Below, one piece after another: positions 1 to 64,000 of a stretch of 64,000 nt of DNA. Numbering within the stretch: position 1 is the first letter of the stretch; the number at the start of each line of letters is the position of its first letter. The translations under genes were made by a program, and so were the position numbers. The stretch comes from Candidatus Omnitrophota bacterium (GTDB lineage: Bacteria > Omnitrophota > Gorgyraeia > 2-01-FULL-45-10). Location: positions 3,977-67,976 of the forward strand of contig JBAZUO010000005.1 of NCBI GenBank assembly GCA_041661345.1. The letters are read 5' to 3'. The notes beneath the pieces were generated by a model. The model did no database searches. It was not told the DNA's origin and saw only the letters and a list, made by a program, of their open reading frames with translations.

Positions 1-243
1 CTTCCAGGTATTACCGCACTTTTTGCAATGAACGCAAAATGCGGATATACTCACATTTAACACTACGTTCTTATAGCCTTCATCCTCCGAGATCAATAAG
101 AACGTATCCTTCAGCCTTTCAGGGGTAACATGGCTAAAAGGACTTAAATAAACATCAACAATTATCGTTTTATTTTTATTACTTGCTCCCGCCTTCTTCT
201 TTACGCCATCGAGTATTTGATGGGCATATTTTAAGTCATGCAT
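1..243 (-). CDS. hypA: HypA-like nickel-insertion metallochaperone, first 81 codons only (C-terminus cut by window edge)
   Basis: Own translation from ATG at 243: MHDLKYAHQILDGVKKKAG...VDVYLSPFSHVTPERLKDTFLLISEDEGYKNVVLNVSISAFCVHCKKCGNTWK. The MH(D/E) start, the V.PE.L block and the first CxxC of the zinc ribbon match the HypA/HybF layout. Absent from the ORF track because it is truncated. Confidence 0.55.
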   Translation of the reverse strand, partial: MHDLKYAHQILDGVKKKAGASNKNKTIIVDVYLSPFSHVTPERLKDTFLLISEDEGYKNVVLNVSISAFCVHCKKCGNTWK

Positions 244-258
244 TATGCCTCTCCTTAG

Positions 259-1236
259 CTATAGATATTTTGATTCTCTCAAATAACCCACATAATCTTT
301 AACCGCGTCTTCAAGTATGGTAAACTTATCTCCGTACCCGGATTTTCTCAATTTGGTTATATTCGCTTCGGTAAAATACTGATACTTCGGCCTGAGGGTT
401 TCCGGCATGTTTATATACTCTATGCGGGGCGGTTTACCAAGCGCTAAAAACATGGCATTAGCAAGATCATTCCAGCTACGCGCCAGGCCGCATCCAAGAT
501 TGAATATGCCTGACTTTTCCGGGTTTTTAAAAAAATAGAGCAGGACATCCACCACATCCTTAACATATATGAAATCTCTCTTCTGCTCGCCGTTTCCATA
601 ATCACCCCGATACGACTTGAATAATCCTATACATCCTTTCTGGCTTACCTCCAGGAATTTCTTGCAGACCACACTCATCATCTCACCCTTGTGATATTCA
701 TTAGGGCCAAAGACATTAAAGAATTTAATACCTGTCATTTTTTTGTCAAAACCGTTATTTAGAACCCATATATCGAAAAGTTGTTTTGAATAACCGTACA
801 TATTTAATGGGTTCAATTTATAGATAGCCTCTTTTGAATCGTCGTAACCAAACTCGCCATCACCATATGTGGCCGCTGATGAGGCGTAAATAAATTTTGT
901 TTTATGGGCTTTCGCCCATATTGCAAGCGATTTCGAGTATTCGTAATTATTTTTTATAAAATACGCGCCGTCGGCAAACGTCGTTGAGCTGCACGCTCCC
1001 AAGTGGACTATCGTTTCGATATTTTTGATCCTGTCTTCATTCAGAATAGTTAAAAAATCGTCTTTCTGGATATAATCCAGGAATTTTTTCCCTACAAGGT
1101 TACGCCACTTTTCGGATGTGCCCAGATTGTCTACTACCACTATATTATTGATACCCTCCCGGTTCAGCTTCCACAAAAAACAACTTCCTATAAAGCCTGC
1201 GCCGCCGGTTAAAATTATCGTATTTTTCTTCATCAT
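259..1236 (-). CDS. hldD: ADP-L-glycero-D-manno-heptose 6-epimerase
   Basis: 325 aa. GGAGFIGS Rossmann motif, VVDNL, HLGACSST, YASSAATYG, YGYSK (YxxxK), FNVFGPNEYHKG, RDFIYVKD and GIFNLGCG are collinear with E. coli HldD/RfaD over the full length. Confidence 0.9.
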   Translation of the reverse strand: MMKKNTIILTGGAGFIGSCFLWKLNREGINNIVVVDNLGTSEKWRNLVGKKFLDYIQKDDFLTILNEDRIKNIETIVHLGACSSTTFADGAYFIKNNYEYSKSLAIWAKAHKTKFIYASSAATYGDGEFGYDDSKEAIYKLNPLNMYGYSKQLFDIWVLNNGFDKKMTGIKFFNVFGPNEYHKGEMMSVVCKKFLEVSQKGCIGLFKSYRGDYGNGEQKRDFIYVKDVVDVLLYFFKNPEKSGIFNLGCGLARSWNDLANAMFLALGKPPRIEYINMPETLRPKYQYFTEANITKLRKSGYGDKFTILEDAVKDYVGYLRESKYL

Positions 1237-1294
1237 CTGCCCATGCTTTCCAGTAATACTTATTTAAAAATCGTGCTACTAAATTTAAAAAAAA

Positions 1295-1708
1295 TTATAT
1301 GCCCTTTCCCGTACTCGACATCGCGAGGGTCGTATGCTTGACCCCCTTAACGGCTTTTAGGGCATCCACGAGCTTCCGGGCTTCCGCCACTATCCCTTTT
1401 ATCGCTACTATCTCAAGGCAGTTATCATGATCCAGGTGAATATGCTGGGTCGACAATATGACCTTATTGAAATCATGCTGAATATCCATGAGCTTATTTA
1501 CGAGTTCCCTTTTATGGTGGTCGTAAATCATTATGATGGCCCCGGCGACGTCTTCACCCTCAGTCCATTCCTTCTTTACCAGCTCCTGGCGCACAAGATC
1601 GGAGAAGGCTTTAGAGCGATTAGTGTGACCCTTCTCTTTCATCATTTTATCGAATTTAGTAAGGAGGTCTTTTTCCGTAGATATTCCGAATCGTACTAAT
1701 CCTGTCAT
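1295..1708 (-). CDS. nikR: Nickel-responsive repressor NikR (ribbon-helix-helix plus ACT-like Ni domain)
   Basis: 137 aa. N-terminal RHH (RFGISTEKDLLTKFD..NRSKAFSDLVR). C-terminal His/Cys metal-site pattern (YDHHKRELV...STQHIHLDHDNCLEIV) as in E. coli NikR. Confidence 0.88.
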   Translation of the reverse strand: MTGLVRFGISTEKDLLTKFDKMMKEKGHTNRSKAFSDLVRQELVKKEWTEGEDVAGAIIMIYDHHKRELVNKLMDIQHDFNKVILSTQHIHLDHDNCLEIVAIKGIVAEARKLVDALKAVKGVKHTTLAMSSTGKGI

Positions 1709-1727
1709 ATTTCATCCTGTATGGTTT

Positions 1728-1754
1728 GTGCTACTTTCTACATTATAGTAGCAC
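1728..1754 (-). promoter_or_regulatory. Candidate NikR operator: perfect dyad GTGCTAC-N13-GTAGCAC enclosing a TATAAT -10 box
   Basis: 7-bp perfect inverted repeat at 1728-1734 and 1748-1754, 20 nt upstream of the nikR ATG. On the minus strand the spacer reads TATAATGTAGAAA (TATAAT = complement of 1742-1747). The overall span resembles the E. coli NikR site GTATGA-N16-TCATAC. Confidence 0.45.
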
Positions 1755-1793
1755 TAAAAATATTTAAGTCAACGTATTTTTCATCATCCTGCT

Positions 1794-2768
1794 TTAAAAA
1801 GTATAGGTGAATGTAAAAATTATTGAATCGTTCACATCCACATTCGTCCCCGCGAGTGTCCTCTGGTAAGCGATAAGGGTCTGTATCTTTTTGTCCGACC
1901 AGCCTATTCCAGGCGAGATAAGCATCTGTCCTAAGTCTGATGCCGGCGCAAGGTAGCCGTCATACCGACTATCGCCCTGCCTGAAGAAGTTCGCTTCCAA
2001 CATGAGATTAAACCCTTTCGGCAAAAAATATTCCACGCCGAAATCATAATTAACGTAACTTCCGTATTTGACATTAACGCCATCCACTCTGGCTTCTATT
2101 GGAAAGCTATATGTAAAATCGGCATGAAATATAAAAGGCTTCGCCCTTTTGGTGAGTATAATACCGTAACCGTGCTCATAGGATCCACCCCCTGACGTAG
2201 CGCCCATCAGGTCTGTCCCAAGCTTATCTTCTTTTGCCTTCTGATATTTACCCGTGGGGATCTTAAGTTGAAAAAGAGTGGTCGCTTGAGGCAGCCAATT
2301 TGTCTCGTGGAGCGTACAGAAGCGTAAAAACAGATAAGAATCCCCGAACCCGGTCGACACTGCACGCCTGCCATCCACATGGTGCAGGTTCTGCTGGAAA
2401 ACTCCCTGAGCATCTATCTCAAGTCTTTCAGTAACGGAATACTGCGCAAAGAGAAATTCCTGATATTGCGACTTTGTCTCTTTATTCTTAAATGATTTAT
2501 AATGCCCGCCTTCGTTAAAAGTGCCGCGTGTGCGATTGTAAAAGAAAAACGGCTGAATAAGAAGCCTGCCTTTTTCACAGAGCGGGGCCGTCCACGTTGT
2601 AACCGGGCCTACGGACGGCGGATACCACTCTTCACTCTTTTTACTACAACCGTCATCGGTAAAAGAGGCACGCGCGAATCCCGTAACAATACAAATTACT
2701 AAAATAAAGACTATGGAAATTTTTCGTAAGCTTATCACATTAGGCCTTTCCCGGCTGGCTATTATCAT
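1794..2768 (-). CDS. Outer-membrane beta-barrel protein (small 'transporter'/MetA-pathway-like barrel), last gene of the zur-ABC string
   Basis: 324 aa. Hydrophobic N-terminal signal region, alternating amphipathic strand pattern, C-terminal ...IIFTFTYTF with terminal Phe typical of BAM substrates. Confidence 0.6.
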   Translation of the reverse strand: MIIASRERPNVISLRKISIVFILVICIVTGFARASFTDDGCSKKSEEWYPPSVGPVTTWTAPLCEKGRLLIQPFFFYNRTRGTFNEGGHYKSFKNKETKSQYQEFLFAQYSVTERLEIDAQGVFQQNLHHVDGRRAVSTGFGDSYLFLRFCTLHETNWLPQATTLFQLKIPTGKYQKAKEDKLGTDLMGATSGGGSYEHGYGIILTKRAKPFIFHADFTYSFPIEARVDGVNVKYGSYVNYDFGVEYFLPKGFNLMLEANFFRQGDSRYDGYLAPASDLGQMLISPGIGWSDKKIQTLIAYQRTLAGTNVDVNDSIIFTFTYTF

Positions 2769-2795
2769 ACCCTGATGATCATGCTGAACGATCGT

Positions 2796-3644
2796 TCAAC
2801 TACGCTTCGGATGCATTCTAAATAAAGCTGTGACGCAATAGAAAAAAGCGGCAAATAGCACTATGGTCGCACCGGAAGCCGTCCCCCAGTAATACGAAAC
2901 AATTAGCCCGGTTATGCCGGATAAGACGCTGACTACTATTGCCCATATTGTGTAGCTATGCATATTACGTGAAATATTCCGGGACGCCGCGGCGGGTAAT
3001 ATCAGTAAAGAATTGATTATTAAAATACCTACCAAACGTATCGATAATGTAACTACTATCGCCACGAGAACGGCAAAACTTATCTCTATTAATAAGACAT
3101 TGATCCCGCGACTGCCTGCCAGAGAAGAATTGACGCTTACTAGGGTAAGCCTATTCCCAAAGATAACCCAATAGAGTAAGACGCCTGCCGTTATTATCGC
3201 TAACACAAGGATCTGTTTTGGCGAAACCGCAAGTATATCGCCTATAAGATAAGAAGTATATTTCACGAAACCTCCGCCGCGGCTTAAAATAACTATGCCA
3301 AGCGCCACCACCATGGCGAAGAAGACGCCAAGCACTGTGTCTGATGAGCTTTGAGTCGTTCCTTTAAAAAGTACAACGGTGACCGCCAACAATATCCCCA
3401 GGGCTACCATCGATACGGTAGGATCGCTCAACCCAAGAATAACCCCTATCGCTATGCCCGTAAGCGCGGAATGCCCCAATACGTCTGAGAAGAAAGCCAT
3501 ATGTTTACTGATGACCATTGTCCCTACGAGGGCAAATATAGGGGTAATTAAAATAACTGCCAACAGGGCATTCTTCATGAAGTCATATTTTATCCAGCTA
3601 AATGGCAGCACAAATTCCATAACTTGATATAAAATTTCTATCAT
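2796..3644 (-). CDS. Metal (Zn/Mn-type) ABC transporter permease, ABC-3 family
   Basis: 282 aa polytopic membrane protein. 4-nt overlap with the upstream ATPase gene. Family resemblance to ZnuB/TroC/MntB. Confidence 0.8.
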   Translation of the reverse strand: MIEILYQVMEFVLPFSWIKYDFMKNALLAVILITPIFALVGTMVISKHMAFFSDVLGHSALTGIAIGVILGLSDPTVSMVALGILLAVTVVLFKGTTQSSSDTVLGVFFAMVVALGIVILSRGGGFVKYTSYLIGDILAVSPKQILVLAIITAGVLLYWVIFGNRLTLVSVNSSLAGSRGINVLLIEISFAVLVAIVVTLSIRLVGILIINSLLILPAAASRNISRNMHSYTIWAIVVSVLSGITGLIVSYYWGTASGATIVLFAAFFYCVTALFRMHPKRS

Positions 3645-4417
3645 GATCGCCCTTTTTCCTTCATCAATTCAGGCAGTTTCGAGATATTCCAAAGGCTGGG
3701 ACCGAGCGCCTTGATAAGCCTCTCGTCAGAAAGCATCTCCTCGGGCCTGCCACTTGCTATAATCGAATTATTAAGAAGCACCATTCGGTCCGCATGAGGC
3801 GCAACGCCTATCAGATCATGAGTAATCAGTAGAATGGTAACATCTTTTACTTTTCTTAAAGAACCCGCGATCTCGTAAAAAAGCGAAAGCCCTTTGGCAT
3901 CTACTCCGGACATCGGTTCGTCCAATAACAACAGGTCAGGTTCAGGCGTCATGGCCATAGCAAGAAGCATCCTTTGTAACTCGCCTCCGGACAACTCACC
4001 TATCCTTTTATTTAAAAGATGTTCGGCGGAAACCGCGCTTAAAGAAGATTTTATTTTCTCTTTTAAGGTAGGCTTGACTCCCAGCCAAACCGGATCATTG
4101 CTGATAGCGGTCGCGATGAAGTCCAGTACGCTGATCGGCGAGTCAAGATCATAATTTAACTTCTGGGGGACATAACCAATGCGAGGCTTTTTATCCGGTA
4201 GCCCCTTGACCTGGTAATTTATACTGCCGCTGTAAGTAATCTCTCCAAGCATGGCGCGTAATAGTGTCGTCTTCCCCGCGCCGTTAGGGCCTACTATGGC
4301 TACCAGTTCTCCGCAGTCAACATGAAGATTGATGTTCGTTAATATCGGGACGGCGCCAAAACTTACATTTAAATTTTCTATTCTTGTGCAGCAATGAACG
4401 CAAAGCTTTTGGGTCAT
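3641..4417 (-). CDS. Metal ABC transporter ATP-binding protein
   Basis: Walker A GPNGAGKT, signature LSGGELQR, Walker B LLLLDEP, H-loop ITHD. 4-nt overlaps with both neighbours. Confidence 0.88.
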   Translation of the reverse strand: MTQKLCVHCCTRIENLNVSFGAVPILTNINLHVDCGELVAIVGPNGAGKTTLLRAMLGEITYSGSINYQVKGLPDKKPRIGYVPQKLNYDLDSPISVLDFIATAISNDPVWLGVKPTLKEKIKSSLSAVSAEHLLNKRIGELSGGELQRMLLAMAMTPEPDLLLLDEPMSGVDAKGLSLFYEIAGSLRKVKDVTILLITHDLIGVAPHADRMVLLNNSIIASGRPEEMLSDERLIKALGPSLWNISKLPELMKEKGRS

Positions 4418-5334
4418 GATAAGGCCTTTTTGAGAACGGTGAGGTTCTTTTCCATTATATTAAGGTAAGCATCCGGATCATCAGAGCCCGTTACCATCGG
4501 GTCTAATACATAAACGGTCGCGCCTGTTTCTCTAGCGATAGTATCTGCGGCGGTTACCGGATACTGCGGTTCGCTAAATAATGATCTTATACCGCTGTTT
4601 TTTATCAAGTCAACCGTTTCGGCCAACTCTTTTGCGCTTGGTTCGCTGCCAGGCTCTCTTTCCACAACCGCGGCTATCTCCAAACCAAACTCCTGGGCAA
4701 AATATGGGAACGCTTCATGAAATGTGACTATCTTTTTACCTTTGAATGGAGCAAGCTCCGATTGCATACGGGATCTCAATACCTCCAGCTTGGCAACGTA
4801 AGCATCGGTATTTTTGCTATATAGATCTTTATGTTCCGGATCAAACGTTTCCATGGCTTTGCCGAGATTTTTCACCTGTAACATGGCATCCGAAATGCTT
4901 ACCCATATATGTGGATTATCGCCTTCGTTACCTTCTCCTTTGATAAGCGGTATGCCATCGGCCAGAGTCGCGATTTTAATAGACGGGTATTGCGCCACTA
5001 TTTTATTTAAAAATGATTCCATCCCTGCGCCGTTGGCAATAAATACATCCGCTCCAACCAGCTTTTTCATATCGTTCGTAGTGATCGAGTAATCGTGCAA
5101 ACACCCGGACATAGGCGGGGTGAGATTCTTTACGGTTACCCCGGGAACATCCTTGCAGATATTAATAGCCATGATATATATAGGATAGAACGATGCCACC
5201 ACATTTATTTTATTGGCATTCGCATCCGCGGCCATCGATTCGTCCCGCTCCGCGATAAAACAAGAGACGATTAACATAACAGCGATTGAAAATATCAGTA
5301 AATTATTTATGGAGGCTATCTTAGGAGCATTCAT
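4414..5334 (-). CDS. Metal ABC transporter substrate-binding protein (TroA/ZnuA cluster A-I)
   Basis: 306 aa with signal/anchor N-terminus. Motifs HDYSITTNDMKK, GDNPHIWVS, FHEAFPYFAQEFGL and EPQYP are typical of ZnuA/TroA-type binding proteins. Confidence 0.82.
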   Translation of the reverse strand: MNAPKIASINNLLIFSIAVMLIVSCFIAERDESMAADANANKINVVASFYPIYIMAINICKDVPGVTVKNLTPPMSGCLHDYSITTNDMKKLVGADVFIANGAGMESFLNKIVAQYPSIKIATLADGIPLIKGEGNEGDNPHIWVSISDAMLQVKNLGKAMETFDPEHKDLYSKNTDAYVAKLEVLRSRMQSELAPFKGKKIVTFHEAFPYFAQEFGLEIAAVVEREPGSEPSAKELAETVDLIKNSGIRSLFSEPQYPVTAADTIARETGATVYVLDPMVTGSDDPDAYLNIMEKNLTVLKKALS

Positions 5335-5734
5335 TGCAGATACCCTCCAGCTGCAAAAAATGATCGAGGATCTTAAACCCGCCTACCTTTTTTTTATTTA
5401 ATAAAAGACATTCCGAAAATTCGCCTATTTTGCCGCACTTTACGCAGACGATATGGTGATGGTGCCCGGTATCTTCCGCTGTACATAGAGCGTAATACAA
5501 TCTTCTATCAGGTTTTTGTACTTTAAGAAGAATTCCTATCTTATACAACTCATCCAAATTCCGGTAGATGGATGGAAAACTCGCTTTTTTAAATCCATTT
5601 TTTATTACGACAAATATCTCCTCGGGACTCAGGAAGCACCTCTTATCTAAAAATAGTTTTAAGATAGCTTTTCTTTTTGGGGTTTGCTTCAGCTTGTTTG
5701 TTCGCAGCTTAGCTAATAATATATCCAAAAACAT
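5321..5734 (-). CDS. Fur-family metalloregulator (Zur-like by context)
   Basis: 137 aa. Winged-helix N-terminus. Metal sites GHHHHIVCVKCGKIGEF and GICNEC (CxxC...CxxC). Overlaps the binding-protein gene by 14 nt. Confidence 0.82.
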   Translation of the reverse strand: MFLDILLAKLRTNKLKQTPKRKAILKLFLDKRCFLSPEEIFVVIKNGFKKASFPSIYRNLDELYKIGILLKVQKPDRRLYYALCTAEDTGHHHHIVCVKCGKIGEFSECLLLNKKKVGGFKILDHFLQLEGICNECS

Positions 5735-5764
5735 ACCTTTCTTATATAGAACTCGTTTCTATTT

Positions 5765-5805
5765 ATTATATCATAGGAATCCGTGATTAAAAATGATTAA
5801 TTTTC
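5765..5805 (-). promoter_or_regulatory. Candidate promoter (extended -10 TGATATAAT) with upstream A/T-rich Fur/Zur-box-like repeat
   Basis: Minus strand: GAAAATTAATCATTTTTAATCA (5805->5784, repeated TAATCA units), then TGATATAAT (5773->5765), 30 nt upstream of the fur-family ATG. The box sits where a -35 would be. Confidence 0.35.
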
Positions 5806-5817
5806 TACTAATTTCCC

Positions 5818-6183
5818 TTAATGACACCCGTGTTGCGCGCAAGCATTCTGGGCAGTTATTTCCGCCATCCCGCCCTTAATGAATTGACTGACAATATCGG
5901 CAACCGTTCCCGAAATAGCTAGATAGGCCTTAATTCCGCCTTCATTGAGCTTTTGAACCGCTCGAGCGCCCATTCCTCCGGAGACCACAGCGTCAATCTT
6001 CTTGCCCATTAACGCGTTCATCGGCTGACACATGCCATGCGAATGGTGCTGGTTTGAATTATTAATGATCTCTACGGAATCCGTCTCGGTGTCGTAAATC
6101 GTAAAATATGGCGCGCTGCCGAAATGCCCATGGACTTTGGACTCTTTCCCTTGATTCGTTTCTGTAGGTATACAAATTTTCAC
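5818..6183 (-). CDS. NifB/NifX-family (Nitro_FeMo-Co domain) cluster-binding protein
   Basis: 121 aa. HFGSAPYFTIYD...VVSGGMGARAVQKL..GIKAY is the typical dinitrogenase FeMo-cofactor-binding-like fold signature. 4-nt overlap with the DUF134 gene. Confidence 0.78.
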   Translation of the reverse strand: MKICIPTETNQGKESKVHGHFGSAPYFTIYDTETDSVEIINNSNQHHSHGMCQPMNALMGKKIDAVVSGGMGARAVQKLNEGGIKAYLAISGTVADIVSQFIKGGMAEITAQNACAQHGCH

Positions 6184-6545
6184 ACTCTCTCTCCTTTTCT
6201 ATGATAATGCATACGTGAATTCATGCAGCTATGCCTAAATCTGCTCTCCTTGCCAATAATATACACACCCCCTTCTATTTTTAACGCTTTCGCGTTTATT
6301 ATCGAATCGGCTATTTTTTTGCGGGCCGATTCAATAACATTACCGAATGTCTGCCTTGATATATCCATCTTCTTTGCGGCATCTTCCTGATACAGTCCTT
6401 CCAGGTCCGCCAGACGAATGGCTTCAAATTCATCAATAGTTAAATTTATCTCCTTCAGCACGGAAACCGGAATCCCTCTGGGTTTGAAATAATCGGATGT
6501 CGGATTTCCATAAACTCGTCTACATTTAAAAGGGCGCGACATCAT
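6180..6545 (-). CDS. DUF134 (UPF0251) putative DNA-binding protein
   Basis: 121 aa. RPFKCRRV...YFKPRGIP...LTIDEFEAIRLADLEGLYQEDAAKKMDISRQTFGNVIESARKKIA matches the DUF134 sigma-70-region-4-like HTH family, which is commonly paired with NifX-like genes. Confidence 0.78.
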   Translation of the reverse strand: MMSRPFKCRRVYGNPTSDYFKPRGIPVSVLKEINLTIDEFEAIRLADLEGLYQEDAAKKMDISRQTFGNVIESARKKIADSIINAKALKIEGGVYIIGKESRFRHSCMNSRMHYHRKGERV

Positions 6546-6555
6546 AGCTCCTTTG

Positions 6556-6600
6556 TTATTGGCATATGCTAATAATATCTCACGACTATAGGATTGTCAA
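6556..6600 (-). promoter_or_regulatory. Sigma-70-type promoter TTGACA-N17-TATTAT overlapped by near-palindrome TTATTAGCATATGCCAATAA
   Basis: Minus strand: TTGACA (6600->6595), a 17-nt spacer, TATTAT (6577->6572). The 20-nt near-dyad at 6556-6575 (2 mismatches) overlaps the -10/+1 region just upstream of the DUF134 start. Confidence 0.5.
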
Positions 6601-6685
6601 GGATTAATTAATTTTACAGTAAGTGTAAGAAGCTCAGATGCGGACGTCGATAAAAAAGCGGCGATGCCCATGACAGCTAAAACCT

Positions 6686-7444
6686 CTAGATCAAAATGAG
6701 GCTTAACGCCATTACCGCCATGCCTATTATGACGCCGAAAATAGATATGTGGTACCCGTCACTTTGGCAGGATAAAGGCAGGAGTTCATCAAAACTTATA
6801 AAGACCATGATACCGGCAACAAACGCAAGCGAAAGAGATAAGACCACCGGATTCAAGAACGGCATCAATACCAATATCGCTATGACGGCGCCTGCTGGTT
6901 CAGCAAAGCCCGACAGAAAAGAATACCAGAACGCCTTTCTTCTAGACTTGGTGGCATAGAAGATCGGCATGGCCACGGCTATCCCTTCGGGGATATTATG
7001 CAAAGCTATGGCGATAGCCAGGGCTACGCCCAATTTAATGTCCGCCATGGCGCTCATGAAGACCGCCAGGCCTTCGGGAAAATTATGTATCCCTATTCCT
7101 ATAGCGGTAAATATCCCCGCGGCCATAAGCTTTTTGTCGTGGCCGGGTGTTCTTATTTTTTCCGCTATATATTCATGGGGAATAAAAAAGTCCACCAGCA
7201 TGACCATGATAATACCGCCGAAAAAAAAGACATTTGCCTTAATGGCGCCGACAACATTGATAGCTGATGGCAAGAGCTCTACGAATGAAACATATATCAT
7301 TACCCCGCCCGACAATCCCAGGAAGAATTGAAGATAGCTTTTCTTAAAATCCCGGACGAAGAAAGTGATAAGGCTGCCCACTACCGTAAATAAGCCGGCG
7401 GCGAAGGCCAATAGTAGCGGCAACCATATCTTTGTGTTATACAT
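6686..7444 (-). CDS. zupT: ZIP-family zinc transporter ZupT
   Basis: 252 aa, 8 TM. Paired HNFPEGLAV / HNIPEGIAV metal-binding helices are characteristic of ZupT/ZIP. Confidence 0.85.
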   Translation of the reverse strand: MYNTKIWLPLLLAFAAGLFTVVGSLITFFVRDFKKSYLQFFLGLSGGVMIYVSFVELLPSAINVVGAIKANVFFFGGIIMVMLVDFFIPHEYIAEKIRTPGHDKKLMAAGIFTAIGIGIHNFPEGLAVFMSAMADIKLGVALAIAIALHNIPEGIAVAMPIFYATKSRRKAFWYSFLSGFAEPAGAVIAILVLMPFLNPVVLSLSLAFVAGIMVFISFDELLPLSCQSDGYHISIFGVIIGMAVMALSLILI

Positions 7445-7451
7445 ATGTTAT

Positions 7452-8468
7452 TTATTCCGGATTTTTATAATAATTCGCGCGGACGTCATGCTCGTCCTCT
7501 ATTTCGCCGACGATCTCTTCCACGAGGTCTTCAAGCGTAACAAGCCCTTCGATGCTGCCTTTCGGGCCGGTCACGAGCGCAAGATGGGTATGCCCTTTCT
7601 GAAATTCCTTCAACAGCTCGGATACCTTTTTCGTATCGGGGAAAAATACCGGAGGGTAGATTATGTCCTGCAGCACCACCAGCCCTTTGCTGGCCGAAAG
7701 GCTTAAGAGGTCCTTCATATTTATTATTCCGATGATATTGTCGGGGTTTTCCCTATAAACCGGAAGCCTCGAATACCCTGATTCCACCACCTTTTCCAAT
7801 ATATCCTCTATCGAGGCGCTTACATCAATGGATATCATATTCTTCTTAGGTGTCATCACATCCTTGACCACTGCATCGCTGAAATCGAAGACCTTCGAGA
7901 GCATTTTATATTTCTCTCTATGGACTGCGTTTTCTTCGGCGCTTATTTTTATAAGAGCCTTCAATTCCTCATCCGTTATGAGCGTTGGTTTCGACGGCAC
8001 CTGGCTGCTCACAACTTTCAATATGGCATTGGTGATATGAACAAGCCCTCTTACAAGCGGTGAAAGGATCGTTATCAGGCCGCTGACCGGCCTAGCGAGG
8101 ATAAGAGACATCTTCTCGGAGTGTGTCGCGGCTAGGGTCTTTGCCACAACCTCGAATACTATTATCAAAAGCGACGCTATGATCGTCGCCAGGATTATCC
8201 CCTTATTGCTGTCTCCCATGGCAGCAACCATCGTGACCGTTACTATCGCGGCAAGCAGTGTGTCGACGATATTATTTACAACGAGGATCGTACTGAAGAA
8301 CCTCTCCGGCGTCTCCAGCATCTTCAGGACCATGCGGGCCGATTTGGAGCCGCCTGCAGCTATCCTGCGAAGCTTTATCCTGGAGACCGCTATTATAGAT
8401 ATTTCGGATGCAGCGGTGAGAGCCGCAACCATCAGTAGTATGATTATAGCTATTATCGATAACAGCAT
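7452..8468 (-). CDS. CNNM/DUF21 membrane domain plus CBS-pair protein (HlyC/CorC-family transporter lacking the C-terminal CorC domain)
   Basis: 338 aa. N-terminal 4-TM DUF21 region, then a CBS pair (VMTPKKNMISIDV...IIGIINMKDLL...SIEGLVTLEDLVEEIVGEIEDE). Confidence 0.8.
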   Translation of the reverse strand: MLLSIIAIIILLMVAALTAASEISIIAVSRIKLRRIAAGGSKSARMVLKMLETPERFFSTILVVNNIVDTLLAAIVTVTMVAAMGDSNKGIILATIIASLLIIVFEVVAKTLAATHSEKMSLILARPVSGLITILSPLVRGLVHITNAILKVVSSQVPSKPTLITDEELKALIKISAEENAVHREKYKMLSKVFDFSDAVVKDVMTPKKNMISIDVSASIEDILEKVVESGYSRLPVYRENPDNIIGIINMKDLLSLSASKGLVVLQDIIYPPVFFPDTKKVSELLKEFQKGHTHLALVTGPKGSIEGLVTLEDLVEEIVGEIEDEHDVRANYYKNPE

Positions 8469-8480
8469 GATCTTTCCTTA

Positions 8481-9077
8481 TTATCCCGCTGACTTCAAAA
8501 AATAAGTTATTGTATCGACAAGGCCTTTTCGCATCATCATTACAGCTATCGCCGCCAAAAGCAGGCTCGCTATCTTGGAGAACGCTTTTGAGCCGGCCTT
8601 GCCAAGGAAATTAGATATGTTTGTCGCATAGTTAAACGTTATCCAGACTATGATCAGGTTGATAACGAACGAGGTTATCGTCAGGGCCATTCCGTACAGA
8701 TCCAAAAGTATTATTATCGTCGTCAGTACCGCCGGGCCGGTTATGAGCGGTGTACCTATCGGAACGGCTCCCAATGTAGCGGAGGGCATCTTATTGGCCT
8801 TATCATACCATAAGAGGTCGCGTAAAGAGATCGCGAGGAGAACCAGCCCTCCGGCGATCTTAAAATCTGAAACCATGATACCCAGCAGCCTGAATATCCA
8901 TTTGCCCAAAAATAGAAATACAATACCTATGATGAAGGCAGTAATAATAGACTGCGTCAGGGTCTTACGCCTCTGGTTCTTATTTAGGTCTTCGGTAAAT
9001 CCGATGAACATGGGAAGAACGCCTATAGCGTCCATCGCCACGAATAGAGGTATGAAACATAGAAGGAATTCTTTCAT
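8481..9077 (-). CDS. MarC-family (UPF0056) integral membrane protein
   Basis: 198 aa, 6 TM. FIPLFVAMDAIGVLPMF and GAVPIGTPLITGPAVLTT motifs are typical of MarC/YhgN. Confidence 0.78.
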   Translation of the reverse strand: MKEFLLCFIPLFVAMDAIGVLPMFIGFTEDLNKNQRRKTLTQSIITAFIIGIVFLFLGKWIFRLLGIMVSDFKIAGGLVLLAISLRDLLWYDKANKMPSATLGAVPIGTPLITGPAVLTTIIILLDLYGMALTITSFVINLIIVWITFNYATNISNFLGKAGSKAFSKIASLLLAAIAVMMMRKGLVDTITYFLKSAG

Positions 9078-9143
9078 CTTCGACTCCTCCTGATAACGTT
9101 TTAAAAGTATACCATATAATCATGTGGTGAGACAAGTTAAGGT

Positions 9144-9185
9144 AAAAAAACAGGGTTGGTTTGTCTTGATTACACACCAACCCTG
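9144..9185 (-). terminator. Rho-independent terminator after the DUF2934 gene
   Basis: Minus strand: CAGGGTTGGT-(loop)-ACCAACCCTG followed by TTTTTTT. Confidence 0.7.
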
Positions 9186-9220
9186 CCTAATATCGTGCAC
9201 TACTTTGTTACTTTAATAAA

Positions 9221-9436
9221 TTACTTGGACAGCTTACCCTTTATTATTCTCTCGGCTTCCATCCAATCTTCCGCGGCATGACCCGGCTTCTTGCCTCTCT
9301 TCTCATACAATTCGTATGCCTTTTTTTCGATGAGCTTGCAGATATCACCCTTCGTCATCGAGGGATTGGAAGATCTCCCCAGCTTAAATGTTGTTCTTGC
9401 CATAACTTCCTCCTTTGAAATTTGCGAGGCATCCAC
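9221..9436 (-). CDS. DUF2934 small protein
   Basis: 71 aa. IEKKAYELYEKRGKKPGHAAEDWMEAERII matches the DUF2934 consensus (AYE.WE.RG...DW..AE). Confidence 0.7.
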   Translation of the reverse strand: MDASQISKEEVMARTTFKLGRSSNPSMTKGDICKLIEKKAYELYEKRGKKPGHAAEDWMEAERIIKGKLSK

Positions 9437-9467
9437 CTCGTGTTTTCATTATACCGCTCCGCGTAAA

Positions 9468-11129
9468 CTATGCAATAGAAATCTTCAAAAATCCCGGGAT
9501 CGGCTTGTTCAGTAATTTATATATATTTTTAAGGTGTGTAAGATAGAGCTTATCGAACGGATTGTCCGCTCCGCGACGAACCTCGCCGCTATACCACCAG
9601 TTCCAGTCGCTTCCCTCCGCTATATGAAGCTCCCTCCACGCCTGCCTGATCCGCGATCCGTCCAGATCGCCTTCTTTGTGAAGCTCTTTAGTAAATTTCA
9701 TGAGATCCTTCCTTACTTTCCCAAGATAATCCCATGACAAATTATCCTGTTCCTCACCGATCCATATCTCAAAATTGTGGTTTATCCAGGATCCGGGAAA
9801 TACGTTTGAAATAGACCTCTTGGGCGGTTCTATATCAAGAAAATCGCTTATCGTGGTCGAATAAAGAGCGCCCTGCCTGTCGATATTCGCATAAATTGTT
9901 TCAAAGAACTCCCTCCCATTATTCGCGTAATACTCCCAGGCGTTTTCGCCGTCCATGACTATCGTGACCAGCCCCCTATCCGTATCGCGCCTCAAGTTCT
10001 CGGATATACGATTCATGTGTCCCATGAGATCCCACGCCGCGTCGTTCTGGTTCCATGAATTATAGCTGAAACTTATCATATCAGAGAGGTTCTTATCTCT
10101 AAATATCATCGAAATATGCCTGGATTCTCTCTTAAAATTATATGGGCGGTAGATTATCCTGCGGTCGAAAAGCGAAATGCCCTTATATTTCTTATCATAC
10201 GACGACATACTGTTAAATAATATATCTTCATCGGTCGCAACCCAATCTATTCCCTTGGAGATCATTATATCTAGGGCCTCATCGGATACGCTCCCTTCCG
10301 ACGGCCACATGCCGCGCGGCGCGGAACCGAATTGCTCCGTATGATATTTGATCGCTTCCTCTATTTGCCACTCGGCGTCTTCGGGGTGAGCGAATCTTTT
10401 CGGCAGGATCATTTCGGGCGATGAAACTTTTGCCACAGAGGTATCACATAAAAGCGGAAGTATGGGATGATAAAAAGGCGTTGTGGTGATCTCTATACGC
10501 CCTTTTTCCTTAAGCCTTCTGTATAGCGGAATGATCTGAGATAACACCTCCTTCTGTTTCAGGAGGACGTATTCTTTATCCTGCTCGGTATATGATTTTT
10601 GTTTTTCCACCAGGTCCTTCAGGTTCACATCGTCATCCAGGCTTATCGAGTGGAACCACGAAATATTGAAGAGCACCTGAAGGTCGAGAAAATCGGAATC
10701 GGAAAAACTTTTGATCACGTTCTTAAGGGCATTGGCCGAAAGCGGCTTTACACCTTTTTTTATCAATAGCTGTGAATACCTGGCGTTCGGTTCTATGAAA
10801 TTTTTAAAATTGACTTTGAAAAAATTATTAAGCAGATCTACCTTATCGGCAAAGGTAAGCGAGCTCGCCTTCTTTACGGAGATGTCCAGGAATGTATCGG
10901 TAGCATCATTCTGAACATAATCATTTATTTGTTCTACCAGGGACGGAACAAGATTAAACGTGACTTTGACATTTTCGAAGTCTTCCACCAGGGCTGCCAT
11001 CGGGTAGTAATCTTTTACGCCGCGCAGCCTTACCCATGGAAGGAGGTACTTATCTTTAAGCGGATCCTTGTAAAAAGGCTGATGCATATGCCATAGAAAT
11101 GCAACGCCTAATCTCTTTGACTTGTCCAT
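9468..11129 (-). CDS. Glycoside hydrolase family 57 protein (alpha-glucan acting)
   Basis: 553 aa. N-terminal FLWHMHQPFY, WPSEGSVS, and later IVMDGENAWEYY blocks are typical of GH57. Confidence 0.8.
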   Translation of the reverse strand: MDKSKRLGVAFLWHMHQPFYKDPLKDKYLLPWVRLRGVKDYYPMAALVEDFENVKVTFNLVPSLVEQINDYVQNDATDTFLDISVKKASSLTFADKVDLLNNFFKVNFKNFIEPNARYSQLLIKKGVKPLSANALKNVIKSFSDSDFLDLQVLFNISWFHSISLDDDVNLKDLVEKQKSYTEQDKEYVLLKQKEVLSQIIPLYRRLKEKGRIEITTTPFYHPILPLLCDTSVAKVSSPEMILPKRFAHPEDAEWQIEEAIKYHTEQFGSAPRGMWPSEGSVSDEALDIMISKGIDWVATDEDILFNSMSSYDKKYKGISLFDRRIIYRPYNFKRESRHISMIFRDKNLSDMISFSYNSWNQNDAAWDLMGHMNRISENLRRDTDRGLVTIVMDGENAWEYYANNGREFFETIYANIDRQGALYSTTISDFLDIEPPKRSISNVFPGSWINHNFEIWIGEEQDNLSWDYLGKVRKDLMKFTKELHKEGDLDGSRIRQAWRELHIAEGSDWNWWYSGEVRRGADNPFDKLYLTHLKNIYKLLNKPIPGFLKISIA

Positions 11130-11133
11130 AATC

Positions 11134-12720
11134 TTATGCAGAGTATACGGAATAATCTATGTCAGGGAATATGTTGTATTTATCTTCGAGGCGGCGTATA
11201 TATTCCTCTTCGAGCGTTCCTTGCTTGATATCATTATAAAGTTCAGTAAAATGCTCGGTATGCTCCCTGAACCTGGCAACGGCGTAAGGGACATGGCTGC
11301 CGGTCTTCATGATAAATGCCCAATCGCTTGATTGGGCGAGTAAAAGCTCCCTGGCCATCTGATTGAGCGCCCTGCAAAGAAGGCCTTTGGCATGAACGTT
11401 CGCGGTCGCGACTTCTACCATCCGCTCAACCATCTTATGCATGTGCCTGTAGACCCAATCGTTAGAACCCTCGAGCCATACTTCACTGTACCCCTTCCAT
11501 CCCCAGCTCGAATGAGAAGGCGTCAGCACCTGATACTTCTTATAAAGTTTCAAGTATTCGCCGGGCGTCGTCAGAGCTACAGTTTTCTGATCATACCTTA
11601 TCTTCCTGATAAGAAAATCCAGCCATTGCGGGCCTTCATACCACCAGTGTCCAAAAAGCTCAGCATCGTAAGGCGCGACGATAACCGGTAATCTGTCGCC
11701 CATAGAACCAGCCAGGTACTCGACCTGTTTTTCTCTGTTGAACATGAAATTGGCGGCCTGCTTAGCCGCGGTTTCACGGGCGGCGTCCTGGTTATACGGC
11801 TCTTTGTGACTCGTAGTTCCGGTAATCCTGTGGTATTTAATACCGGTATTGATCCTCACTCCATCGGCATTTATATAAGGGCGCACGTAGTCATAGTCGA
11901 GGTCGAATCCGATATCCCTGTAAAATTCCCTATAATTGTAATCGCCGGGGTAGCCTTCGACCGCACTCCAGACGGCTTTGGAAGACTCTGTATCTCTTCC
12001 GAATACACCTACGCCGTTCTTAGTGAGGTATCCGCTGAATACACCGAACCTGGGACGGGGTTTTCCGAAAAGTATCCCGTGCGTATCCACAAGAAAATAT
12101 CTTATCCCCTCTTTCTTCAGCATTTCATCATCGCCGGGATTATACCCACACTCCGGAAGCCATATGCCGGCAGGTTTCCTGCCGAATACTTTCTGATACA
12201 TATCCGTGCCGACCTTAACCTGCGCCCTGACGGAAGCACGCCTCTCCACCTCCATCAGCGGAAGATAGCCGTGAGTTGCACAGCACGTAATAACCTCTAA
12301 ATTACCGAGATCCTGAAAGCGTTTGAAAGCATTGACAAGGTTCGAACCGTATTCGTCTACAAAAATACGACGCGCATCACAAAAATCGTTATGGTACATA
12401 TGGGCGAGGCGGTTAAACCGTTCATCCCACTTCGTTCTTTCGATCTCCTTAGCGGACAGTTCTATCAATTTTTCTATGTGCTTTATGTATTTAGACTGTA
12501 GATGCGGATCCATCAACATCGACATCAGCGTCGGGGAAAGCGAAATGGTAAGCTTGTAGTCTACCTTATCTCTGGCAAGCCCGTCTAAGACCCTTATGAG
12601 CGGGATATAGGTTTCGGTGATCGCTTCGAAAAGCCAGTCTTCTTCAAGAAAGTCATCAAATTCAGGGTGGCGTATATACGGAAGGTGCGCATGAAGAACT
12701 ATCGCAAGGTAACCTTTCAT
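11134..12720 (-). CDS. GH57-type 1,4-alpha-glucan branching enzyme (with DUF1957 C-domain)
   Basis: 528 aa. VLHAHLPYIRHPE start, GIWLPECGY, PYDAELFGHWWYEGPQWL and SSDWAFIM resemble the Thermus/Thermococcus GH57 branching enzymes. Confidence 0.85.
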   Translation of the reverse strand: MKGYLAIVLHAHLPYIRHPEFDDFLEEDWLFEAITETYIPLIRVLDGLARDKVDYKLTISLSPTLMSMLMDPHLQSKYIKHIEKLIELSAKEIERTKWDERFNRLAHMYHNDFCDARRIFVDEYGSNLVNAFKRFQDLGNLEVITCCATHGYLPLMEVERRASVRAQVKVGTDMYQKVFGRKPAGIWLPECGYNPGDDEMLKKEGIRYFLVDTHGILFGKPRPRFGVFSGYLTKNGVGVFGRDTESSKAVWSAVEGYPGDYNYREFYRDIGFDLDYDYVRPYINADGVRINTGIKYHRITGTTSHKEPYNQDAARETAAKQAANFMFNREKQVEYLAGSMGDRLPVIVAPYDAELFGHWWYEGPQWLDFLIRKIRYDQKTVALTTPGEYLKLYKKYQVLTPSHSSWGWKGYSEVWLEGSNDWVYRHMHKMVERMVEVATANVHAKGLLCRALNQMARELLLAQSSDWAFIMKTGSHVPYAVARFREHTEHFTELYNDIKQGTLEEEYIRRLEDKYNIFPDIDYSVYSA

Positions 12721-12725
12721 ATGCG

Positions 12726-13556
12726 TTATTCGGTCTTTCTGGTTACTATCGGAGTTACGCGGCGGGATTCCTGTCCGTCATTGGAGGTCGCTTCAACCGG
12801 TATCACCTGTTTTCCGTCCGGGAGGGCAAATCTTAAACTGAAAGTACCATCCGGATTAAGTTTTATCTCTTTACCTTGAACGGTAAGTTTCGCGTCCGGC
12901 TCCGTAGCTCCGTATACGATCAACTCCGCGTTGACAACCATCCAGAATTTTCGTTCGGGAGGTTTTCTATAGAAGGACGCAGAACTCGATATTCCGCCGC
13001 TCGTTACCTGCTCCTCGAGCCGTTTCTTTATCATCTCTCTAACCTCGAGAGACCCTTTTCCTACTCCGAATCCGCCGGAGAGAGAGAACATCTTCCAGTA
13101 TCCATCATCAGGCATCATCCACTCGGCGTCAAGAACGTCCGACATGCCAAATGCCGGCGTTCTGACGACATTGGATCTGGCCAACAGATAAAAATTGCCT
13201 TTGTTCGACAATATACCTATGTCGACAACCCATGCCCTATCAGGCGAATTAACGTTTATGTACCAGTTGCTGGCGAGATTTTTGAGCTCTATATCGAAGA
13301 ACGAATGCGCGTTTTTACCATTAAAATTCACGGATGTAACATCATAAACACGAAGAACGGATTTACTAGCCCGTTCGCCTGCGGATTCTATCTTTCTTAC
13401 GATTTCCTCTTCCCTGTCTTTTCTTATCTCCCAGTAAGTAAAAACCCACCATGGATCTCTAACGAGAAGGACGATCTTATTATCCCCGTATCCGGAAGGA
13501 AACCTGAATTCCTGTCTTTCTCTGACCTTTAGAGAATGACCCTTCTCGTTTGCCAT
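12726..13556 (-). CDS. DUF4912 protein (recurrent GH57 neighbour)
   Basis: 276 aa. The block IVLLVRDPWWVFTYWEI is the DUF4912 hallmark. Lies immediately downstream of the branching enzyme. Confidence 0.72.
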   Translation of the reverse strand: MANEKGHSLKVRERQEFRFPSGYGDNKIVLLVRDPWWVFTYWEIRKDREEEIVRKIESAGERASKSVLRVYDVTSVNFNGKNAHSFFDIELKNLASNWYINVNSPDRAWVVDIGILSNKGNFYLLARSNVVRTPAFGMSDVLDAEWMMPDDGYWKMFSLSGGFGVGKGSLEVREMIKKRLEEQVTSGGISSSASFYRKPPERKFWMVVNAELIVYGATEPDAKLTVQGKEIKLNPDGTFSLRFALPDGKQVIPVEATSNDGQESRRVTPIVTRKTE

Positions 13557-13587
13557 ATAAGTTGCCTCCTAATAAAACAGCAATGCC

Positions 13588-14106
13588 TTATTCTTTCGGC
13601 GCGGCTTCCTGCGGCTTTTCGTTAGTATTTACATCGGCCTTAACCGGTATCTCTTCTTCCTCTTTCTCCACAATCACGGACCTGGCAATATCTTTACCGT
13701 TCTTCGTCACATATATCGCATCTATCCAGTCCCCCACCCTTATATCATGCAGGCTTTGGGCATTCTCCATCTTGGTATCTTTTTCCAGGATAATATCCGC
13801 GGTTTTCTCTTCATCATTGTCGTAATCATAGTACTGCAGTTTGATGGAATTTGTCGCATCGTCCAAAGACTTCACTTCGCCGTAAATAGACATCTCTTCC
13901 GGCTGAGTCGTCTGAAGGGTATTTTCCGCATCTGTGCCCGGCAAAACAGGCGCAGGGACAGCCTGCTCTTTAGGCGCTGCAACTTCCACTGGTTTACCGG
14001 CTTCCTGCGACTTGCCGGTTTCCTGTTTATCGTTTTGCGAAAATGCTGGTATCGTAAAAAGAGACGCGATCAATACTACAACGGCTATGCGAATACAACT
14101 TTTCAT
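13588..14106 (-). CDS. Secreted acidic protein, unknown function
   Basis: Start moved to ATG at 14106 (GAAGGAGGAG SD 6 nt upstream). Signal peptide MKSCIRIAVVVLIASLFTIPAFS. E/K/P-rich with no recognisable domain. Confidence 0.5.
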   Translation of the reverse strand: MKSCIRIAVVVLIASLFTIPAFSQNDKQETGKSQEAGKPVEVAAPKEQAVPAPVLPGTDAENTLQTTQPEEMSIYGEVKSLDDATNSIKLQYYDYDNDEEKTADIILEKDTKMENAQSLHDIRVGDWIDAIYVTKNGKDIARSVIVEKEEEEIPVKADVNTNEKPQEAAPKE

Positions 14107-14185
14107 GTTACTCCTCCTTCGGTTATCAACCACTATTTTATAGCACGACAATGGAGGAAAAGTCAAGAATTATGACTGATCTTTT

Positions 14186-14947
14186 TCAGGCTGGTATCTT
14201 TTTCCCGTTTTTGTCAAATATTCGACAAGGCCTTATAGAATGCCTCGCAAGCATATATTTAAATGCCGTCTTAAGCACGCCACATCCATAGACGACGCTT
14301 CTTGAGAAACTGATAGAGGACGAGTCTTTTGTATAGGCTGAAGGGCAGGTTATCTCGCCTACCCTGTAACCAAAATAAAATGCCTGTAAAAGCATTTGGT
14401 TGTCGAATATGAAATCGTCCGAATTTTCAAGTATCGGAAGGTTTAATAAGGTTTCCCTGGAAAATGCGCGGAAACCGGAATGATATTCGGAAAGCTTCTC
14501 ACCTATCATGTTGTTTTCTGCTAGAGTCAGAAGCCGGTTGGATACATATTTATACAGAGGCATGCCACCCTGAAGCGCCTTGTTGCCCAGTATGCGGGAA
14601 CCCAACACCACGTCAAACATACCTGATGTTATAAGCGCCGCCATCGCCGTTATCAATCTGGGAGGATACTGATAATCAGGATGAAGCATCACGACAACAT
14701 CCGCTCCAAGCTTCAGCGCTTCGGCATAACAGGTCTTCTGATTCCCGCCGTAACCTTTATTTTCATCGTGGACAAAGACTTTGAGATTGAGTGTTTTGGC
14801 AATATCGACAGTCTTGTCCCTGGATTTATCGTCGGTAAGCACTATATCGTCAACGATATCTCTTGGTATCTCGTCGTAAACCCGCTTGAGGGTTTTCTCC
14901 GCGTTATACGCGGGCATAACCACGACTATCTTTTTGCCGTTAAGCAC
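14186..14947 (-). CDS. Glycosyltransferase family 2
   Basis: 253 aa. VVMPAYNAEKTL, LTDDKSRDKT and MLHPDYQYPP (DxD-type) are GT-A fold signatures. Confidence 0.82.
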   Translation of the reverse strand: MLNGKKIVVVMPAYNAEKTLKRVYDEIPRDIVDDIVLTDDKSRDKTVDIAKTLNLKVFVHDENKGYGGNQKTCYAEALKLGADVVVMLHPDYQYPPRLITAMAALITSGMFDVVLGSRILGNKALQGGMPLYKYVSNRLLTLAENNMIGEKLSEYHSGFRAFSRETLLNLPILENSDDFIFDNQMLLQAFYFGYRVGEITCPSAYTKDSSSISFSRSVVYGCGVLKTAFKYMLARHSIRPCRIFDKNGKKIPA

Positions 14948-14962
14948 TATCTTTAAGCCTGG

Positions 14963-15355
14963 TTATTGCCTTGGCTTTTCTGCTGTACCGATCTTCTCCG
15001 GCATAAGTGGAGCTGCCAGCGCACCCGCCACGCCTTTTGTTTCGGCAAGAAGTTTGTCATACGCGGCCTTCACCGAGATCTTCTCGTCCAAAATTTTATC
15101 ATACTCGCCCTTCAGCGCGGTCTTCTCGTTCGTCACCGTTTCAAGCTTAGTAGCGACATCCATCTTTTCTTTTAGAAGATTATCATATTCGTTCTTCAGC
15201 GCATCCTTGGCGGTAGCCAACGCCGAGACCTTCTCCTCGAGCGCTATCTTCTCATTTAGAAGCGCTTCGTACTTATCTTTGGAAACTCCGCAACCGACTA
15301 TGCCGGCCATAAATATCACCACCACAAACAAAGCAATCAATCTCGGAAACCTCAT
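14963..15355 (-). CDS. Coiled-coil lipoprotein
   Basis: 130 aa. Lipobox IVGC. Heptad-rich body with a reiterated (K/E)YD.LL.EK motif. Confidence 0.6.
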   Translation of the reverse strand: MRFPRLIALFVVVIFMAGIVGCGVSKDKYEALLNEKIALEEKVSALATAKDALKNEYDNLLKEKMDVATKLETVTNEKTALKGEYDKILDEKISVKAAYDKLLAETKGVAGALAAPLMPEKIGTAEKPRQ

Positions 15356-15397
15356 CTAAAAATATCCTCCCATTTGTTAATATTGCGAAAATCGCGT

Positions 15398-15838
15398 CTA
15401 CTGCCGTACTAGATATTTCTCGAGTTCAGCCCATGTCTTCGGACCGACTTTTCCGTCAGCCTTAAGGCCCTTTGCCTTCTGAAATTCTATCACAGCCGTC
15501 TTGGTCTTTGGACCGATCTTTCCGTCTATCGATCCGGCATAAAATCCGGCATTCTTCAACGCAAGCTGGATATCCTTATTCCTCAAATCCTTCTCTTGCA
15601 CGATCGGCGACGGGTTCTCAACTACGACTTGAGGCGCTGCCGTAGGCGGGATCGTCTCCGTAGCTACATTTTGAGCCGGCTCCGTCGTCACCAACGTATC
15701 CGTGGCCTGTGTAACAGACTGCGTCGCATCGAAACCCTGAGTATCGGCGGGTTTTTCAACTTTTCCCTTGCAGCCAAAAAGCGCTATAGGTAAAATCACC
15801 GCTACTGCTAAAATTATTGCAAAAAATCCTTTCTTCAT
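15398..15838 (-). CDS. Lipoprotein with C-terminal peptidoglycan-binding (PG_binding_1) domain
   Basis: 146 aa. Lipobox LFGC, T/Q/P-rich linker, then IQLALKNAGFYAGSIDGKIGPKTKTAVIEFQKAKGLKADGKVGPKTWAEL. Confidence 0.78.
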   Translation of the reverse strand: MKKGFFAIILAVAVILPIALFGCKGKVEKPADTQGFDATQSVTQATDTLVTTEPAQNVATETIPPTAAPQVVVENPSPIVQEKDLRNKDIQLALKNAGFYAGSIDGKIGPKTKTAVIEFQKAKGLKADGKVGPKTWAELEKYLVRQ

Positions 15839-15904
15839 CTCTTCCTCCTTTCTTAAATGTTGATTATACTGCTTGATGACACTTTGTCAAGTTTTATTGC
15901 TTAT

Positions 15905-16747
15905 TTAACATCTCTTAATCGTGCCAAACCTGGTATTGATAACTGCTCCGAAGCCCGCTGTAAGAAAAATTATCTTCGCTATGGGCCCGATCAAGGGCAG
16001 GAAACCCATCAGGAATAATGTCAATATCCCCGATATCGCCCCGACAAACGGATGCACCTTCTTTTTAAACACCATGAATATATGATTACCGATAAATATG
16101 GCAACGGCGATATAGCCTATTATCAAAGCAAGCACAACAAAGAGTATCTCCAGCGGTATCAACGCAATGCCCACCAGGCTTATGGCAAGCATCACCGCAA
16201 TGGGCACTATCAGTATCGTCCATAACGCTCCCCAAAGGAACATTTTTACGAACGAGCACTCAATAATATTTACAACCGTTCCTATATGCTCCGGAATAAG
16301 CGCCACAAGTAGTACGGCAAGCCCTAAAAAACCCAGTAGCGCCAAAAGGCTGATCGTCGCCCATAACGCTATCCATCCTCCCTTCAGCATAGTGGCAAAG
16401 GACGGGACAAAATTCGGCAAATATACCTGGGTAACCTTACCTCCGATCTCGGCCGAAGGATCTTTAACCAGCTCTCCGCCTACAACAACTATCTGTTCAC
16501 CCACACACGAATTGGGCATTAGGATGACCGAACCACCCACGGCAATGATATTATTCTGAACATTGCCGTATACGGTCACATTGCCGCCTATCGCAACAAC
16601 ATCACCTACGGATACGTCCTTAGGCACTTCTATATCCTTGTTCACCTTCAATATATCCTGGCCTTTAGCGAACGCGCTAGGCGAGGATAAGGATATTATG
16701 ACAGCTGCAAATAATATCGCTAGACGTCTGGGCATGATAAGCCTCAC
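15905..16747 (-). CDS. Membrane protein: signal peptide, bactofilin-like beta-helix repeats, C-terminal multi-TM region
   Basis: 280 aa. DVVAIGGNVTVYGNVQNNIIAVGGSVIL...VVVGGELV repeat followed by 4-5 hydrophobic helices. 4-nt overlap with the aminotransferase gene. Confidence 0.45.
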   Translation of the reverse strand: MRLIMPRRLAILFAAVIISLSSPSAFAKGQDILKVNKDIEVPKDVSVGDVVAIGGNVTVYGNVQNNIIAVGGSVILMPNSCVGEQIVVVGGELVKDPSAEIGGKVTQVYLPNFVPSFATMLKGGWIALWATISLLALLGFLGLAVLLVALIPEHIGTVVNIIECSFVKMFLWGALWTILIVPIAVMLAISLVGIALIPLEILFVVLALIIGYIAVAIFIGNHIFMVFKKKVHPFVGAISGILTLFLMGFLPLIGPIAKIIFLTAGFGAVINTRFGTIKRC

Positions 16748-17901
16748 TTTCTTGTGGTCATCAGAAAACGCTCTATCCTGATAAGCGCCTCTTTTAATTT
16801 ATCAAAAGCGGATGCATACGATATCCTGACATAGCCCTCGCCCAGGCTGCCAAAGGCGGTACCGGGGACAACGGCAACCTTTTCCTTCTCCAGGAGAGCC
16901 TTCGCGAACTCCATAGACGTCATGCCGGAATTTTTTATCGAAGGGAACGCGTAGAACGCGCCCTCGGGCTTGTGGCATGCCAGCCCGATCTCATTTAAAC
17001 GCGACACGACAAACTCTCTTCTTCTGTTGTACTCGCGTTTCATCTCCTGAACGGAACGCTCGCCGTTCTTTAACGCCTCCTCTGCCGCCATCTGCGCCAT
17101 TATAGGCACACACATCATAGTATACTGGTGAATCTTCGTCATGGCGCCGATTATGTCTTTGGGGCCGCATGCGTACCCGATCCTCCATCCCGTCATAGCA
17201 AAGGCTTTTGAAAAACCATTCAGATATATGGTGCGCTCTTTCATGCCCGGAAGCGTCGGAAACGGCGTATGGGTATAACCATATGTAAGTTCACAGTAAA
17301 TCTCGTCGCTCAACACAATAAGATTATGCTTCAACACCGAAAGCGATATGTCTTTGAGCTCCTTCCTGGAATAGGATGCGCCGGTCGGATTATTCGGATA
17401 ATTTAAAACGATCCCTTTCGTCTTTTTATCACAGGACCTGTCTATATCCCTACGCGTGATCTTAAATCCATTGTCCGGGCTAGTATTTATAAAAACGTTT
17501 TTACCCTGACACAATGTAGTCACCGGCCCATATGAAACGTATGAAGGCTGGGGTATCAACACTTTGTCATTCCTATCCAATATGGCCCGCATAGCAAGGT
17601 CGAATGCCTCGCTCACGCCTACAGTTACGAGGATTTCGTCTTCGGGATCGTAATCCATGCCGTATTTATTTTTAAGGTACCTGGATATCTCGCAACGCAG
17701 TTCAAACAACCCCTTATTTGATGTGTAAGAAGTATACCCTTCCTCCAGGGAATATATCGCCTTTTCGCGTATATTCCACGGCGTAACGAAATCCGGCTCG
17801 CCGACACCTAAGGATATGACATCCTTCATGCCGATAACCAGGTCGAAAAATACCCTTATCCCAGACGGCGGAATCTGTTCTACAAGTTTGGAAATTTTCA
17901 T
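16744..17901 (-). CDS. Class I/II pyridoxal-phosphate aminotransferase (aspartate-aminotransferase-like)
   Basis: 385 aa. GVGEPDF, NPTGA and SKAFAMTGWRIGY (PLP lysine) motifs. Confidence 0.85.
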   Translation of the reverse strand: MKISKLVEQIPPSGIRVFFDLVIGMKDVISLGVGEPDFVTPWNIREKAIYSLEEGYTSYTSNKGLFELRCEISRYLKNKYGMDYDPEDEILVTVGVSEAFDLAMRAILDRNDKVLIPQPSYVSYGPVTTLCQGKNVFINTSPDNGFKITRRDIDRSCDKKTKGIVLNYPNNPTGASYSRKELKDISLSVLKHNLIVLSDEIYCELTYGYTHTPFPTLPGMKERTIYLNGFSKAFAMTGWRIGYACGPKDIIGAMTKIHQYTMMCVPIMAQMAAEEALKNGERSVQEMKREYNRRREFVVSRLNEIGLACHKPEGAFYAFPSIKNSGMTSMEFAKALLEKEKVAVVPGTAFGSLGEGYVRISYASAFDKLKEALIRIERFLMTTRK

Positions 17902-17917
17902 ATTGGCCTTCGGTTAT

Positions 17918-18403
17918 TTATAATGTTATCGCCGGACGTTTCGACTTCTCCGGCTGCTTTAATATGTCCCCGTCCTCTTTATATTTCTTGAGAATGAAAT
18001 GAGTAACGGTGCCGCGTATATTTTCCATAGATGAAAGCTTCTCCGCGACAAAACTCGAAACGGCCTGTAAATTTTTACCTTCAACGACTACAAGCAGATC
18101 GTAAGTTCCGGACATAAGATAGCAGCTCGTCACCTCCGGAAACCGGTAGATCCTCTCCGCGATATGATCGAACCCCAGATTCTTTTGCGGCGTAACCTTC
18201 ACCTCTATGAGGGCCCTGACGCCCGACCCGTCCTCCCTGAGGATCTCTTTATTTATCAGCGCTTTGTACTTTAAAATAATACCGTCTTTCTCGAACTTTT
18301 TGATCGTGCTCGAGACGGCCTTCGGCGTCATGTTAAGCATCTTTGCGATCTCTTCCGGCGTCGTCCTCGCGTTCTTTTCCAAAATTTCCAATATCTCGTT
18401 CAT
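17918..18403 (-). CDS. Lrp/AsnC-family transcriptional regulator
   Basis: Start moved to ATG at 18403 (GGGGGA SD). HTH (ARTTPEEIAKMLNMTPKAVSSTIKKFEKDGII) plus a RAM/AsnC_trans_reg domain. Confidence 0.85.
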   Translation of the reverse strand: MNEILEILEKNARTTPEEIAKMLNMTPKAVSSTIKKFEKDGIILKYKALINKEILREDGSGVRALIEVKVTPQKNLGFDHIAERIYRFPEVTSCYLMSGTYDLLVVVEGKNLQAVSSFVAEKLSSMENIRGTVTHFILKKYKEDGDILKQPEKSKRPAITL

Positions 18404-18414
18404 AAAATCCCCCA

Positions 18415-18433
18415 AATTTTGTGAAACAAAATT
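18415..18433. promoter_or_regulatory. Perfect inverted repeat AATTTTGT-N3-ACAAAATT directly upstream of the lrp-family gene
   Basis: 8+8 bp dyad at 18415-18433, 12 nt upstream of the ATG. A/T-rich dyads of this kind are typical Lrp/AsnC autoregulatory sites. Confidence 0.4.
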
Positions 18434-18480
18434 CGTCCCGAGAACACAACAAAGTAAAGTGTTCGAGGGACTTCATATTC

Positions 18481-18522
18481 AAAAGGGGCTGCTCTCTTTT
18501 CTACCGAGGGCCGCCCCTTTTT
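18481..18522 (-). terminator. Rho-independent terminator after the 18548-19066 lipoprotein gene
   Basis: AAAAGGGGC...GCCCCTTTTT stem with U-run on either strand. Confidence 0.6.
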
Positions 18523-18547
18523 AAAGTTTGCGTTTAACACTCCACGC

Positions 18548-19066
18548 TTACTTGGTATTGGCCCCCTCTTCCGAACCCGCGGACGCCGCGGACCTGTCTA
18601 CCGGACCGGCGGCATATTTCGAGAGGAGCTCCCATGTTCTTGCCCCTACAATGCCGTCAGAGTTTAGGCCATTGGCCTTCTGGAAACTCCTTATGGACTT
18701 CCTTGTGCCTTTTCCTTTGACTCCGTCAATCTTTCCATTATAGAATCCTGCATTCTGAAGGCAGGCCTGTATCTCCTTCATATGAGCGTGGGATTTAGTG
18801 CTTCTATTTTTAATGGTAACATTGGTCTTTACCGTTTTTTCCTTTTCGGCCTTCATCTCCTCGAGCTTCTGGGCCTGCTCACTGGCCATGCGTTCAACAT
18901 CAGTCTGTTTGGACTCAACACCTTCCACCCTTGATTCGAGAGTATCGACTTTCGATTTTATTCCGGAAACCTCTTCTCTGAATTTTTTCGGAACCGTTTC
19001 GCAACCGGATATGAAAACAACCGTTGCTATCAGCGCGATAAAATATACAAAACCTTTTCTACCCAT
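18548..19066 (-). CDS. Coiled-coil lipoprotein with C-terminal PG_binding_1 domain
   Basis: 172 aa. Lipobox ISGC, coiled-coil segment, then IQACLQNAGFYNGKIDGVKGKGTRKSIRSFQKANGLNSDGIVGARTWELL. Confidence 0.78.
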   Translation of the reverse strand: MGRKGFVYFIALIATVVFISGCETVPKKFREEVSGIKSKVDTLESRVEGVESKQTDVERMASEQAQKLEEMKAEKEKTVKTNVTIKNRSTKSHAHMKEIQACLQNAGFYNGKIDGVKGKGTRKSIRSFQKANGLNSDGIVGARTWELLSKYAAGPVDRSAASAGSEEGANTK

Positions 19067-19132
19067 TCCACCCCTCCTTAAGTTCTAAGCACTTACAAAG
19101 AATTATACGTGATACTTCACGTATTTGCAAGA

Positions 19133-19441
19133 TTATTGTTTGTTTCTGTTGATACCGGGCAATATCTTCTTTACAAATATGAAGACAACGAGCGTTATTA
19201 TCGCAAAGTCCAGCAATGAGCCTAAAAAATTACCTATTTTAAGATGTAACCTGCCGAATACGATTTCCGCCTCGCGCCAGTTTCCGCTCGGTATTATTAT
19301 TCCAAGGAACGGCATTACCAGGTCGGAAACTATAGCCGAGACCATCTTAGTAACGGCATTACCGACGACTATACCTACAGCGATGCCTATCGCGTTGTAT
19401 TCCTCGACAAACTCCACAAGCTCTTCCCTGATCTTCTTCAT
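19133..19441 (-). CDS. mscL: Large-conductance mechanosensitive channel
   Basis: 102 aa. FVEEYNAIGIAVGIVVGNAVTKMVSAIVSDLVMPFLG is collinear with the E. coli MscL TM1 region, and a second TM helix is present. Confidence 0.78.
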   Translation of the reverse strand: MKKIREELVEFVEEYNAIGIAVGIVVGNAVTKMVSAIVSDLVMPFLGIIIPSGNWREAEIVFGRLHLKIGNFLGSLLDFAIITLVVFIFVKKILPGINRNKQ

Positions 19442-20211
19442 AAAAGCTTCGCGGCCTCTTTGACCGAGGCGCCATCGTGGACTATTCTACGGATCGCCTT
19501 GATCACACCCACGGCATTATTGGACTGCCAGATGTTGCGCCCCATATCCACGCCTCTAGCGCCTTCATTCACCGCCGCATACGCAAGCCTTAACGCATCC
19601 ATCTCCGTCTTAAGTTTCGGCCCGCCAGCTACTACGAGCGGGACCGGGCAGGATTTCACCACCCTTTCAAAATCTTCACAATAGTAAGTCTTCACCATCT
19701 GGGCCCCCAACTCAGCGGCAATCCTGCAGCATAGTCCCAGGTACCGCGCATCGCGCTTCTGGAGCTCTTTGCCGACGGCCGTTACCGCAAGAACCGGCAT
19801 TCCGTATCTCTGGGCTTCGCTGACGAGATTACCTAGCGCGATCAGCGTCTGATGTTCATGCTCTGTCCCGACGTAGATCGAAAAGGCAGCCGCCGAGGCA
19901 TTAAGACGGATCGCCTCTTCCACTGAAGTCTGAACGGCTTCATTCGAGAGCGCGGGACCGACTATGCTATTACCGCCCGATACTCGCAGGATCATAGGAA
20001 GATCCAGCCCGGCATCAACGCAATTTCTTAAGACACCGCGGGTAAGCATCAGGGCATCGGTGTATGGTAAAAGCGGAGCGATCGTCTTTGCCGGCTCTTC
20101 GAGTTTTGAGAGCGGCCCCAAAAAATATCCATGATCGATCGCAAGCCATACGACCCTTTCATCTCCGGGTTTTATCAGACGCGACATCCTGTTCTTCATG
20201 CCCCAGTCCAT
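19438..20211 (-). CDS. Class I aldolase, DhnA/FbaB (archaeal-type fructose-bisphosphate aldolase / DeoC-LacD superfamily)
   Basis: 257 aa. LAIDHGYFLGP, GAQMVKTYY (Schiff-base Lys context) and VVAGGPK. Adjacent to pckG. Confidence 0.65.
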   Translation of the reverse strand: MDWGMKNRMSRLIKPGDERVVWLAIDHGYFLGPLSKLEEPAKTIAPLLPYTDALMLTRGVLRNCVDAGLDLPMILRVSGGNSIVGPALSNEAVQTSVEEAIRLNASAAAFSIYVGTEHEHQTLIALGNLVSEAQRYGMPVLAVTAVGKELQKRDARYLGLCCRIAAELGAQMVKTYYCEDFERVVKSCPVPLVVAGGPKLKTEMDALRLAYAAVNEGARGVDMGRNIWQSNNAVGVIKAIRRIVHDGASVKEAAKLL

Positions 20212-20214
20212 TGT

Positions 20215-21987
20215 TCACCTCACAAGTTTTTTCTTCATCATATCCAATTCGTCCCGCATTTCCTGCGGCAAGCGGTTTCCGAATTTCTTGAAGAATTCTT
20301 CTATATCAGCGCCTTCGCGCAACCATCCGTCCTTATCGATAGCGAATAATTTTTTAAGATTATCCTTGGAGATATCCAGGCCGGACATATCCAGGTCTTC
20401 TATCTTCGGAACAAGCCCTATGGGTGTCTCGTGAGCGCCGATCCTGCCATGAACCCTGTCTATCACCCATTTGAGAACGCGAATATTATGGCCAAACCCC
20501 GGCCATAAATATTTACCGCCTTCGTCTTTCCTGAACCAGTTTATAGAAAACACCCTCGGTTTATAAACAAGCTTCTTCTCTATGTCGAGCCAATGTTTGA
20601 AATAATCCGCCATATTGTAACCGCAGAAAGGCAGCATCGCCATTGGATCGCGCCTCACGACTCCTTCTTTGTGGCTTGCCGCCGCTGTCGTTTCGGACCC
20701 CATCCGCGCGCCCAGAAATACATTGTTGGCCCAGCTCTTACCTTCAACTATTAGAGGCAAGAGGCGCATGCGCCTTGATCCGAAGAGGATCGCGGATATC
20801 GGAACGCCCTGCGGATTTTCAAACAAGGGGGAAAGTGTCGGGCACTGGTATGCCGACACTGTAAATCTCGAGTTAGGATGCGCGGCTTTAGTGCCGGAAG
20901 AGGGATCCCATTTGTTGCCATTCCAGTCTATTACATTTTTAGGCATTACGCCGTCCGCACCCTCCCACCACGGCTCGTTCCTGTCGGAGTCTATAGCGGT
21001 ATTCGTGAAAAGCGTCGGATAAAAGGTGCCCTTCTTAAGGGTCTTCATCATATTGGGGTTGGTCTTGTTCGAAGTGCCCGGCGCTACGCCGAAAAACCCC
21101 GTCTCCGGATTTATCGCCCACAGCCTGCCGTCTTCGCCAACGTTCATCCATGCTATATCATCGCCGACAGTCCAAATCTTGTAGCCGGGCAGGACCGACT
21201 CCATCATCGCGAGGTTCGTCTTGCCGCACGCGCTCGGAAGCGCCGCCGCAATATATGTGGTATCGCCGCTCGGGTCCTGGGCGCCGAGTATAACCATGTG
21301 CTCGGCAAGCCATCCTTCCTTCAGGCCCAGGTACGACGCTATCCGGAGCGAAAAGCATTTTTTCCCCAGAAGAGCGTTGCCGCCATAACCCGATCCTATG
21401 CTCCACACAAAATGCTCGTCCGGAAAGTGCATTATAAATCGCTTGTTTGAATCGAAATCCCCCACCGAGTGCAGGCCCTTCACAAAATCTTTACTATTAC
21501 CTATCTTATCTATGACCTTTTTGGTCATGCGTGTCATTATGCGCATACTTATCGCCACATAGACGGAGTCCGTGAGCTGTATACACGCCTTGGCGTAGGG
21601 AGAATCGGGGTGGCCCATCATGTAAGGAAGCACATACATCGTCCTGCCTTTCATGCAGCCTTCGGAGAGTTTGCGCATCTTATCCTTGGCCTTGTCCGGC
21701 GCCATCCAATTATTTGTAGGCCCGGCCGTCTCTTTGTCGGGATGGCAGATATATGTAAGATGCTCTGTTCTTGCGACATCAGTAGGATGGCTACGGTGAT
21801 AATAGGCTCTGGGAAAGGTCTTCTGATTAAGCTCTGAAAAGACCGGATGGCCGGATATCTTCTCTTCTTTAATACCGATCTCGACAAGCCTACGAGCTTC
21901 TTCTTCGGAACCGTCACACCAATATACCGTGTCCGGCTTTGTAAGTTTTGCCTGTTCCTCTACCCATCTTTCAAGTGGTGTGCTCAT
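20215..21987 (-). CDS. pckG: Phosphoenolpyruvate carboxykinase (GTP)
   Basis: 590 aa. GSGYGGNALLGKKCFSLRIAS, ALPSACGKTNLAMM (kinase-1a P-loop) and WFRKDEGGKYLWPGFGHN are typical of GTP-PEPCK. Confidence 0.92.
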   Translation of the reverse strand: MSTPLERWVEEQAKLTKPDTVYWCDGSEEEARRLVEIGIKEEKISGHPVFSELNQKTFPRAYYHRSHPTDVARTEHLTYICHPDKETAGPTNNWMAPDKAKDKMRKLSEGCMKGRTMYVLPYMMGHPDSPYAKACIQLTDSVYVAISMRIMTRMTKKVIDKIGNSKDFVKGLHSVGDFDSNKRFIMHFPDEHFVWSIGSGYGGNALLGKKCFSLRIASYLGLKEGWLAEHMVILGAQDPSGDTTYIAAALPSACGKTNLAMMESVLPGYKIWTVGDDIAWMNVGEDGRLWAINPETGFFGVAPGTSNKTNPNMMKTLKKGTFYPTLFTNTAIDSDRNEPWWEGADGVMPKNVIDWNGNKWDPSSGTKAAHPNSRFTVSAYQCPTLSPLFENPQGVPISAILFGSRRMRLLPLIVEGKSWANNVFLGARMGSETTAAASHKEGVVRRDPMAMLPFCGYNMADYFKHWLDIEKKLVYKPRVFSINWFRKDEGGKYLWPGFGHNIRVLKWVIDRVHGRIGAHETPIGLVPKIEDLDMSGLDISKDNLKKLFAIDKDGWLREGADIEEFFKKFGNRLPQEMRDELDMMKKKLVR

Positions 21988-21988
21988 T

Positions 21989-23026
21989 TTATTCCTGTGG
22001 TTTGATTATAACTTTGATCGAATCTTTGGCTTCGGCAACAAGCTTAAATCCCTGAAGCGCCTCGCCGAGGCCGAATCGATGCGTTATCATATCATGAATA
22101 TTAATTTTATGCGAGGCAATTTTTTCCAACGCCCGACGATGGTCATCGGGGCTTGCCGCATAGGAGCTTACAACCGTAACTTCATTTCTCCAGAATATAT
22201 CGTTTATTGGAACCGGAAGCAGGGCATCCTTGGGCGCTGAAGCAAATATCAGGACAGTGCCTCCCCGCTCAACGGACCTTAAGGCCTGTTCGAACGCGGA
22301 TGCCGCGCCGGCGCAAATGATAACATAATCGGCCAGGTATCCGTCATTAAGGCTCCTTAATTTCTCCGGGGTATAATCCTTCGCGTTGATCGCGTGATCG
22401 GCTCCGAATTTCTTCGCCGCCGCAAGCCTGAAATCGGATATGTCTGTAGTTATTACCCGTTTTGCGCCTTGCAGCCTGGCTAGCTGAATATGAAGCAGCC
22501 CCGCTATTCCGCTTCCAACCACGAGAACCGTTTTAGCTTTCGGATTTGTGAATCCAGCCAAACGCTGGCCTCTCAGGACGCATGCCAACGGCTCTATAAA
22601 CGTCGCTTCCTCAAACGATACATTATTCGGTAATTTATAAACGCCGCCTTTTTCAATATTGATCTTCGGAACACGTACGAATTCGGAAAAACCGCCCGGA
22701 TCGAAGTTCGTCTTTCTCAGGGTATCACAAACCGATTCATGGCCGGCTTTGCAGAAACGGCATTCTCCGCATGGCACGTGATGCGAGGCTGAAACCCTGT
22801 CTCCTACTTTGTAACCTTTAAGGCCTTTCCCGATCTCGGTTACAACACCCGCGATCTCATGCCCCAATACAAGCGGTACCCTATTAATGCGATACCACTC
22901 GAGACAATCCGTACCGCAGATACCGCTGGCCTCGATGCGCACAAGAATCTCGCCGGGACCGATATCTGGTTTCGGCTTCTCTTCAAGTCGGACATCAGAA
23001 TTGCTATAGTACATCGCGATACGCAT
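21989..23026 (-). CDS. Zinc-dependent medium-chain alcohol/polyol dehydrogenase
   Basis: 345 aa. GHEIAGVV, structural-Zn CGECRFCKAGHESVC and GSGIAGL Rossmann motif. Confidence 0.85.
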   Translation of the reverse strand: MRIAMYYSNSDVRLEEKPKPDIGPGEILVRIEASGICGTDCLEWYRINRVPLVLGHEIAGVVTEIGKGLKGYKVGDRVSASHHVPCGECRFCKAGHESVCDTLRKTNFDPGGFSEFVRVPKINIEKGGVYKLPNNVSFEEATFIEPLACVLRGQRLAGFTNPKAKTVLVVGSGIAGLLHIQLARLQGAKRVITTDISDFRLAAAKKFGADHAINAKDYTPEKLRSLNDGYLADYVIICAGAASAFEQALRSVERGGTVLIFASAPKDALLPVPINDIFWRNEVTVVSSYAASPDDHRRALEKIASHKINIHDMITHRFGLGEALQGFKLVAEAKDSIKVIIKPQE

Positions 23027-23047
23027 ATGGCTGGAAGTGCTCTATCC

Positions 23048-23527
23048 TTACAATATCCTCTGCAGTAAAGACGTAATAAAATCTCCGTTTTTATTTTTAC
23101 TGTCGGGAATATTTATCTCATCTATCTTTGCAACGCCTTTTGATTCGAGGGTTTTTCTTATACTCTTAAAACAATTACCAACCCCAAGGCCGCTGCCTGA
23201 AGTCAAAACTACAATAATCCTTTTCCCGTTTAAGCCCGAGGCTTTATCGAGAAACGTATTCATTGCCGGCGTCGGCACGAACGCCCAGACTGGGGAAGCG
23301 ATTAAAACCAGATCATATGAACTCACATCATATTTGACACCGGCTTCAAGTTCCGGCTTCTCTCTGCGGCGCGCCGCGGCACATTGTCCGATAAAGGTCA
23401 TCACCCCCTTTACGGGTTTAAGCCTCTGAATATCAGCCTGTCCTTTTACCCCAAGGATCTTCGCGAATATCCTGGCTATCTTGTCAGTATTGCCGCTGAA
23501 AGAATAATAAGTCACAAGGCTCTTCAT
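23048..23527 (-). CDS. Flavodoxin-family protein
   Basis: 159 aa. LVTYYSFSGNTDKIA FMN-phosphate loop and IASPVWAF. 4-nt overlap with the BNR gene. Confidence 0.75.
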   Translation of the reverse strand: MKSLVTYYSFSGNTDKIARIFAKILGVKGQADIQRLKPVKGVMTFIGQCAAARRREKPELEAGVKYDVSSYDLVLIASPVWAFVPTPAMNTFLDKASGLNGKRIIVVLTSGSGLGVGNCFKSIRKTLESKGVAKIDEINIPDSKNKNGDFITSLLQRIL

Positions 23528-24597
23528 AGAGGCCTCCCCTCAATCCATTTTTCATCGGTTACAAAATGAGCTATGCTCTGCCTGCAGTCGTAAGAGTAGA
23601 CCACATGAATAAGCCCGACGCCATCCTGTATGATAGACGGATAGACATTGATACTGCCGGATTTAAACTCAATCATCCTCACATATGGCCATGTCCTGCC
23701 TTCATCATGCGATAAGGCAATGCTTATACCTTCGCGGCTTAATTTGGAATCATTGAATACAAGGGCAACATTACCACTCTTAAGTTTTATCATTACGAGA
23801 GAGCAGCCCGGATTTTTGACATTGGAAACCCACTGCTTTTTCCAACTGCGGCCGAAATTATAACTTATCGCCTGCCAGGATAAACGCGGCCACATACCGG
23901 TTCGCGTAAGCGCAAATAAACTCAAATCTGAACGCTGTATTATAGTGGGCTGGATACCGAATAAAAAGAGCATGTATATAGGTTTACTCCAGGTTAAACC
24001 GCCATCTCTGGAGATGCTTACCGCGGACGAGGTGCTAAGATCGGTATATAACGGCAGAATGGTCTGTCCGTCCTTAAGTGTTATTGGATTCGCCCTGACT
24101 AAAAAACCGGAAAATGCTTTAAGGTCATGGATCTCCCCCCACGTATGCCCGAAATCCATGGACACCCTCGCGTACACCTTGTTATCAACAATTTTCCACC
24201 ATCTCGTTTCCGCCACCCAGAATAACCACAGCTTTTTATCCGGGCCCAGAAATAAGACCGGATTTTTGTCGGAATGGCCCGGGGTTTCATTAATAATTAA
24301 TGGTTTCGTCCATTTATCGGCACCAACCGGTTTTCTTGCAGCCCATATAACTGTTTTAGGACTTCCACGCTCAGGCGGAGCATACCATGCGACGAATAAT
24401 TCTCCTCCGGGTAGTTCCACAATGGCTGGTGCATGAGACGAAATAACCTGCCCTGGTTCAAAAACTAGTTCCTTATGGGGCAGCTTGTGATAGGCATTAA
24501 CCGGTTCCGCGGCCACATTGATCGGAATGGTGAAAAAAATTACGCTTGCCAGGAAAAGCCCGGCTAGTGTAGAAATAACCCTTCGTTTAATTGTCAT
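23524..24597 (-). CDS. Secreted BNR/Asp-box repeat beta-propeller (sialidase-like fold)
   Basis: Start set to ATG at 24597 (GAGGAA SD; the ORF-track start at 24633 adds 12 aa before the signal peptide). Asp-boxes SMDFGHTWG, SRDGGLTWS and SHDEGRTWP. Confidence 0.72.
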   Translation of the reverse strand: MTIKRRVISTLAGLFLASVIFFTIPINVAAEPVNAYHKLPHKELVFEPGQVISSHAPAIVELPGGELFVAWYAPPERGSPKTVIWAARKPVGADKWTKPLIINETPGHSDKNPVLFLGPDKKLWLFWVAETRWWKIVDNKVYARVSMDFGHTWGEIHDLKAFSGFLVRANPITLKDGQTILPLYTDLSTSSAVSISRDGGLTWSKPIYMLFLFGIQPTIIQRSDLSLFALTRTGMWPRLSWQAISYNFGRSWKKQWVSNVKNPGCSLVMIKLKSGNVALVFNDSKLSREGISIALSHDEGRTWPYVRMIEFKSGSINVYPSIIQDGVGLIHVVYSYDCRQSIAHFVTDEKWIEGRPL

Positions 24598-24719
24598 CAG
24601 TTCCTCGTCTTCATCACACTGGAATAGACACAAGAGTCACTGATTATAGAACTTTTATACGGGAGTTTCAAGCATTATTCCAAGTTACGCCCTACGCAAC
24701 CCTTTGATTGAAAGCATTT

Positions 24720-25484
24720 TCATTTGCTTATCTCAGATTTCATAAATCGCCGTTTTAAACCCGATATCAGTTCGGCAATAGCCCCCACCGGGCAAAAATA
24801 CCTGCACCAAAATCTGGGTATGAAAAAGGCTGCGATCAATATCAACGCGGCAATAAAAACGGTTACCCCCATCCATTTATAACCCACAGATTCAAAATAT
24901 GCCAGTGCCTGAGAACCGGACAAAGTCAGGGAATACATCCAGGCAGTTAGAAGCAGCACCATATATACTGAAAAATAATCCCGAAGAGGCAGTTTAAAAT
25001 TCTGCTTTGAAATCTGAGTCTGACAGTTCTGAAATGCCCCAAAAGGGCAAAGCGATGTACACCAAAATCTTCCGGATAAATTCAAGATAAGGAATGAGCT
25101 GAAAACGAAAGCCCTCGACATCCCCCATGGGCACCTATCCGGACAGACACGACAAAATACGTAAGGCACTTTAAAATAACATCTGAAAACCGGCAAAAGT
25201 AGTATCGGGATAAAGATCATGCCGTATATTAATTTTAAGATCCATCGGATCGACATCTTACGAGTAAGCAATTGAAATATCAAAAAACAGAAAGCCAGGA
25301 TAATAGCTATCTTGACCAGAAGCTGAAAATTATTGCTCCACAAGAAACGAAGACGATATATCGCATCTGCGTGCGCTGCGGCCAGCGAAAGGCTTGACCC
25401 AAATAAAAAAAACACAAAAAATAAAATAATCGTTTTTTTATCTTCCCGCAACATAATAGAACAACATCCTTTTTTTTGGCGCAC
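24720..25484 (-). CDS. Polytopic membrane 4Fe-4S-binding protein (Fer4_5 / NapH-NosR-like)
   Basis: 254 aa. Three C..CP.G-type motifs after TM helices (FCRVCPDRCPWG, WCTSLCPFGAF, WCRYFCPVGAI). The start may be the internal ATG at 25454. Confidence 0.65.
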   Translation of the reverse strand: MRQKKGCCSIMLREDKKTIILFFVFFLFGSSLSLAAAHADAIYRLRFLWSNNFQLLVKIAIILAFCFLIFQLLTRKMSIRWILKLIYGMIFIPILLLPVFRCYFKVPYVFCRVCPDRCPWGMSRAFVFSSFLILNLSGRFWCTSLCPFGAFQNCQTQISKQNFKLPLRDYFSVYMVLLLTAWMYSLTLSGSQALAYFESVGYKWMGVTVFIAALILIAAFFIPRFWCRYFCPVGAIAELISGLKRRFMKSEISK

Positions 25485-25579
25485 CCTACCGGTAAATTAT
25501 ACGCCTTGGCCTAAACCTATCAACTATTAGCTGCCCCCTATTGAATGTTGCAAATACCGCCAGCAAAGCCTTCACAAGC

Positions 25580-26380
25580 TCAACTCTTTCGAAAAATAAT
25601 AGTAAACCACTGATGATTGACATACTCCGCATAAAGCGGGCCATACCCCCTATCCTTAGCCTTACTAATTTTCAAAAATATGCACTCGAGCTTTAATCCG
25701 CTCGAAATATCGATCGCTTTATCTGCCCATCTCGAATAATATAAAATACCTTTTTCTGGAAATAAATTAAAGCGATGCAACCCACTATAACCCGTTCTCT
25801 TCCCTTCATTAACAAGTCCCTCAATAAATATTATTCCTCCTTTTTTAGTGACATTATACATATTTTTAAAAGCCCTTCCGGGAGACTGCATATGGTCCAA
25901 GGCATTACTTGAATAAACCATATCGAAAGTATTCGCGCTAAACAGGTCTAATAATTTTTCGCCTTTTCCTCTGATGGGCTTGACCGGATAAAAATAGCCT
26001 TTATCTGTCATTATTTTTTCATACTCTTTTGCAAGAGGATCAACAGCAACTATATCACATAAATTTTCAACCGCCGCTAATGCCAAAAGTGACACCGGCC
26101 CGGAACCGACTTCGAGTAATTTTATCCGGCCATTATTTGTTTTTTTAAGATCAACAATGTAGCCCATCAGCTCTTTTGGGAAAATCTTCTTCCATGATTC
26201 CGAGTTAGACATCAATTCCCAGCTAGATGGTATGAATTCTTTCCACCAATTTATTTCAGCTCTGAAATCCGGTTTGATTAACAGGATGCCTTTTGTAAAT
26301 CTTACACGTTGTTCACTTATTTTAACCTTACCGAATGTCAGCATCTTTATACAATTAGCTATAATTTTCGATTTATTCAT
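25580..26380 (-). CDS. Class I SAM-dependent methyltransferase
   Basis: 266 aa. Motif I LLEVGSGPV, followed by DIVAVDP and FDMVYSSNALDH. Confidence 0.78.
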   Translation of the reverse strand: MNKSKIIANCIKMLTFGKVKISEQRVRFTKGILLIKPDFRAEINWWKEFIPSSWELMSNSESWKKIFPKELMGYIVDLKKTNNGRIKLLEVGSGPVSLLALAAVENLCDIVAVDPLAKEYEKIMTDKGYFYPVKPIRGKGEKLLDLFSANTFDMVYSSNALDHMQSPGRAFKNMYNVTKKGGIIFIEGLVNEGKRTGYSGLHRFNLFPEKGILYYSRWADKAIDISSGLKLECIFLKISKAKDRGYGPLYAEYVNHQWFTIIFRKS

Positions 26381-26533
26381 ATTTTTAATCCTTTGAGTAT
26401 TTTGGCATATCTGGCGTCGTCAAATGAAATTATACCCCTTAAGCGTATAAAGGTGAAGGGAAAATGCGGCTTGGAAGTATTGGTTGAAAAATTTGAGTTG
26501 TATTTTTTATGGCTTAATGATAGCTTTGTAGCT

Positions 26534-27940
26534 ATGAATATATTCCTGGTATATCCGCTGGTTTTTCAAAAAATAGACAGGGCTTCCCATGTCCACCACC
26601 CTTTTCCTGCCCTGGGATTAGTTTATATCGCTACGGTCCTTAGAAATAAGGGTCATAGAGTGGAAATCGCGGACAGGAACGAAATCCTGATAAAGAACAA
26701 CTATGATCTCGCCATTACGGACAAGGTGGTTCTCGACAGGATAAAGGTGTCCCGATCGCAGATCGTGGGTTTCAGCGCAACAACTCCCCTCATGTATGAC
26801 GTGATACATTTTTCTAAATTGCTCAAGAAAGAACTGCCCAATATTGTAACGATTGCCGGAGGTCCGCACCCCACCGCCGAACCGAAAGAAACATTGATGA
26901 GCTGTCCCGACATAGACCTTGTAGCCGAAGGAGAAGGCGAAGCTACTATGCTGGAGTTAATTGGCCGCTTCCCTGATTCCAACGTCCCGGGAATATGGAA
27001 AAGAGCAGGAAATAATTTATATACTGCCGGTAAGAGGGAGCTATCACAGGATCTGGATGAGATACCTATACCTGATAGAAACTTATTAAATATGGAATTC
27101 TATGTCGCGCCAACGGAAGAACGGCATCTTTTCGGTAGGCATACCACCATATTTACGTCGCGCGGCTGTTTCGGAAGGTGCCGCTTCTGCGCCGGCCCCT
27201 TGATGTTCCCCGGGAAGATAAGATACCATTCTCCTGACTACGTTATAGAGGAGATCGAAAAGATAATCAACCTTTACAAAATTAATTATATCTATTTCGC
27301 GGACGATATGTTTCTGACCCGGATCGACAGGGCCCAGGCCATTTGCGACAAGATCCGCGAGAGGGGCCTTCATAAAAAAATGAAATGGATATGCCAGATC
27401 TCGGCCGTTTCGGCAAGCCTCCCGGTACTGAAGATGATGAAAGAAGCCGGATGTGTATTAATAGAATGCGGTTTCGAATCCGGTTCGCAGGAAGAGCTGG
27501 ACAGGATGAATAAGAGGGCTTCCGTTTCGAAATATTACGAACTGGCCGCGATCGCTCATAAAGTAGGTTTAAATTTCAGGGCGAACATGATAAAAGGATA
27601 CGTGGACCAGACAGAAAAGGATTTCATGTTATCCGGCGAGTTCATTAAAAAGATAAAGCCATATTTCACTAATTTTAATAACTTCTGGCCGCTCCCGGGA
27701 ACAGAGGCATACAAGGAACTGTTAAAAAGAGGATATGAAATAAGCTGGCAGGACTGCACCGATTTCCGGCAGAATTTCACCAAAATGTCAAACGAGAGAT
27801 TTACGGAATTGACCCATGAAATACAAAAGCGGATCGTCAGCCCTTTGAATAAGAGTAATTTCAAGAGATACCATTTGCTACATCACCCTGTATATTTGTT
27901 AAAGCACATCTATCAGAAAAATTTTGGCCATTCACACTGA
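26534..27940 (+). CDS. B12-binding-domain (class B) radical SAM enzyme
   Basis: Start set to ATG at 26534 (MNIFLVYP...); the track start at 26309 would overlap the divergent methyltransferase. N-terminal Rossmann-like cobalamin domain (GLVYIATVLRNKGHRVEIAD, IAGGPHPT), then CFGRCRFC (CxxxCxxC). One of only two plus-strand genes. Confidence 0.82.
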   Translation: MNIFLVYPLVFQKIDRASHVHHPFPALGLVYIATVLRNKGHRVEIADRNEILIKNNYDLAITDKVVLDRIKVSRSQIVGFSATTPLMYDVIHFSKLLKKELPNIVTIAGGPHPTAEPKETLMSCPDIDLVAEGEGEATMLELIGRFPDSNVPGIWKRAGNNLYTAGKRELSQDLDEIPIPDRNLLNMEFYVAPTEERHLFGRHTTIFTSRGCFGRCRFCAGPLMFPGKIRYHSPDYVIEEIEKIINLYKINYIYFADDMFLTRIDRAQAICDKIRERGLHKKMKWICQISAVSASLPVLKMMKEAGCVLIECGFESGSQEELDRMNKRASVSKYYELAAIAHKVGLNFRANMIKGYVDQTEKDFMLSGEFIKKIKPYFTNFNNFWPLPGTEAYKELLKRGYEISWQDCTDFRQNFTKMSNERFTELTHEIQKRIVSPLNKSNFKRYHLLHHPVYLLKHIYQKNFGHSH

Positions 27941-28456
27941 CGGAGACGAAAGCTCGGCTACTGCCCGATTAAAACATTTATTAATTTGCGCAACTATGTT
28001 GCCCCTTCGCATATTTTGCCTTTCCTTGTTAAGATATTGCTCAAATTCTCGCGCGATGATTGTATTAGGGATAGAATCGATGACCTCACATAACTTTTTC
28101 TTGTCCAATGACTTTATGTCTCTGATTGCCTGCCATTTCGTCATCGTATCACTAACTTTATAAGTCGTTCTTAAATAAAAAGGCAGATACTTTATAATTC
28201 TATAAGCTTCCGCGTATTCCCGCTTGAATTTCTCTTCACTCATCTTATCTAATTTATCGATATTTATTCTCTTCAATTTATCAACATCCGCCCTCGCCAC
28301 AAATGCCTTTGCCAAGGCCTTAAAAGCCGGGCCGATTCGATTCCCGACAGTACTATTCTCTTTGGCAAAGATATGCCCGGCGGGAAATAAAACTGCAACA
28401 ACAAACAATACTGCCAGACCTACCGACGCGGCCCTTGCCGTTTTCCGTGTGCTCAT
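27932..28456 (-). CDS. Secreted alpha-helical protein, unknown function
   Basis: Start set to ATG at 28456 (GGAGG SD 6 nt upstream). Signal peptide, K/E-rich helical body, no recognisable domain. 9-nt convergent overlap with the plus-strand radical SAM gene. Confidence 0.5.
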   Translation of the reverse strand: MSTRKTARAASVGLAVLFVVAVLFPAGHIFAKENSTVGNRIGPAFKALAKAFVARADVDKLKRINIDKLDKMSEEKFKREYAEAYRIIKYLPFYLRTTYKVSDTMTKWQAIRDIKSLDKKKLCEVIDSIPNTIIAREFEQYLNKERQNMRRGNIVAQINKCFNRAVAELSSPSV

Positions 28457-28604
28457 GTCATACCTCCACATACAATAAATTATACCCCTCCGATTTACAA
28501 TGAGATTCTAGGGACGTTTTTAAAATCAAGATTGGATCTGTCCCCTGCAAGGGGCATATCTGAAACTAATTATGAAAGCGTCCCTGGACATCCATTGGAT
28601 TTGA

Positions 28605-30044
28605 TTAAGCGTTGTTTACAAATATGCGTTTCAAGGAGTCGCCAAGCCGCTTTTTTTTCATTTCTCTGATTATTACACTTTTTAACAAACTCGGACCTGA
28701 TACTAAAAACATGATGACCTCATTAAAAGCGAGGAACTTCACTACGACGAATTTATTTAATATCTTTAAAATCTGTATAGGCGTATAGAATGAAAATTTA
28801 ATTTGTCTGCCTATTTTTTTTAAACTAGCATGGCTATAAATATCCGAATATAGCTCACCTCTGGCGGTAACATGATAGCCGGGCGTATTTTCCGCAACTT
28901 TTCTAAGCGGAGAAAATTTCTCAATGCGAAGCTTCTGGAACGTAATGGAGTCGAGATTTATTTCCTTTGCAAACTTTGCTATATAGAGCATCTCTTTCTC
29001 AGTCTCTCCTATGTTGCCGTAAATAAAGTAGCCGTGATAGTAGATGGGGTATTTTTTCAACACGGCAAAACATCTTCTTATTGCAGATGAGTCAAAACCC
29101 TTGTTAAGCTCAGTCAATATATGATCGTGCGGGGATTCTATGCCTATAAAGAGCATCTTGAAACCCGCCTTAACCATTTTGTCCAGAAGCCTGGGGTGTT
29201 TGCCTATCTCGATGCGAGCTTGTGCCAGGAAGCGTTTTTTTATTCCACGCGCTATTATAAGATCGCAAATCTCTTCCGACCTTTTTATGTCTGTAAAAAA
29301 GTTGTCATCATTAAACAGTATGGTTTTGGCGCGGACCTCCCCTAACTCCCTTACAACAGATTCAACACTACGCGCCGCGTAATCTCTTTTTTGACCTAGT
29401 GGATTCAGATTGAATGTACAGAATTTGCAGTTGAAAGGACATCCTCTGGCACTTAAGACCGAATCAAACGTAAAGTCTGGCAAGTCGATACCGTTTATCC
29501 TCATGTAATATTTATTCCTTCTCAAACTCCGATCCGGCGAACCTATGATATCTACATCGGGTAATGGCCTGTTCGCATTATGAACTATCCCCTGGCTACC
29601 TCTATAAGAGATACCTAAAATATTTTCACGCGGGCTCCCCCTTAATATCTCTTTTATCGTTTCTTCACCCTCACCCCTGACAATAATATCTATCCCTGGA
29701 CAAGCCTTAAAGAGATCATCAACGTCTACCGTAGCTTTATATCCGCCCACAACCAAAGGTATATTATCCGGCAATACGTTCAACAGGTTACATATCTCTT
29801 CATATTGACGATCCCATCCGACACTAACACACACAATATCGATGTTCTTGCGTATAAAATCGATCAATTTACCGGAGTCACACAGCTCTGTTTCGTATCG
29901 CAGATCGAGAAGGGTTATTTTATCCACAAGGCCTTCGGCGCTGGAGGCCACATACTCAAGACCTGTTGGCGGAAATAGCCCCATAATGCTCGTTGCCGTG
30001 TTTTCTATATAAGGGTTTAGAAATAATGCATGTTTATATTTCAT
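28605..30044 (-). CDS. B12-binding-domain (class B) radical SAM enzyme, second copy
   Basis: 479 aa. N-terminal B12-like domain (PPTGLEYVASS..., VVGGYKAT), then SARGCPFNCKFC (CxxxCxxC). Only distantly similar to the 26534 copy. Confidence 0.82.
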   Translation of the reverse strand: MKYKHALFLNPYIENTATSIMGLFPPTGLEYVASSAEGLVDKITLLDLRYETELCDSGKLIDFIRKNIDIVCVSVGWDRQYEEICNLLNVLPDNIPLVVGGYKATVDVDDLFKACPGIDIIVRGEGEETIKEILRGSPRENILGISYRGSQGIVHNANRPLPDVDIIGSPDRSLRRNKYYMRINGIDLPDFTFDSVLSARGCPFNCKFCTFNLNPLGQKRDYAARSVESVVRELGEVRAKTILFNDDNFFTDIKRSEEICDLIIARGIKKRFLAQARIEIGKHPRLLDKMVKAGFKMLFIGIESPHDHILTELNKGFDSSAIRRCFAVLKKYPIYYHGYFIYGNIGETEKEMLYIAKFAKEINLDSITFQKLRIEKFSPLRKVAENTPGYHVTARGELYSDIYSHASLKKIGRQIKFSFYTPIQILKILNKFVVVKFLAFNEVIMFLVSGPSLLKSVIIREMKKKRLGDSLKRIFVNNA

Positions 30045-30096
30045 TCTTATTTCCTATCCGATACCTGTGATTCATAACCATTAACCCGATACTAGT

Positions 30097-30558
30097 CTAT
30101 CGTGACGATTCATGGCCCATACTTTCACGTTTATCTTTATTAGCCTTTCTATAACTTATTTCGTCTTGAGCTAAAATTTTTGCTATCTCTTTATAAATAT
30201 TATTGGCGCTATAATAACCGATCACATCCAAAGCTTTAATAGCGCCTGGCCGATCTACGCTACAGGTAATCTTTGTTCCCGATGCTTCTTGACTTACATT
30301 TATCCGTGCATAAAATGGGGTGCGTCCTGTTAAAAGATTAACACAGGAACCTTGTACAAAAAAGTTGTCCGTGTCTTTCTTTTCTATTTTATATCCTAAG
30401 TTTTTTAATGCACAGCATGAAGCATCAAGCGCAACTTTTATTGGCGCGTTAGTATATATTACGTTAGCAGAGGCGGCATCTTTTGCCGGTCCGGTAGTTG
30501 CACAGCCGGTGATTAGAAATACCCCTAACAATAAAATTGAAAACAGGCTTCTTTTCAT
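30097..30558 (-). CDS. Lipoprotein, unknown function
   Basis: 153 aa. Lipobox LITGC. No recognisable domain. Confidence 0.55.
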   Translation of the reverse strand: MKRSLFSILLLGVFLITGCATTGPAKDAASANVIYTNAPIKVALDASCCALKNLGYKIEKKDTDNFFVQGSCVNLLTGRTPFYARINVSQEASGTKITCSVDRPGAIKALDVIGYYSANNIYKEIAKILAQDEISYRKANKDKRESMGHESSR

Positions 30559-30662
30559 AGCTAACCCCTCTATTTATTTAGTATATCTTCAGGCCCTTTT
30601 GGACACTTTAATATTGCTTGAGTTTACACTAAAAAACAAAACTTAGCAAATCGTTATTGAGG

Positions 30663-30707
30663 AAATAAAAACAAAACCCTACGCAAGTATTTTACCCACA
30701 TAGGGTT
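30663..30707 (-). terminator. Hairpin plus U-run downstream of tRNA-like stub c1
   Basis: Minus strand: AACCCTA-(19 nt)-TAGGGTT followed by TTGTTTTTATTT. Confidence 0.5.
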
Positions 30708-30716
30708 ATGTTTTAA

Positions 30717-30750
30717 TGGCTCCCTGCAGCGAACGAGATCTCAAACTGAC
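30717..30750 (-). other. Degenerate tRNA 3'-end-like stub c1 (…GTTCGCTGCAGGGAGCCA), immediately 3' of the exonuclease stop codon
   Basis: The plus strand TGGCTCCCT... shares its first 9 nt, and 21 of the next 31, with stub c2 at 31448. It resembles the tRNA-Asn 3' end at 32243 (TGGCTCCCCC...CGAAC). Confidence 0.45.
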
Positions 30751-31371
30751 TTATGAGTGTGTTTGGGAGTGCATCTTTCCGTGTAATATACCCTGTAGCG
30801 CGAAATATAACTCTCTGCATACCCATGCATCGGTAGCCGCATATATTATCTGTTCACGCGTAAGAGCCTGTGTATCCCATCGGGAGCACTTCGTCTGTTT
30901 GGATATTCTGAAACCAAACAAGAGAGCGGCCAGACCGCGTACCCCCGCATTTTTTATCCCTGCCTTGTGCGCCATCCCAGCCAGCTCAACGAACCCTGAT
31001 GACCCGAGAGGAAATAGATCGCTCAGTTTTTTTATATCATCATCCACTTTAACGCCGGCTTTCAGCACTTTCTTATCATTCAAAATGCCGGCAATAGGAT
31101 CATAGGATTTTATATGCCTTAGCTGGAATATGTAGACCCGATCAAAGGCTGCAAGCTGGATAACGGAAGGTGGATAGGATTCGCCCTTCTTAAAAGCCGG
31201 CCTCGTCTCTGTATCAAACCCGAGGACTTTTTCACTCGCGATGGACTGCACAGCAGAGTGCATCTTTGAGTCGGAATCTATCACGTGGATAGAGCCGGTA
31301 TACGTTTTACACGGCAGATCATTTATTTCATTTTTTGATATGGCATGCCTGTGCGATGAGTGAGTATGCAT
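30751..31371 (-). CDS. DnaQ-like 3'-5' exonuclease (RNase D / WRN-exo family)
   Basis: GFDTETRP (ExoI DxE), YIFQL and a C-terminal YAATDAW (ExoIII YxxxD). ATG at 31371 is preferred over the TTG at 31377. TATAAT (31385->31380) lies 8 nt upstream, so the mRNA may be leaderless. Confidence 0.75.
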   Translation of the reverse strand: MHTHSSHRHAISKNEINDLPCKTYTGSIHVIDSDSKMHSAVQSIASEKVLGFDTETRPAFKKGESYPPSVIQLAAFDRVYIFQLRHIKSYDPIAGILNDKKVLKAGVKVDDDIKKLSDLFPLGSSGFVELAGMAHKAGIKNAGVRGLAALLFGFRISKQTKCSRWDTQALTREQIIYAATDAWVCRELYFALQGILHGKMHSQTHS

Positions 31372-31408
31372 ATGCAAGGATTATACGCCTGCGGATACCA
31401 GAAAGAAA

Positions 31409-31443
31409 GAAAAATGCCCATCACTAAACAATGGGCATTTTTC
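31409..31443 (-). terminator. Hairpin plus U-run downstream of stub c2
   Basis: AAAATGCCCA-(11 nt)-TGGGCATTTT, with T-rich tracts on both strands. Confidence 0.6.
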
Positions 31444-31447
31444 AAAT

Positions 31448-31487
31448 TGGCTCCCTATGGTGGACGAACTCTCGAACTAGATTATGA
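31448..31487 (-). other. Degenerate tRNA 3'-end-like stub c2 (…GAGAGTTCGTCCACCATAGGGAGCCA)
   Basis: Retains GTTCG and GGGAGCCA of the tRNA-Asn T-loop/acceptor end but cannot fold into a T-arm. Followed, like the genuine tRNA, by its own terminator. Confidence 0.45.
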
Positions 31488-31568
31488 ACGAGGATTATAT
31501 GGTATGTAAGGGGCTTTACGGACTGCTAAATCTCGATTCAACGAAAAAGCAACGATTCGACATATGAT

Positions 31569-32027
31569 TTATTTGAAGAATTTTTTGTTATTCAGTTTCT
31601 TTATATCTGAAATATCGTGTTCCCTTCCTGCTTTTTTCTTTGAGTAAATTAATTCTTTAACACCCAGGATATTTATGGAAATACCACCATATTTTGATTT
31701 TTTACGGCTTTTCCATGCATTCTCGAATTTTATTCCTGATGCGTCCATCAGTATGTCAATTCGGACTGGAGCAACCCCTATTTGGTAAATCATTTTTTTA
31801 TTAGCAAAGTCTTCTTCGGATACACCTTTAAGCGGCGCTCCGAAATCTACTAGCGCTTTATAAAGGCGTTTTGCATTTACCATATCATAACTTGCCCATA
31901 TATCCAAGTCCTTGGTATAGCGCGGCTCGGTATAGAAAGTTACCGCATATGCGCCGATAATCAGATACTTAACCTTATGCCTGTTTAATGTTTTGAACAG
32001 ATCTTTGTAATCTGAGCTTATATCCAC
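31569..32027 (-). CDS. Small nucleotidyltransferase-fold protein (putative toxin-antitoxin-type module component)
   Basis: 152 aa, GTG start. L..H.VKYLIIGAYAV..Y..PR.TKDLDIW is the pattern of the widespread ~150-aa NTase-like family that occurs with a small upstream partner. Confidence 0.5.
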   Translation of the reverse strand: MDISSDYKDLFKTLNRHKVKYLIIGAYAVTFYTEPRYTKDLDIWASYDMVNAKRLYKALVDFGAPLKGVSEEDFANKKMIYQIGVAPVRIDILMDASGIKFENAWKSRKKSKYGGISINILGVKELIYSKKKAGREHDISDIKKLNNKKFFK

Positions 32028-32172
32028 GCTTGTTCCTGATTTTATAAAATTCCTCTACCATCTGCCATAGCGCTGAAAACTTAGTGGTTGTACTGGCGTT
32101 CCTCCAAAACTCGATATTAAAGTCTTCGGCTTTCTTGAATGATGTTGTTTTATTTTCCCATATCTTTTTCAT
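31975..32172 (-). CDS. Small partner protein of the NTase-fold gene
   Basis: Start set to ATG at 32172 (MKKIWENK...). Extended -10 TGGTATAAT (32187->32179) ends 6 nt before the ATG with no SD, so this is a leaderless candidate. Overlaps the NTase gene by 53 nt. Confidence 0.45.
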   Translation of the reverse strand: MKKIWENKTTSFKKAEDFNIEFWRNASTTTKFSALWQMVEEFYKIRNKRGYKLRLQRSVQNIKQA

Positions 32173-32194
32173 GACTACATTATACCATATTCTC

Positions 32195-32233
32195 AACAAA
32201 AAGAGAACGCCCACCTGTTAAAAAGATGGGCGT
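32195..32233 (-). terminator. Terminator of tRNA-Asn
   Basis: Minus strand: AACGCCCA-(13 nt)-TGGGCGTT, then CTCTTTTTG. Starts 10 nt after the CCA end. Confidence 0.6.
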
Positions 32234-32242
32234 TTTCCTGTA

Positions 32243-32524
32243 GTGGCTCCCCCGCGAGGACTCGAACCTCGGACACTCTGGTTACGATCTGACTCCGATT
32301 ACTCGGAGAGTCGGACTATACCATTACCATGGCCTTTTTAAGGCTTTAGGCAGCGAGTCTCTAGTCTCTGCACCTTCCTCGAATCACTATGATCCGGGGC
32401 TTGGCTCAGGATTGACCCAATCGCTTGGGCTTTCCCTGAATTTACCCGCTTTTCACCGCGGCGTTTCCGTCGCAGGCTGCTAACCTCTAACAGCCAGATG
32501 CTCTACCGACTGAGCTACAGGGGA
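32243..32524 (-). tRNA. tRNA-Asn(GUU), split gene: exon 1 32524->32490 (35 nt), intron 32489->32284, exon 2 32283->32243 (41 nt, CCA encoded)
   Basis: The joined exons give UCCCCUG UA GCUC AGUCGGUA GAGC A UCUGG CUGUUAA CCAGA GUGUC CGAGG UUCGAGU CCUCG CGGGGGA G CCA. All four stems pair (one U.G), and the layout is almost that of E. coli tRNA-Asn. Confidence 0.9.
32284..32489 (-). ncRNA. Group I intron, IC3-like, 206 nt, no ORF
   Basis: P1: exon GGCUGU pairs with intron GCAGCC (U.G at the splice site). The terminal nucleotide is G. P3 AGCGGGU/ACUCGCU, P4 UCAGG/CCUGA, P5 GCCCAA[GCGA]UUGGGU, P8 GCCU[UAAAA]AGGC, P9 CUCCGA[GUAA]UCGGAG. The core GAAGGUGCAGAGACUAGA closely matches the Azoarcus tRNA-Ile intron as I recall it. 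Confidence 0.85.
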
Positions 32525-32624
32525 ACGATTTTAAAAAGAACTGCAAAAATTGTATCATACCTCCTATGGCTTTACAAACATTTTCCTTGTCGGAAGCTTC
32601 CCGTCCTTGATGAGGCGGGTTTAA

Positions 32625-34409
32625 TTAAACTGCAGATATGGATGAGTAGGTTGAAACACGGTTCTTTCCCTCGTGCTTGGATTTATATAATGCCTTATCA
32701 GCCTTTTCAATAAGCTCGCCCTTGTCTTTCTCTCCGGAAAATTCCGATACGCCCAGGCTTATCGTCGCAAAATATGTATCATTTTTAAATTTGAACTTTT
32801 TGGACTCTACCGCGGCTCGTATCTTATCCGCGACATCAAATGCCTCTTTCTCCCCCGCGCCCGTAAGCATGACTATGAATTCCTCTCCCCCGTAGCGGGC
32901 CACAACATCTATCTGCCTGCACTTCATCTGCATAGTCTTGGCAACCTCTTTCAGGATAATATCACCCGCCGGATGCCCATACGTGTCATTGATATGTTTG
33001 AAATTATCGATATCAGCCATGATCAGAGATAACCGCCTGGATTTATAAAGCGAAACATTTCGGAATTCCGCCTCGAATAGAAGATTGAAATGCCTTATAT
33101 TATAAAGATATGTAAGACCGTCTCTCGTCGCCTGTTTAAAAAGATGCGCGCGCTCTATAGTCTGCAGGATCTGGGTATATATCGATGTTATGCTGTAGGA
33201 GACAAATATCGCTACGATCGGATAGAAGGTCGAGACCACCACATTAAAAATATCAAATATAGCAAATGAAAAAATCGTATAGACGGCCATGCTTACAAAC
33301 GCGATCAACATGCCGCTCACCAGGCGAAGATTGGATAGATACAAAGTTATCATCACGGATATTATAATTATCAAGAGCATATTGTATCTGCCCGGCAGAT
33401 CATATATAAAATCGTTATTGAGAACGCTATGCGCAACCATTGCGTTTACTCCGACGGCCGGATATGCATTCTGCAGCGGGATGGGTTTTATATCCATAAG
33501 GCCCGATGCGGTGAGGCCGATTATACATATCTTATCTTTGAATTTTTCAAGACCGATGATCGGCTTCTTGCCATTTTTTATTGCCGAGTAGGAACGTATG
33601 ACATCTATGTAGGAATAATGAGGAAATTCCATTCCCCACTTGCCCTTCCAGTTCACTATAAGCTGATTGTCTTTATCAAGCGGCACCCGGACATCATTGC
33701 CCCCGGCCTTTTTAAGAAGCAGCAAGTGTTTCTCCGGAATAAAAGACACGTCCTTCCCTTTTATCCCAAGCGCGTCCAGGCCTACCTTTAATCCAAGCTG
33801 ATATGTGGTCGAGCCTTTGTAAGAAATTATCGGCGGTGCTCTTCTTAAGACGCCGTCTCTGTCCGGGATGGCATTAATATGGCCTTTCCCTTTTGCATTC
33901 TTATCAAGTATTGAAAGCGGCTTCAGAACGGAAGAGATCCCGCCTCCTTTATATATCCGCTCCACATCTTCTTCGTTAAGATTATACAAAAGCGGTAGGT
34001 ACACTTTACCCGACTGTCTGATCGCTTCCGCAAAGACAGTGTCATTAGCTTCATCCTGCGGCTCCGAGAATATCACATCAAAGGCGATTGCTCGCGCGTT
34101 GTTTTCAGATAGTATCTTCACGATGGCGGCATGCCATTTTCTCGGCCATGGCCACCTGCCGATCACGTCGATGCTGTCTTCCGCCATATCAATAAAGATT
34201 ATGTCAGAGGCTGCGGGTTTCGTTGTATGCCTCAGAAGAAAGCGGTAATCTAGGGTGATAAGCTCGATCCTTCCAAAAGCATCGAATTCATACAGAATTA
34301 TTATAATGAGCGCGACGGATAACGCAAGAAACCATCTTATGCTGCGTTTATATTTTATCGCGAGTTCATAAACGGACTCTTTTAAATTACCTAAAACAGA
34401 TAAGAGCAT
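32625..34409 (-). CDS. CHASE2 sensor-domain diguanylate cyclase (GGDEF)
   Basis: 594 aa. N-terminal TM, periplasmic CHASE2 (DIIFIDMAEDS..GRWPWPR), 3-4 TM, and a C-terminal GGDEF domain with RYGGEEF. Confidence 0.85.
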   Translation of the reverse strand: MLLSVLGNLKESVYELAIKYKRSIRWFLALSVALIIIILYEFDAFGRIELITLDYRFLLRHTTKPAASDIIFIDMAEDSIDVIGRWPWPRKWHAAIVKILSENNARAIAFDVIFSEPQDEANDTVFAEAIRQSGKVYLPLLYNLNEEDVERIYKGGGISSVLKPLSILDKNAKGKGHINAIPDRDGVLRRAPPIISYKGSTTYQLGLKVGLDALGIKGKDVSFIPEKHLLLLKKAGGNDVRVPLDKDNQLIVNWKGKWGMEFPHYSYIDVIRSYSAIKNGKKPIIGLEKFKDKICIIGLTASGLMDIKPIPLQNAYPAVGVNAMVAHSVLNNDFIYDLPGRYNMLLIIIISVMITLYLSNLRLVSGMLIAFVSMAVYTIFSFAIFDIFNVVVSTFYPIVAIFVSYSITSIYTQILQTIERAHLFKQATRDGLTYLYNIRHFNLLFEAEFRNVSLYKSRRLSLIMADIDNFKHINDTYGHPAGDIILKEVAKTMQMKCRQIDVVARYGGEEFIVMLTGAGEKEAFDVADKIRAAVESKKFKFKNDTYFATISLGVSEFSGEKDKGELIEKADKALYKSKHEGKNRVSTYSSISAV

Positions 34410-34492
34410 GCCATTTTGCCTGTCTGTTAGAAAAAGAGGGTAGCATACCTCCGCGCTACCCTCTTAGTAAAGAATATGTTGATGAGATGGTC

Positions 34493-34960
34493 TTATTTTT
34501 CAGCTGAAACGCTTACCTTAAAACCCGTTCCCCTCACACCCACAACAGACGTCGGTGTGCGAACTTGAAACTGCGACTCGTTCTTCAGCTGATTGGCTTT
34601 TACGAGTATGTCGCCCATGGCAAGATCGAGAGCTATTTTCTTGTTCGCGACGTCATTCGACGCGACGTAGTCCGTGATCTTCATGTTGCTGTTAGAATCA
34701 ACCCTAACGATAGCATCATCCTGGCCGTTCCCTTTGAACTTAAGATCTACGTAGGAACCTTTCGCGGTCCTTATCGTATCACCCGTGCCAAGACTCATAC
34801 CGAACGATATCGGGTCCCAGCTGCTAGATCCCTGGGACATAACTTCCGCTTTGCCCTGGACATCCGCCACAACGACATCTTTCGTAGCCGCTAAAGACAT
34901 CCCATAACACAAGAGTGAAGCTACTAAAACCAATGACATAACTATAAATGTTCTGCGCAT
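34493..34960 (-). CDS. Secreted FecR-domain protein (usual partner of CHASE2 sensors)
   Basis: 155 aa. Signal peptide, then GDTIRTAKGSYVDLKF...VRTPTSVVGVRGTGF, typical of the FecR/PF04773 beta-sandwich. Confidence 0.7.
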   Translation of the reverse strand: MRRTFIVMSLVLVASLLCYGMSLAATKDVVVADVQGKAEVMSQGSSSWDPISFGMSLGTGDTIRTAKGSYVDLKFKGNGQDDAIVRVDSNSNMKITDYVASNDVANKKIALDLAMGDILVKANQLKNESQFQVRTPTSVVGVRGTGFKVSVSAEK

Positions 34961-35043
34961 TTTACGCCTCCTTTTTCCTCACCATATTAAGTATACCCAA
35001 TATATTCCCCTTTGTCAAGGTAGCCTGCCGATGGGGTTTTATA

Positions 35044-35072
35044 TTGCTTTGGCGGGGCCTAAACAATATAAT
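35044..35072 (+). promoter_or_regulatory. Sigma-70-type promoter TTGCTT-N17-TATAAT for the plus-strand gene
   Basis: TTGCTT at 35044-35049, a 17-nt spacer, TATAAT at 35067-35072. The ATG follows 10 nt later with no SD, so the leader is very short or absent. Confidence 0.45.
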
Positions 35073-35082
35073 ATACTTTTAT

Positions 35083-35769
35083 ATGGGACAATATCACGGC
35101 AAAATAGATTGGGATAGAGTCAGGCTTAACCTGCTAAAGTACGAAAAGATTTGTAATGTCAAAAAGCCGTACGCTAAAAAATCGATATTGGCCTGTATTA
35201 ACAAATGCTTGAAATTGGCCAAATCCAGGGCCGTTCCAAAGATTATTGTTATCAAAAAGAGAATTGCGGGAATTGGCGCCTCGATCAGGCTTGATAGCGG
35301 ACTTGAGCTGTCGACAAGGCAGATATCCTCACTGTTAAAAGGTGCTTCCCATCTATATCTGATAGCGGTTACAATCGGCCCTAGCCTGGAAAAAACAGCA
35401 ACCGAGTATATGAACGAGGGCGATCTTCTGTGCGGATACATCATGGATAGAATCGGTTCGTTTGCCTGCGAATCGCTAGCCGAATTCGTCGAGGAGGATT
35501 TACGTAATGCCTGCATGTGTAAAGGGTTAAGCGTTTCGATGCGCTTCAGCCCCGGTTACTGTGATTTTCCGATAGAAGAGCAGTTCAAATTAAATAGAGA
35601 ACTTGATTTTTCGAAAATAGGGATTTCGATCAATAAAAGCTGCATGATGATACCTAAAAAATCGATAACCGCCATAGTGGGGATCGGGCCAAAAGGGCTA
35701 TTCAAAAAGAAAAGGTCTCAATGTCTTGTCTGCGGCAAAAAAGATTGTAGCTATAAAAGGCAGGATTAA
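35083..35769 (+). CDS. Stand-alone protein resembling the MetH (B12-dependent methionine synthase) activation/SAM-binding domain
   Basis: Start set to ATG at 35083 (MGQYHG...). RFSPGYCDFPIEEQFKLNRELDFSKIGISINKSCMMIPKKSITAIVGIG parallels the MetH reactivation domain (PGYP.CPD......L........G..LTES..M.P..SVSG). C-terminal CLVCGKKDC. Confidence 0.55.
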   Translation: MGQYHGKIDWDRVRLNLLKYEKICNVKKPYAKKSILACINKCLKLAKSRAVPKIIVIKKRIAGIGASIRLDSGLELSTRQISSLLKGASHLYLIAVTIGPSLEKTATEYMNEGDLLCGYIMDRIGSFACESLAEFVEEDLRNACMCKGLSVSMRFSPGYCDFPIEEQFKLNRELDFSKIGISINKSCMMIPKKSITAIVGIGPKGLFKKKRSQCLVCGKKDCSYKRQD

Positions 35770-36689
35770 ACCGGCTTTTCTTTCTTCAGAAGATCTTCCC
35801 AGTTCTTATCGGTAACTCTCTGTATATCGTCAAGCAAAGCCTTATTTTCGGGCCTAAAAAGGTGTCTAAATCTACTTTGCAGCTTCAACCACTCGGCAAC
35901 GGGCTTTTTCTCTTTCGGCTTGTACGTAATTCGGTATTGCCCGTCAACAACCTCGTAAAGCGGCCATGAACAAGTATCCGCCGCAAGCCTGCCCATTTCG
36001 CAGGTAAGCTCCGGCTTATATCCCCATCCGAGCCTGCATGGCTGAAACACGTTTATGAATTTCGGGCCTTCGATCGATAGAGCCTTCTCAACTTTTGAAG
36101 TGAGGTCGCGCCAGTTTCCTGCGATCGACTGCGCGGCGTAAGGTATGCCGTGAGCGACCATTATCGCGGTGAGGTCTTTCCTGTACTGTTCCTTGCCTTT
36201 TTTTACCTTACCGTAAGGCGCAGTTGTCGTATCCGCACCCATGGGTGTGGCGCCCGAACGCTGAACGCCGGTATTCATATACGCTTCATTGTTATAGCAT
36301 ATGTATAATATGTTATGCCCGCGCTCCATCGCGCCCGATAATGATTGTAGGCCTATATCGTAAGTACCGCCGTCTCCGCCGAAGGCAATAAAGTTAAGCT
36401 TCTTATTATACTTACCCTGCCTGACCCATGACTTGTACAAAGCCTCTACGCCGCTTACTGTTGCCCCGGAATTCTCAAAAGCGCTGTGAAGAAAAGGTAA
36501 GTTCCATGAAGTATACGGAAATATAGTTGAGATGACCTCGAGACATCCGGTGGCGCTTACCACAACGGTATTGGGGCCGGCCGCCATCAAAACCTGTCTG
36601 GCGATTATGACTGCGCCGCATCCGGCGCATGCGCGATGCCCGCCCGTAAATAATTCCTTGCTCTTTGCCAACTCTTTAAGGTTTGCCAT
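35766..36689 (-). CDS. porB: Pyruvate/2-oxoacid:ferredoxin oxidoreductase beta subunit (TPP-binding)
   Basis: 307 aa. GHRACAGCG, FGGDGGTYDIGLQSL (TPP GDG motif), YNNEAYMNTGVQRS. Confidence 0.9.
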   Translation of the reverse strand: MANLKELAKSKELFTGGHRACAGCGAVIIARQVLMAAGPNTVVVSATGCLEVISTIFPYTSWNLPFLHSAFENSGATVSGVEALYKSWVRQGKYNKKLNFIAFGGDGGTYDIGLQSLSGAMERGHNILYICYNNEAYMNTGVQRSGATPMGADTTTAPYGKVKKGKEQYRKDLTAIMVAHGIPYAAQSIAGNWRDLTSKVEKALSIEGPKFINVFQPCRLGWGYKPELTCEMGRLAADTCSWPLYEVVDGQYRITYKPKEKKPVAEWLKLQSRFRHLFRPENKALLDDIQRVTDKNWEDLLKKEKPV

Positions 36690-37867
36690 TATTCTCTCAC
36701 ACCAAGATACGTTATTTTATCTTTTTTCTTTCCTTTTGCGGCTTCAAAAAGATCGTTATAAACGCCCTCTATTTCCTCAAGCCTTATTTCTCTTCCGCCT
36801 AGTCCGTATACATAGTTCAATATTATTTTATTCAAACCGCCATCGAACATAGCCGCCTTCACCTCGAGGCAAACCGGGCCTTCGTTCGCGTTAAACGAAT
36901 CGGACCTGTCCATCACCGCTATCGCCTTTAAGCCACTCAACGCATTGGCGATCTCTTCTTTTGGGAAAGGCCTGAAAACGCGCGGCTTCAAAAGCCCGGC
37001 TTTCAGCCCCTTATTCCTCAATTCATCCACTACAACCTTCGCGGTACCGGCGGTCGAACCCATGGCAACTACCGCGCAATCCGCATCGTCAAGCCTATAT
37101 TCTTCGAATAACCCGTATGAGCGGCCGAACTTCGAGGAAAAATCTTTCCCGACGTCCAGGATCACAGCTTTTGAATTTTTCATCGCCTCGACTTCCTGCC
37201 TCTTATGCTCAAAATAGTAGTCCTGCAGGTCGATTGCTCCGCTGGTAATAATTTTATCAAAATTCAATAAATAATTTTCAGGCTTGTATACACCGACAAA
37301 CTTCTTCACTTCGGCATCATTGATAATCTCTATCCTCTCCATGCCATGACTTATAATAAAACCATCGGTCGTAACGATCACCGGAAGTTTCACCGTTTCT
37401 GCGATCCTCACCGCCTGGATCATATTATCGTAGGCCTCCTGAGCATTCTCGGAGAATATCTGTATCCAGCCGGACTCTTTTACCATCATAGTATCGGAGT
37501 GGTCGCAGTGTATATTTATCGGGCTGGACAGCGCTCTATTGACATCGGCTAATACTATAGGAAGCCTTAAACCGGCCGCTATATATAGCATCTCGGCCAT
37601 CAGCGCCAGGCCCTGGCTCGATGTACCGGTCATGCACCTGCCGCCCGCAGCAGAGGCGCCTATGCACGCGGACATCGCCGAATGTTCGCTCTCCACTGGC
37701 ACAAATTCCGTATCGACCAGTCCGTCGGCAACGTAACCTGCGAATATCTGAACTATCTCTGTAGCCGGCGTAATAGGATATGCCGCAACAACGTCAGGAT
37801 TTATCTGGCGCATCGCTTCGGCCATCGCCTCATTTCCGGTCCTGGCTACTATATTCGAATTAGCCAC
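36689..37867 (-). CDS. porA: Pyruvate/2-oxoacid:ferredoxin oxidoreductase alpha subunit
   Basis: 392 aa. GNEAMAEA...AAYPITPATEIV...VPVESEHSAMSACIGASAAG is typical of PorA/KorA. Confidence 0.9.
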   Translation of the reverse strand: MANSNIVARTGNEAMAEAMRQINPDVVAAYPITPATEIVQIFAGYVADGLVDTEFVPVESEHSAMSACIGASAAGGRCMTGTSSQGLALMAEMLYIAAGLRLPIVLADVNRALSSPINIHCDHSDTMMVKESGWIQIFSENAQEAYDNMIQAVRIAETVKLPVIVTTDGFIISHGMERIEIINDAEVKKFVGVYKPENYLLNFDKIITSGAIDLQDYYFEHKRQEVEAMKNSKAVILDVGKDFSSKFGRSYGLFEEYRLDDADCAVVAMGSTAGTAKVVVDELRNKGLKAGLLKPRVFRPFPKEEIANALSGLKAIAVMDRSDSFNANEGPVCLEVKAAMFDGGLNKIILNYVYGLGGREIRLEEIEGVYNDLFEAAKGKKKDKITYLGVRE

Positions 37868-38180
37868 TTTTTTTCTTCGCTTCCTTTTCAGAAATCATCT
37901 TTATCGCTTTACCCTTTACCGGGCATTCGTGTTCGCATATCCCGCAGCCCTTGCAATGTTCATAGTCAAATCCGACGACCTTGCCGTCTTTCACTATCAC
38001 GGCGGAGTCAGGGCAATATACCCAGCAGGTTAAGCAACTTATGCACTTTTCCGGAATAAGGACAGGCCGGTCCGACTTCCAATCGCCGGTCTTAAATTCT
38101 CTGGCCGTACCGCCGCCTATTATCAGACCGCCCTCGGGAAGCTCTTTCCAGCCCTGTTTTTCCTTCTTCTCAGTCGCCAT
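37860..38180 (-). CDS. porD: Pyruvate:ferredoxin oxidoreductase delta subunit (2x[4Fe-4S] ferredoxin)
   Basis: 106 aa. CISCLTCWVYCP and CKGCGICEHECP cluster motifs. Confidence 0.88.
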   Translation of the reverse strand: MATEKKEKQGWKELPEGGLIIGGGTAREFKTGDWKSDRPVLIPEKCISCLTCWVYCPDSAVIVKDGKVVGFDYEHCKGCGICEHECPVKGKAIKMISEKEAKKKSG

Positions 38181-38181
38181 C

Positions 38182-38760
38182 TTAAAACTTGACCTCTTTA
38201 TAGGCGCGTTCTATCGCCTTTATATTACCTTCTATAACTTCCGGCTTCGATTTGAATTTCTTTTCCAGCTTCTTTTTGGTGTCATCGATCATCGCATTGA
38301 AATCGAGTATGCCGGACACCTTTATTAAGGCACCGAGCATGGGTGTATTCGGTATCTCTCTTCCGATCGTCTCTTTTGAAATGGTCGAAGCATCAACGGT
38401 GCATACCTTAATAGAGCCGCTAATATTAAGGTCTTTTTTTATATCGGATGGGGTTTTTTCGGTATTAATTATTATCGTTCCATTCTGAGGTATGCCTTCG
38501 GTAACATCTACGGTATCTATCAAGGTGGGGTCCAATACGACTACGATATCCGGATTGATAACGCCTGAATGGAGTAATATAGGTTTATCCGACATTCTGT
38601 CGAACGCCGCTACGGGAGCGCCCATCCTCTCGGGGCCGTATTCAGGGAATGCCTGTACATACTTACCTTGCGCGAGTGCAGCGTCCGCAAATAAAAGGGC
38701 GGCCGTTTTTGCACCCTGGCCGCCCCTGCCATGCCAGCGAATTTCAGTCAATTCTTTCAC
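38182..38760 (-). CDS. porG: Pyruvate:ferredoxin oxidoreductase gamma subunit
   Basis: 192 aa. IRWHGRGGQGAKTAALLFA start is typical of PorG. Gene order is porG-D-A-B. Confidence 0.88.
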   Translation of the reverse strand: MKELTEIRWHGRGGQGAKTAALLFADAALAQGKYVQAFPEYGPERMGAPVAAFDRMSDKPILLHSGVINPDIVVVLDPTLIDTVDVTEGIPQNGTIIINTEKTPSDIKKDLNISGSIKVCTVDASTISKETIGREIPNTPMLGALIKVSGILDFNAMIDDTKKKLEKKFKSKPEVIEGNIKAIERAYKEVKF

Positions 38761-38787
38761 CCTAATAAATTTAATCGATCACTGGGA

Positions 38788-39576
38788 TTAAACAGCTTTT
38801 TCCTTCAACCCCAGATAGAATACCATGAAACTTCCGGTCATTACCAAACCAAGGTAACCGTTTATTATGCTCGTCGTCACTGCCATCACGATCTTCCCCG
38901 CGCCTGCAGGTATAGCGGCAGTCAATAGGCCGATCAGAAAACCTACCACCAGCCCGATGCCCAACGCGATCAATATCAGAAGAACAAAAAGCAAAAGCAG
39001 TGTCAATACTCTTGAAAACGGCTTCTTTGTTACGGACAGGCTATTCTTCATTGCCGCTATCACGCCCATCTCACCGCATACGAGAGCGTACGGTGAAAGC
39101 GTAAGCGGGATGAAATACAATAACCCCACCACCGCCACTATCGCCACCGCTATCACTACCGCTATGTTAGTGATTATAGCGTTATTGAGCGGTGTGGTCG
39201 CGGCCACTATAAGGCCCGCCACAAGCGCCGCTACGCCTATAATCAGTATGATCAACAACCCCAAACAAAAAAGCTTGAGGTAATATTTCACGCCGTAGGC
39301 CATAAAAGAGCTAAGCTTTGCAACTCCGCCCTTCACGTAGTCCCTTACCAGGCCAAGGCTTGCGCCCTGAAAAAATATGCTTATCAGGATGAATATCGCA
39401 CTGAAGATCAATGCAGAAACCGTCATCTGGGGGGTAGGTGTCTGCCTCGGCTGTACCGCAAATGGCATGCTCGCGATACTTCCTATGAGATTAAAAACGA
39501 ACAATATCAACACAAGCCCGAGGTTCTTGGATGCAACTCCGAAACCCTTCTTAATCGCTTCTAAAATCACTCCCAT
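38788..39576 (-). CDS. Polytopic membrane protein, unknown function
   Basis: 262 aa, about 6 TM helices, no catalytic motif recognised. Confidence 0.45.
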   Translation of the reverse strand: MGVILEAIKKGFGVASKNLGLVLILFVFNLIGSIASMPFAVQPRQTPTPQMTVSALIFSAIFILISIFFQGASLGLVRDYVKGGVAKLSSFMAYGVKYYLKLFCLGLLIILIIGVAALVAGLIVAATTPLNNAIITNIAVVIAVAIVAVVGLLYFIPLTLSPYALVCGEMGVIAAMKNSLSVTKKPFSRVLTLLLLFVLLILIALGIGLVVGFLIGLLTAAIPAGAGKIVMAVTTSIINGYLGLVMTGSFMVFYLGLKEKAV

Positions 39577-39641
39577 AATAACCCTCCTTTTGGGTACAGT
39601 ATAGTAAATATATCAGATAACCTCAGTACTGTCAAGGGGAT

Positions 39642-40250
39642 TTATCTTGCGGATATCTCGCGCCGGCCTTCAAATGCCTTGGTGATGGTCGCCTGATCGG
39701 CATATTGCAGGTCGCCGCCTACCGGTATGCCGTAGGCCACCCTGGTAAGCCTGGCCCCTGCTAATTTAAGCACCTTTAATAGGTAAAGCGCCGTGGCTTC
39801 TCCTTCCGTATTGAAGTCGGTAGCCAAAATTATCTCTTTGAACTTCTCCTTTTTGACTCTTTCAAGCAATTCATTTATCTTCAGATCGTCAGGCCCGATC
39901 CCATCCAATGGCGACAGGGAACCCAGCAACACATGGTAGAGGCCGTTAAAATTCCCGGCCTTCTCTATCGTAACTATATCATTCGGCTCTTCAACTACAC
40001 AGAGTATCGATTTATTCCTGGAATGGCTTCTGCAGATCTCGCAAGTATCGTTGTCGCTTAAGTTATTGCAGATATTACAGAATCTTACGGATTCTTTGAC
40101 TTTCAGTATCGCTTTCGAGAGGGCGTCAGCGTCCTGCTTCGGTGAGCGGAGCACATAGAAGGCGAGGCGCTGCGCGCTCTTTGGTCCGATACCGGGCATC
40201 TTGGATAATTCCTCTATCAATGCCCTCATCGAAACCGGAAAGTCCATCAT
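39642..40250 (-). CDS. recR: Recombination protein RecR
   Basis: 202 aa. HhH (LSKMPGIGPKSAQRLAF), C4 zinc finger (CNICNNLSDNDTCEIC) and Toprim (VVEEPNDI...ATDFNTEGEATA). Confidence 0.92.
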   Translation of the reverse strand: MMDFPVSMRALIEELSKMPGIGPKSAQRLAFYVLRSPKQDADALSKAILKVKESVRFCNICNNLSDNDTCEICRSHSRNKSILCVVEEPNDIVTIEKAGNFNGLYHVLLGSLSPLDGIGPDDLKINELLERVKKEKFKEIILATDFNTEGEATALYLLKVLKLAGARLTRVAYGIPVGGDLQYADQATITKAFEGRREISAR

Positions 40251-41935
40251 CTAGTCTTTTCCTTACTATTTCTCGTCTTCGCTATCGACCCGCCGAACAT
40301 CTCGAGCGCCGCCTTAACTATCGGATCCACTTGTTCTCTATCCGATTCGCCTGCCTCGGGAATATGATCATCGGAATCTTCTCTGGAATTCGTACTCTCG
40401 GGCCTTTTGATATTGACCGGATCAACCAAAGTCAATGCCACCCTGAGATCCAACCCGAGAACCTTATTAAGCGCTTCCTCTATCAGGCGTTTATTGTCCT
40501 GCCCTTCAAGCATTTCTTTATGAAATTTCAGCTCCTTCGGAAAACCTATCGTTATGACCATGCCCTCAAGGCTGGTCGGATACCCTTCCTGTAAATAAGA
40601 GGCTATCGATATCTTCTTGTTCTTTATATAATCTATAACTTTGGCCCACGAGCTTAGGACATCCTCTACATCTTTCGAAATCGTATTGTTCGCCTCGGCG
40701 GTTTCCGCCGCGGGCTTCTGCTTTACGCTATGGGCATGGGCTTGGATATGGGCCTGTGCAGGAGCCTGGGCATGGGTCTGAACTGCAGTCGGCCCTTCAA
40801 GCATATCAAGCCTCTTTAATATCTCATCTAGAGAAATGATCGAACCGGTTTTGGTAAGTTTTACCATCGCCGCTTCAAGCGGGATGCGGGCAAGACCGGA
40901 CTTACGCATCAGGTCTATGGTGTTGGAAAACGTATAAATAATATAAAGGATCTCCTCGGCTGTATACCCCCCTGAAGCCTCCGCATACCTTTTTATCTTC
41001 TCGGCGCTGGCATCTATCAACAGCTCCTGGTTCGAACCGACTTTGGCAACAAGCATATTTCTCAAATGACCTATGAGGCCCAGTACAACCTGATTTATGT
41101 CTTTTCCGTCATTGACAAGCCGGTCGATAATGAGGAGCGCCTTAGCGGCATCCTTCTGTTTAATCGCATCAGATAATTCAAACAAGATTTCGCCATCAAC
41201 GACTCCGAGTATCTTCGCTACATCGTCCGCGGTAACCTTCCCCTTCGCGAATGAAGATATCTGGTCGAGAATAACCTGGCCGTTACGCATTCCACCGTCT
41301 GAATATCTGGCGATGAGCCCCAGGGCTTCGTCATTTACATCCAGCCCCTCGGCCTTCGCTATCTTCCTCAGGTTCGCTACAATGTCTTTCGTAATGATAC
41401 GCCTGAAGTCAAATCTCTGGCATCTGGATAGAATCGTGGCCGGGACCTTGTAGGCCTGGGTTGTGGCGAATATGAACTTCACGTGAGGCGGCGGCTCTTC
41501 GAGTGTCTTCAGAAGAGCATTGAACGCCTCGGGGGTGAGCATATGTACTTCGTCGATTATATATACTTTAAATCTTCCTCTCGACGGGGCAAACTTGATG
41601 CTCTCTCTCAGGTTCCTGATCTCGTCTATGCCTCTGTTCGAAGCACCGTCTATCTCCAGTATATCAAGGCTCGACCCTAAGGTGATCTCCTTGCACGAAT
41701 TGCACACATTGCACGGCTCGGGGCTGGGCCCCTTCTCGCAATTAAGCGCCTTCGCAAGGATCCTCGCCGCCGTGGTCTTACCTACACCGCGGGGACCGGC
41801 AAAAAGATAAGCATGGGCAACTCTGTCCTGGGATATTGCGTTCTTCAGGGTGGTTGTGATGTGGGGCTGGCCCGCTATCTCATCAAATGCCTTAGGCCTG
41901 TATTTTCGCGCGAATACTATGTAGCTCATAATCAA
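40247..41935 (-). CDS. dnaX: DNA polymerase III subunit gamma/tau
   Basis: 562 aa. Walker A GPRGVGKTT, zinc module CEKGPSPEPCNVCNSC, Walker B YIIDEVHML, SRC motif LSRCQRF. 4-nt overlap with recR. Confidence 0.92.
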   Translation of the reverse strand: MIMSYIVFARKYRPKAFDEIAGQPHITTTLKNAISQDRVAHAYLFAGPRGVGKTTAARILAKALNCEKGPSPEPCNVCNSCKEITLGSSLDILEIDGASNRGIDEIRNLRESIKFAPSRGRFKVYIIDEVHMLTPEAFNALLKTLEEPPPHVKFIFATTQAYKVPATILSRCQRFDFRRIITKDIVANLRKIAKAEGLDVNDEALGLIARYSDGGMRNGQVILDQISSFAKGKVTADDVAKILGVVDGEILFELSDAIKQKDAAKALLIIDRLVNDGKDINQVVLGLIGHLRNMLVAKVGSNQELLIDASAEKIKRYAEASGGYTAEEILYIIYTFSNTIDLMRKSGLARIPLEAAMVKLTKTGSIISLDEILKRLDMLEGPTAVQTHAQAPAQAHIQAHAHSVKQKPAAETAEANNTISKDVEDVLSSWAKVIDYIKNKKISIASYLQEGYPTSLEGMVITIGFPKELKFHKEMLEGQDNKRLIEEALNKVLGLDLRVALTLVDPVNIKRPESTNSREDSDDHIPEAGESDREQVDPIVKAALEMFGGSIAKTRNSKEKTR

Positions 41936-41974
41936 TACAAGATAACACAGCTGGTATGTGAAATCAACTGCAAA

Positions 41975-43264
41975 TTACTCCTCCGGCGGAACCGCGATCC
42001 TGGTAGCGGCGTCTATTCCCGACGCGATCTCCGGGATTATACCTATCTTCCTATATATGGGATGAACTGCCTTCCTTATAAGCGGCAGTTTTGACGCAAA
42101 ATACGCCGAGGCGATAATACATACGGCGCCTCCGATGATCAGAGTGTTTGTGGCGCCTATCAGGGACGCAAGAGCCCCGGCCAAAAGGCTTCCGAAAGGC
42201 GCCGTACCAATGAACGCCATAGCGTAAAGGCCCATCACTCTTCCGCGCTTATCGTCATCGACCACTGTTTGCAGGATTATATTGCTGGCAGCCATGTGGG
42301 CCATAAAACCGAAACCGGCAAATCCGAGAATGAATAAAGACAATATGATCGTCCGCGACATGGAAAAGGCTATTATCCCTATAGAGAATAGCGTCCCGAA
42401 GACCGGGATAAGGCGCGCGAGTCCAACCACAGTTTTACGTGAGGCAAGATATAAAGTGGCTAAGATAGCGCCCGTCCCTGCCGAGGCCATCAGGAAACCA
42501 AACGTGCCGGGACCGCCATGCAGAATATCTTTGGCAAATACCGGCATCAGCACGACATAAGACATACCCGCGAGGCTTATCATGCTAAGAAGCATCAGGA
42601 TGTATCTTATCGGCAGAAAATCATACGCATACCTGAATCCTTCCTTAAGATCGGCGAAGATATCTCTTTTTACATCTTCCGCCATACGGGCCGGGACCTT
42701 CATCATCATTAACGCGGCTATTACCGCAAGAAAACTTAAGGCATTGATAAGAAAGCATACACCCTCTCCGGTGAACATTATAACGATCCCGGCTATGGAT
42801 GGGCCGATCAGCCTCGCGGAGTTAAACATAAGAGAATTCAGGGATATCGCGTTCGCCAGATTCTCTTTTCGCTCGACCATGTCTATGACGAAAGATTGCC
42901 GCGCCGGTATATCCAGAGAATTAACACAGCCCAGCATAAACCCGAGCAGCACCACCTGCCATACATTGATGGCGCCCGATAACGTTAGCACAGCCAGTAT
43001 AAGCGCCAGGATCATGGATAGCGTCTGTGTCAGTACCAATATGTTATGACGGTTGAGCCTGTCCACCATAACTCCGGCGAAAGGCCCAAGTACAAACATG
43101 GGTATCTGACTCGCAAATCCCACAAGGCCGAGTAGAAAGACAGAATTAGTAAGACGGTAGACAAGCCAGCTCATAGCGATCACTTCCATCCAGGTCCCTA
43201 TGAGAGAGATGCCCTGTCCGATAAAAAAGATGCGGAAATTTCTATAGCGAAGAGCCCGGAACAT
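41975..43264 (-). CDS. MFS transporter (EntS/MFS_3-like)
   Basis: 429 aa, 12 TM. GPFAGVMVDRLNR is the loop 2-3 signature. Confidence 0.78.
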   Translation of the reverse strand: MFRALRYRNFRIFFIGQGISLIGTWMEVIAMSWLVYRLTNSVFLLGLVGFASQIPMFVLGPFAGVMVDRLNRHNILVLTQTLSMILALILAVLTLSGAINVWQVVLLGFMLGCVNSLDIPARQSFVIDMVERKENLANAISLNSLMFNSARLIGPSIAGIVIMFTGEGVCFLINALSFLAVIAALMMMKVPARMAEDVKRDIFADLKEGFRYAYDFLPIRYILMLLSMISLAGMSYVVLMPVFAKDILHGGPGTFGFLMASAGTGAILATLYLASRKTVVGLARLIPVFGTLFSIGIIAFSMSRTIILSLFILGFAGFGFMAHMAASNIILQTVVDDDKRGRVMGLYAMAFIGTAPFGSLLAGALASLIGATNTLIIGGAVCIIASAYFASKLPLIRKAVHPIYRKIGIIPEIASGIDAATRIAVPPEE

Positions 43265-43269
43265 ATTGC

Positions 43270-44181
43270 CTACACCCCGGCCTTCACACCGGACGAGATC
43301 CTGTCAAAGAAGGCCTCCGCCTTTTCTGCCACGATGTCGCGCTCATGATCCGCGGTTATTATATGGTATGAATTGTAAATAAAAACCATCTCTTTCATCT
43401 CGGAACTTACCTTGTCATAAATAAATTTGGAATTTTTAGAACTCGTCATATCATCATCTTTTGCCTGGATAAGCTGTACCGGTGTCTGTATGTTTGGCAG
43501 TCTCTTTATAAGATATTTTACCAGAAGCTGCAGCTGATATAAAAGCGTCACCGGAAAATAGGGATATCCGTACTGTCCCACATTACCCATATCGTCAAAT
43601 TTAGCGTTCACATAATATTTATGTATGCGCTCCCTTATCACCTCGTTTTTGATGCCATAAGGCGGCTCTTCTTTAAAATAAAATAAATATTTAATGAAAG
43701 TTTTATACCCTAGCGGAAGAAAGAATTTAGAATTCGGCGTGTTCCAGCCATCATAGAATAGCGTCGGAGCCAGACAGCTTACGCCGCGAACCCTGTCTTT
43801 GAACTCTTCGGCAAGAAGGAGCGCGAGCAGAGCGCCCATCGATAAGCCGGAAGCAAATATCGGCCCCCGGAAATCCGCGGCCTCTCCTTCCGTGATCACT
43901 TTTCGAACCGATTCGTAAAACTCCTGCCACCTGGTATTTTTCAGGACTTCGATCGCTTCACCGTGATTGGCAAGGCTGGGACAGAATACGGTATAACCCT
44001 TCCTGTTAAGGAATTGGGCAAGCGTTTTCATCTCGACGGGTGTACCGGTCAGGCCATGAATAAGTATAACGGCCCTGCCGTTATCACCCCTGAGTGTAAA
44101 GCCCTGGTTAGCGGTAGATACACCGGAAGGTTTGCGCCGGCCAAAAACATACTTGGGATTAAGAGTAAATACAACTGACAT
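43270..44181 (-). CDS. Alpha/beta-fold hydrolase (esterase/lysophospholipase-like)
   Basis: 303 aa. HGLTGTP oxyanion region, nucleophile elbow GLSMGA, late D and H (YNSYHIITADHE). Confidence 0.75.
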   Translation of the reverse strand: MSVVFTLNPKYVFGRRKPSGVSTANQGFTLRGDNGRAVILIHGLTGTPVEMKTLAQFLNRKGYTVFCPSLANHGEAIEVLKNTRWQEFYESVRKVITEGEAADFRGPIFASGLSMGALLALLLAEEFKDRVRGVSCLAPTLFYDGWNTPNSKFFLPLGYKTFIKYLFYFKEEPPYGIKNEVIRERIHKYYVNAKFDDMGNVGQYGYPYFPVTLLYQLQLLVKYLIKRLPNIQTPVQLIQAKDDDMTSSKNSKFIYDKVSSEMKEMVFIYNSYHIITADHERDIVAEKAEAFFDRISSGVKAGV

Positions 44182-44205
44182 AATCTGATCTTTCTATGCA
44201 AAATT

Positions 44206-45645
44206 CTAAGCTGGATAAGACAATAGCAGCGTTACCGTAAAAGTCGATCCTTGTCCGCGCTTGCTCTCTACGGAGATATCTCCCTTATGCGCCTCGACGA
44301 CTGCCTTAACGATGCTTAAGCCTATCCCGAAGTTATCGCCGGAACCTCTCGTTTTAACTACCTGATAGAACCTGTCAAATATATAAGGAAACTCTTCTTC
44401 CGGCATCCCCATACCCGTATCGCTTATCTTGATCTTGGCAAATTTATCGTCTTTGACGAGGGTAACAGTAACCTTTCCTTTTCTGTATGTGTACCTGATC
44501 GCATTATCCAGAAGGTTCATCATCATCCTGCCTAGCTGGATCTCGTCGGCGTCCATAATAACGGTTTCATCGCAGTAGAAGGAAATATCTATCCCCTTGC
44601 GGCCGGCAAGCGATCTCATATTATCCACAGCACCTTCTATGAGTTTGGTTAGATTGATCTTTTTTATCTCAAGGGTCACCTGGTCTGTTTCAAAACGGCT
44701 CAACGTCGAAAGATTATCCACGATCCTAGAGAAGGCATCCGCTTCTTTCAGCATCCTAAGCAGCACGGCTTCCGACTCTTTCCGCGAATTGATATTTTTT
44801 ATCGCCGCTTCGATATCTGTTTTCAATGCGCTTAAAGGCGTCCGCAACTCATGCGAGATATCCTGAATAAACCTCTGCTGGGAGGTAAAAGACCTGTCTA
44901 TCCTCTCTATCATTTCATTGAATGTATCGGCGAGTTTCTTTATCTCGTCTTTTGTATCGGGAATGTGTATTTTTAATTTCAGGTTCTCGGCAGTGATCTG
45001 CCTGAGCGTATTTATCATAGTGTCGACAGGCTTCAACGTAAGTCTGACCAGCAATACTCCCGGAAACGCGGCCAGGATCACAGTCAGCGGGAGCATAACA
45101 AACAATATAAATATCAGGTTATGTAAGACCAACGACATGAGCCCTATCGGCCCGGCCACCTGCACCACATAGGCAACCTTTCCGTGTTCATAGACAGGCC
45201 TTGAATACATCCTGGCCCTCATCTTTCTGCCGTCGGCAAATTCGCCCTTCACGGTATCGAAGCTATCATCTCCGTCGATTATGTCTTTAAAATCTTCTTT
45301 CGGTAACTGAGAAATGTTCGGCATGGATTTCGAAGCCACGATGAGAGAGCCATTGGCATCGAGTATCCGCACGAAGATGCTCATCAGATCCGGGTCCTTC
45401 CTCTTCTCCGTAACCCACGCCTGGGCGGCAAAAGCAAAGGCATCTTTTTCGGCAGCTCCGGCTCTCCAGTAAGCGTTGATCGAATCGGCAACACCCTCGC
45501 ATCTCGAACTCAGCAGGTCGTCGAAATCATCGTAAAGGGTTTTGCGGAAACCCTCGTAAAGTATGAAGCTGAATATCAGTAATGTTATGGTGAGGATAAA
45601 CGTATACCAGAACAACGCCTTGAATCTTATCGATTTAAAAAACAT
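44206..45645 (-). CDS. Sensor histidine kinase (2 TM, HAMP, HisKA, HATPase_c); no cognate response regulator adjacent
   Basis: 479 aa. H-box ISHELRTPLSAL, N-box LLDNAIRYT, G-boxes DTGMGM and GIGLSIV. Confidence 0.88.
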   Translation of the reverse strand: MFFKSIRFKALFWYTFILTITLLIFSFILYEGFRKTLYDDFDDLLSSRCEGVADSINAYWRAGAAEKDAFAFAAQAWVTEKRKDPDLMSIFVRILDANGSLIVASKSMPNISQLPKEDFKDIIDGDDSFDTVKGEFADGRKMRARMYSRPVYEHGKVAYVVQVAGPIGLMSLVLHNLIFILFVMLPLTVILAAFPGVLLVRLTLKPVDTMINTLRQITAENLKLKIHIPDTKDEIKKLADTFNEMIERIDRSFTSQQRFIQDISHELRTPLSALKTDIEAAIKNINSRKESEAVLLRMLKEADAFSRIVDNLSTLSRFETDQVTLEIKKINLTKLIEGAVDNMRSLAGRKGIDISFYCDETVIMDADEIQLGRMMMNLLDNAIRYTYRKGKVTVTLVKDDKFAKIKISDTGMGMPEEEFPYIFDRFYQVVKTRGSGDNFGIGLSIVKAVVEAHKGDISVESKRGQGSTFTVTLLLSYPA

Positions 45646-45682
45646 AGTACTCCTTACTTTTTGGCGGAGGTCAAAAGTTATT

Positions 45683-45757
45683 TGGCGCGCCTGACAGGAA
45701 TCGAACCTGCATACATGGCTTCGGAGGCCAACGCGTTATCCATTACGCTACAGGCGC
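45683..45757 (-). tRNA. tRNA-Arg(CCG), CCA encoded
   Basis: GCGCCUG UA GCGU AAUGGAUA ACGC G UUGGC CUCCGAA GCCAU GUAU GCAGG UUCGAUU CCUGU CAGGCGC G CCA. 7/7 acceptor pairs. Close to E. coli tRNA-Arg(CCG). Confidence 0.88.
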
Positions 45758-45787
45758 CTAAAACTATAATAAAGCATTGTACCTCTA

Positions 45788-46294
45788 TTAGGGGCTGATT
45801 TCAACCTGGTGGGTAGAATAAACCTTGTGCGGCTTTATTTCGCAGCTTTTGAGAATATCATTGATACTTGGTAATATCTGGCATGTGACGGGAGGATTGT
45901 CGATCTTAATTTCAAAAAGTATCTTCACGGGGGGTGGTTCAACATCTTTGGCCGATAAAAATATTCTTATTAAGAAATCCCGGCCGGCAATGGTGACCGG
46001 ATAAAGCGAGACTAGCCCATCCCTGGCTATCTTCCGAATGTCGAAACGAACATCACCACCGTTTAATTTTGTAAACCCGCTGATAATATCCTGTCTGGAG
46101 ACAGGGCTTAAAACATCCTGCTTATAAAACAAGACCGCAAGGCACACTGCGGTCGATATCTGCTGAAATGATGGCTCTGAAATTCTACTTGCAGGGTTAA
46201 GACTAAAAGTTTCAGCATTTAAATACTGCGGCAACGAAATGACTTGGATCAAAAAGAGAACAGCCAGTACGCCTGATAGCTTTTTCCTTTTCAC
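45788..46294 (-). CDS. Secreted protein, unknown function
   Basis: 168 aa. Signal peptide (LAVLFLIQVISLPQYLNA). No recognisable domain. Confidence 0.45.
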   Translation of the reverse strand: MKRKKLSGVLAVLFLIQVISLPQYLNAETFSLNPASRISEPSFQQISTAVCLAVLFYKQDVLSPVSRQDIISGFTKLNGGDVRFDIRKIARDGLVSLYPVTIAGRDFLIRIFLSAKDVEPPPVKILFEIKIDNPPVTCQILPSINDILKSCEIKPHKVYSTHQVEISP

Positions 46295-46359
46295 AAGACC
46301 TCGCTTTACACAAGAAGTCTATCATAAGATCTAACTTTTGCAAGAGGCTTGCAGTAAAT

Positions 46360-47754
46360 TTATTTATTTTCCAATACCCGCACAAACGCACTTACGACTT
46401 CGGGATTGAATTGTGTGGCGCTGTTTTGCCTTAACTGTTCTATGGCTTCCCTCTTTGTCAAATTTTTCATGTACGGCCTGTGGGAAGTCATCGCGTCGTA
46501 TGAATCGGCCGCGGTAACGATAGCCGCCAATATATCGATTTTCCCCCCAGCCAACCCATCGGGATAACCTTTGCCGTCGTAGCGTTCGTGATGCTGTTTC
46601 ACTATGGCAAGGATCTCCTTATCCAGGGAAACGGGCTTCAGCAACTCTTCTCCTATCGCCGGATGCTTTTTTATAGTCTCACGGTCCTCATCGCTAAGCT
46701 CTGATTTTTTATTCAGGATCATCTCCTGAACTCCCAATTTACCTATATCATGAAGAAGCGCGGCCTCTTTGACCAGCTCTATCTTCTGGTGCGGCAGCTT
46801 CATCTCCTTCGCGATATCTTCCGCGTATTTCGCAACCCTCTCAGAATGGCCTTTCGTGTAGGCATCGCGCGCTTCAAGAACGTTTACCAGGGTTTGCACA
46901 GCGCGATAAAAATAACTGACTAACTTGTGTCTTGCCTTATACAGATTCTCCGCCATCTTGTTAAAAGAATCCGCGAGCTCGCTTATCTCATCCCTACCCC
47001 CGGTCTTCACCTTATAATGCAGATCTCCGGATGAGATATGCCTTGTCCCTTCCACTAATTTATTGATCGGCGCCGTAACTCTCGCCGAGATAAAAAATCC
47101 CAGGATTATCGAAAGCACCAGGCCAAATAACAGGGCGACGGCAGACCTCGCCCTGACTTCTTTCTGAGCGCCATAGACATCACTTGCCGTCATGTCTATT
47201 CCCAGTACTGCTATGGCGTTACCATTTTTATCACGGATCGGAGCATAGCCCGACAAAAATACACCCCACTTATCAGCCATGATCTTTCTGTCAACAGTCG
47301 GGTCATCGAAGGCCTTAAGTAATTCCGGAAAAGATGAGCCATCATATACCTCACCCGGCAAGGCCGGAACCAGCTTTATCTCGACATCGCACGGATGCAG
47401 ATCGATCAGGAATTTAAAAACTGATGGGGTTTCGGTTTTTTTTAGGATATAAACGTAGGCAAGGCTCGGATCGACCTCTTTTATCTTCAATAATTTTTCC
47501 GCAACGGCTTTATAGGGGGAGCTCTCGACTCCGTTCTCATTAAGCGGTATCCGTAACAGGGTATCGGCGTCTACCGTCATTGCTATGGTCTGGGCGATTA
47601 TCTTAAGCTTGTCTCTTAACTGTTCAAACTGGGCTTTCGATGCGTAATCGTACACCAGAAAATTACCGGCGGCTCCCGAAAGACACATTAATACCACCAG
47701 GATGGCCGTGATCTTCCAGCGAAAACTTCTAAGCAGTATTAGATGATTTTTCAT
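46360..47754 (-). CDS. HD-GYP phosphodiesterase with periplasmic Cache-like sensor and HAMP
   Basis: 464 aa. TM, sensor, TM, HAMP, then HD-GYP (HSERVAKY, LLHDIGK, HHERYDGKGYP). Confidence 0.85.
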   Translation of the reverse strand: MKNHLILLRSFRWKITAILVVLMCLSGAAGNFLVYDYASKAQFEQLRDKLKIIAQTIAMTVDADTLLRIPLNENGVESSPYKAVAEKLLKIKEVDPSLAYVYILKKTETPSVFKFLIDLHPCDVEIKLVPALPGEVYDGSSFPELLKAFDDPTVDRKIMADKWGVFLSGYAPIRDKNGNAIAVLGIDMTASDVYGAQKEVRARSAVALLFGLVLSIILGFFISARVTAPINKLVEGTRHISSGDLHYKVKTGGRDEISELADSFNKMAENLYKARHKLVSYFYRAVQTLVNVLEARDAYTKGHSERVAKYAEDIAKEMKLPHQKIELVKEAALLHDIGKLGVQEMILNKKSELSDEDRETIKKHPAIGEELLKPVSLDKEILAIVKQHHERYDGKGYPDGLAGGKIDILAAIVTAADSYDAMTSHRPYMKNLTKREAIEQLRQNSATQFNPEVVSAFVRVLENK

Positions 47755-48892
47755 AATAGACCGAAGTGATATATTTTATAGTTTTGTCCCAATTAAAATC
47801 TTCAAGACGTTTTCGTCCGTTCTCTGTAAGCGCATTGCTTAAAGAATCGTCGTCGCACAATTTGTTCATCGCGTCAGCCAGTGCCGCAACAGATGTGGGA
47901 TCTATCAATATAGCGCTATTACCGGAAGCGATCTCCGGCAGCGAAGAACGGTCGCTCGTTATCACCGGTGTTCCCAGGTAGAACGCCTCCAGTAACGGTA
48001 TCCCAAAACCTTCAAAAGTAGACGCGTATATCATGGCACCGCTGCGTTTTATCAGGTTGTACAGGATGCGATCCTCAATATATCCCGTGAACACGACCCG
48101 TGGTTCAATATTATAATAACGGACGAGGTTTTTCAACTCAATAAAAGATCCGCTCTTATCGCTAAAACTGCCCACGATGACAAGCTTGTGAAGCCTCGGC
48201 TTCCCCATTTCGAGAAACTTAGCAAAGGACTTTATCAGGAAAGGGACATTCTTCCTCACATCATCAAGCCTTCCCGCAACACTGATAAAATATTCTTTGT
48301 CGCGCAAGTCATATGGCAGGTGCCAGGCACCTTCTTTATCGATCATACTACCGATATGCTGCCTATCGCAATCCAAATATGTAACAGCTATCTTTTCCGT
48401 ACGGACGCACAACCTTTCACCGATCTCTTTCTTTGTGCACTCGGATATGGTCAATATCTTCCTGGCTTTCAGCGCTTCGAGGAACAATCCGATTAATCTT
48501 CGCGTTTTTTTTACCTTCGTCGAGGCCGTGTTCTCCGTGGAAATGGAGTACAGATCGTTGATCGACATCACGATCGGGCATACTGCAAAAAGAGGAACGC
48601 CTTTATCCCATATTGCGTGATAAAGATCGATCCTATATTTTGACAACTGAAACGGCAGCACCCAATTTTTCCAATATTTTTTCAATCTCGGTTTATTAAA
48701 TAAGATAAGCGGAAATTTTGAAAAAACACTTTTATATTCTTCACGCAGAGGTGTATCGGAAAAGAGATATACCTCGAATCGACCGTCCCCGGATAAACCT
48801 TTCAAAAGAGAAAGACAATAGCGCGCGACACCATTCATCGGTTGAGACAATATCCTGGCATCAATACCAAGCCGCATCTTATCTTTTGGCAT
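47729..48892 (-). CDS. Glycosyltransferase family 4 (GT-B, GT1 superfamily)
   Basis: 387 aa. C-terminal E(x7)E region FEGFGIPLLEAFYLGTPVITSDRSSLPEI. The start is 1 nt after the autotransporter stop. 26-nt overlap with the HD-GYP gene. Confidence 0.82.
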   Translation of the reverse strand: MPKDKMRLGIDARILSQPMNGVARYCLSLLKGLSGDGRFEVYLFSDTPLREEYKSVFSKFPLILFNKPRLKKYWKNWVLPFQLSKYRIDLYHAIWDKGVPLFAVCPIVMSINDLYSISTENTASTKVKKTRRLIGLFLEALKARKILTISECTKKEIGERLCVRTEKIAVTYLDCDRQHIGSMIDKEGAWHLPYDLRDKEYFISVAGRLDDVRKNVPFLIKSFAKFLEMGKPRLHKLVIVGSFSDKSGSFIELKNLVRYYNIEPRVVFTGYIEDRILYNLIKRSGAMIYASTFEGFGIPLLEAFYLGTPVITSDRSSLPEIASGNSAILIDPTSVAALADAMNKLCDDDSLSNALTENGRKRLEDFNWDKTIKYITSVYYEKSSNTA

Positions 48893-48893
48893 A

Positions 48894-51806
48894 TTAAAAA
48901 TAGATCTTCACGTTGCCATTAACATTCTGGGCAACATATTTATACTGGCCAACCTGCGCCTGGTATTGGACGTTGAATAACACGGAATTGGTAAGCCTGA
49001 ATGCCATGCCGCAGCCTAATAGGCAAAAATCGGGAGACTTGTTTTCTCCCGTAGAGGTATTAAAAACCGATCCTGCTAATTTGGCCTCGATAGAACGGCT
49101 GTCATTCAGGAATTCATGCTGAAAAGATATATGCGCTTCCGGGAATAACACATGTTTATCTATTCTCAATTCGTACTCCGCCCTCCATCCGATACCAAAC
49201 TGGCACGATTGCGCATCCTGGGCCGACACATCCAGATCCAATGAATCCGCCCCGCTCTCGAGAAAACTGTCGATCCATAATTGCGAATATTTCATGGTCA
49301 GCGTGGGGCCGGTAACAAGGCTTTTTACGTGAAAATCGCATCCGGTGCCTCCGGCGATAGTCCACTGCTGACCGAACGGATTCGCCTTGGCGTTTCTATC
49401 AAGGCCGCCGAAATTTATCTTGCGGTCGGTGTGATAAATATTTGAAGCAAACTGCGCGGCGAGGTCAAGGTATAAAATTTTCCACGAATATGTTGAGTAA
49501 AGGCCGTATGAAATAGAGTCTATATCTATGCTGCCTCCCGCGCCGCCCAACGAAGAACTGGTCCTCAGATAACCTACATCCGCGCCCACTATGAGGCCGT
49601 TCAATAGTTTATAATCAAAACCCGCCGTAACTCCGCCGGACACATAGTCAAAACCCGGCTCATTGGTGAAGGCGCCCTGGTTTCCAAAATCTCCCTCGCC
49701 GTTTATAAAGAAACCAAATTTCTTATCCGTAGCGGCATGTGTATTGCTCTCGCGGGAAAACTTGGCCCAGTCATCGCCGTCGTAGGCTATCAATACGCGA
49801 TCCTGTTTCAATAGATTTCCGGCAAACGAACCGGTGAAGGTATTAAAGGACATGCCTCTCGGGATTCCGGTTCTCAGTTCTTCCATATGGCTCTGCAGAT
49901 TCGCGAATTGCATCGTGGCGCTCGTAAAAGCTATATTAGGAATACCACTCAATCTGTCGGGGGACGTTTGAGAATAGGCATCGGCAACCTGTGCGTTTGT
50001 GCTTAAACCATCTATGGCATTCTTGACGACCGCCAGATCTCCCGTAGCGGCGGGAAGCACGAGCTGCATAACCGAGGCGACATTCCTCTGGTTATCATTT
50101 AAAAATTGTCTGAGCGGATAATTGTCATAGTCGCGCGTAGCAACAAGATCGATATCGTCGCCGCCTACAAGAGGCTTCCATATTATAGTGGGCGTTATCG
50201 GCGTATCCAGTGTATCGAATGTACCAGTTACACCGCCGGTCGTCTGTATAAAATCGGTCAATACATCGCCGAGCGCATATGAACCGGTCGTTGTTGTTTT
50301 AAGCGTACCTCCCAGGGTAGCCGCGCCGATAATATTCATGCTCCCGTAATCTAAAACAAGCGAATTAACGTCAAGCTTTAATGCGGAAGTCGACGCTTGA
50401 GTATAGTCACCGGTGAATTCCAGTTGATCATTCGATAGATTCATGGCCCCTGAGGAAGTAAGGACTACATCTCCGGCAATCGCCCCCGCGCCGCTATTCG
50501 TTATGGTCGTAGTCCCGGACGCAATTTCCACTGCTGTAGCACCGCGGATCGTTCCGCTGTTAGTTATCGTTGTATCGCCGTTCACGATCTTCACCGCAGT
50601 GCCGGCGCCGACATCCCCTATAATTCCGGTAGCTGAATTGATAAGCTCATTTATTCCGGACGTTATCGGGGTGCCATAATCGGTACTGGTATCACCCATA
50701 AAAAGAATTCCAATATTATCTGTTCCGGCAATATTGTATTTATTGCGGGTTGTACCTGATATGGTACCGTTATTGGTGACTTTATAGTTCAGCGACCAGA
50801 CGAGAATGCCCTCACCGCCCGAGACAGATTGGCCGCTCGCTATAGTTATCGTGTTTGGAGAAGATGCGGAGCGGCTGACATTATTCTGAAAACTGTGACC
50901 GGCCCATAGAGTATCGCATGCGCCCGTAACATTAAAATTCGGAAAACCATTGCCGTATTGCGCATCTGCATCACTGCTAAAAGCGCCGTTCTTATTTTTC
51001 GTATATATATAGGATGCTGTTGAATAGATAGCGTAAATGGTAACAGGCGTCTGGCCCGGGAGTATAAACTCGGTCATCCCCTGTATCTGATCAAGCGTCA
51101 GGACCGGAGAGGCGCCGTTTCCCCAGAAATATGAATACCCCAACTGCGTCCACGGAAAAGTAGCGCCAGTAAGAGCCGATGCATACCAGGAAGCGTAATA
51201 ATCCTTAAAGTTCTTGTAAACTGTATCGCTCATGCCGGTAGGCTGTCGAAAAGGGAAATCCGTATCGGAATCGCCATACTGCGTGCGGTTATAGGTAGTC
51301 GCGTCGGGATTTTTCGACGGCCGCATTATATGGTTATTGTCCGCAGTTACCGCAAATTCTACTATCGCGTTGTGATATTTGGTAACATTGGTATATTCAT
51401 CCATACCTAATCCACGTTCCACGACATTTATGAGAGCGGTATTGGTGGTAATTCCGCCGTGATCTTTATAAAATTCGGTAAAATCATTACCTGTCGTTAC
51501 CCAGGTAGCGGATGCTGCAGGCTGGCCGTATATTGCATAATCTGCCTGGCCGACATAATTACTACTAAAGTTCGAAGACTTTGCCACGTTCCTAACTATC
51601 AGCTTGCCGCTTGAATTATATTGAAGGCCGTGCGTGTCACTGGAATTTATGCTTATTATGCTGCTGTCGGAGGCGCGCCAATCCGGAGGACCGGAAGGGT
51701 TCATGGCATTATCTATGGCTTGATTTATAGCCTGGCTGTAAGTTTCAGCCGCAAAGGTTGTGGAGCATGTAAAAAGGATCGCTAAAAATAATATAATTTT
51801 TTTCAT
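48894..51806 (-). CDS. Autotransporter: signal peptide, ~330-aa unassigned N-terminal domain, G/T/N-rich beta-helix passenger, C-terminal 12-strand-type barrel
   Basis: 970 aa. Signal MKKIILFLAILFTCSTTFA. Passenger repeats (TNSGTIRGATAVEIASGTTTITNSGAGAIAG). The C-terminal ~280 aa alternate and end ...NVNGNVKIYF (terminal Phe). Confidence 0.78.
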   Translation of the reverse strand: MKKIILFLAILFTCSTTFAAETYSQAINQAIDNAMNPSGPPDWRASDSSIISINSSDTHGLQYNSSGKLIVRNVAKSSNFSSNYVGQADYAIYGQPAASATWVTTGNDFTEFYKDHGGITTNTALINVVERGLGMDEYTNVTKYHNAIVEFAVTADNNHIMRPSKNPDATTYNRTQYGDSDTDFPFRQPTGMSDTVYKNFKDYYASWYASALTGATFPWTQLGYSYFWGNGASPVLTLDQIQGMTEFILPGQTPVTIYAIYSTASYIYTKNKNGAFSSDADAQYGNGFPNFNVTGACDTLWAGHSFQNNVSRSASSPNTITIASGQSVSGGEGILVWSLNYKVTNNGTISGTTRNKYNIAGTDNIGILFMGDTSTDYGTPITSGINELINSATGIIGDVGAGTAVKIVNGDTTITNSGTIRGATAVEIASGTTTITNSGAGAIAGDVVLTSSGAMNLSNDQLEFTGDYTQASTSALKLDVNSLVLDYGSMNIIGAATLGGTLKTTTTGSYALGDVLTDFIQTTGGVTGTFDTLDTPITPTIIWKPLVGGDDIDLVATRDYDNYPLRQFLNDNQRNVASVMQLVLPAATGDLAVVKNAIDGLSTNAQVADAYSQTSPDRLSGIPNIAFTSATMQFANLQSHMEELRTGIPRGMSFNTFTGSFAGNLLKQDRVLIAYDGDDWAKFSRESNTHAATDKKFGFFINGEGDFGNQGAFTNEPGFDYVSGGVTAGFDYKLLNGLIVGADVGYLRTSSSLGGAGGSIDIDSISYGLYSTYSWKILYLDLAAQFASNIYHTDRKINFGGLDRNAKANPFGQQWTIAGGTGCDFHVKSLVTGPTLTMKYSQLWIDSFLESGADSLDLDVSAQDAQSCQFGIGWRAEYELRIDKHVLFPEAHISFQHEFLNDSRSIEAKLAGSVFNTSTGENKSPDFCLLGCGMAFRLTNSVLFNVQYQAQVGQYKYVAQNVNGNVKIYF

Positions 51807-53327
51807 CTACATTCTCCATGAGTCGGTCATATGCGCATCAAGAGGCTGAATCGTCCTTGGCGGCAGGTTGTGTGCGGTATCCATCAGGGCTCCGGAGAGC
51901 CCCTTTCGTGCGTACAAAGCCGAGTAACGGCTCGACCAGATATTCTCGAATCCCAGAGCATCAAGGTCTTCGGGCCTTAACGCCGTGTTATTAAGCTCCA
52001 GCATAATGTAATCCACCTTGCAAAGCTTTACCATCCGGTCCCAATCGGGCCCATTCTTGTAAAAAAAATCGTGGTTCATGTCAAATGTAGACTGAGGATA
52101 CATCGCTTCATATCTTCCGCACATGGAAATTTTTATGCGCGGATAAAGCCGCCACATGGCGTAGTTGCCCCAGCGAAGCGGCACGGCAAGGTTACCCTCG
52201 GCCTTTGAATACATCAGAATATCCGCTTCACGCACGGGATAAAATCCGACGGGCGCAAGGACCTGAAATGTAACTGATGGAAGGATAAATATCGCGACAA
52301 TAACGGCTATCAATGCGTATAAGACCACCGCGGTTAAGGCGGTTATATTCAATCGCAGCCTGGCCGCGCAGGCCTCCAGGTACGGCCCGAGAAATGCGAG
52401 TGCCGCGAGGCCAAAAAATGGCGCATGCCTGCGATGCCGCATTGCTATCAAGGCAGTTATAACCAGGACGATCATTTGAGCGGTGGATATTTTTCCTTTA
52501 AAGGCTTTACGGCCGAAAACAAGAACAAAAACGACTATCGCGAAAAGTATCCGGAACCCGATATACGGGTCTTGCCCGAATATCGGCATCGTCTGCCATT
52601 CGGCTATTGAGGCCCTGTGAAGCGTAAGCGCCTTGAACAGGCAATCCCAGAATTTCAAGCCGTAAGGGCTGACGGTAGTGGCGAAGATAGCGCCCATCAA
52701 CGCTACAAGCATGATCTTCGATCGGCGACGGAATATTAAATCCGTAAGCGCATATACGGCCATTATGCCCAGCCCCGACACAAACCCGCCATGAACATTG
52801 ACCCATATCAGCATGATAAAAATTATGCTTATAGCCGGCCGGCCATCGCCTTGCCGTATCTTTTCAAGATAAAGTAGCATCATGGCAAAGAAAAGATATG
52901 TTAAGGTATGACTGCGGACGACGGGTATGTAGCCGGGGAATACGGCCAAAGCGCACGGTATTGCAATCATAAGGATCGTGGGCCATTTGACGCCGTTAAT
53001 CCTAGCCGCTTGGCTTGCGAAAAAAATAGCGCCAAATGCTATAACTATTTTGAACAGTAGAAGCGAGCCGGGCCCGAATATTTTAAGGAGAGAAAAGAAT
53101 ATAAGCCCTGAGCCCCACTCGTGGTCTACATATTCCGATAGAACGGGCGTAAATGCGAATATATCTTTTTGTATAAGATGTCCGGTCTTCCAGATCGAGG
53201 CGCCCTGCACAAACCTGGCCCACAGGTCGCCATCAGCGATATTGTGGTATGAAAGTATAATGGCGAATGAAAATACGCCAAGCGCTATGGTAATAAATAC
53301 TATTGATCTCTCGTTAGTTATTTTAAT
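51807..53327 (-). CDS. Polytopic membrane protein, GT-C-fold-like (putative lipid-linked-sugar glycosyltransferase); start uncertain
   Basis: The track start is GTG at 53210. The frame stays open up to 53351 and encodes a further TM helix (…KITNERSIVFITIALGVFSFAIILSYHNIADGDLWARF) with no ATG/GTG/TTG. ATT at 53327 has GGAG 8 nt upstream. 11-13 TM plus a C-terminal soluble domain. The stop abuts the autotransporter ATG. Confidence 0.4.
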   Translation of the reverse strand: MKITNERSIVFITIALGVFSFAIILSYHNIADGDLWARFVQGASIWKTGHLIQKDIFAFTPVLSEYVDHEWGSGLIFFSLLKIFGPGSLLLFKIVIAFGAIFFASQAARINGVKWPTILMIAIPCALAVFPGYIPVVRSHTLTYLFFAMMLLYLEKIRQGDGRPAISIIFIMLIWVNVHGGFVSGLGIMAVYALTDLIFRRRSKIMLVALMGAIFATTVSPYGLKFWDCLFKALTLHRASIAEWQTMPIFGQDPYIGFRILFAIVVFVLVFGRKAFKGKISTAQMIVLVITALIAMRHRRHAPFFGLAALAFLGPYLEACAARLRLNITALTAVVLYALIAVIVAIFILPSVTFQVLAPVGFYPVREADILMYSKAEGNLAVPLRWGNYAMWRLYPRIKISMCGRYEAMYPQSTFDMNHDFFYKNGPDWDRMVKLCKVDYIMLELNNTALRPEDLDALGFENIWSSRYSALYARKGLSGALMDTAHNLPPRTIQPLDAHMTDSWRM

Positions 53328-53791
53328 TTTAACTGCTCCAGGATATTTTTGTTAAAATCTTGAGCTTCTGTCGTTCCCTCTTCCGGCGCCCAGGGCGCAA
53401 AATTCTTGTCTACGTCCTTATTATAGGGCCCATCCTTTACCTCATACAGCACGGTGTCCGGTAGGAGCGCAATAAAAGAATGCCATATCTTGGGCGGTAT
53501 CTCCACCGCATATTCTCCACGTCGAGCGTCTAATATAATGTGCTCCGCAATATGACCCTTGTCGTCAAATTCAACTACCAGCGCCTTGCCGCCTAATATT
53601 ACAAAAGCCTCGACCTTATCCGGGTTTTCATGCTTATGGGGCCGGACATAAGTCCCTGGCTGGGCGGCATTCAGCATGCGCTGAACCGGCGCGTTGTAGT
53701 CCTTATGAAAATTGTAATTGGCCCTCTTCCTTGGCGAGGCCTTAGACTTAAGCGCGATCTCTGCTATTAGAGCGGAATTTATTCTTATCAC
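53318..53791 (-). CDS. WbuC-family cupin-fold metalloprotein
   Basis: 157 aa. ANYNFHKDYNAPVQRMLNA..PGTYVRPHKH...EAFVILGG...EIPPKIWHSF...EVKDGPY matches the WbuC family pattern. Confidence 0.72.
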   Translation of the reverse strand: MIRINSALIAEIALKSKASPRKRANYNFHKDYNAPVQRMLNAAQPGTYVRPHKHENPDKVEAFVILGGKALVVEFDDKGHIAEHIILDARRGEYAVEIPPKIWHSFIALLPDTVLYEVKDGPYNKDVDKNFAPWAPEEGTTEAQDFNKNILEQLKLK

Positions 53792-55008
53792 TTAGTCGCT
53801 TCTCTCTGCATGACATCAAGGCCGGGTGGAGCCTTGTGCCATTTATAACCTCCGACAGCGTCCTCGTAACCTCTGTCAAATAGGCGCTTCATGTCCTTAG
53901 GATCGAACATCTCCTTACAATCCTGTTTGAAATCCGGAGGGATGAAAGCAAGGTTATAATCATTCCCCCTCGTCTTCATGAACGTATATATTCTGTACGT
54001 ATCGCCTACGCCCTGAGCATCTATGATAGTATCAAACGACCGTTCGGAAAGCGAGGTAAGATTGTCTTTTACCTTCTTGTAAACAGGCGACATGTAGCCA
54101 TTCCGTATTATGTAAAGCTTCGATTTTACCTTTGACGGGTCTATATTCAGGCTCTTGGCAGCCTCGCCCATTCCGTCCAGAAGCTTATATGTGGTAAAAA
54201 CCTGCGTCAGTGTACCACCGTCGACGTGCAATTCATCATACATCTTGCCGTCGGCCTCCACATGAAAAATTGTCGGAGGAAATATCATAGGTATAGCAGC
54301 CGAGGCAACTATGACCTTACGGAATAACTCTACATCACCCCTACAAGCAATGGCCCCCATATCCCATATCACAAACCTCTGGGCATCGAGATTGGCGGTG
54401 CCGACTAGTAGTCTGCGGCCAGACCTATGCTCGGCTGCGATCTTCGCGAGAAGATCTGGGGTAACGATGCGGGATATCGTTCTAATGAGTGGCGCATTAC
54501 TGGCGAAGGAATCCCCGAACAGGATCATGAAAGGCAATTTGTTTGCCATCACATCCTTAGTTGACATCGTTGTGTAACATTTTTCGAGTTCGTCGTCATA
54601 TTCTTTACCCAAAAACGCGAATGGCGCACTGATTGCGCCCGTAGAGACACCGGTAACGATCTTAAATACCGGCCTGGATCCTTCCTTCGACCAACCCTTC
54701 AGTAGTCCTGCGCCATATGCGCCATTAGCGCCGCCTCCGGAGATGGCAAGCACCGGATAGACTCTTACACCATCGGGGCCCTGGGGAAAATCCTCGGCGC
54801 TTTCCTGCTTAGCCGAAACCAGTAAACTTTCCTGCATTCTCGTATTATGCTCGCCCAAGACGATACGCACTTCATCCATATTGCCGATCCGGGCTTTATC
54901 GATAAGATCCGGCGGCACAGGATGCCGCATGGTAGCGCAGCCGGACACAATAGGTAAACAGAATGCTACGAACGTTAGCGTAAATATCATCTTTATCCGT
55001 ATTTTCAT
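53788..55008 (-). CDS. Patatin-like phospholipase, lipoprotein
   Basis: Start set to ATG at 55008 (GGGGGAGAT SD; removes the overlap with the upstream gene). Lipobox VSGC. GGGANGAYGAG oxyanion loop, GVSTGA nucleophile (GxSxG) and DGG catalytic Asp (HVDGGT). Confidence 0.82.
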   Translation of the reverse strand: MKIRIKMIFTLTFVAFCLPIVSGCATMRHPVPPDLIDKARIGNMDEVRIVLGEHNTRMQESLLVSAKQESAEDFPQGPDGVRVYPVLAISGGGANGAYGAGLLKGWSKEGSRPVFKIVTGVSTGAISAPFAFLGKEYDDELEKCYTTMSTKDVMANKLPFMILFGDSFASNAPLIRTISRIVTPDLLAKIAAEHRSGRRLLVGTANLDAQRFVIWDMGAIACRGDVELFRKVIVASAAIPMIFPPTIFHVEADGKMYDELHVDGGTLTQVFTTYKLLDGMGEAAKSLNIDPSKVKSKLYIIRNGYMSPVYKKVKDNLTSLSERSFDTIIDAQGVGDTYRIYTFMKTRGNDYNLAFIPPDFKQDCKEMFDPKDMKRLFDRGYEDAVGGYKWHKAPPGLDVMQREATK

Positions 55009-55030
55009 ATCTCCCCCTCGTAAGTCCTCA

Positions 55031-56041
55031 TCACCATCTCCATGCCGCGCCTGCGTAGATAGCCGACTCCTGCCGCGACGTAAGCGCTTGCAAAAAAGCC
55101 TCACCGTCCCCATTAAATATATCACGGCTTAATTTTAATTCAATACCTATATCATCGTTCGTCATACCGCTTTTGAGCCTGAATAAAATCGTGTCAGTGC
55201 CCGTAAGCCTGGCGTCCGCGCCAAAAATAATTCTTCCCGTCCTCCTATCATCGTATTGAATCTCAAAAACAAGGCCGGCGTCTTTTGAGTAATTCCATTT
55301 ACCGTATAAAATTACCGTCTTTGTTAAAGGCCTTATCCTGTTGGTCAGGCCTATTCCTATTTCATATCTGATATAGTCTTCTTTGAAGGCACCCGCAGAT
55401 ACTTTGAAATCGAAGAGAGAGTCGGTACCGCCGCCCAATAAATAAGATATACGGCCCTTGCGCCTTATATCCCAATGGCCTTTGAAAGTCAAAGCATGCG
55501 TTTTTTTCTTTTTTGTAATAAGATCCGCTTTTTCGTATTGATAAATAATCTCATTGTTTTTATCGATCTCCCATGCACCATTCAGCGTTAGTATATCGCA
55601 TCTGCCGTTTTCCTTCTTAACATGAAAAGATAATTTGTTAAATTTATCCGCTTTCCACGAGCCATCGAGATTGAGGACATATGTCGAGCGGGTGTTTTCT
55701 TTTGTCGTAGTTGTGATGGCAAACAGGAGGGAATTCGTATTAACATCAAATATCTCGCCTTCAAGCGTTATCCTATCGCCAAACGTCTTTCTCGCTGATT
55801 TATCCAGGGTAAGGCGTAGGTTGTGATCATCCGTTAAAGACCAATCGCCTTTGAGGCTAATCTGATGCGGTATTTTTTCAACTTTCGAAAGCGGCGCTTT
55901 TACATGGTAGGAGATCATATTTCCATCTACTACGAATCGGCCGTCCAGCACCTGCCGGAACTTCGACAGATCGCCTGTGCCGCCGGATCTGTCCAGAATA
56001 ACCCTATTGTAAGGATCTAATTCGTAACGCGTCCTTTGCAT
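55031..56041 (-). CDS. Uncharacterised protein built from ~8 degenerate ~40-aa beta-hairpin repeats
   Basis: 336 aa, no signal peptide. Repeating h-L-x-G-x-W-x(3-5)-(D/N)-x-L-x-F units: SLKGDWSLTDDHNLRLTL, NLDGSWKADKFNKLSFHV, TLNGAWEIDKNNEIIYQY, TFKGHWDIRRKGRISYLL, ILYGKWNYSKDAGLVFEI and others. Confidence 0.5.
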   Translation of the reverse strand: MQRTRYELDPYNRVILDRSGGTGDLSKFRQVLDGRFVVDGNMISYHVKAPLSKVEKIPHQISLKGDWSLTDDHNLRLTLDKSARKTFGDRITLEGEIFDVNTNSLLFAITTTTKENTRSTYVLNLDGSWKADKFNKLSFHVKKENGRCDILTLNGAWEIDKNNEIIYQYEKADLITKKKKTHALTFKGHWDIRRKGRISYLLGGGTDSLFDFKVSAGAFKEDYIRYEIGIGLTNRIRPLTKTVILYGKWNYSKDAGLVFEIQYDDRRTGRIIFGADARLTGTDTILFRLKSGMTNDDIGIELKLSRDIFNGDGEAFLQALTSRQESAIYAGAAWRW

Positions 56042-56057
56042 ATATCGGCCTTCTTAA

Positions 56058-56792
56058 TCATTCAGATATTTCCTGACTGGCAAGCTCCTGCAATTTTCCG
56101 CGGACGGAATCCCGTAAAGCCTCAAAGTCCGCGATCTTAAGGCCCGACGTATCGATCGGCGGCAGTATCACGAGCCTGCCGAATACTTTTGTTTTGAAGA
56201 TCCATCCGCCCTTGGGTATAGCCTCTCTTGTTCCGCCTATATACACGGGGAGCAAGCTTATCCCTTCTCTTATCGCAAGCTTGAAAGCCCCGTTCTTGAA
56301 TTCACCCATTTCATCAGAGTTACTACGCGTACCTTCCGGGAAAAATAGCATAGACACGCCCTTCCTGAGTTGCTCGGCCGCCTGACGGTAAACTTCCTTT
56401 ATGCTGCTCAGTTCTTCCCTGGAAAGCAGGATGTGGACATTTACCCATAGCAATCCACCAATGAACGGTAATTTTAGCAACTCCTTCTTCGCCACCCATT
56501 TAAAATACATATGTGTCTGATAGATCATTATAATGTCGGCTAAACTCTGATGATTGGCCACGATCACATATGTCTTGGAGTGATCGATATTTTCCAGGCC
56601 TTCGATTTTGAGTTTCCAGAACGGGTTTAACGCTATAAGCGTATCCGACCACCAGAAGCATTGCGCGTGGACAAGCCTCTCCCTATTATTGATCGGGAAT
56701 GGCATGATCTTAATGATAAGACTTGATAAGAAAGCAGAAGCAGTGATAATGACACCCGCGACCCATATCGCTATAGATATTAAAAATCTCAT
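56058..56792 (-). CDS. plsC: 1-acyl-sn-glycerol-3-phosphate acyltransferase family (PlsC/LPLAT)
   Basis: 244 aa. N-terminal TM, NHQSLADI (HX4D), FPEGTRS and GGT-region blocks. Confidence 0.82.
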   Translation of the reverse strand: MRFLISIAIWVAGVIITASAFLSSLIIKIMPFPINNRERLVHAQCFWWSDTLIALNPFWKLKIEGLENIDHSKTYVIVANHQSLADIIMIYQTHMYFKWVAKKELLKLPFIGGLLWVNVHILLSREELSSIKEVYRQAAEQLRKGVSMLFFPEGTRSNSDEMGEFKNGAFKLAIREGISLLPVYIGGTREAIPKGGWIFKTKVFGRLVILPPIDTSGLKIADFEALRDSVRGKLQELASQEISE

Positions 56793-57238
56793 TCCTTTGT
56801 TTTTCCGATTCGTAAAAGATTCAAACCGGTAGCTGGGTCTATATCTTTTGCCGCTTTAATGCCTTTCAATTCGAAGAGTACCGCCTCCACGACCAAAAAT
56901 ACCTTCGTCGCCTTCCGGACGCATCCGGTGAGTACTCTGTTCCCTTTGCCCATCGCGGTATGTATATGTATCTGGGGGCCTTTCTTATTCGCGAATATCG
57001 TACCTACACCCAAAACCTCCCATGCATCTTTAAACGCCGTCCAGTTAGCATCCGGCGGGATTACGGGCTTTTTCGGGCCGGTTACGAGATCGCCCTCCCT
57101 GAGCGCGCCTAAGAATATAAAAGTAGCTGCCTTTATCCGTTCGCGCTTTGCGAGCTTATCTATCTCATTAAGAAGGATATCCTTATCATCGAACTTGATC
57201 AGGAACACCCTCCCTATATTTCCCTTGGTATATTTCAC
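56789..57238 (-). CDS. PPC/DUF296 domain protein
   Basis: 149 aa. GRVFLIKFDDKDILLNEI...ATFIFLGAL..GDLV...HIHTAMG matches the PD1-like DUF296 pattern. Confidence 0.65.
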   Translation of the reverse strand: MKYTKGNIGRVFLIKFDDKDILLNEIDKLAKRERIKAATFIFLGALREGDLVTGPKKPVIPPDANWTAFKDAWEVLGVGTIFANKKGPQIHIHTAMGKGNRVLTGCVRKATKVFLVVEAVLFELKGIKAAKDIDPATGLNLLRIGKTKE

Positions 57239-57252
57239 AGCCTCTCCTTATT

Positions 57253-57834
57253 CTAACATCTTTTACTTTTTACCTTATTGCCTTCTGAAAATGCGTCAGC
57301 TAAATATTCACCGATCCCATAATAGCCATGATTTGCCGGATCGAATATCATCGGCTTTATCTTTTTAATATCAGGCGACCCCTTCTTATCCAAAACCGCC
57401 TCATCAGCCAATACATTCTTGATCTCGCCTATGAATAATGTATGCAATCCTAATTTAATAGTCTGGGCTAGAACACATTCCACAACAAAAGGAAATTCAT
57501 CAACATAAGGCGCGTCGACAAGGCCGCTTTTTACAGGCGTAAGCTTAGTGTTGGCAAATTTATCTTCAGTCCTGCCGGAGACCATCCCAAAATAATCTGC
57601 CTGGCTAACAAATTTTTCTGAAGGGATGCTTATAGTAAAGGCCTTTCTGGCCATGATATTGCCATAAGTATAAGTGGCTTCCCTCAAAGCAATCCCGACA
57701 GAGGGAGGGTTCGAACAACAGATACCGCCCCACGCAACGGCCATAACATTAGGCTTGTCGTCTTTATCATATGTTCCTACAATAAAAACGGGCGTCGGAA
57801 AAACAATCGTTTTTGCACCTACAGATTTTTTCAT
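57253..57834 (-). CDS. Flavin reductase-like FMN-binding split-barrel protein
   Basis: 193 aa. [38 protein letters not shown] is typical of the flavin reductase family. Confidence 0.75.
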
Positions 57835-57861
57835 ATTCGCTTATGTTTCTCAGGTTTTGGG

Positions 57862-58434
57862 CTATACCGATTTTTTACCTAGCGTTATAGTTTTTTCGCG
57901 GATGCCTGCTTTTTTCGCTACATCTCCCGACTCGCCCGCATCAGGGACGAGAAGAGATTTGAATTTCATACCGGTATAATCGGCAGTGATCTTAAACGGC
58001 GCTTCGAGCTCCTTCAGGCCGATGTCTTCGTACGCGCTCGCGATGAGAATAAGCGTCTTCCCTTTAAGGGGTGTCTCCATAGTATCGGCCTCATTGTCCC
58101 ATTTATAGAGCGAGAACATCCTGTCGGTAATAAGCTTTAACTGCGCGCTCATCGCGAAGAAATATAGCGGCGTTGCCATTACGATCACGTCCGCATCGGC
58201 CATCTTCGCCAAAATGGGTTTAGCCTCATCATCGATAGCGCATTCATATTTATCAGATCGCTGACATGCCCTGCATGATGTGCATCCTGTGGATTTGTAT
58301 TTAAGGAATGCTGTATCCACTACTTCGACTTCGGCGCCCTTTGAACGGGCGCCTTCAGCGAACCAGCCTACAAGCGTTGCTGTATTGCCGTTTTTCTTCG
58401 GGCTTCCTGAAAGCACTAGTATTTTTTTAGCCAT
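57862..58434 (-). CDS. Iron-sulfur flavoprotein / NADPH-dependent FMN reductase family
   Basis: 190 aa. ILVLSGSPKKNGNT plus the compact Cys motif CTSCRACQRSDKYEC (CX2CX2CX7C) as in Isf proteins. Confidence 0.7.
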   Translation of the reverse strand: MAKKILVLSGSPKKNGNTATLVGWFAEGARSKGAEVEVVDTAFLKYKSTGCTSCRACQRSDKYECAIDDEAKPILAKMADADVIVMATPLYFFAMSAQLKLITDRMFSLYKWDNEADTMETPLKGKTLILIASAYEDIGLKELEAPFKITADYTGMKFKSLLVPDAGESGDVAKKAGIREKTITLGKKSV

Positions 58435-58449
58435 ATGGTTCGTTTTGTA

Positions 58450-59274
58450 TTACTTACCGGATTGTTTTTCTTCCAATGTTTTTTCTATCTCCATTACTAC
58501 CACGCGCCATTCCGTGCCATACAATCCCACGGTATCCCAGACTGCCACTTTCCTAGCGAGCGTCTTGTCCTCGAGGCCGTTGGTGTAAAAATCATACGAT
58601 CCGGCGCCGGTATTGGATAGAGCAACGGTCCTGGAAAAAGATGTGAGGCCTATAAAAGGTTTAAATAGCGGATCGGTAAATATATTCTTTCCCACCTGTT
58701 CCGGATCCGGGTCGTATATGACAAGCCCGTTCGGCTGCATTATCCATACCTTGCAGGGCTTGCCTTCCGCGAGGGGCTTCAGAAATATCTCGTGCCTTAT
58801 CAGCATCCTGACCGCTCCCAATAATTCGCCTTTGTCCGAAAATATCGGATACCCCACACTTAACGCATTGATACCCTCAGCTGAGGTATACACATTGCTC
58901 AGGACTGGCTTCTTTGCCTTTAAAAGTTCAATGACGTACGGCAGGCCGCCCCTATCGGCATCTTCATACTTTTTGTACTCTTCGGGTTCCACGGTGATCT
59001 TCAGCCCATCCGCGTTTATTACGGAACAATCCACTACATACGGCCGGAATTTGCGTAAGTTATTCAATATTTTTCGCGCTGTCTCTTCCCTCAAATCTAC
59101 GCTAGACAGCTCCTTCGCTGCGGCCTTAAGATCCTTATCTATTTCCAACAATGTAGAATTGATACCTTGTTTCACTTGCTTAAGGACCGGCATAAGGTCG
59201 CTTATTTCTTCGGCAAATACGTTTGCGCCAGCGAAGATCACTGCCATCATAACGAATACACAAAGCTTTTTCAC
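58450..59274 (-). CDS. Periplasmic stand-alone Cache-domain protein
   Basis: 274 aa, GTG start with AAGGAGG SD. Signal peptide. Cache-like core (VYTSAEGINALSVGYPIF...GAVRMLI...WIMQPNGLVIYDPD). Confidence 0.6.
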   Translation of the reverse strand: MKKLCVFVMMAVIFAGANVFAEEISDLMPVLKQVKQGINSTLLEIDKDLKAAAKELSSVDLREETARKILNNLRKFRPYVVDCSVINADGLKITVEPEEYKKYEDADRGGLPYVIELLKAKKPVLSNVYTSAEGINALSVGYPIFSDKGELLGAVRMLIRHEIFLKPLAEGKPCKVWIMQPNGLVIYDPDPEQVGKNIFTDPLFKPFIGLTSFSRTVALSNTGAGSYDFYTNGLEDKTLARKVAVWDTVGLYGTEWRVVVMEIEKTLEEKQSGK

Positions 59275-59310
59275 GCTGTCCTCCTTTTTGGTAATTTTAT
59301 TGGCGGCGTC

Positions 59311-59396
59311 CTCTCCCTTCCTTAAAGGAAGGGATACATTAAAGGGAAACGTAGTTTCCCTTTAAACAAATTTGAATTGGCGGAGAGGGAGAGATT
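59311..59396. repeat. Repeat unit A1: two hairpins, then CAAATTTGAAT, then a 19-nt copy of the tRNA-Ser 3' end
   Basis: Hairpins CCCTTCC[TTAAA]GGAAGGG (59315-59333) and AAAGGGAAAC[GTA]GTTTCCCTTT (59341-59363). 59367-59396 is identical to 59711-59740, which includes the last 19 nt of the genuine tRNA. Confidence 0.8.
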
Positions 59397-59462
59397 GTCG
59401 TTCCGGCCTCATTGCGACCACCCAGTAATAGATTTAGATTGGTCTTATTCGGCCTTCACTCC

Positions 59463-59553
59463 TTAAAGAGAAACCCAATGGTTTCTCTTTAATATATCTC
59501 TTCCTTCGCAACTTATATCCACTAGCACAGGGGAAAACAATCTTTTCCCCTGT
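59463..59553. repeat. Two further related hairpins (TTAAAGAGAAAC[CCAATG]GTTTCTCTTTAA; ACAGGGGAAAA[CAATC]TTTTCCCCTGT)
   Basis: Perfect 11-12-bp stems at 59463-59492 and 59527-59553, with the same purine-arm/pyrimidine-arm design as the A1/A2 hairpins. Confidence 0.7.
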
Positions 59554-59570
59554 AACCCCTTTCTTTAAAT

Positions 59571-59634
59571 CTCTCCCTTCCTTAAAGGAAGGGATTCATT
59601 AAAGGGAAACTTTGGTTTCCCTTTAAACAAATTT
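59571..59634. repeat. Repeat unit A2 (second copy of the two-hairpin module)
   Basis: 59571-59634 matches 59311-59373 except for one substitution (A/T) and the second hairpin loop (GTA vs TTTG). Confidence 0.8.
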
Positions 59635-59710
59635 GGGCGCTAGCCCCACCGGTTATTGCTTTATCTGTGGGCCGAAGCCAAAAAGCCGGACATATCTTTT
59701 TGGCGGAGGC
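59635..59710. other. 76-nt insertion flanked by 7-bp direct repeats CAAATTT (59628-59634 and 59711-59717)
   Basis: Relative to unit A1, the A2-to-tRNA junction is interrupted by 76 nt. The insert contains the hairpin GCCAAAAAG[..]CTTTTTGGC and the acceptor-like string GCCTCCGCCA (minus strand). Confidence 0.4.
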
Positions 59711-59721
59711 CAAATTTGAAT

Positions 59722-59812
59722 TGGCGGAGAGGGAGAGATTTGAACTCTCGAGACCTTTTGAGTCTACGCGCTTTCCAAGCGCGCGCCATAAACCGGACTA
59801 GGCGACCTCTCC
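59722..59812 (-). tRNA. tRNA-Ser(GGA), 91 nt, long variable arm, CCA encoded
   Basis: GGAGAGG UC GCCU...GGCG CGCGC UUGGAAA GCGCG UAGACUCAAAAGGUCUC GAGAG UUCAAAU CUCUC CCUCUCC G CCA. All stems pair. Confidence 0.9.
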
Positions 59813-59887
59813 TGAAAATTTTGCCAAAAATTTCATCCCGGGAACGCGCCCAAAAGAAGCGTCCGAGGAAAAACATCCTTCTGTACC

Positions 59888-61111
59888 TTAAAAATATTTC
59901 TTCAACACCGCTAATAATTTATCATTTCTGGCGAAATTCTCGGTCCGCCAGGAGTATATTATACTGCCCTTTTCCTTGGGCCATAAAGAGTTGAATGTCT
60001 CCCACCCGGAAAGCGGGCCCTTCCTGTTAACCCATGCGGGATTTTTCGTATACCGGAATATGCCGTCGGGGAAGACATTGGTCGACAGCGTCTTATACGT
60101 CCAATATGTCCAGTGGAACCCATATTCCTCGAATATATCGACACAATCTTTGACCCACTTGGCTTCGCCGAAAGACCCCCCGCGCCAATTAACCCCGAAT
60201 TCGCCTATATATAGCGGCACTTTAACCTTGTTGACGAAGCTTTCATATTGACGCGCCAAGAACGCGAGCTTGTTTCTATTCCACATCAGGTTATAAACCT
60301 TGCCGGGGTACTTAAGATCCGTTTCCCAGTTAAATACGTAATCCGGCGGCGGATACGCATGAATGCTATAGGCAGTATTGTGGTCGGTCGGCTTACCCAG
60401 GAAGCCAATCCTCTGGCCCCAGAAATTTCCTTCAAGAAATATTATATGTTTCTTGTCAGAGTCGCGGATCTCCCGCGTAACGTTATCGTATATACCTTTT
60501 AATACAAACTCATGCTCATTCGCCAATAAAGGCTCATTCAGCACATCATATCCGGCAACGGCGCTCACATCTTTATATCTATCCGCCAGAAAATGCCAGA
60601 GCCTGTAAAACCTGTCCTGGTTTAATTCATAGGCGAAAAACTCGCTCTTGCTATTTGTGCTATCCGCATGCCAGTCCGTATTCTGGGCGCCAGGCGCGGC
60701 ATGCATATCGAGTATGCAATAGATGGAATGCCTCTCACACCATTTGACGATCCTGTCGAGGTATTTCAGCCCCTCTTCGTTGAGACTGAACGGCCTGTCC
60801 TCGAATTCCACGACCCTGTAATTGAATGGAACCCTGATGCAGTTCGCGCCCCATGCCTTTATGATACCTATATCCTCTTCCCGGATAAAGACGTCCCTGA
60901 AAGACCGCGTAAAATCATCAAGCGCATCCTTCCCCAGGGCACTAGCGAAAGATGACTTAAAATCCCTCTCGGCTATACCACGGCCGTAAAGCATATAGCC
61001 TTCCATCATCAGCCACCCGCCCAGAGAAACACCCTTAAGCATCACCGGCTTTCCGGATTCATCGACTATCTTTGTTCCGCTAACTTTAAGAAACGGCAAT
61101 CTCTGTGTCAT
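59888..61111 (-). CDS. Glycoside hydrolase family 5 (cellulase-type beta-glycanase), no signal peptide
   Basis: 407 aa. GANCIRVPF, acid/base YDVLNEP, IHAY, nucleophile YIGEFG and HWTYWTYK. Confidence 0.8.
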   Translation of the reverse strand: MTQRLPFLKVSGTKIVDESGKPVMLKGVSLGGWLMMEGYMLYGRGIAERDFKSSFASALGKDALDDFTRSFRDVFIREEDIGIIKAWGANCIRVPFNYRVVEFEDRPFSLNEEGLKYLDRIVKWCERHSIYCILDMHAAPGAQNTDWHADSTNSKSEFFAYELNQDRFYRLWHFLADRYKDVSAVAGYDVLNEPLLANEHEFVLKGIYDNVTREIRDSDKKHIIFLEGNFWGQRIGFLGKPTDHNTAYSIHAYPPPDYVFNWETDLKYPGKVYNLMWNRNKLAFLARQYESFVNKVKVPLYIGEFGVNWRGGSFGEAKWVKDCVDIFEEYGFHWTYWTYKTLSTNVFPDGIFRYTKNPAWVNRKGPLSGWETFNSLWPKEKGSIIYSWRTENFARNDKLLAVLKKYF

Positions 61112-61146
61112 GGATTAATATTATATCATTCAGTGTTACTGAATCT

Positions 61147-62301
61147 CTATCGTTTTTTCGATTTCGCCGCCCGAAGATCCGGGTCGAAGTTCTCGAACTT
61201 TAAAAATTGGCATATCAGGTTAAAGGCCGGACGCAGGGTCCTGTTGCGAAGCCTCACATACAGATATAGCGGAATAAAGTCGAATCCGAGCCTTCTTTTC
61301 GGCTCGTATCCCATTATGCCCATCTCGTATTTCTTTATACCGTGCTTTATGGCCCATGTCAACGCATCCCGGAATTTCATGAAATAAAGATGATATTTGT
61401 GCGCTATCGAATAATCCAGCCCGACATAATAATCTATGAACAGATCCTTCGAGACCATGGCAAACAGGAATGTAACAAGCTTTCCGTCTATCCTCCACAG
61501 AAAAAATTTAATGCGGCCGGGCATATATCCGGATATATTTTTAAAGAATTCTATAGGCAGAATCTCAAATCCCATCTCATGCCTGGCTACGATATCGAGG
61601 TAGAGCTTGTAGACATCACATAATGTTCCATCATCCAGGGAATCTACGACCTGCATATCGATCTTAACGGTTTGTTCCACCTTCTTGAATTTTCTTCTTA
61701 GATCGTACCGGTTAGCGCCGCTTAACGTCTTCAGGTATTCCTCGAAATCCTTGTACCAGACGTTCAGCTCTGTGTTGGGAAGGCTGTCGAATTTTGTAAA
61801 ACCGTCTCTCTGGAGTGGATCAAGCATCTTCGTGTAGGTTTGATCGAAATCCTTGAAAGCGATGATGGCGGCCTTATTCTTTTTTGCTACCTGCTCCAGG
61901 CGCCGAAGGATCACTTTTAACACGTCACTGCCGTTCTCGGCAATGCCCATCCTGCCTTGCCCCATAGGCATACCGCATACCACTATTTTGAGATTGAAAA
62001 TATTAGGTTTGATCTTTTTAATGGAATTCGTGAGGCGCTTGAGCGGGCCCATCATCGTTGTATCAAGCGAATAATCCGTCATGAAAAATACCGTGGCGCC
62101 AACCGGGGCCCTGCCCTTATAAACCATTACGTAATAGATGGAAAATTGCCCCAGGCTTGATTCATCGACGGCCCTGAAAAAATCATAGCTCTCAAGTACG
62201 TCCGGATATACCTTATTCCAGTCACCCGCCGGCAACTCGGATATCCGCCTTACTACCCTGGTCCTTAACGCCGTTCTTTTGTGACGCTTTGATATTATCA
62301 A
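61147..62301 (-). CDS. GNAT-fold acyltransferase (Acetyltransf_6 / FemAB-BioF2-like)
   Basis: 384 aa. Duplicated GNAT-like halves. Overall resemblance to the DUF482/FemAB-like family. No stronger motif evidence. Confidence 0.5.
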   Translation of the reverse strand: MIISKRHKRTALRTRVVRRISELPAGDWNKVYPDVLESYDFFRAVDESSLGQFSIYYVMVYKGRAPVGATVFFMTDYSLDTTMMGPLKRLTNSIKKIKPNIFNLKIVVCGMPMGQGRMGIAENGSDVLKVILRRLEQVAKKNKAAIIAFKDFDQTYTKMLDPLQRDGFTKFDSLPNTELNVWYKDFEEYLKTLSGANRYDLRRKFKKVEQTVKIDMQVVDSLDDGTLCDVYKLYLDIVARHEMGFEILPIEFFKNISGYMPGRIKFFLWRIDGKLVTFLFAMVSKDLFIDYYVGLDYSIAHKYHLYFMKFRDALTWAIKHGIKKYEMGIMGYEPKRRLGFDFIPLYLYVRLRNRTLRPAFNLICQFLKFENFDPDLRAAKSKKR

Positions 62302-62335
62302 AATGAATGATCCCTATAAGGTTACAACAGTCCTT

Positions 62336-62539
62336 CTATTTATGCCCCTTACGCTGTGATTGATGTTTCCTGCGAACCTTATCGAAAACTTCCTTATTGA
62401 TAGCCTGCCGATCGACCGGCTTGCCTGCGGCTTTAAGTTTTTTTACCATAGCCTGTACCATTTTACGCTTAATCAGCTTATTTTCCGTTACACTGGTCTT
62501 TCTTTTACCAAATCCGCAAAAATCTTTATAAAGCCCCAT
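62336..62539 (-). CDS. Small basic protein, unknown function
   Basis: Start set to ATG at 62539 (GAGGAG SD 7 nt upstream). 67 aa, K/R-rich. Extended -10 TGTTATAAT (62586->62578) upstream. Confidence 0.45.
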   Translation of the reverse strand: MGLYKDFCGFGKRKTSVTENKLIKRKMVQAMVKKLKAAGKPVDRQAINKEVFDKVRRKHQSQRKGHK

Positions 62540-62713
62540 TACAGATCTCCTCTCTATTATTTTTATCAAGCTGTCTTATTATAACACAAAGTCGTTTCGT
62601 TACCATCATATATTAGGGCCGGAGGCCTTGCCAAAACCGGAATTGTATGGCATACTTCTAGTAGAGATATTGGAGGGGATGGAACGATAGCGAGAGCCAT
62701 CAGGCCTATCACC

Positions 62714-62743
62714 TACAAAAAGACCTTCGAAGTTAGAAGGTCT
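62714..62743 (-). terminator. Rho-independent terminator after the CxxC-x17-CxxC gene
   Basis: Minus strand: AGACCTTC[TAACT]TCGAAGGTCT followed by TTTTTG. Confidence 0.7.
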
Positions 62744-62765
62744 GTTTTGTTTATATAGCAACTCT

Positions 62766-63266
62766 TTAAGCACGGGGTTTTCGCCTTTTGGCAACCGGGC
62801 TCCTTTTCCCAAAAAACTTCTTCTTCTCTACGCCATGCGGCCTGTCGATATGGCTCATATGGGGACGCGCTTCCTCGCGGGGCCTATTATCGGCCCTATC
62901 TTTAAATGGGCTGGCAACCTTACGTTTCGAAAAACAGTCTTTACAGTATACCGGACGATCATTGCTGGGCTTAAAAGGAACTTCACACTCTTTATTGCAA
63001 TCCGCGCAGATCGCTTTATGGAGCACCCTGTCTCTGTAATTATTACCCTGCCGCGCTTCTTGCGGACGGCGGGAGGGATCGAAACGCTGGAAAGATTCCG
63101 GACCACTCTTTCTTTCAAAAGGCTTTACCTGAGACTGGCTGATCAGGGTATCTATTTTTCTCTCTAAAAAAGATATCTGCTGCTGTACCTTAAGAATGAG
63201 CTCCGCTATATCCGGCCCGGCATCAGGCGACGCGGAAACGCCTTTCTTCTTCGACTGCTTTTTCAT
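62766..63266 (-). CDS. CxxC-x17-CxxC domain protein
   Basis: 166 aa. N-terminal coiled coil, then CADCNKECEVPFKPSNDRPVYCKDCF (C-x2-C-x17-C-x2-C) and a basic tail. Confidence 0.72.
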   Translation of the reverse strand: MKKQSKKKGVSASPDAGPDIAELILKVQQQISFLERKIDTLISQSQVKPFERKSGPESFQRFDPSRRPQEARQGNNYRDRVLHKAICADCNKECEVPFKPSNDRPVYCKDCFSKRKVASPFKDRADNRPREEARPHMSHIDRPHGVEKKKFFGKRSPVAKRRKPRA

Positions 63267-63326
63267 TTTACTCCTTATTTTTTGTTTACATTATAACATG
63301 GCCGGTGCGGAATTCTAGTCTAATAA

Positions 63327-64000
63327 CTAAAGATCCGCATATTTCCGCTTCTCGGTATCATACGTTTTCATCGTCACGTCGAGCTGAGTATAACAGGAAT
63401 CTGTCCTTTCCGCCAGCGCTTTAAGCTCTCTTGAAAGCTCGCTCCTTCGGATAGCCCCGAGGCCTCCTCGCGCTGAAGCCCCCGCCAACTCCTCATTTAT
63501 TGCCTTTACCCTATCCTCGGCTGAGATTATATCGGCCTCCAGGCGCTTTATCTTCTCCTCGAGAGGCTTTAAGACTTTCGATTTCATCGCGTTAAATTCC
63601 GCACGGACCTTTCTTGACATTTTACTGCTATACCCTTTAGACTGGGCCGGCAGCGGTACGGCCTTCGGCGTAACAGATCCCTCGGATGGAGATTGCGAAA
63701 CGGAAGGCTCGGGTATCGGCGGAGTTTGCAGCATCGAAGAAGATTTATCTCCATCGTCCTCTTCCCACCCTACGCTATCCAAAAATTCACTATAATTACC
63801 CGGATATAAAAATACCCTGTCATCCTTAAAAATAATAAGCTTCGTCGCTACTTCATTCAGGAAGTGCTCGTCATGCGCTACCACGAGCGCCGCGCCCTCG
63901 AAATCCCTTACGGCATCCATCATCGCCTGGCAGGATTCGATATCAAGATGGTGGGTGGGCTCATCAAGAAAAAGAATATTGGAAGGCGCTACGAGGAGTT
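63327..64000 (-). CDS. ABC-F family ATPase, C-terminal part (N-terminus beyond window)
   Basis: The frame stays open to the window edge: ...LLVAPSNILFLDEPTNHLDIESCQAMMDAVRDFEGAALVVAHDEHFL (Walker B/D-loop/H-loop of the second ABC domain), followed by a C-terminal coiled-coil tail. Confidence 0.8.
   Translation of the reverse strand, partial: LLVAPSNILFLDEPTHHLDIESCQAMMDAVRDFEGAALVVAHDEHFLNEVATKLIIFKDDRVFLYPGNYSEFLDSVGWEEDDGDKSSSMLQTPPIPEPSVSQSPSEGSVTPKAVPLPAQSKGYSSKMSRKVRAEFNAMKSKVLKPLEEKIKRLEADIISAEDRVKAINEELAGASARGGLGAIRRSELSRELKALAERTDSCYTQLDVTMKTYDTEKRKYADL

Follow-up and report, generated by a model that had tools for sequence, protein, structure and literature searches.

Class B radical SAM enzymes, which carry a B12-binding domain, are found in several kinds of pathway. 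Radical SAM methyltransferases of class B take part in RiPP biosynthesis, and the methyltransferase BzaC and the B12 radical SAM enzyme BzaD form a known pair acting on the benzimidazole lower ligand of cobamides; flavodoxin is a known physiological reductant of radical SAM enzymes. We analyzed a stretch of 64,000 nucleotides from a Candidatus Omnitrophota MAG (hereafter the window), in which two such enzymes, abbreviated here as rSAM1 and rSAM2, lie among the eight genes of the interval 23048-30558. The gene content and domain calls of a previous sequence-only reading are borne out by Pfam searches, and NCBI also annotates the eight genes as consecutive CDSs, five of which could be matched to accessions within MFA6142042-49. 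The features considered below are as follows.

19438-20211, minus strand: DeoC-family aldolase (Pfam; outside 23048-30558)
20215-21987, minus strand: GTP-dependent PEPCK (Pfam; outside 23048-30558)
21989-23026, minus strand: Zn-dependent alcohol dehydrogenase, Zn-ADH (Pfam; outside 23048-30558)
23048-23527, minus strand: flavodoxin (Flavodoxin_4, Pfam 1.3e-13)
23524-24633, likely start 24597, minus strand: BNR protein (BNR_2, Pfam 1.5e-42)
24720-25484, minus strand: Fer4_5 membrane protein (Pfam 5.5e-15)
25494-25506, minus strand: promoter-like motif AGGCGTATAATTT upstream of the Fer4_5 gene, within an 11/12 sigma-70-like site
25580-26380, minus strand: methyltransferase (Methyltransf_11, Pfam 3.3e-12)
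26309/26534-27940, plus strand: rSAM1, B12-binding and Radical_SAM domains (Pfam), motif CFGRCRFC
26427-26439, minus strand: promoter-like motif AGGGGTATAATTT upstream of the methyltransferase gene, in the divergent intergenic region
27932-28471, minus strand: 179-aa protein, no Pfam family
28477-28489, minus strand: promoter-like motif AGGGGTATAATTT upstream of the 179-aa gene
28605-30044, minus strand: rSAM2, B12-binding and Radical_SAM domains (Pfam), motif CPFNCKFC
30097-30558, minus strand: 153-aa orphan lipoprotein, lipobox LITGC, no Pfam family
30751-31377, minus strand: 3'-5' exonuclease, RNase D-like (DNA_pol_A_exo1, Pfam 5.6e-21)
31569-32027, minus strand: DUF2204 nucleotidyltransferase (Pfam)
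31975-32214, minus strand: 79-aa ORF overlapping the DUF2204 gene
32244-32524, minus strand: complete tRNA-Asn(GUU) gene, exon limits taken from the sequence itself (5' exon 32524-32490, group I intron 32489-32285, 3' exon 32284-32244)

The interval has a mosaic structure, and it probably represents three unrelated things that do not constitute one new pathway, since its eight genes form a patchwork of a backbone pair, the stand-alone rSAM2 and rare accessory genes. The earlier proposal of one orphan eight-gene redox/radical-SAM pathway did not survive comparison with 97 loci, for the gene set is co-conserved in no genome outside this strain. On such a reading, the eight genes would methylate or cross-link an envelope lipid or glycan; flavodoxin and the Fer4_5 protein would feed electrons to rSAM1 and rSAM2, and the exported proteins would handle the product. 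Correct domain calls, gene adjacency, the general role of flavodoxin and the presence of rSAM1 relatives in glycan clusters are all in its favor. The lack of co-conservation, however, largely refutes it; moreover, rSAM2 orthologues never have these neighbours, promoter-like and terminator-like sites partition the block into separate parts, and the backbone differs in composition from the variable part. We thus regard a single pathway as very improbable.

In the mosaic interpretation, the first part would be the pair of BNR and flavodoxin genes, with which a conserved Omnitrophota central-metabolism string begins; its order is BNR-(flavodoxin)-Zn-ADH-PEPCK-DeoC aldolase-PG-binding protein-AsnC regulator-aminotransferase. 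The string from BNR to the aldolase is present in four other genomes (L088, L089, L091 and L097), being contiguous in L088 and broken by other inserts in L089 and L091. In all four, Zn-ADH, PEPCK and the aldolase (19438-23026) retain synteny at 75-91% amino-acid identity, and BNR lies upstream of (flavodoxin-)ADH-PEPCK; blastn aligns window positions 23027-19434 with 3679-7268 of the closest relative, L097, at 83%. Flavodoxin orthologues of 60-74% identity sit directly upstream of ADH-PEPCK in L088, L089 and L091, while the backbone of L097 has no flavodoxin (a 480-bp indel). In the window, the flavodoxin gene shares a 4-nt overlap with BNR, and 21 nt separate it from the ADH gene downstream. 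The BNR_2 protein is an exported beta-propeller with one N-terminal hydrophobic segment, named exo-alpha-sialidase by NCBI, and has about 80 clusters at 46-69% identity, of which the named ones are all from Omnitrophota. Importantly for the single-pathway proposal, flavodoxin and BNR keep company with ADH-PEPCK-aldolase in L088 and L091 without any radical SAM gene nearby. Because the two genes travel with Zn-ADH, PEPCK and aldolase regardless of radical SAM genes, the flavodoxin cannot be read as their dedicated reductant, the function previously assigned to it here. A point in favor of the single pathway is found in L089, where another pair of rSAM and methyltransferase genes has been inserted just ahead of the orthologous flavodoxin; this may reflect a functional link of flavodoxin with inserted radical SAM genes.

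The second part would be the segment 24680-32244 (7.6 kb), a low-GC, variable stretch directly downstream of tRNA-Asn that extends from the 3' end of this gene to the BNR gene. Its cargo comprises the genes for Fer4_5, methyltransferase, rSAM1, 179-aa protein, rSAM2, lipoprotein, exonuclease and the nucleotidyltransferase pair. The interval 23048-30558 has 41.7% G+C as against 45.9 +/- 1.9% for 7.5-kb windows, and the lowest-GC 7.5-kb window of the 64 kb begins at 24701; the low G+C suspected earlier is therefore genuine for the interval, but the computed profile is ordinary in BNR (45.9%) and flavodoxin (44.4%). Blastn against L097 aligns window positions 33290-32488 and 24680-19434 and nothing between them, so that the breakpoints are 32488 and 24680, coinciding with tRNA-Asn and the GC minimum at 24701. 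Between the same flanks, L097 has an unrelated 1.7 kb encoding a TylF methyltransferase, a 72-aa ORF and a PilZ protein, and L089 and L091 have toxin-antitoxin, Fic or transposase genes at this position. The segment is thus swap-prone, with cargo that differs among related genomes. The sequence-only reading had noted that one radical SAM gene is among only two plus-strand genes, and rSAM1 and 34948-35769 are indeed the sole convincing ones on that strand out of about 66. The insertion suspected in that reading agrees with the atypical composition and with the near coincidence of breakpoint 24680 and the start of the GC minimum, which indicate insertion or replacement.

The same reading placed the end of the block at a tRNA-Asn stub. 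In fact, the block ends at 30558 and the tRNA-Asn gene, 1.7 kb further on, is complete, with a 205-nt intron matching Rfam RF00028 (79.5 bits, E 1e-18) that separates anticodon positions 35 and 36; ARAGORN gives no call for it at 32244-32524. An identically split gene is found in L089 and L091, and L097 has an intron-less allele at the same position. A string resembling a tRNA 3' end at about 31450-31480 has no significant similarity to tRNA-Asn.

One could argue that the entire segment at 24.7-32.2 kb, with rSAM2 in it, was acquired horizontally as a genomic island integrated at tRNA-Asn. This would fit its position directly downstream of the tRNA gene, its G+C, the lowest in the window, the replacement of its content in L097, the toxin-antitoxin, Fic or transposase genes of L089 and L091 and the presence of the nucleotidyltransferase gene in an arrangement with the 79-aa ORF that resembles a toxin-antitoxin pair. 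Yet Pfam searches found no integrase or recombinase in the segment, a direct repeat of the tRNA-Asn 3' end was looked for and not found, and the nucleotidyltransferase pair is itself a conserved BNR neighbour, with homologues of 42-43% identity directly upstream of BNR in L088 and L089. Moreover, rSAM2 orthologues are found phylum-wide with identities up to 89%, the same level as the flanking core genes in L097 (87-91%), and this fits vertical descent plus local rearrangement better than island transfer. We consequently consider the island explanation unlikely.

Returning to the mosaic, its third part would consist of two independent items of radical SAM cargo, namely rSAM2 and a group of accessory genes around rSAM1. 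Judged by its sequence, rSAM2 is an uncharacterised class B radical SAM enzyme, phylum-wide in Omnitrophota and stand-alone. Full-length orthologues, 61-89% identical, are present in 80 or more species-level genomes, and the best 120 clusters are all at least 67% identical; scores against NCBIfam models stay under their cut-offs (HpnJ, 122 bits vs 578; BchE, 109 vs 481). At 80 genome loci with rSAM2 at 61-87% identity, the other seven genes are all missing within 10 kb of it (0/80), and tblastn of all window proteins against these loci finds flavodoxin, BNR, Fer4_5, methyltransferase, 179-aa protein and lipoprotein absent even at E<0.1. The neighbouring families are highly diverse (59 distinct upstream and 64 distinct downstream, in 75 and 77 loci, respectively), and in one genome rSAM2 (L075) lies about 85 kb from the backbone (L089) on the same contig. 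The enzyme would then be vertically inherited without a fixed partner and placed here by chance of position. The protein ends in a hydrophobic helix that is conserved, and its AF2 model (pLDDT 80) resembles the folds of TsrM, MgmA, CysS and AprD4, to which it is 14-18% identical. The substrate may belong to membrane-associated housekeeping and could most plausibly be a lipid, given that at 20 of the 80 loci a gene for PlsC, FabF, FabZ or patatin is found within 10 kb; genes for ABC-F proteins or DEAD-box helicases are nevertheless commoner near rSAM2 (35/80), which weakens the case for a lipid.

In comparison, rSAM1 is a rare accessory gene: only about eight clusters have 60-71% identity, all others having 46% or less, and every NCBIfam model scores below cut-off. 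Orthologues with 70-71% identity have neighbours entirely different from those in the window. In L081-L083 (70% identity), the genes immediately upstream encode CobU, CobT, CobS and a TonB-dependent receptor, followed by a methyltransferase that stands between them and the rSAM1 orthologue. This context raises the possibility that rSAM1 and the methyltransferase act on the cobamide or benzimidazole lower ligand, as BzaC and BzaD do, and not on a glycan. The known BzaC-BzaD pairing and a weak match of rSAM1 to the BzaD model (77.6 bits) point in the same direction. However, this score is far under the cut-off of 450 and ten other families outscore BzaD; the methyltransferase of L081 is not similar to that of the window; searches of the window and of L082 turned up neither cob genes nor a cobalamin riboswitch; and proximity to B12 salvage genes may only reflect the need for B12. 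All four rSAM1 homologues examined at 40-45% identity lie inside polysaccharide or surface-glycan clusters (L086, L094, L095 and L096), together with glycosyltransferases, DegT aminotransferases, Wzx-type flippases, NeuB and class I methyltransferases, and hence a cobamide substrate appears quite unlikely.

The same homologue contexts, which are glycan and not RiPP clusters, bear on the further idea that B12 radical SAM enzymes drive a RiPP biosynthetic cluster here. Besides the known occurrence of class B radical SAM methyltransferases in such pathways, rSAM1 weakly matches ApyD (126 bits) and rSAM_ocin_1 (86 bits), but both scores fall well short of their respective cut-offs (750 and 282). 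No plausible precursor ORF was found in the intergenic regions, Pfam detects no peptidase, RRE/PqqD-like protein or ABC exporter in the block, and no small conserved peptide ORF was seen next to rSAM1 or rSAM2 orthologues. A RiPP cluster, already doubted in the earlier reading, is extremely improbable.

The evidence thus favors a glycan for rSAM1 within the mosaic. Its AF2 model (pLDDT 92) has AprD4, an aminoglycoside-sugar enzyme, as best PDB fold (TM 0.72-0.75). Furthermore, a fused protein of 697 aa, P0149, matches rSAM1 in its N-terminal part (38% identity, E 4e-94) and residues 71-207 of the methyltransferase in its C-terminal domain (39% identity, E 1.7e-25). Because they are fused elsewhere, rSAM1 and the methyltransferase probably work together, possibly on a sugar of an envelope glycan, with rSAM1 performing radical C-methylation or related radical chemistry and the methyltransferase conventional methyl transfer. 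Envelope-glycan tailoring, as previously suggested for the block, fits the homologue context for these two genes only.

The methyltransferase, of the class I SAM type, is transcribed divergently from rSAM1 across a 153-nt intergenic region and has the lowest G+C of the eight genes (36.6%), undercut among the genes called in the window by the nucleotidyltransferase alone (35.9%); the metagenome scan returned no close relative, and it is not orthologous to the methyltransferases beside rSAM1 homologues elsewhere, including L081. The Fer4_5 gene is also a rare accessory gene, with only 11 cluster representatives at E<1e-30 among 1.84 billion (best 52% identity). By hydropathy and motif scan, its product has three CX3CP motifs and crosses the membrane with at least four hydrophobic helices. 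The N-terminal part is NapH-like; the NapH/MauN score is 31.5 bits vs a cut-off of 213. The 179-aa gene converges with the 3' end of rSAM1 (9-nt overlap). Its product, which may be helical as the earlier reading had it, matches nothing in Pfam or NCBIfam, lacks homologues throughout the 97 loci and would be exported by virtue of one N-terminal hydrophobic segment; a start at 28456 would give 174 aa, as called in L087. The similar segment in BNR and the lipobox of the 153-aa protein are consistent with the three exported proteins originally proposed.

These genes are connected by the 13-mer motif AGGSGTATAATTT, which has only three sites in 64 kb, each just upstream of the Fer4_5, methyltransferase or 179-aa gene (0.33 expected; 0/100 shuffles reach three), and one site outside this strain in 1.3 Mb of other loci. 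On the basis of one fused homologue and one short motif, Fer4_5, methyltransferase, rSAM1 and the 179-aa protein might form a rare accessory glycan-tailoring module, in which the Fer4_5 protein may be an electron donor. No second genome with the four together was found, L087 being the same strain, and in the window the surrounding 17 kb or so are devoid of glycosyltransferase and sugar-nucleotide genes.

Among the remaining cargo, the lipoprotein gene has the lowest GC3 of the window (0.29, z = -3.5) and forms a singleton cluster, with no homologue next to rSAM2 orthologues (80 loci, tblastn). The exonuclease gene is flanked on either side by terminator-like hairpins (31443-31409 and 30707-30675).

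Comparison with related genomes makes the apparent cluster of eight genes at 23048-30558 fall apart. Analysis with Pfam upheld every domain call that had been made from the sequence alone, and five of the eight proteins are exact matches to MFA6142042-49, consecutive CDSs of an 80,163-bp MAG contig; the best matches bearing names for the proteins of the window come nearly all from Candidatus Omnitrophota. The two radical SAM proteins with B12-binding domain, hereafter abbreviated as rSAM1 and rSAM2, share a mutual identity of only about 25-27%, and rSAM1 is indeed, as had been noticed, one of just two convincing plus-strand genes among about 66.

Genes of the eight-gene block and the tRNA gene beyond it (positions in the window; domains by Pfam)
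23048-23527, minus strand: flavodoxin
23524-24633 (probable start 24597), minus strand: BNR_2 propeller
24720-25484, minus strand: Fer4_5 membrane protein
25580-26380, minus strand: class I methyltransferase
26534 (probable start) to 27940, plus strand: rSAM1, B12-binding and Radical_SAM domains, motif CFGRCRFC
27932-28471, minus strand: 179-aa protein without family, hydrophobic segment at the N-terminus
28605-30044, minus strand: rSAM2, B12-binding and Radical_SAM domains, motif CPFNCKFC
30097-30558, minus strand: 153-aa lipoprotein without family, lipobox LITGC
32244-32524, minus strand: tRNA-Asn(GUU), 5' exon 32524-32490 and 3' exon 32284-32244, from sequence

The sequence-only reading had taken these genes as one orphan pathway and had staked this on their co-conservation in other genomes. 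We scanned one genome per GTDB species for rSAM2, which gave 382 relatives, and took the best 80 (61-87% identity) with 10-kb flanks for tblastn comparison with 15 window proteins (E<0.1). No homologue of the flavodoxin, BNR, Fer4_5, methyltransferase, 179-aa, lipoprotein or exonuclease proteins was found in these 80 loci, and neither co-occurrence of the eight genes nor any other accessory gene beside a radical SAM homologue was seen there (0/80) or in the nine loci of rSAM1 homologues (0/9). The interpretation of the eight genes as a single pathway is not supported, because the co-conservation on which it depended is absent; genes in Omnitrophota change their order so readily that the adjacency of redox and radical SAM genes does not establish a pathway. 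Only BNR and flavodoxin recur as a pair elsewhere, alongside ADH-PEPCK. The block combines the first genes of a conserved central-metabolism string with a variable segment next to a tRNA gene. The cargo of this segment consists of an orphan class B radical SAM gene that is found across the phylum and of a rare accessory module, probably of four genes, built around a radical SAM-methyltransferase pair from a glycan-associated family. The radical SAM proteins are uncharacterised subfamilies of a well-known enzyme class, situated in a familiar kind of plasticity zone.

The conserved string can be followed in several of the loci compared with the window. Locus L088 has the order DUF2204 nucleotidyltransferase, 77-aa ORF, BNR, flavodoxin, Zn-ADH, PEPCK, DeoC aldolase, PG-binding protein, AsnC regulator, aminotransferase and DUF8173, and its string at 2119-10508 exactly matches the order of the window from 24633 down to 15905 on the minus strand, with 61-89% amino-acid identity. 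In locus L089 a 5-kb insert (9093-14262) separates BNR from the orthologous flavodoxin; it encodes a radical SAM protein of 592 aa in which the B12 domain is weak, a methyltransferase of 315 aa and a number of small hypothetical proteins. The insert of L091 measures 5.6 kb and brings in AMP-binding and hydrolase genes. L097, the closest relative found (88% identity to the window for ADH, 87% for PEPCK, 91% for the aldolase and 89% for the GGDEF protein), shows the order GGDEF, intron-less tRNA-Asn, TylF methyltransferase, 72-aa ORF, PilZ, BNR, ADH, PEPCK and aldolase, without flavodoxin. The flavodoxin is linked to ADH-PEPCK and not to the radical SAM genes, and the window and L089 are a reminder that radical SAM and methyltransferase cargo has landed twice beside it. 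(The L089 insert represents a second, non-homologous cargo of this kind at the same hot spot.) BNR orthologues are common in Omnitrophota (46-69% identity); the protein is named exo-alpha-sialidase by NCBI, and what we could confirm is a BNR_2 domain (146 bits) with one Asp-box. The hallmarks of exo-alpha-sialidases are an Arg triad, a Tyr/Glu nucleophile pair and an acid/base Asp on a six-bladed propeller. We also observed that in several Omnitrophota the string presents gluconeogenic genes with GTP-PEPCK headed by a secreted BNR propeller and flavodoxin, and that the 293 bp at 19141-19433 of the window, between the aldolase and PG-binding-protein genes, have no counterpart in L097; they hold promoter-like and hairpin elements together with a doubtful 112-aa plus-strand ORF.

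The remainder of the block belongs to the variable segment. When compared by blastn, L097 aligned with the window at 33290-32488 and at 24680-19434 minus the 480-bp flavodoxin gene, and it carries 1.7 kb in place of the window's 7.6 kb; because it shows no alignment in between, 24680-32244 is defined as a variable segment downstream of tRNA-Asn. The low G+C reported for the block stands insofar as the profile is not flat, since the block has 41.7% and the lowest 7.5-kb window in the 64 kb (24701-32211) has 40.7%, versus 45.9 ± 1.9% for 7.5-kb windows and a window mean of 45.7%. BNR (45.9%) and flavodoxin (44.4%) are ordinary, the low-GC part starting past the BNR gene. The extremes are the methyltransferase (36.6% G+C) and the lipoprotein (GC3 0.29, z = -3.5), and the left breakpoint of the segment coincides with the GC minimum. 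The segment resembles tRNA-adjacent islands and plasticity zones in its adjoining tRNA gene, its atypical composition, the content that is swapped among relatives and a toxin-antitoxin-like pair, but differs from them in having no integrase or att-type direct repeat and in holding the core-like, vertically inherited rSAM2. Pfam matches in the segment include no integrase or recombinase, and no second tRNA-Asn 3' end appeared within 3 mismatches or in significant local alignments; a classical integrative island is not demonstrated. Repeats flanking rSAM1, considered as marks of an inversion, were only short and at chance level. A tRNA-like string at 31450-31480 was considered as a remnant of tRNA-Asn and rejected, the search for a second copy of the tRNA 3' end having given only short repeats at chance level. 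The toxin-antitoxin-like pair, immediately downstream of tRNA-Asn at 31569-32214 on the minus strand, is made up of a DUF2204 nucleotidyltransferase and a 79-aa ORF that overlaps it; in L088 and L089 a homologous pair is the direct upstream neighbour of BNR. On consensus matches only, promoter-like sites precede Fer4_5 and BNR (11/12 each) and the methyltransferase (10/12), and there are terminator-like hairpins after the tRNA, after the nucleotidyltransferase pair and after the exonuclease.

The tRNA-Asn that borders this segment had been read as a stub ending the block. ARAGORN called no tRNA near the block, and Rfam recognised a group I intron (RF00028, 79.5 bits) at 32292-32499 on the minus strand. 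The gene, which lies 1.7 kb past the end of the block, is a complete intron-containing one and not a stub, because its exons join into a canonical tRNA-Asn: a 76-nt cloverleaf with anticodon GUU, interrupted by a 205-nt intron between anticodon positions 35 and 36. The same split tRNA-Asn, with the same junctions and longer introns, is found in L089 (~4376-4728) and L091 (~470-838), and L097 has at the same position (776-851) an intron-less allele that ARAGORN calls as tRNA-Asn GTT. The window gene can be placed in the 35/36 group I intron class, its transcript being a candidate for splicing. Nakagawa et al. (2026, PMC13011429) described this intron site of tRNA-Asn from Patescibacteria and reported its rarity in other phyla, without mention of Omnitrophota; the present gene extends the site to that phylum. 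The split gene also explains why tRNA-Asn would be missing from the output of standard tools.

By their domains, rSAM1 (PF02310 66.7 bits, PF04055 68.9 bits) and rSAM2 (PF02310 46.8 bits, PF04055 59.3 bits; cut-off of PF02310 32.1) are putative class B radical SAM enzymes that may use cobalamin, and the three Cys of their cluster motifs are invariant in alignments A1 and A2. They have in common with the class B enzymes of solved structure (TsrM, TokK, CysS, OxsB and MgmA/QCMT, as well as AprD4 with its B12 domain) the N-terminal B12-binding Rossmann domain and the CxxxCxxC core; the Rossmann domain is visible in both AF2 models, which can be superposed on TsrM, TokK and AprD4, and the predicted structures analysed with Foldseek agree with a class B fold without indicating a substrate. 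The solved enzymes differ in having only 14-20% identity to rSAM1 and rSAM2, and the fold leaves methylation versus dehydration versus ring contraction unread. AprD4 has a B12 domain yet does not use B12.

Among curated NCBIfam families, HpnJ (TIGR03471), BchE (TIGR02026) and HpnR (TIGR04367) score best for both proteins (89-139 bits), in line with the comparison suggested earlier, but the scores lie 4-7 times under the cut-offs (481-650), so that membership is not borne out. Thus rSAM1 is under each cut-off (BchE 139.4 vs 481, HpnJ 139 vs 578, HpnR 90 vs 650) and rSAM2 under every one (HpnJ 121.8 vs 578, BchE 108.8 vs 481, HpnR 89 vs 650, BzaD 33.4 vs 450). The substrates of HpnJ and HpnR are membrane lipids, and rSAM2 has a conserved hydrophobic C-terminal helix; neither around the block nor in the 80 rSAM2 loci were hopanoid or bacteriochlorophyll genes found. 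It is unlikely that the block is a RiPP cluster, as had been judged already from the lack of a precursor-like ORF, peptidase or exporter, to which the lack of RRE families in Pfam can be added; the intergenic ORFs, which measure 20-45 aa, lack conservation and any feature of a precursor, and RiPP radical SAM models score far under their cut-offs.

Of the two proteins, rSAM2 is the widespread one. The best 120 of its protein clusters are all full-length and at least 67% identical, and its flanking ORFs fall into 59 families in 75 loci upstream and 64 families in 77 loci downstream. Because the window neighbours are absent and the adjoining families vary, rSAM2 can be considered a highly conserved stand-alone gene, and the neighbour statistics over 80 loci yielded no operon partner. 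One genome has rSAM2 (L075) and the backbone (L089) on a single 236-kb contig, about 85 kb apart. The genes most often encountered within 10 kb of rSAM2 encode ABC-F ATPases (23 loci), DEAD-box helicases (15), PlsC (10), FabF (7), patatin (6) and FabZ (6); ABC-F or DEAD-box helicase genes occur in 35 of the 80 loci and lipid genes in 20. The best PDB sequence match is MgmA/QCMT (9CCB, 9e-8), and the AF2 model (pLDDT 80) matches TsrM, MgmA, CysS, AprD4, OxsB and TokK at 14-18% identity, with TM values of 0.63 on TsrM and 0.70 on AprD4, which on modelling grounds makes rSAM2 the predicted member of an uncharacterised subfamily with the fold of class B radical SAM enzymes. The helix at residues 432-450 has F438, F440 and F446 at least 90% conserved and is followed by an invariant P451 among 24 rSAM2 orthologues, which suggests membrane association. 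We lean, weakly because translation-related neighbours outnumber lipid ones, towards a membrane-associated substrate. The literature on Omnitrophota and radical SAM proteins yielded only surveys of the Mss, Tes and Hbs lipid enzymes, present in a minority of Omnitrophota, and nothing on the rSAM2 family. With identities of 61-89% throughout a phylum that is largely uncultured, and with membership in no characterised subfamily, rSAM2 is a target for function discovery and probably marks a housekeeping modification.

By comparison rSAM1 is rare, with about eight clusters at 60-71% identity and all others at no more than 46%. A 4.5-kb contig of the same strain (L087) carries an identical rSAM1 in the same gene order, and around the orthologues of 70-71% identity (L081-L084) the window neighbours of rSAM1 are absent. 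Those of L081-L083 (70%) come after another methyltransferase, a TonB-dependent receptor and CobU/CobT/CobS, and that of L084 (71%) adjoins integrase fragments. (The string of L082 at 451-8681 runs ABC ATPase, CobC-like, CobU, CobT, CobS, TonB-dependent receptor and methyltransferase, with the rSAM1 orthologue last.) There is good evidence that the divergently transcribed rSAM1 and methyltransferase would act together, because homologues of both genes are naturally fused in the 697-aa protein P0149, of which residues 19-441 correspond to rSAM1 (38% identity, E 4e-94) and residues 509-645 to the window methyltransferase (39%, E 1.7e-25). The vicinity of cobalamin-salvage genes to the 70% orthologues could indicate a Bza-like role of the pair in cobamide synthesis, but the probability of this is low: the BzaD model gives rSAM1 77.6 bits versus a cut-off of 450, cob genes were not found in the window, and a cobalamin riboswitch was found neither in the window nor beside the rSAM1 orthologues.

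A different substrate is indicated by the more distant homologues of rSAM1 (40-45% identity over full length), since all four that could be placed (L086, L094, L095 and L096) lie inside surface-polysaccharide clusters with GT2/GT4 glycosyltransferases, DegT aminotransferases, Wzx-type flippases, PMT_2, UDP-glucose dehydrogenase, CMP-sugar synthetases, NeuB and further B12 radical SAM genes. Class I methyltransferases are present in three of these (L086, L095 and L096; none in L094): one adjoins the radical SAM gene in L096 and another is separated from it by one gene in L086, and additional methyltransferase genes occur within 5-7 kb in all three. The closest solved relative of rSAM1 is AprD4, both in sequence (E 1e-14) and in fold (TM 0.72-0.75 for an AF2 model of pLDDT 92, versus up to 0.71 on TsrM). 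AprD4 acts on an aminoglycoside sugar. From the glycan clusters and this kinship we infer that the rSAM1-methyltransferase pair tailors a sugar or glycan. Against it, no glycosyltransferase, flippase or sugar-nucleotide genes were found near the module in the window, the methyltransferases are non-orthologous between the loci of rSAM1 homologues, and the 70% orthologues adjoin cobalamin-salvage genes; a metagenome scan with the window methyltransferase returned a single 35% partial match and so provided no neighbourhood evidence. The pair, supported by its natural fusion, offers a tractable way into the B12 radical SAM enzymes of surface-glycan clusters, which form a large and uncharacterised set.

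The Fer4_5 protein is rare too: a search over 1.84 billion cluster representatives gave 11 matches at E<1e-30, the best with 52% identity. About 49 of the best 150 matches exceed 600 aa, being mostly of 950-1035 aa, and the four long relatives tested (P0395, P0402, P0405 and P0414) all combine a spermidine-synthase-like domain, which has the class I methyltransferase fold, with a C-terminal Fer4_5 membrane domain, an architecture for which we know of no characterised protein. That the window methyltransferase and Fer4_5 might be the split version of this fusion was rejected, the methyltransferase having no similarity to the spermidine-synthase-like domain. The window protein resembles those of NapH/MauN/NosR type in its Fer4_5 domain, several transmembrane helices and CX3CP motifs, but it lacks their C-terminal 2x[4Fe-4S] ferredoxin domain, has no nap or nos genes nearby and scores 31.5 bits with the NapH/MauN model versus a cut-off of 213; its role as an electron donor is a conjecture.

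A repeat search found the 13-mer AGGSGTATAATTT in three copies in the 64 kb (0.33 expected; three reached in 0/100 shuffles), each on the coding minus strand just upstream of a gene: Fer4_5 (25494-25506), the methyltransferase (26427-26439) and the 179-aa gene (28477-28489). It resembles an extended -10-like element, and the likeness among the three sites stops at this core; in about 1.3 Mb of other loci, apart from the contig of the same strain, its sole occurrence is in L047, where it follows a terminator and precedes an unrelated gene. This distribution suggests that Fer4_5, the methyltransferase and the 179-aa gene share regulation or origin, and rSAM1 sits between two of these three genes. 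It is a long shot that all four (24720-28471) form a self-contained, co-regulated module in which the NapH-like membrane Fe-S protein would feed electrons to the B12 radical SAM enzyme, which together with the methyltransferase would put a new modification on an envelope glycan; to our knowledge, no dedicated membrane-bound reductant of a class B radical SAM enzyme has been described. Compared with the polysaccharide clusters of L086, L094, L095 and L096, the module of the window has Fer4_5 and an orphan secreted protein instead of glycan genes.

Follow-up and report, generated by a model that had tools for sequence, protein, structure and literature searches.

A compact group I intron splits the anticodon of a tRNA-Asn(GUU) gene in a probable Omnitrophota/PVC-like bacterium

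A tRNA-Asn(GUU) gene in the stretch of DNA analyzed here (the window; 64,000 nucleotides) is interrupted within its anticodon by a group I intron of 205 nt. In all probability this is a functional, monocistronic tRNA gene whose transcript must lose the intron from between U35 and U36. The arrangement is known and common in uncultured bacteria; the window intron is a new member of the class, compact in form and in a new, Omnitrophota/PVC-like host lineage.

RESULTS

Structure of the split tRNA-Asn gene

The 5' exon carries the 5' strand of the acceptor stem, the D arm, the 5' strand of the anticodon stem, and C32, U33, G34, and U35, and the 3' exon supplies U36, A37, and A38, the 3' strand of the anticodon stem, the variable loop, the T arm, the 3' strand of the acceptor stem, G73, and an encoded CCA (Table 1). 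When the exons are joined, ARAGORN returns a 76-nt tRNA-Asn(gtt) with a canonical cloverleaf, in agreement with the initial annotation of this DNA, which had proposed a tRNA-Asn(GUU) split inside its anticodon. The interruption lies between U35 and U36 (GU/U), and the gene is thus of the Asn 35/36 class. The first nucleotide of the intron is U (32489), and the last is omegaG at 32285, a terminal G that the initial annotation had recognized and that is invariant in the 11-sequence alignment described below. The earlier coordinates of the 5' exon were exact, but those of the 3' exon (32283 to 32243) omitted U36 and took one extra base past CCA; the exon runs from 32284 to 32244, and the intron length, previously given as 206 nt, is corrected to 205 nt (32489 to 32285). 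Some 24 nt separate the end of the promoter-like site from position 1 of the tRNA, and because this site and a terminator-like hairpin flank the gene, the split tRNA-Asn looks like a stand-alone transcription unit.

Table 1. Features of the split tRNA-Asn(GUU) gene and its intron, in window coordinates
Feature	Position	Strand	Description and basis
Promoter-like site	32549..32577	minus	TTGTAA-17 nt-TACAAT with extended -10 TG; consensus scan, putative function
tRNA-Asn(GUU) 5' exon, 35 nt	32490..32524	minus	TCCCCTGTAGCTCAGTCGGTAGAGCATCTGGCTGT; ARAGORN on joined exons
P1 hairpin	32475..32495	minus	exon GGCUGU (32495-32490) and intron UA pair with guide UAGCAGCC (32482-32475)
Group I intron, 205 nt, ORF-less	32285..32489	minus	RF00028; covariation; 205-nt gap against intronless homologs
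P2 hairpin	32457..32474	minus	GAAA tetraloop; one A.C mismatch; 7/7 pairs compensatory, 97% of cells paired
P3 5' strand	32445..32449	minus	GCGGG; pairs with 32357-32353
P4-P5 domain	32405..32440	minus	P4 UUCAGGG/UCCUGAG, J4/5 AAA, P5 loop GCGA, J5/4 CAA
P6/P6a hairpin	32373..32404	minus	variable region; outer pairs supported; inner helix poorly aligned, 69% paired
P7 5' strand	32362..32368	minus	G-(A bulge)-GACUA; pairs with 32318-32313; pseudoknot with P3
P3 3' strand	32353..32357	minus	CUCGC; 4 nt after P7, no P7.1/P7.2 insertion
P8 hairpin	32325..32352	minus	CCUAAA...CAUGG; outer pairs covary
P7 3' strand	32313..32318	minus	UAGUCC; 11-sequence alignment
P9.0 and P9 hairpin	32286..32312	minus	P9.0 GA/UC (2 bp); GUAA loop; 6/6 P9 pairs covary; ends just 5' of omegaG
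tRNA-Asn(GUU) 3' exon, 41 nt	32244..32284	minus	TAACCAGAGTGTCCGAGGTTCGAGTCCTCGCGGGGGAGCCA; ARAGORN; intronless homologs
Intrinsic-terminator-like hairpin	32206..32234	minus	11 bp, then a T-rich tract; sequence scan

Standard annotation does not recover this gene. Default ARAGORN reported no tRNA at the locus, the Rfam scan of the whole window listed none there, and ARAGORN in intron mode (-i) placed the 205-nt intron of the precursor at 33/34 and named the tRNA Thr(cgt). The same whole-window Rfam list also lacks a tRNA-Ser(GGA) that ARAGORN finds at 59722-59812 on the minus strand and that a local scan with RF00005 scores at 51.9 bits; its absence from the large scan is a filter loss and not a biological oddity.

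The intron has a conserved group I fold

A search with RF00028 (Intron_gpI), as the initial annotation had advised, matched positions 32499..32292 of the minus strand over the full model (1-253) with 79.5 bits (E=1.4e-18), well above the gathering score of 50 bits, and identifies a group I intron. The element contains no ORF, as had been noted, with 0 open frames on the sense strand.

We drew helices P1 to P9 on the window intron and tested them on an 11-sequence MAFFT alignment of this intron and ten homologs from other genomes. Across P1-P9, 90.3% of cells are paired and 41 of the 62 pairs show compensatory changes; the choice of sequences by similarity and the drawing of the structure on the window sequence favor the first of these measures but not the second. 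None of 500 shuffles reaches any of five measures, and sliding the 3' partners by 1-3 columns leaves 32-46% of cells paired. RNAalifold, run without a supplied structure, recovers P1, P2, P3, P4, P5, the outer part of P8, and P9, while the P7 pseudoknot lies beyond its predictions. The P1, P3, P4, and P7 pairings proposed earlier are all present, P3 in its inner part only, and the loops L2 GAAA, L5 GCGA, and L9 GUAA are as originally described.

The wobble between U35 (32490) and G (32480) in P1, the mark of the 5' splice site, is UG in 11/11 sequences. The other five exon-guide pairs also hold in 11/11, four of them invariant and one appearing as GC in seven and GU in four, which upholds the pairing of GGCUGU with GCAGCC at intron nt 10-15 that had been read from the window alone. 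Directly 5' of this guide, GGUUA (32485-32481) could pair with UAACC of the 3' exon to form P10, as judged from sequence complementarity, and 8/11 relatives retain GUUA.

P3 had been given seven base pairs, and comparison supports part of it: four of the inner five pairs have compensatory changes and the fifth is an invariant G-C, but the two outer pairs are not kept in relatives. The outermost A-U fails in 5/11 sequences, and its U instead covaries as an extra pair of P8 (UA in six, CG in five). P4 is 93.5% paired, and covariation is seen in five of the six P5 pairs. No element of the family is more conserved than P7, which is 98.5% paired, and because it is nearly invariant, covariation neither backs nor contradicts it. 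By analogy with the Azoarcus structure, P7 is the putative guanosine-binding helix. The P8 motif appears, from its sequence, to resemble the 11-nt GAAA-tetraloop receptor. In the window intron, one A.C mismatch lies in P2 and one in the inner part of P8, and the position beneath the putative receptor platform of P8 is A/C.

Close relatives carry the same tRNA gene without the intron

A metagenome scan for the predicted ligated exon junction returned many uninterrupted tRNA-Asn genes. Two of these (L134 and L227) are 76/76 identical to the joined exons, and a third (L191) differs at two mutually compensating positions of the T stem. The sole large difference between the window locus and these three genes is one gap between GGCTGT and TAACC, and because it measures exactly 205 nt, it fixes the omegaG boundary independently. 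L134 (4992-5124), L227, and L191 each have a terminator hairpin, GCCCAT...ATGGGC, similar to that of the window, 3' of tRNA-Asn. The flanks adjoining the tRNA in L134 are 84-88% identical to those in the window, and this contig also shares with the window a POR-beta gene (85% amino acid identity) and the MetB12-like gene, about 8 kb away. Since its exons, flanks, and neighbors all match, closely related organisms have intron-bearing and intron-free forms of the same tRNA gene, and the window locus provides a clean case of such a pair with identical exons.

Distribution and gene neighborhood

We searched one genome per GTDB species with a degenerate pattern that combined the tRNA-Asn 5' exon, a non-tRNA continuation, and a GCAGCY guide. 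At least 119 loci match, and at least 89, from many phyla, hold a complete split tRNA-Asn according to a script that required omegaG, pairing of the anticodon stem, and the presence of both a T loop and an acceptor stem; the search for the same insertion in relatives that the initial annotation had recommended is thus positive. By record label, these complete split loci comprise at least 24 Patescibacteria, 7 Binatia, 7 Nitrospirota, 6 Omnitrophota, and 5 Gammaproteobacteria MAGs, together with at least 8 "delta-proteobacterial" MAGs and, counted apart, at least 2 RIFCSP "Deltaproteobacteria" MAGs. Bdellovibrionota, Gemmatimonadota, Bipolaricaulota, Cyanobacteriota, Chloroflexota, Christensenella, and others are also among the matches listed.

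RF00028 was passed by 16 of the 17 split tRNA-Asn loci tested, with 62-109 bits. Among the matches listed, 87 of 89 split loci have 27-30 nt between the P7 3' strand (AGUCC) and the end of the intron, and the P7-to-P7' distance distinguishes a compact group (about 41-55 nt) from a long group (58-123 nt) with extra hairpins between P7 and P3'. The window intron is one of the compact ones, like its two closest relatives among the matches listed, which measure 44 nt each. The introns nearest to it in that set come from L037, an Omnitrophota MAG (full-length identity 83%), and from L087 (80% by BLAST). The 5' half of the window intron has significant BLAST matches to many of the long Asn introns. 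By sequence comparison, the window intron is a member of a widespread homologous family of tRNA-Asn 35/36 introns.

POR-alpha and POR-beta genes lie 3-5 kb from tRNA-Asn in the window and are also found near the split tRNA-Asn in L037, L034, L087, L090, and L063, at 48-85% amino acid identity. The nearest relatives among the matches listed are Omnitrophota/PVC-labeled MAGs with conserved gene order; to judge by these record titles, the DNA most likely comes from an Omnitrophota/PVC-like anaerobe. A 4.2-kb Logan contig (SRR18595301) is 100% identical to the window over the upstream genes and the intron. All eight pattern matches in IMG/VR contigs (L121-L128) hold a complete tRNA-Asn(GUU) split at 35/36, with introns of 183-229 nt, and three of these contigs share one identical 183-nt Asn intron.

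Several further observations were made in these sequences. The POR-beta/TPP gene of the window (35766-36689) has a homolog in L034 (5125-7134) that tblastn finds in two pieces of 85-88% identity that are about 1.1 kb apart and join at residue 139; an insertion, an intein, and an assembly problem are candidate explanations, and the gap gave no group I or group II Rfam match. An ORF of 970 aa at 48894-51806 of the window (minus strand) ends in an autotransporter beta-domain (Pfam PF03797, E=2e-52) at its C terminus, which implies a diderm host and fits a PVC/Omnitrophota-like organism. In the "Pacearchaeota"-labeled L044 (7340-7612), tRNA-Asn holds a group I intron of bacterial type (81.5 bits), and because the intron is of this type, the contig is probably a mis-binned bacterial one; Williams 2020 (bioRxiv 10.1101/2020.01.27.920355) notes a similar case. 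Other archaeal-labeled loci (L012, L015, L024, L026, L027, L043, L072, and L076) continue from GGCTGT into AGTGG and have no group-I-style 3' exon, and their introns are probably protein spliced.

DISCUSSION

Proposed splicing of the tRNA-Asn transcript

This analysis shows how the intron folds, where it begins and ends, which tRNA it interrupts, and how widely it occurs; we infer catalysis in this copy from its anatomy and the standard group I pathway. Nucleotides 32485-32475 make up the guide GGUUA-GCAGCC, which is complementary to GGCUGU/UAACC of the ligated anticodon arm. In the precursor, GCAGCC of the guide would pair with exon GGCUGU, and the adjoining UA with the first two nucleotides of the intron, to form P1 with U35.G at the cleavage site. 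An exogenous guanosine bound in P7 would then attack 3' of U35. The 3' exon UAACC would displace the intron's UA, its first nucleotides being identical, from the guide to form P10. With omegaG (32285) then docked in the G site, the 3'-OH left free on U35 would attack 3' of omegaG, ligating GU to U and yielding a 76-nt tRNA with its encoded CCA. Docking of L2 GAAA on the receptor-like P8 motif, together with L9 GUAA, probably braces the compact P3-P8 core and its P3/P7 pseudoknot. The L2 GAAA that faces CCUAAA...CAUGG of P8 presumably resembles the tetraloop-receptor pair of Azoarcus.

Alternative readings of the locus

The A.C mismatches in P2 and inner P8 would suit a decaying, non-splicing insertion that has left a tRNA pseudogene, the work being done by an intact tRNA-Asn elsewhere, but none of the core helices is broken and the conserved junctions are kept. 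With 64 kb of the genome visible, a second, intronless tRNA-Asn is possible; were the split gene the only one, splicing would be essential. The lineage can do without the intron, since the gene is intronless in close relatives whose exons are identical. The exons, however, are 76/76 identical to functional-looking intronless genes, and promoter-like and terminator-like sites are present. Moreover, the split gene is kept in a conserved neighborhood in hosts that share 48-85% protein identity, with compensatory substitutions in the intron; these two facts together indicate purifying selection on the fold. We therefore regard decay as very unlikely.

The call that ARAGORN -i makes on the precursor, a tRNA-Thr(CGU) gene with a 33/34 intron, was rejected and has a negligible chance of being correct. 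That boundary would make the intron end in U and thus leave no omegaG, the invariant P1 U.G wobble sits at U35 and not at U33, and the tRNA body matches uninterrupted tRNA-Asn(GTT) genes at 76/76 positions; exactly such a two-base-shift miscall by ARAGORN and tFind has been documented (PMC13011429). With the gene read as tRNA-Asn(GUU), its omission or mislabeling as tRNA-Thr means that genomes of this lineage would seem to be without tRNA-Asn unless the intron is modeled. An assembly chimera or contaminating fragment is scarcely credible either, even though the source appears to be a metagenomic assembly, given an independent Logan assembly (SRR18595301) with 100% identity to both the intron and the upstream genes, and several related MAGs with the same gene order and split tRNA.

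Possible exchange among Asn introns

The window intron, L037, L087, and L034 show 100% identity in their closing 34 nt, which run from the P7 3' strand to omegaG (32318-32285), whereas the P3-P6 regions of the window and L034 are 35% identical, though their POR-beta proteins are about 85% identical. Considered with the empty-site relatives and the IMG/VR copies, this mosaic pattern would fit recombination between Asn introns or their transfer; it could also arise if P9 is strongly constrained while the rest of the intron drifts rapidly. Tentatively, and with the balance somewhat against it, the compact "IC3-like" and long "IA1-like" Asn introns might be one site-bound lineage that has gained or lost P7.1/P7.2 and that may also be mobile without a homing endonuclease. 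Mobility is suggested by the difference in intron presence between close relatives with identical exons, by the contrast between the identical 3' ends and the divergent P3-P6 in hosts about 85% identical in a neighboring protein, and by the split tRNA-Asn of the IMG/VR contigs, putatively viral, which could shuttle the intron. If the lineage is indeed single, subgroup labels do not track ancestry.

Relation to described tRNA introns

The initial annotation considered an intron at GU/U of tRNA-Asn to be undescribed, and this claim falls because Asn(GUU) 35/36 introns are already catalogued, the very finding that it had named as removing the novelty. According to Williams 2020 (bioRxiv 10.1101/2020.01.27.920355), the four classical intron/tRNA settings have been expanded to 21, and the class "Asn.4Ug" (Asn 35/36) comes from the tFind survey of that preprint, as cited in PMC13011429. 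Nakagawa et al. (2026) reported 15 tRNA-Asn 35/36 introns in complete Patescibacteria genomes and showed that a 35/36 intron from tRNA-Asn and another from tRNA-Asp splice themselves precisely in vitro (PMC13011429). Among 4,934 complete genomes, they counted 28 introns at 35/36, of which 25 were labeled IA, with representatives also in Cyanobacteriota, Nitrospirota, Bipolaricaulota, Pseudomonadota, and one Bacillota_A genome (PMC13011429). The exact window intron is absent from the accessible portion of Table S5 of PMC13011429, where a string search returned only other Asn introns, and our literature search found no description of tRNA introns in Omnitrophota specifically. The present locus opens no new question but adds to the described class an Omnitrophota/PVC-like host and a minimal, 205-nt ribozyme of Azoarcus size.

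Subgroup and comparison with named introns

In the Michel-Westhof scheme, the IC3 architecture has P2, lacks P2.1, P5abc, and P7.1/P7.2, and ends with P9.0 and a short P9 domain. The window intron has this architecture, with 4 nt between P7 and P3', 0 nt between P3' and P8, no P5abc, and a single P9; the IA-type P7.1/P7.2 hairpins between P7 and P3', which are present in the long Asn introns, are absent from it. The earlier label "IC3-like" therefore fits the architecture, but sequence similarity does not separate this intron from tRNA introns labeled "IA1": in comparison with published labeled introns, the best BLAST or global identities are 64% to an "IA1" Ile2 intron, 60% to an "IA1" Asn intron, and 50-58% to "IC3" introns. 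A subgroup call based on similarity to these labeled introns was uninformative, and because the sequence is about equally close to both, "IC3" is used here as a description of shape and not of lineage.

The tRNA-Ile(CAU) IC3 intron of Azoarcus sp. BH72 is the classic minimal group I ribozyme. Its likeness to the window intron extends to about the same length and the same order of domains: P2 with GAAA, P4-P6, P3-P7-P8 without P7.1/P7.2, a CCUAA-type P8, and P9.0 with a single P9. The junction strings AAAUUC, CAAUCC, GCCAAGCC, GAAGGUG, AGAGACUAGA, and UAGUCC are common to both, and BLAST of the window intron against Azoarcus gave 65% identity over 146 nt, a figure to be taken as a lead and not as a test. 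The Azoarcus intron differs in its host tRNA (tRNA-Ile), in its site (36/37), and in a P1 with three exon nucleotides (CAU) compared with six here; its L9 is GAAA, compared with GUAA in the window intron.

The cyanobacterial and plastid tRNA-Leu(UAA) IC3 introns likewise interrupt the anticodon loop of a bacterial tRNA, are ORF-less, and have a very similar core sequence, and an Acidobacteriota Leu intron labeled IC3 is 57% identical to the window intron globally. Unlike the latter, tRNA-Leu(UAA) introns sit at 34/35 and have a longer, two-hairpin 3' domain after P7.

The Patescibacteria Asn 35/36 introns (PMC13011429) share with the window intron the host tRNA, the GU/U site, U-1, and omegaG, as well as the same tool failure, in which tRNA-Asn is missed or called tRNA-Thr 33/34. 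They are mostly 220-350 nt in the sample, have extra P7-P3' hairpins, are classed as IA, and in some cases have homing endonucleases, whereas the window intron has 205 nt, no P7-P3' insertion, no ORF, and an Omnitrophota/PVC-like host. In Table S5 of PMC13011429, the Asn 35/36 intron of GCA_022846035.1 (Bacillota_A) is comparable in size (210 nt versus 205) and is classed as IC3. It has the same site, the TTAGCAGCC guide, a GAAA-capped P2, and no P7-P3' insertion, but differs in an overall identity of about 58%, a long insertion in the P1 loop, another P9 region, and another host phylum.
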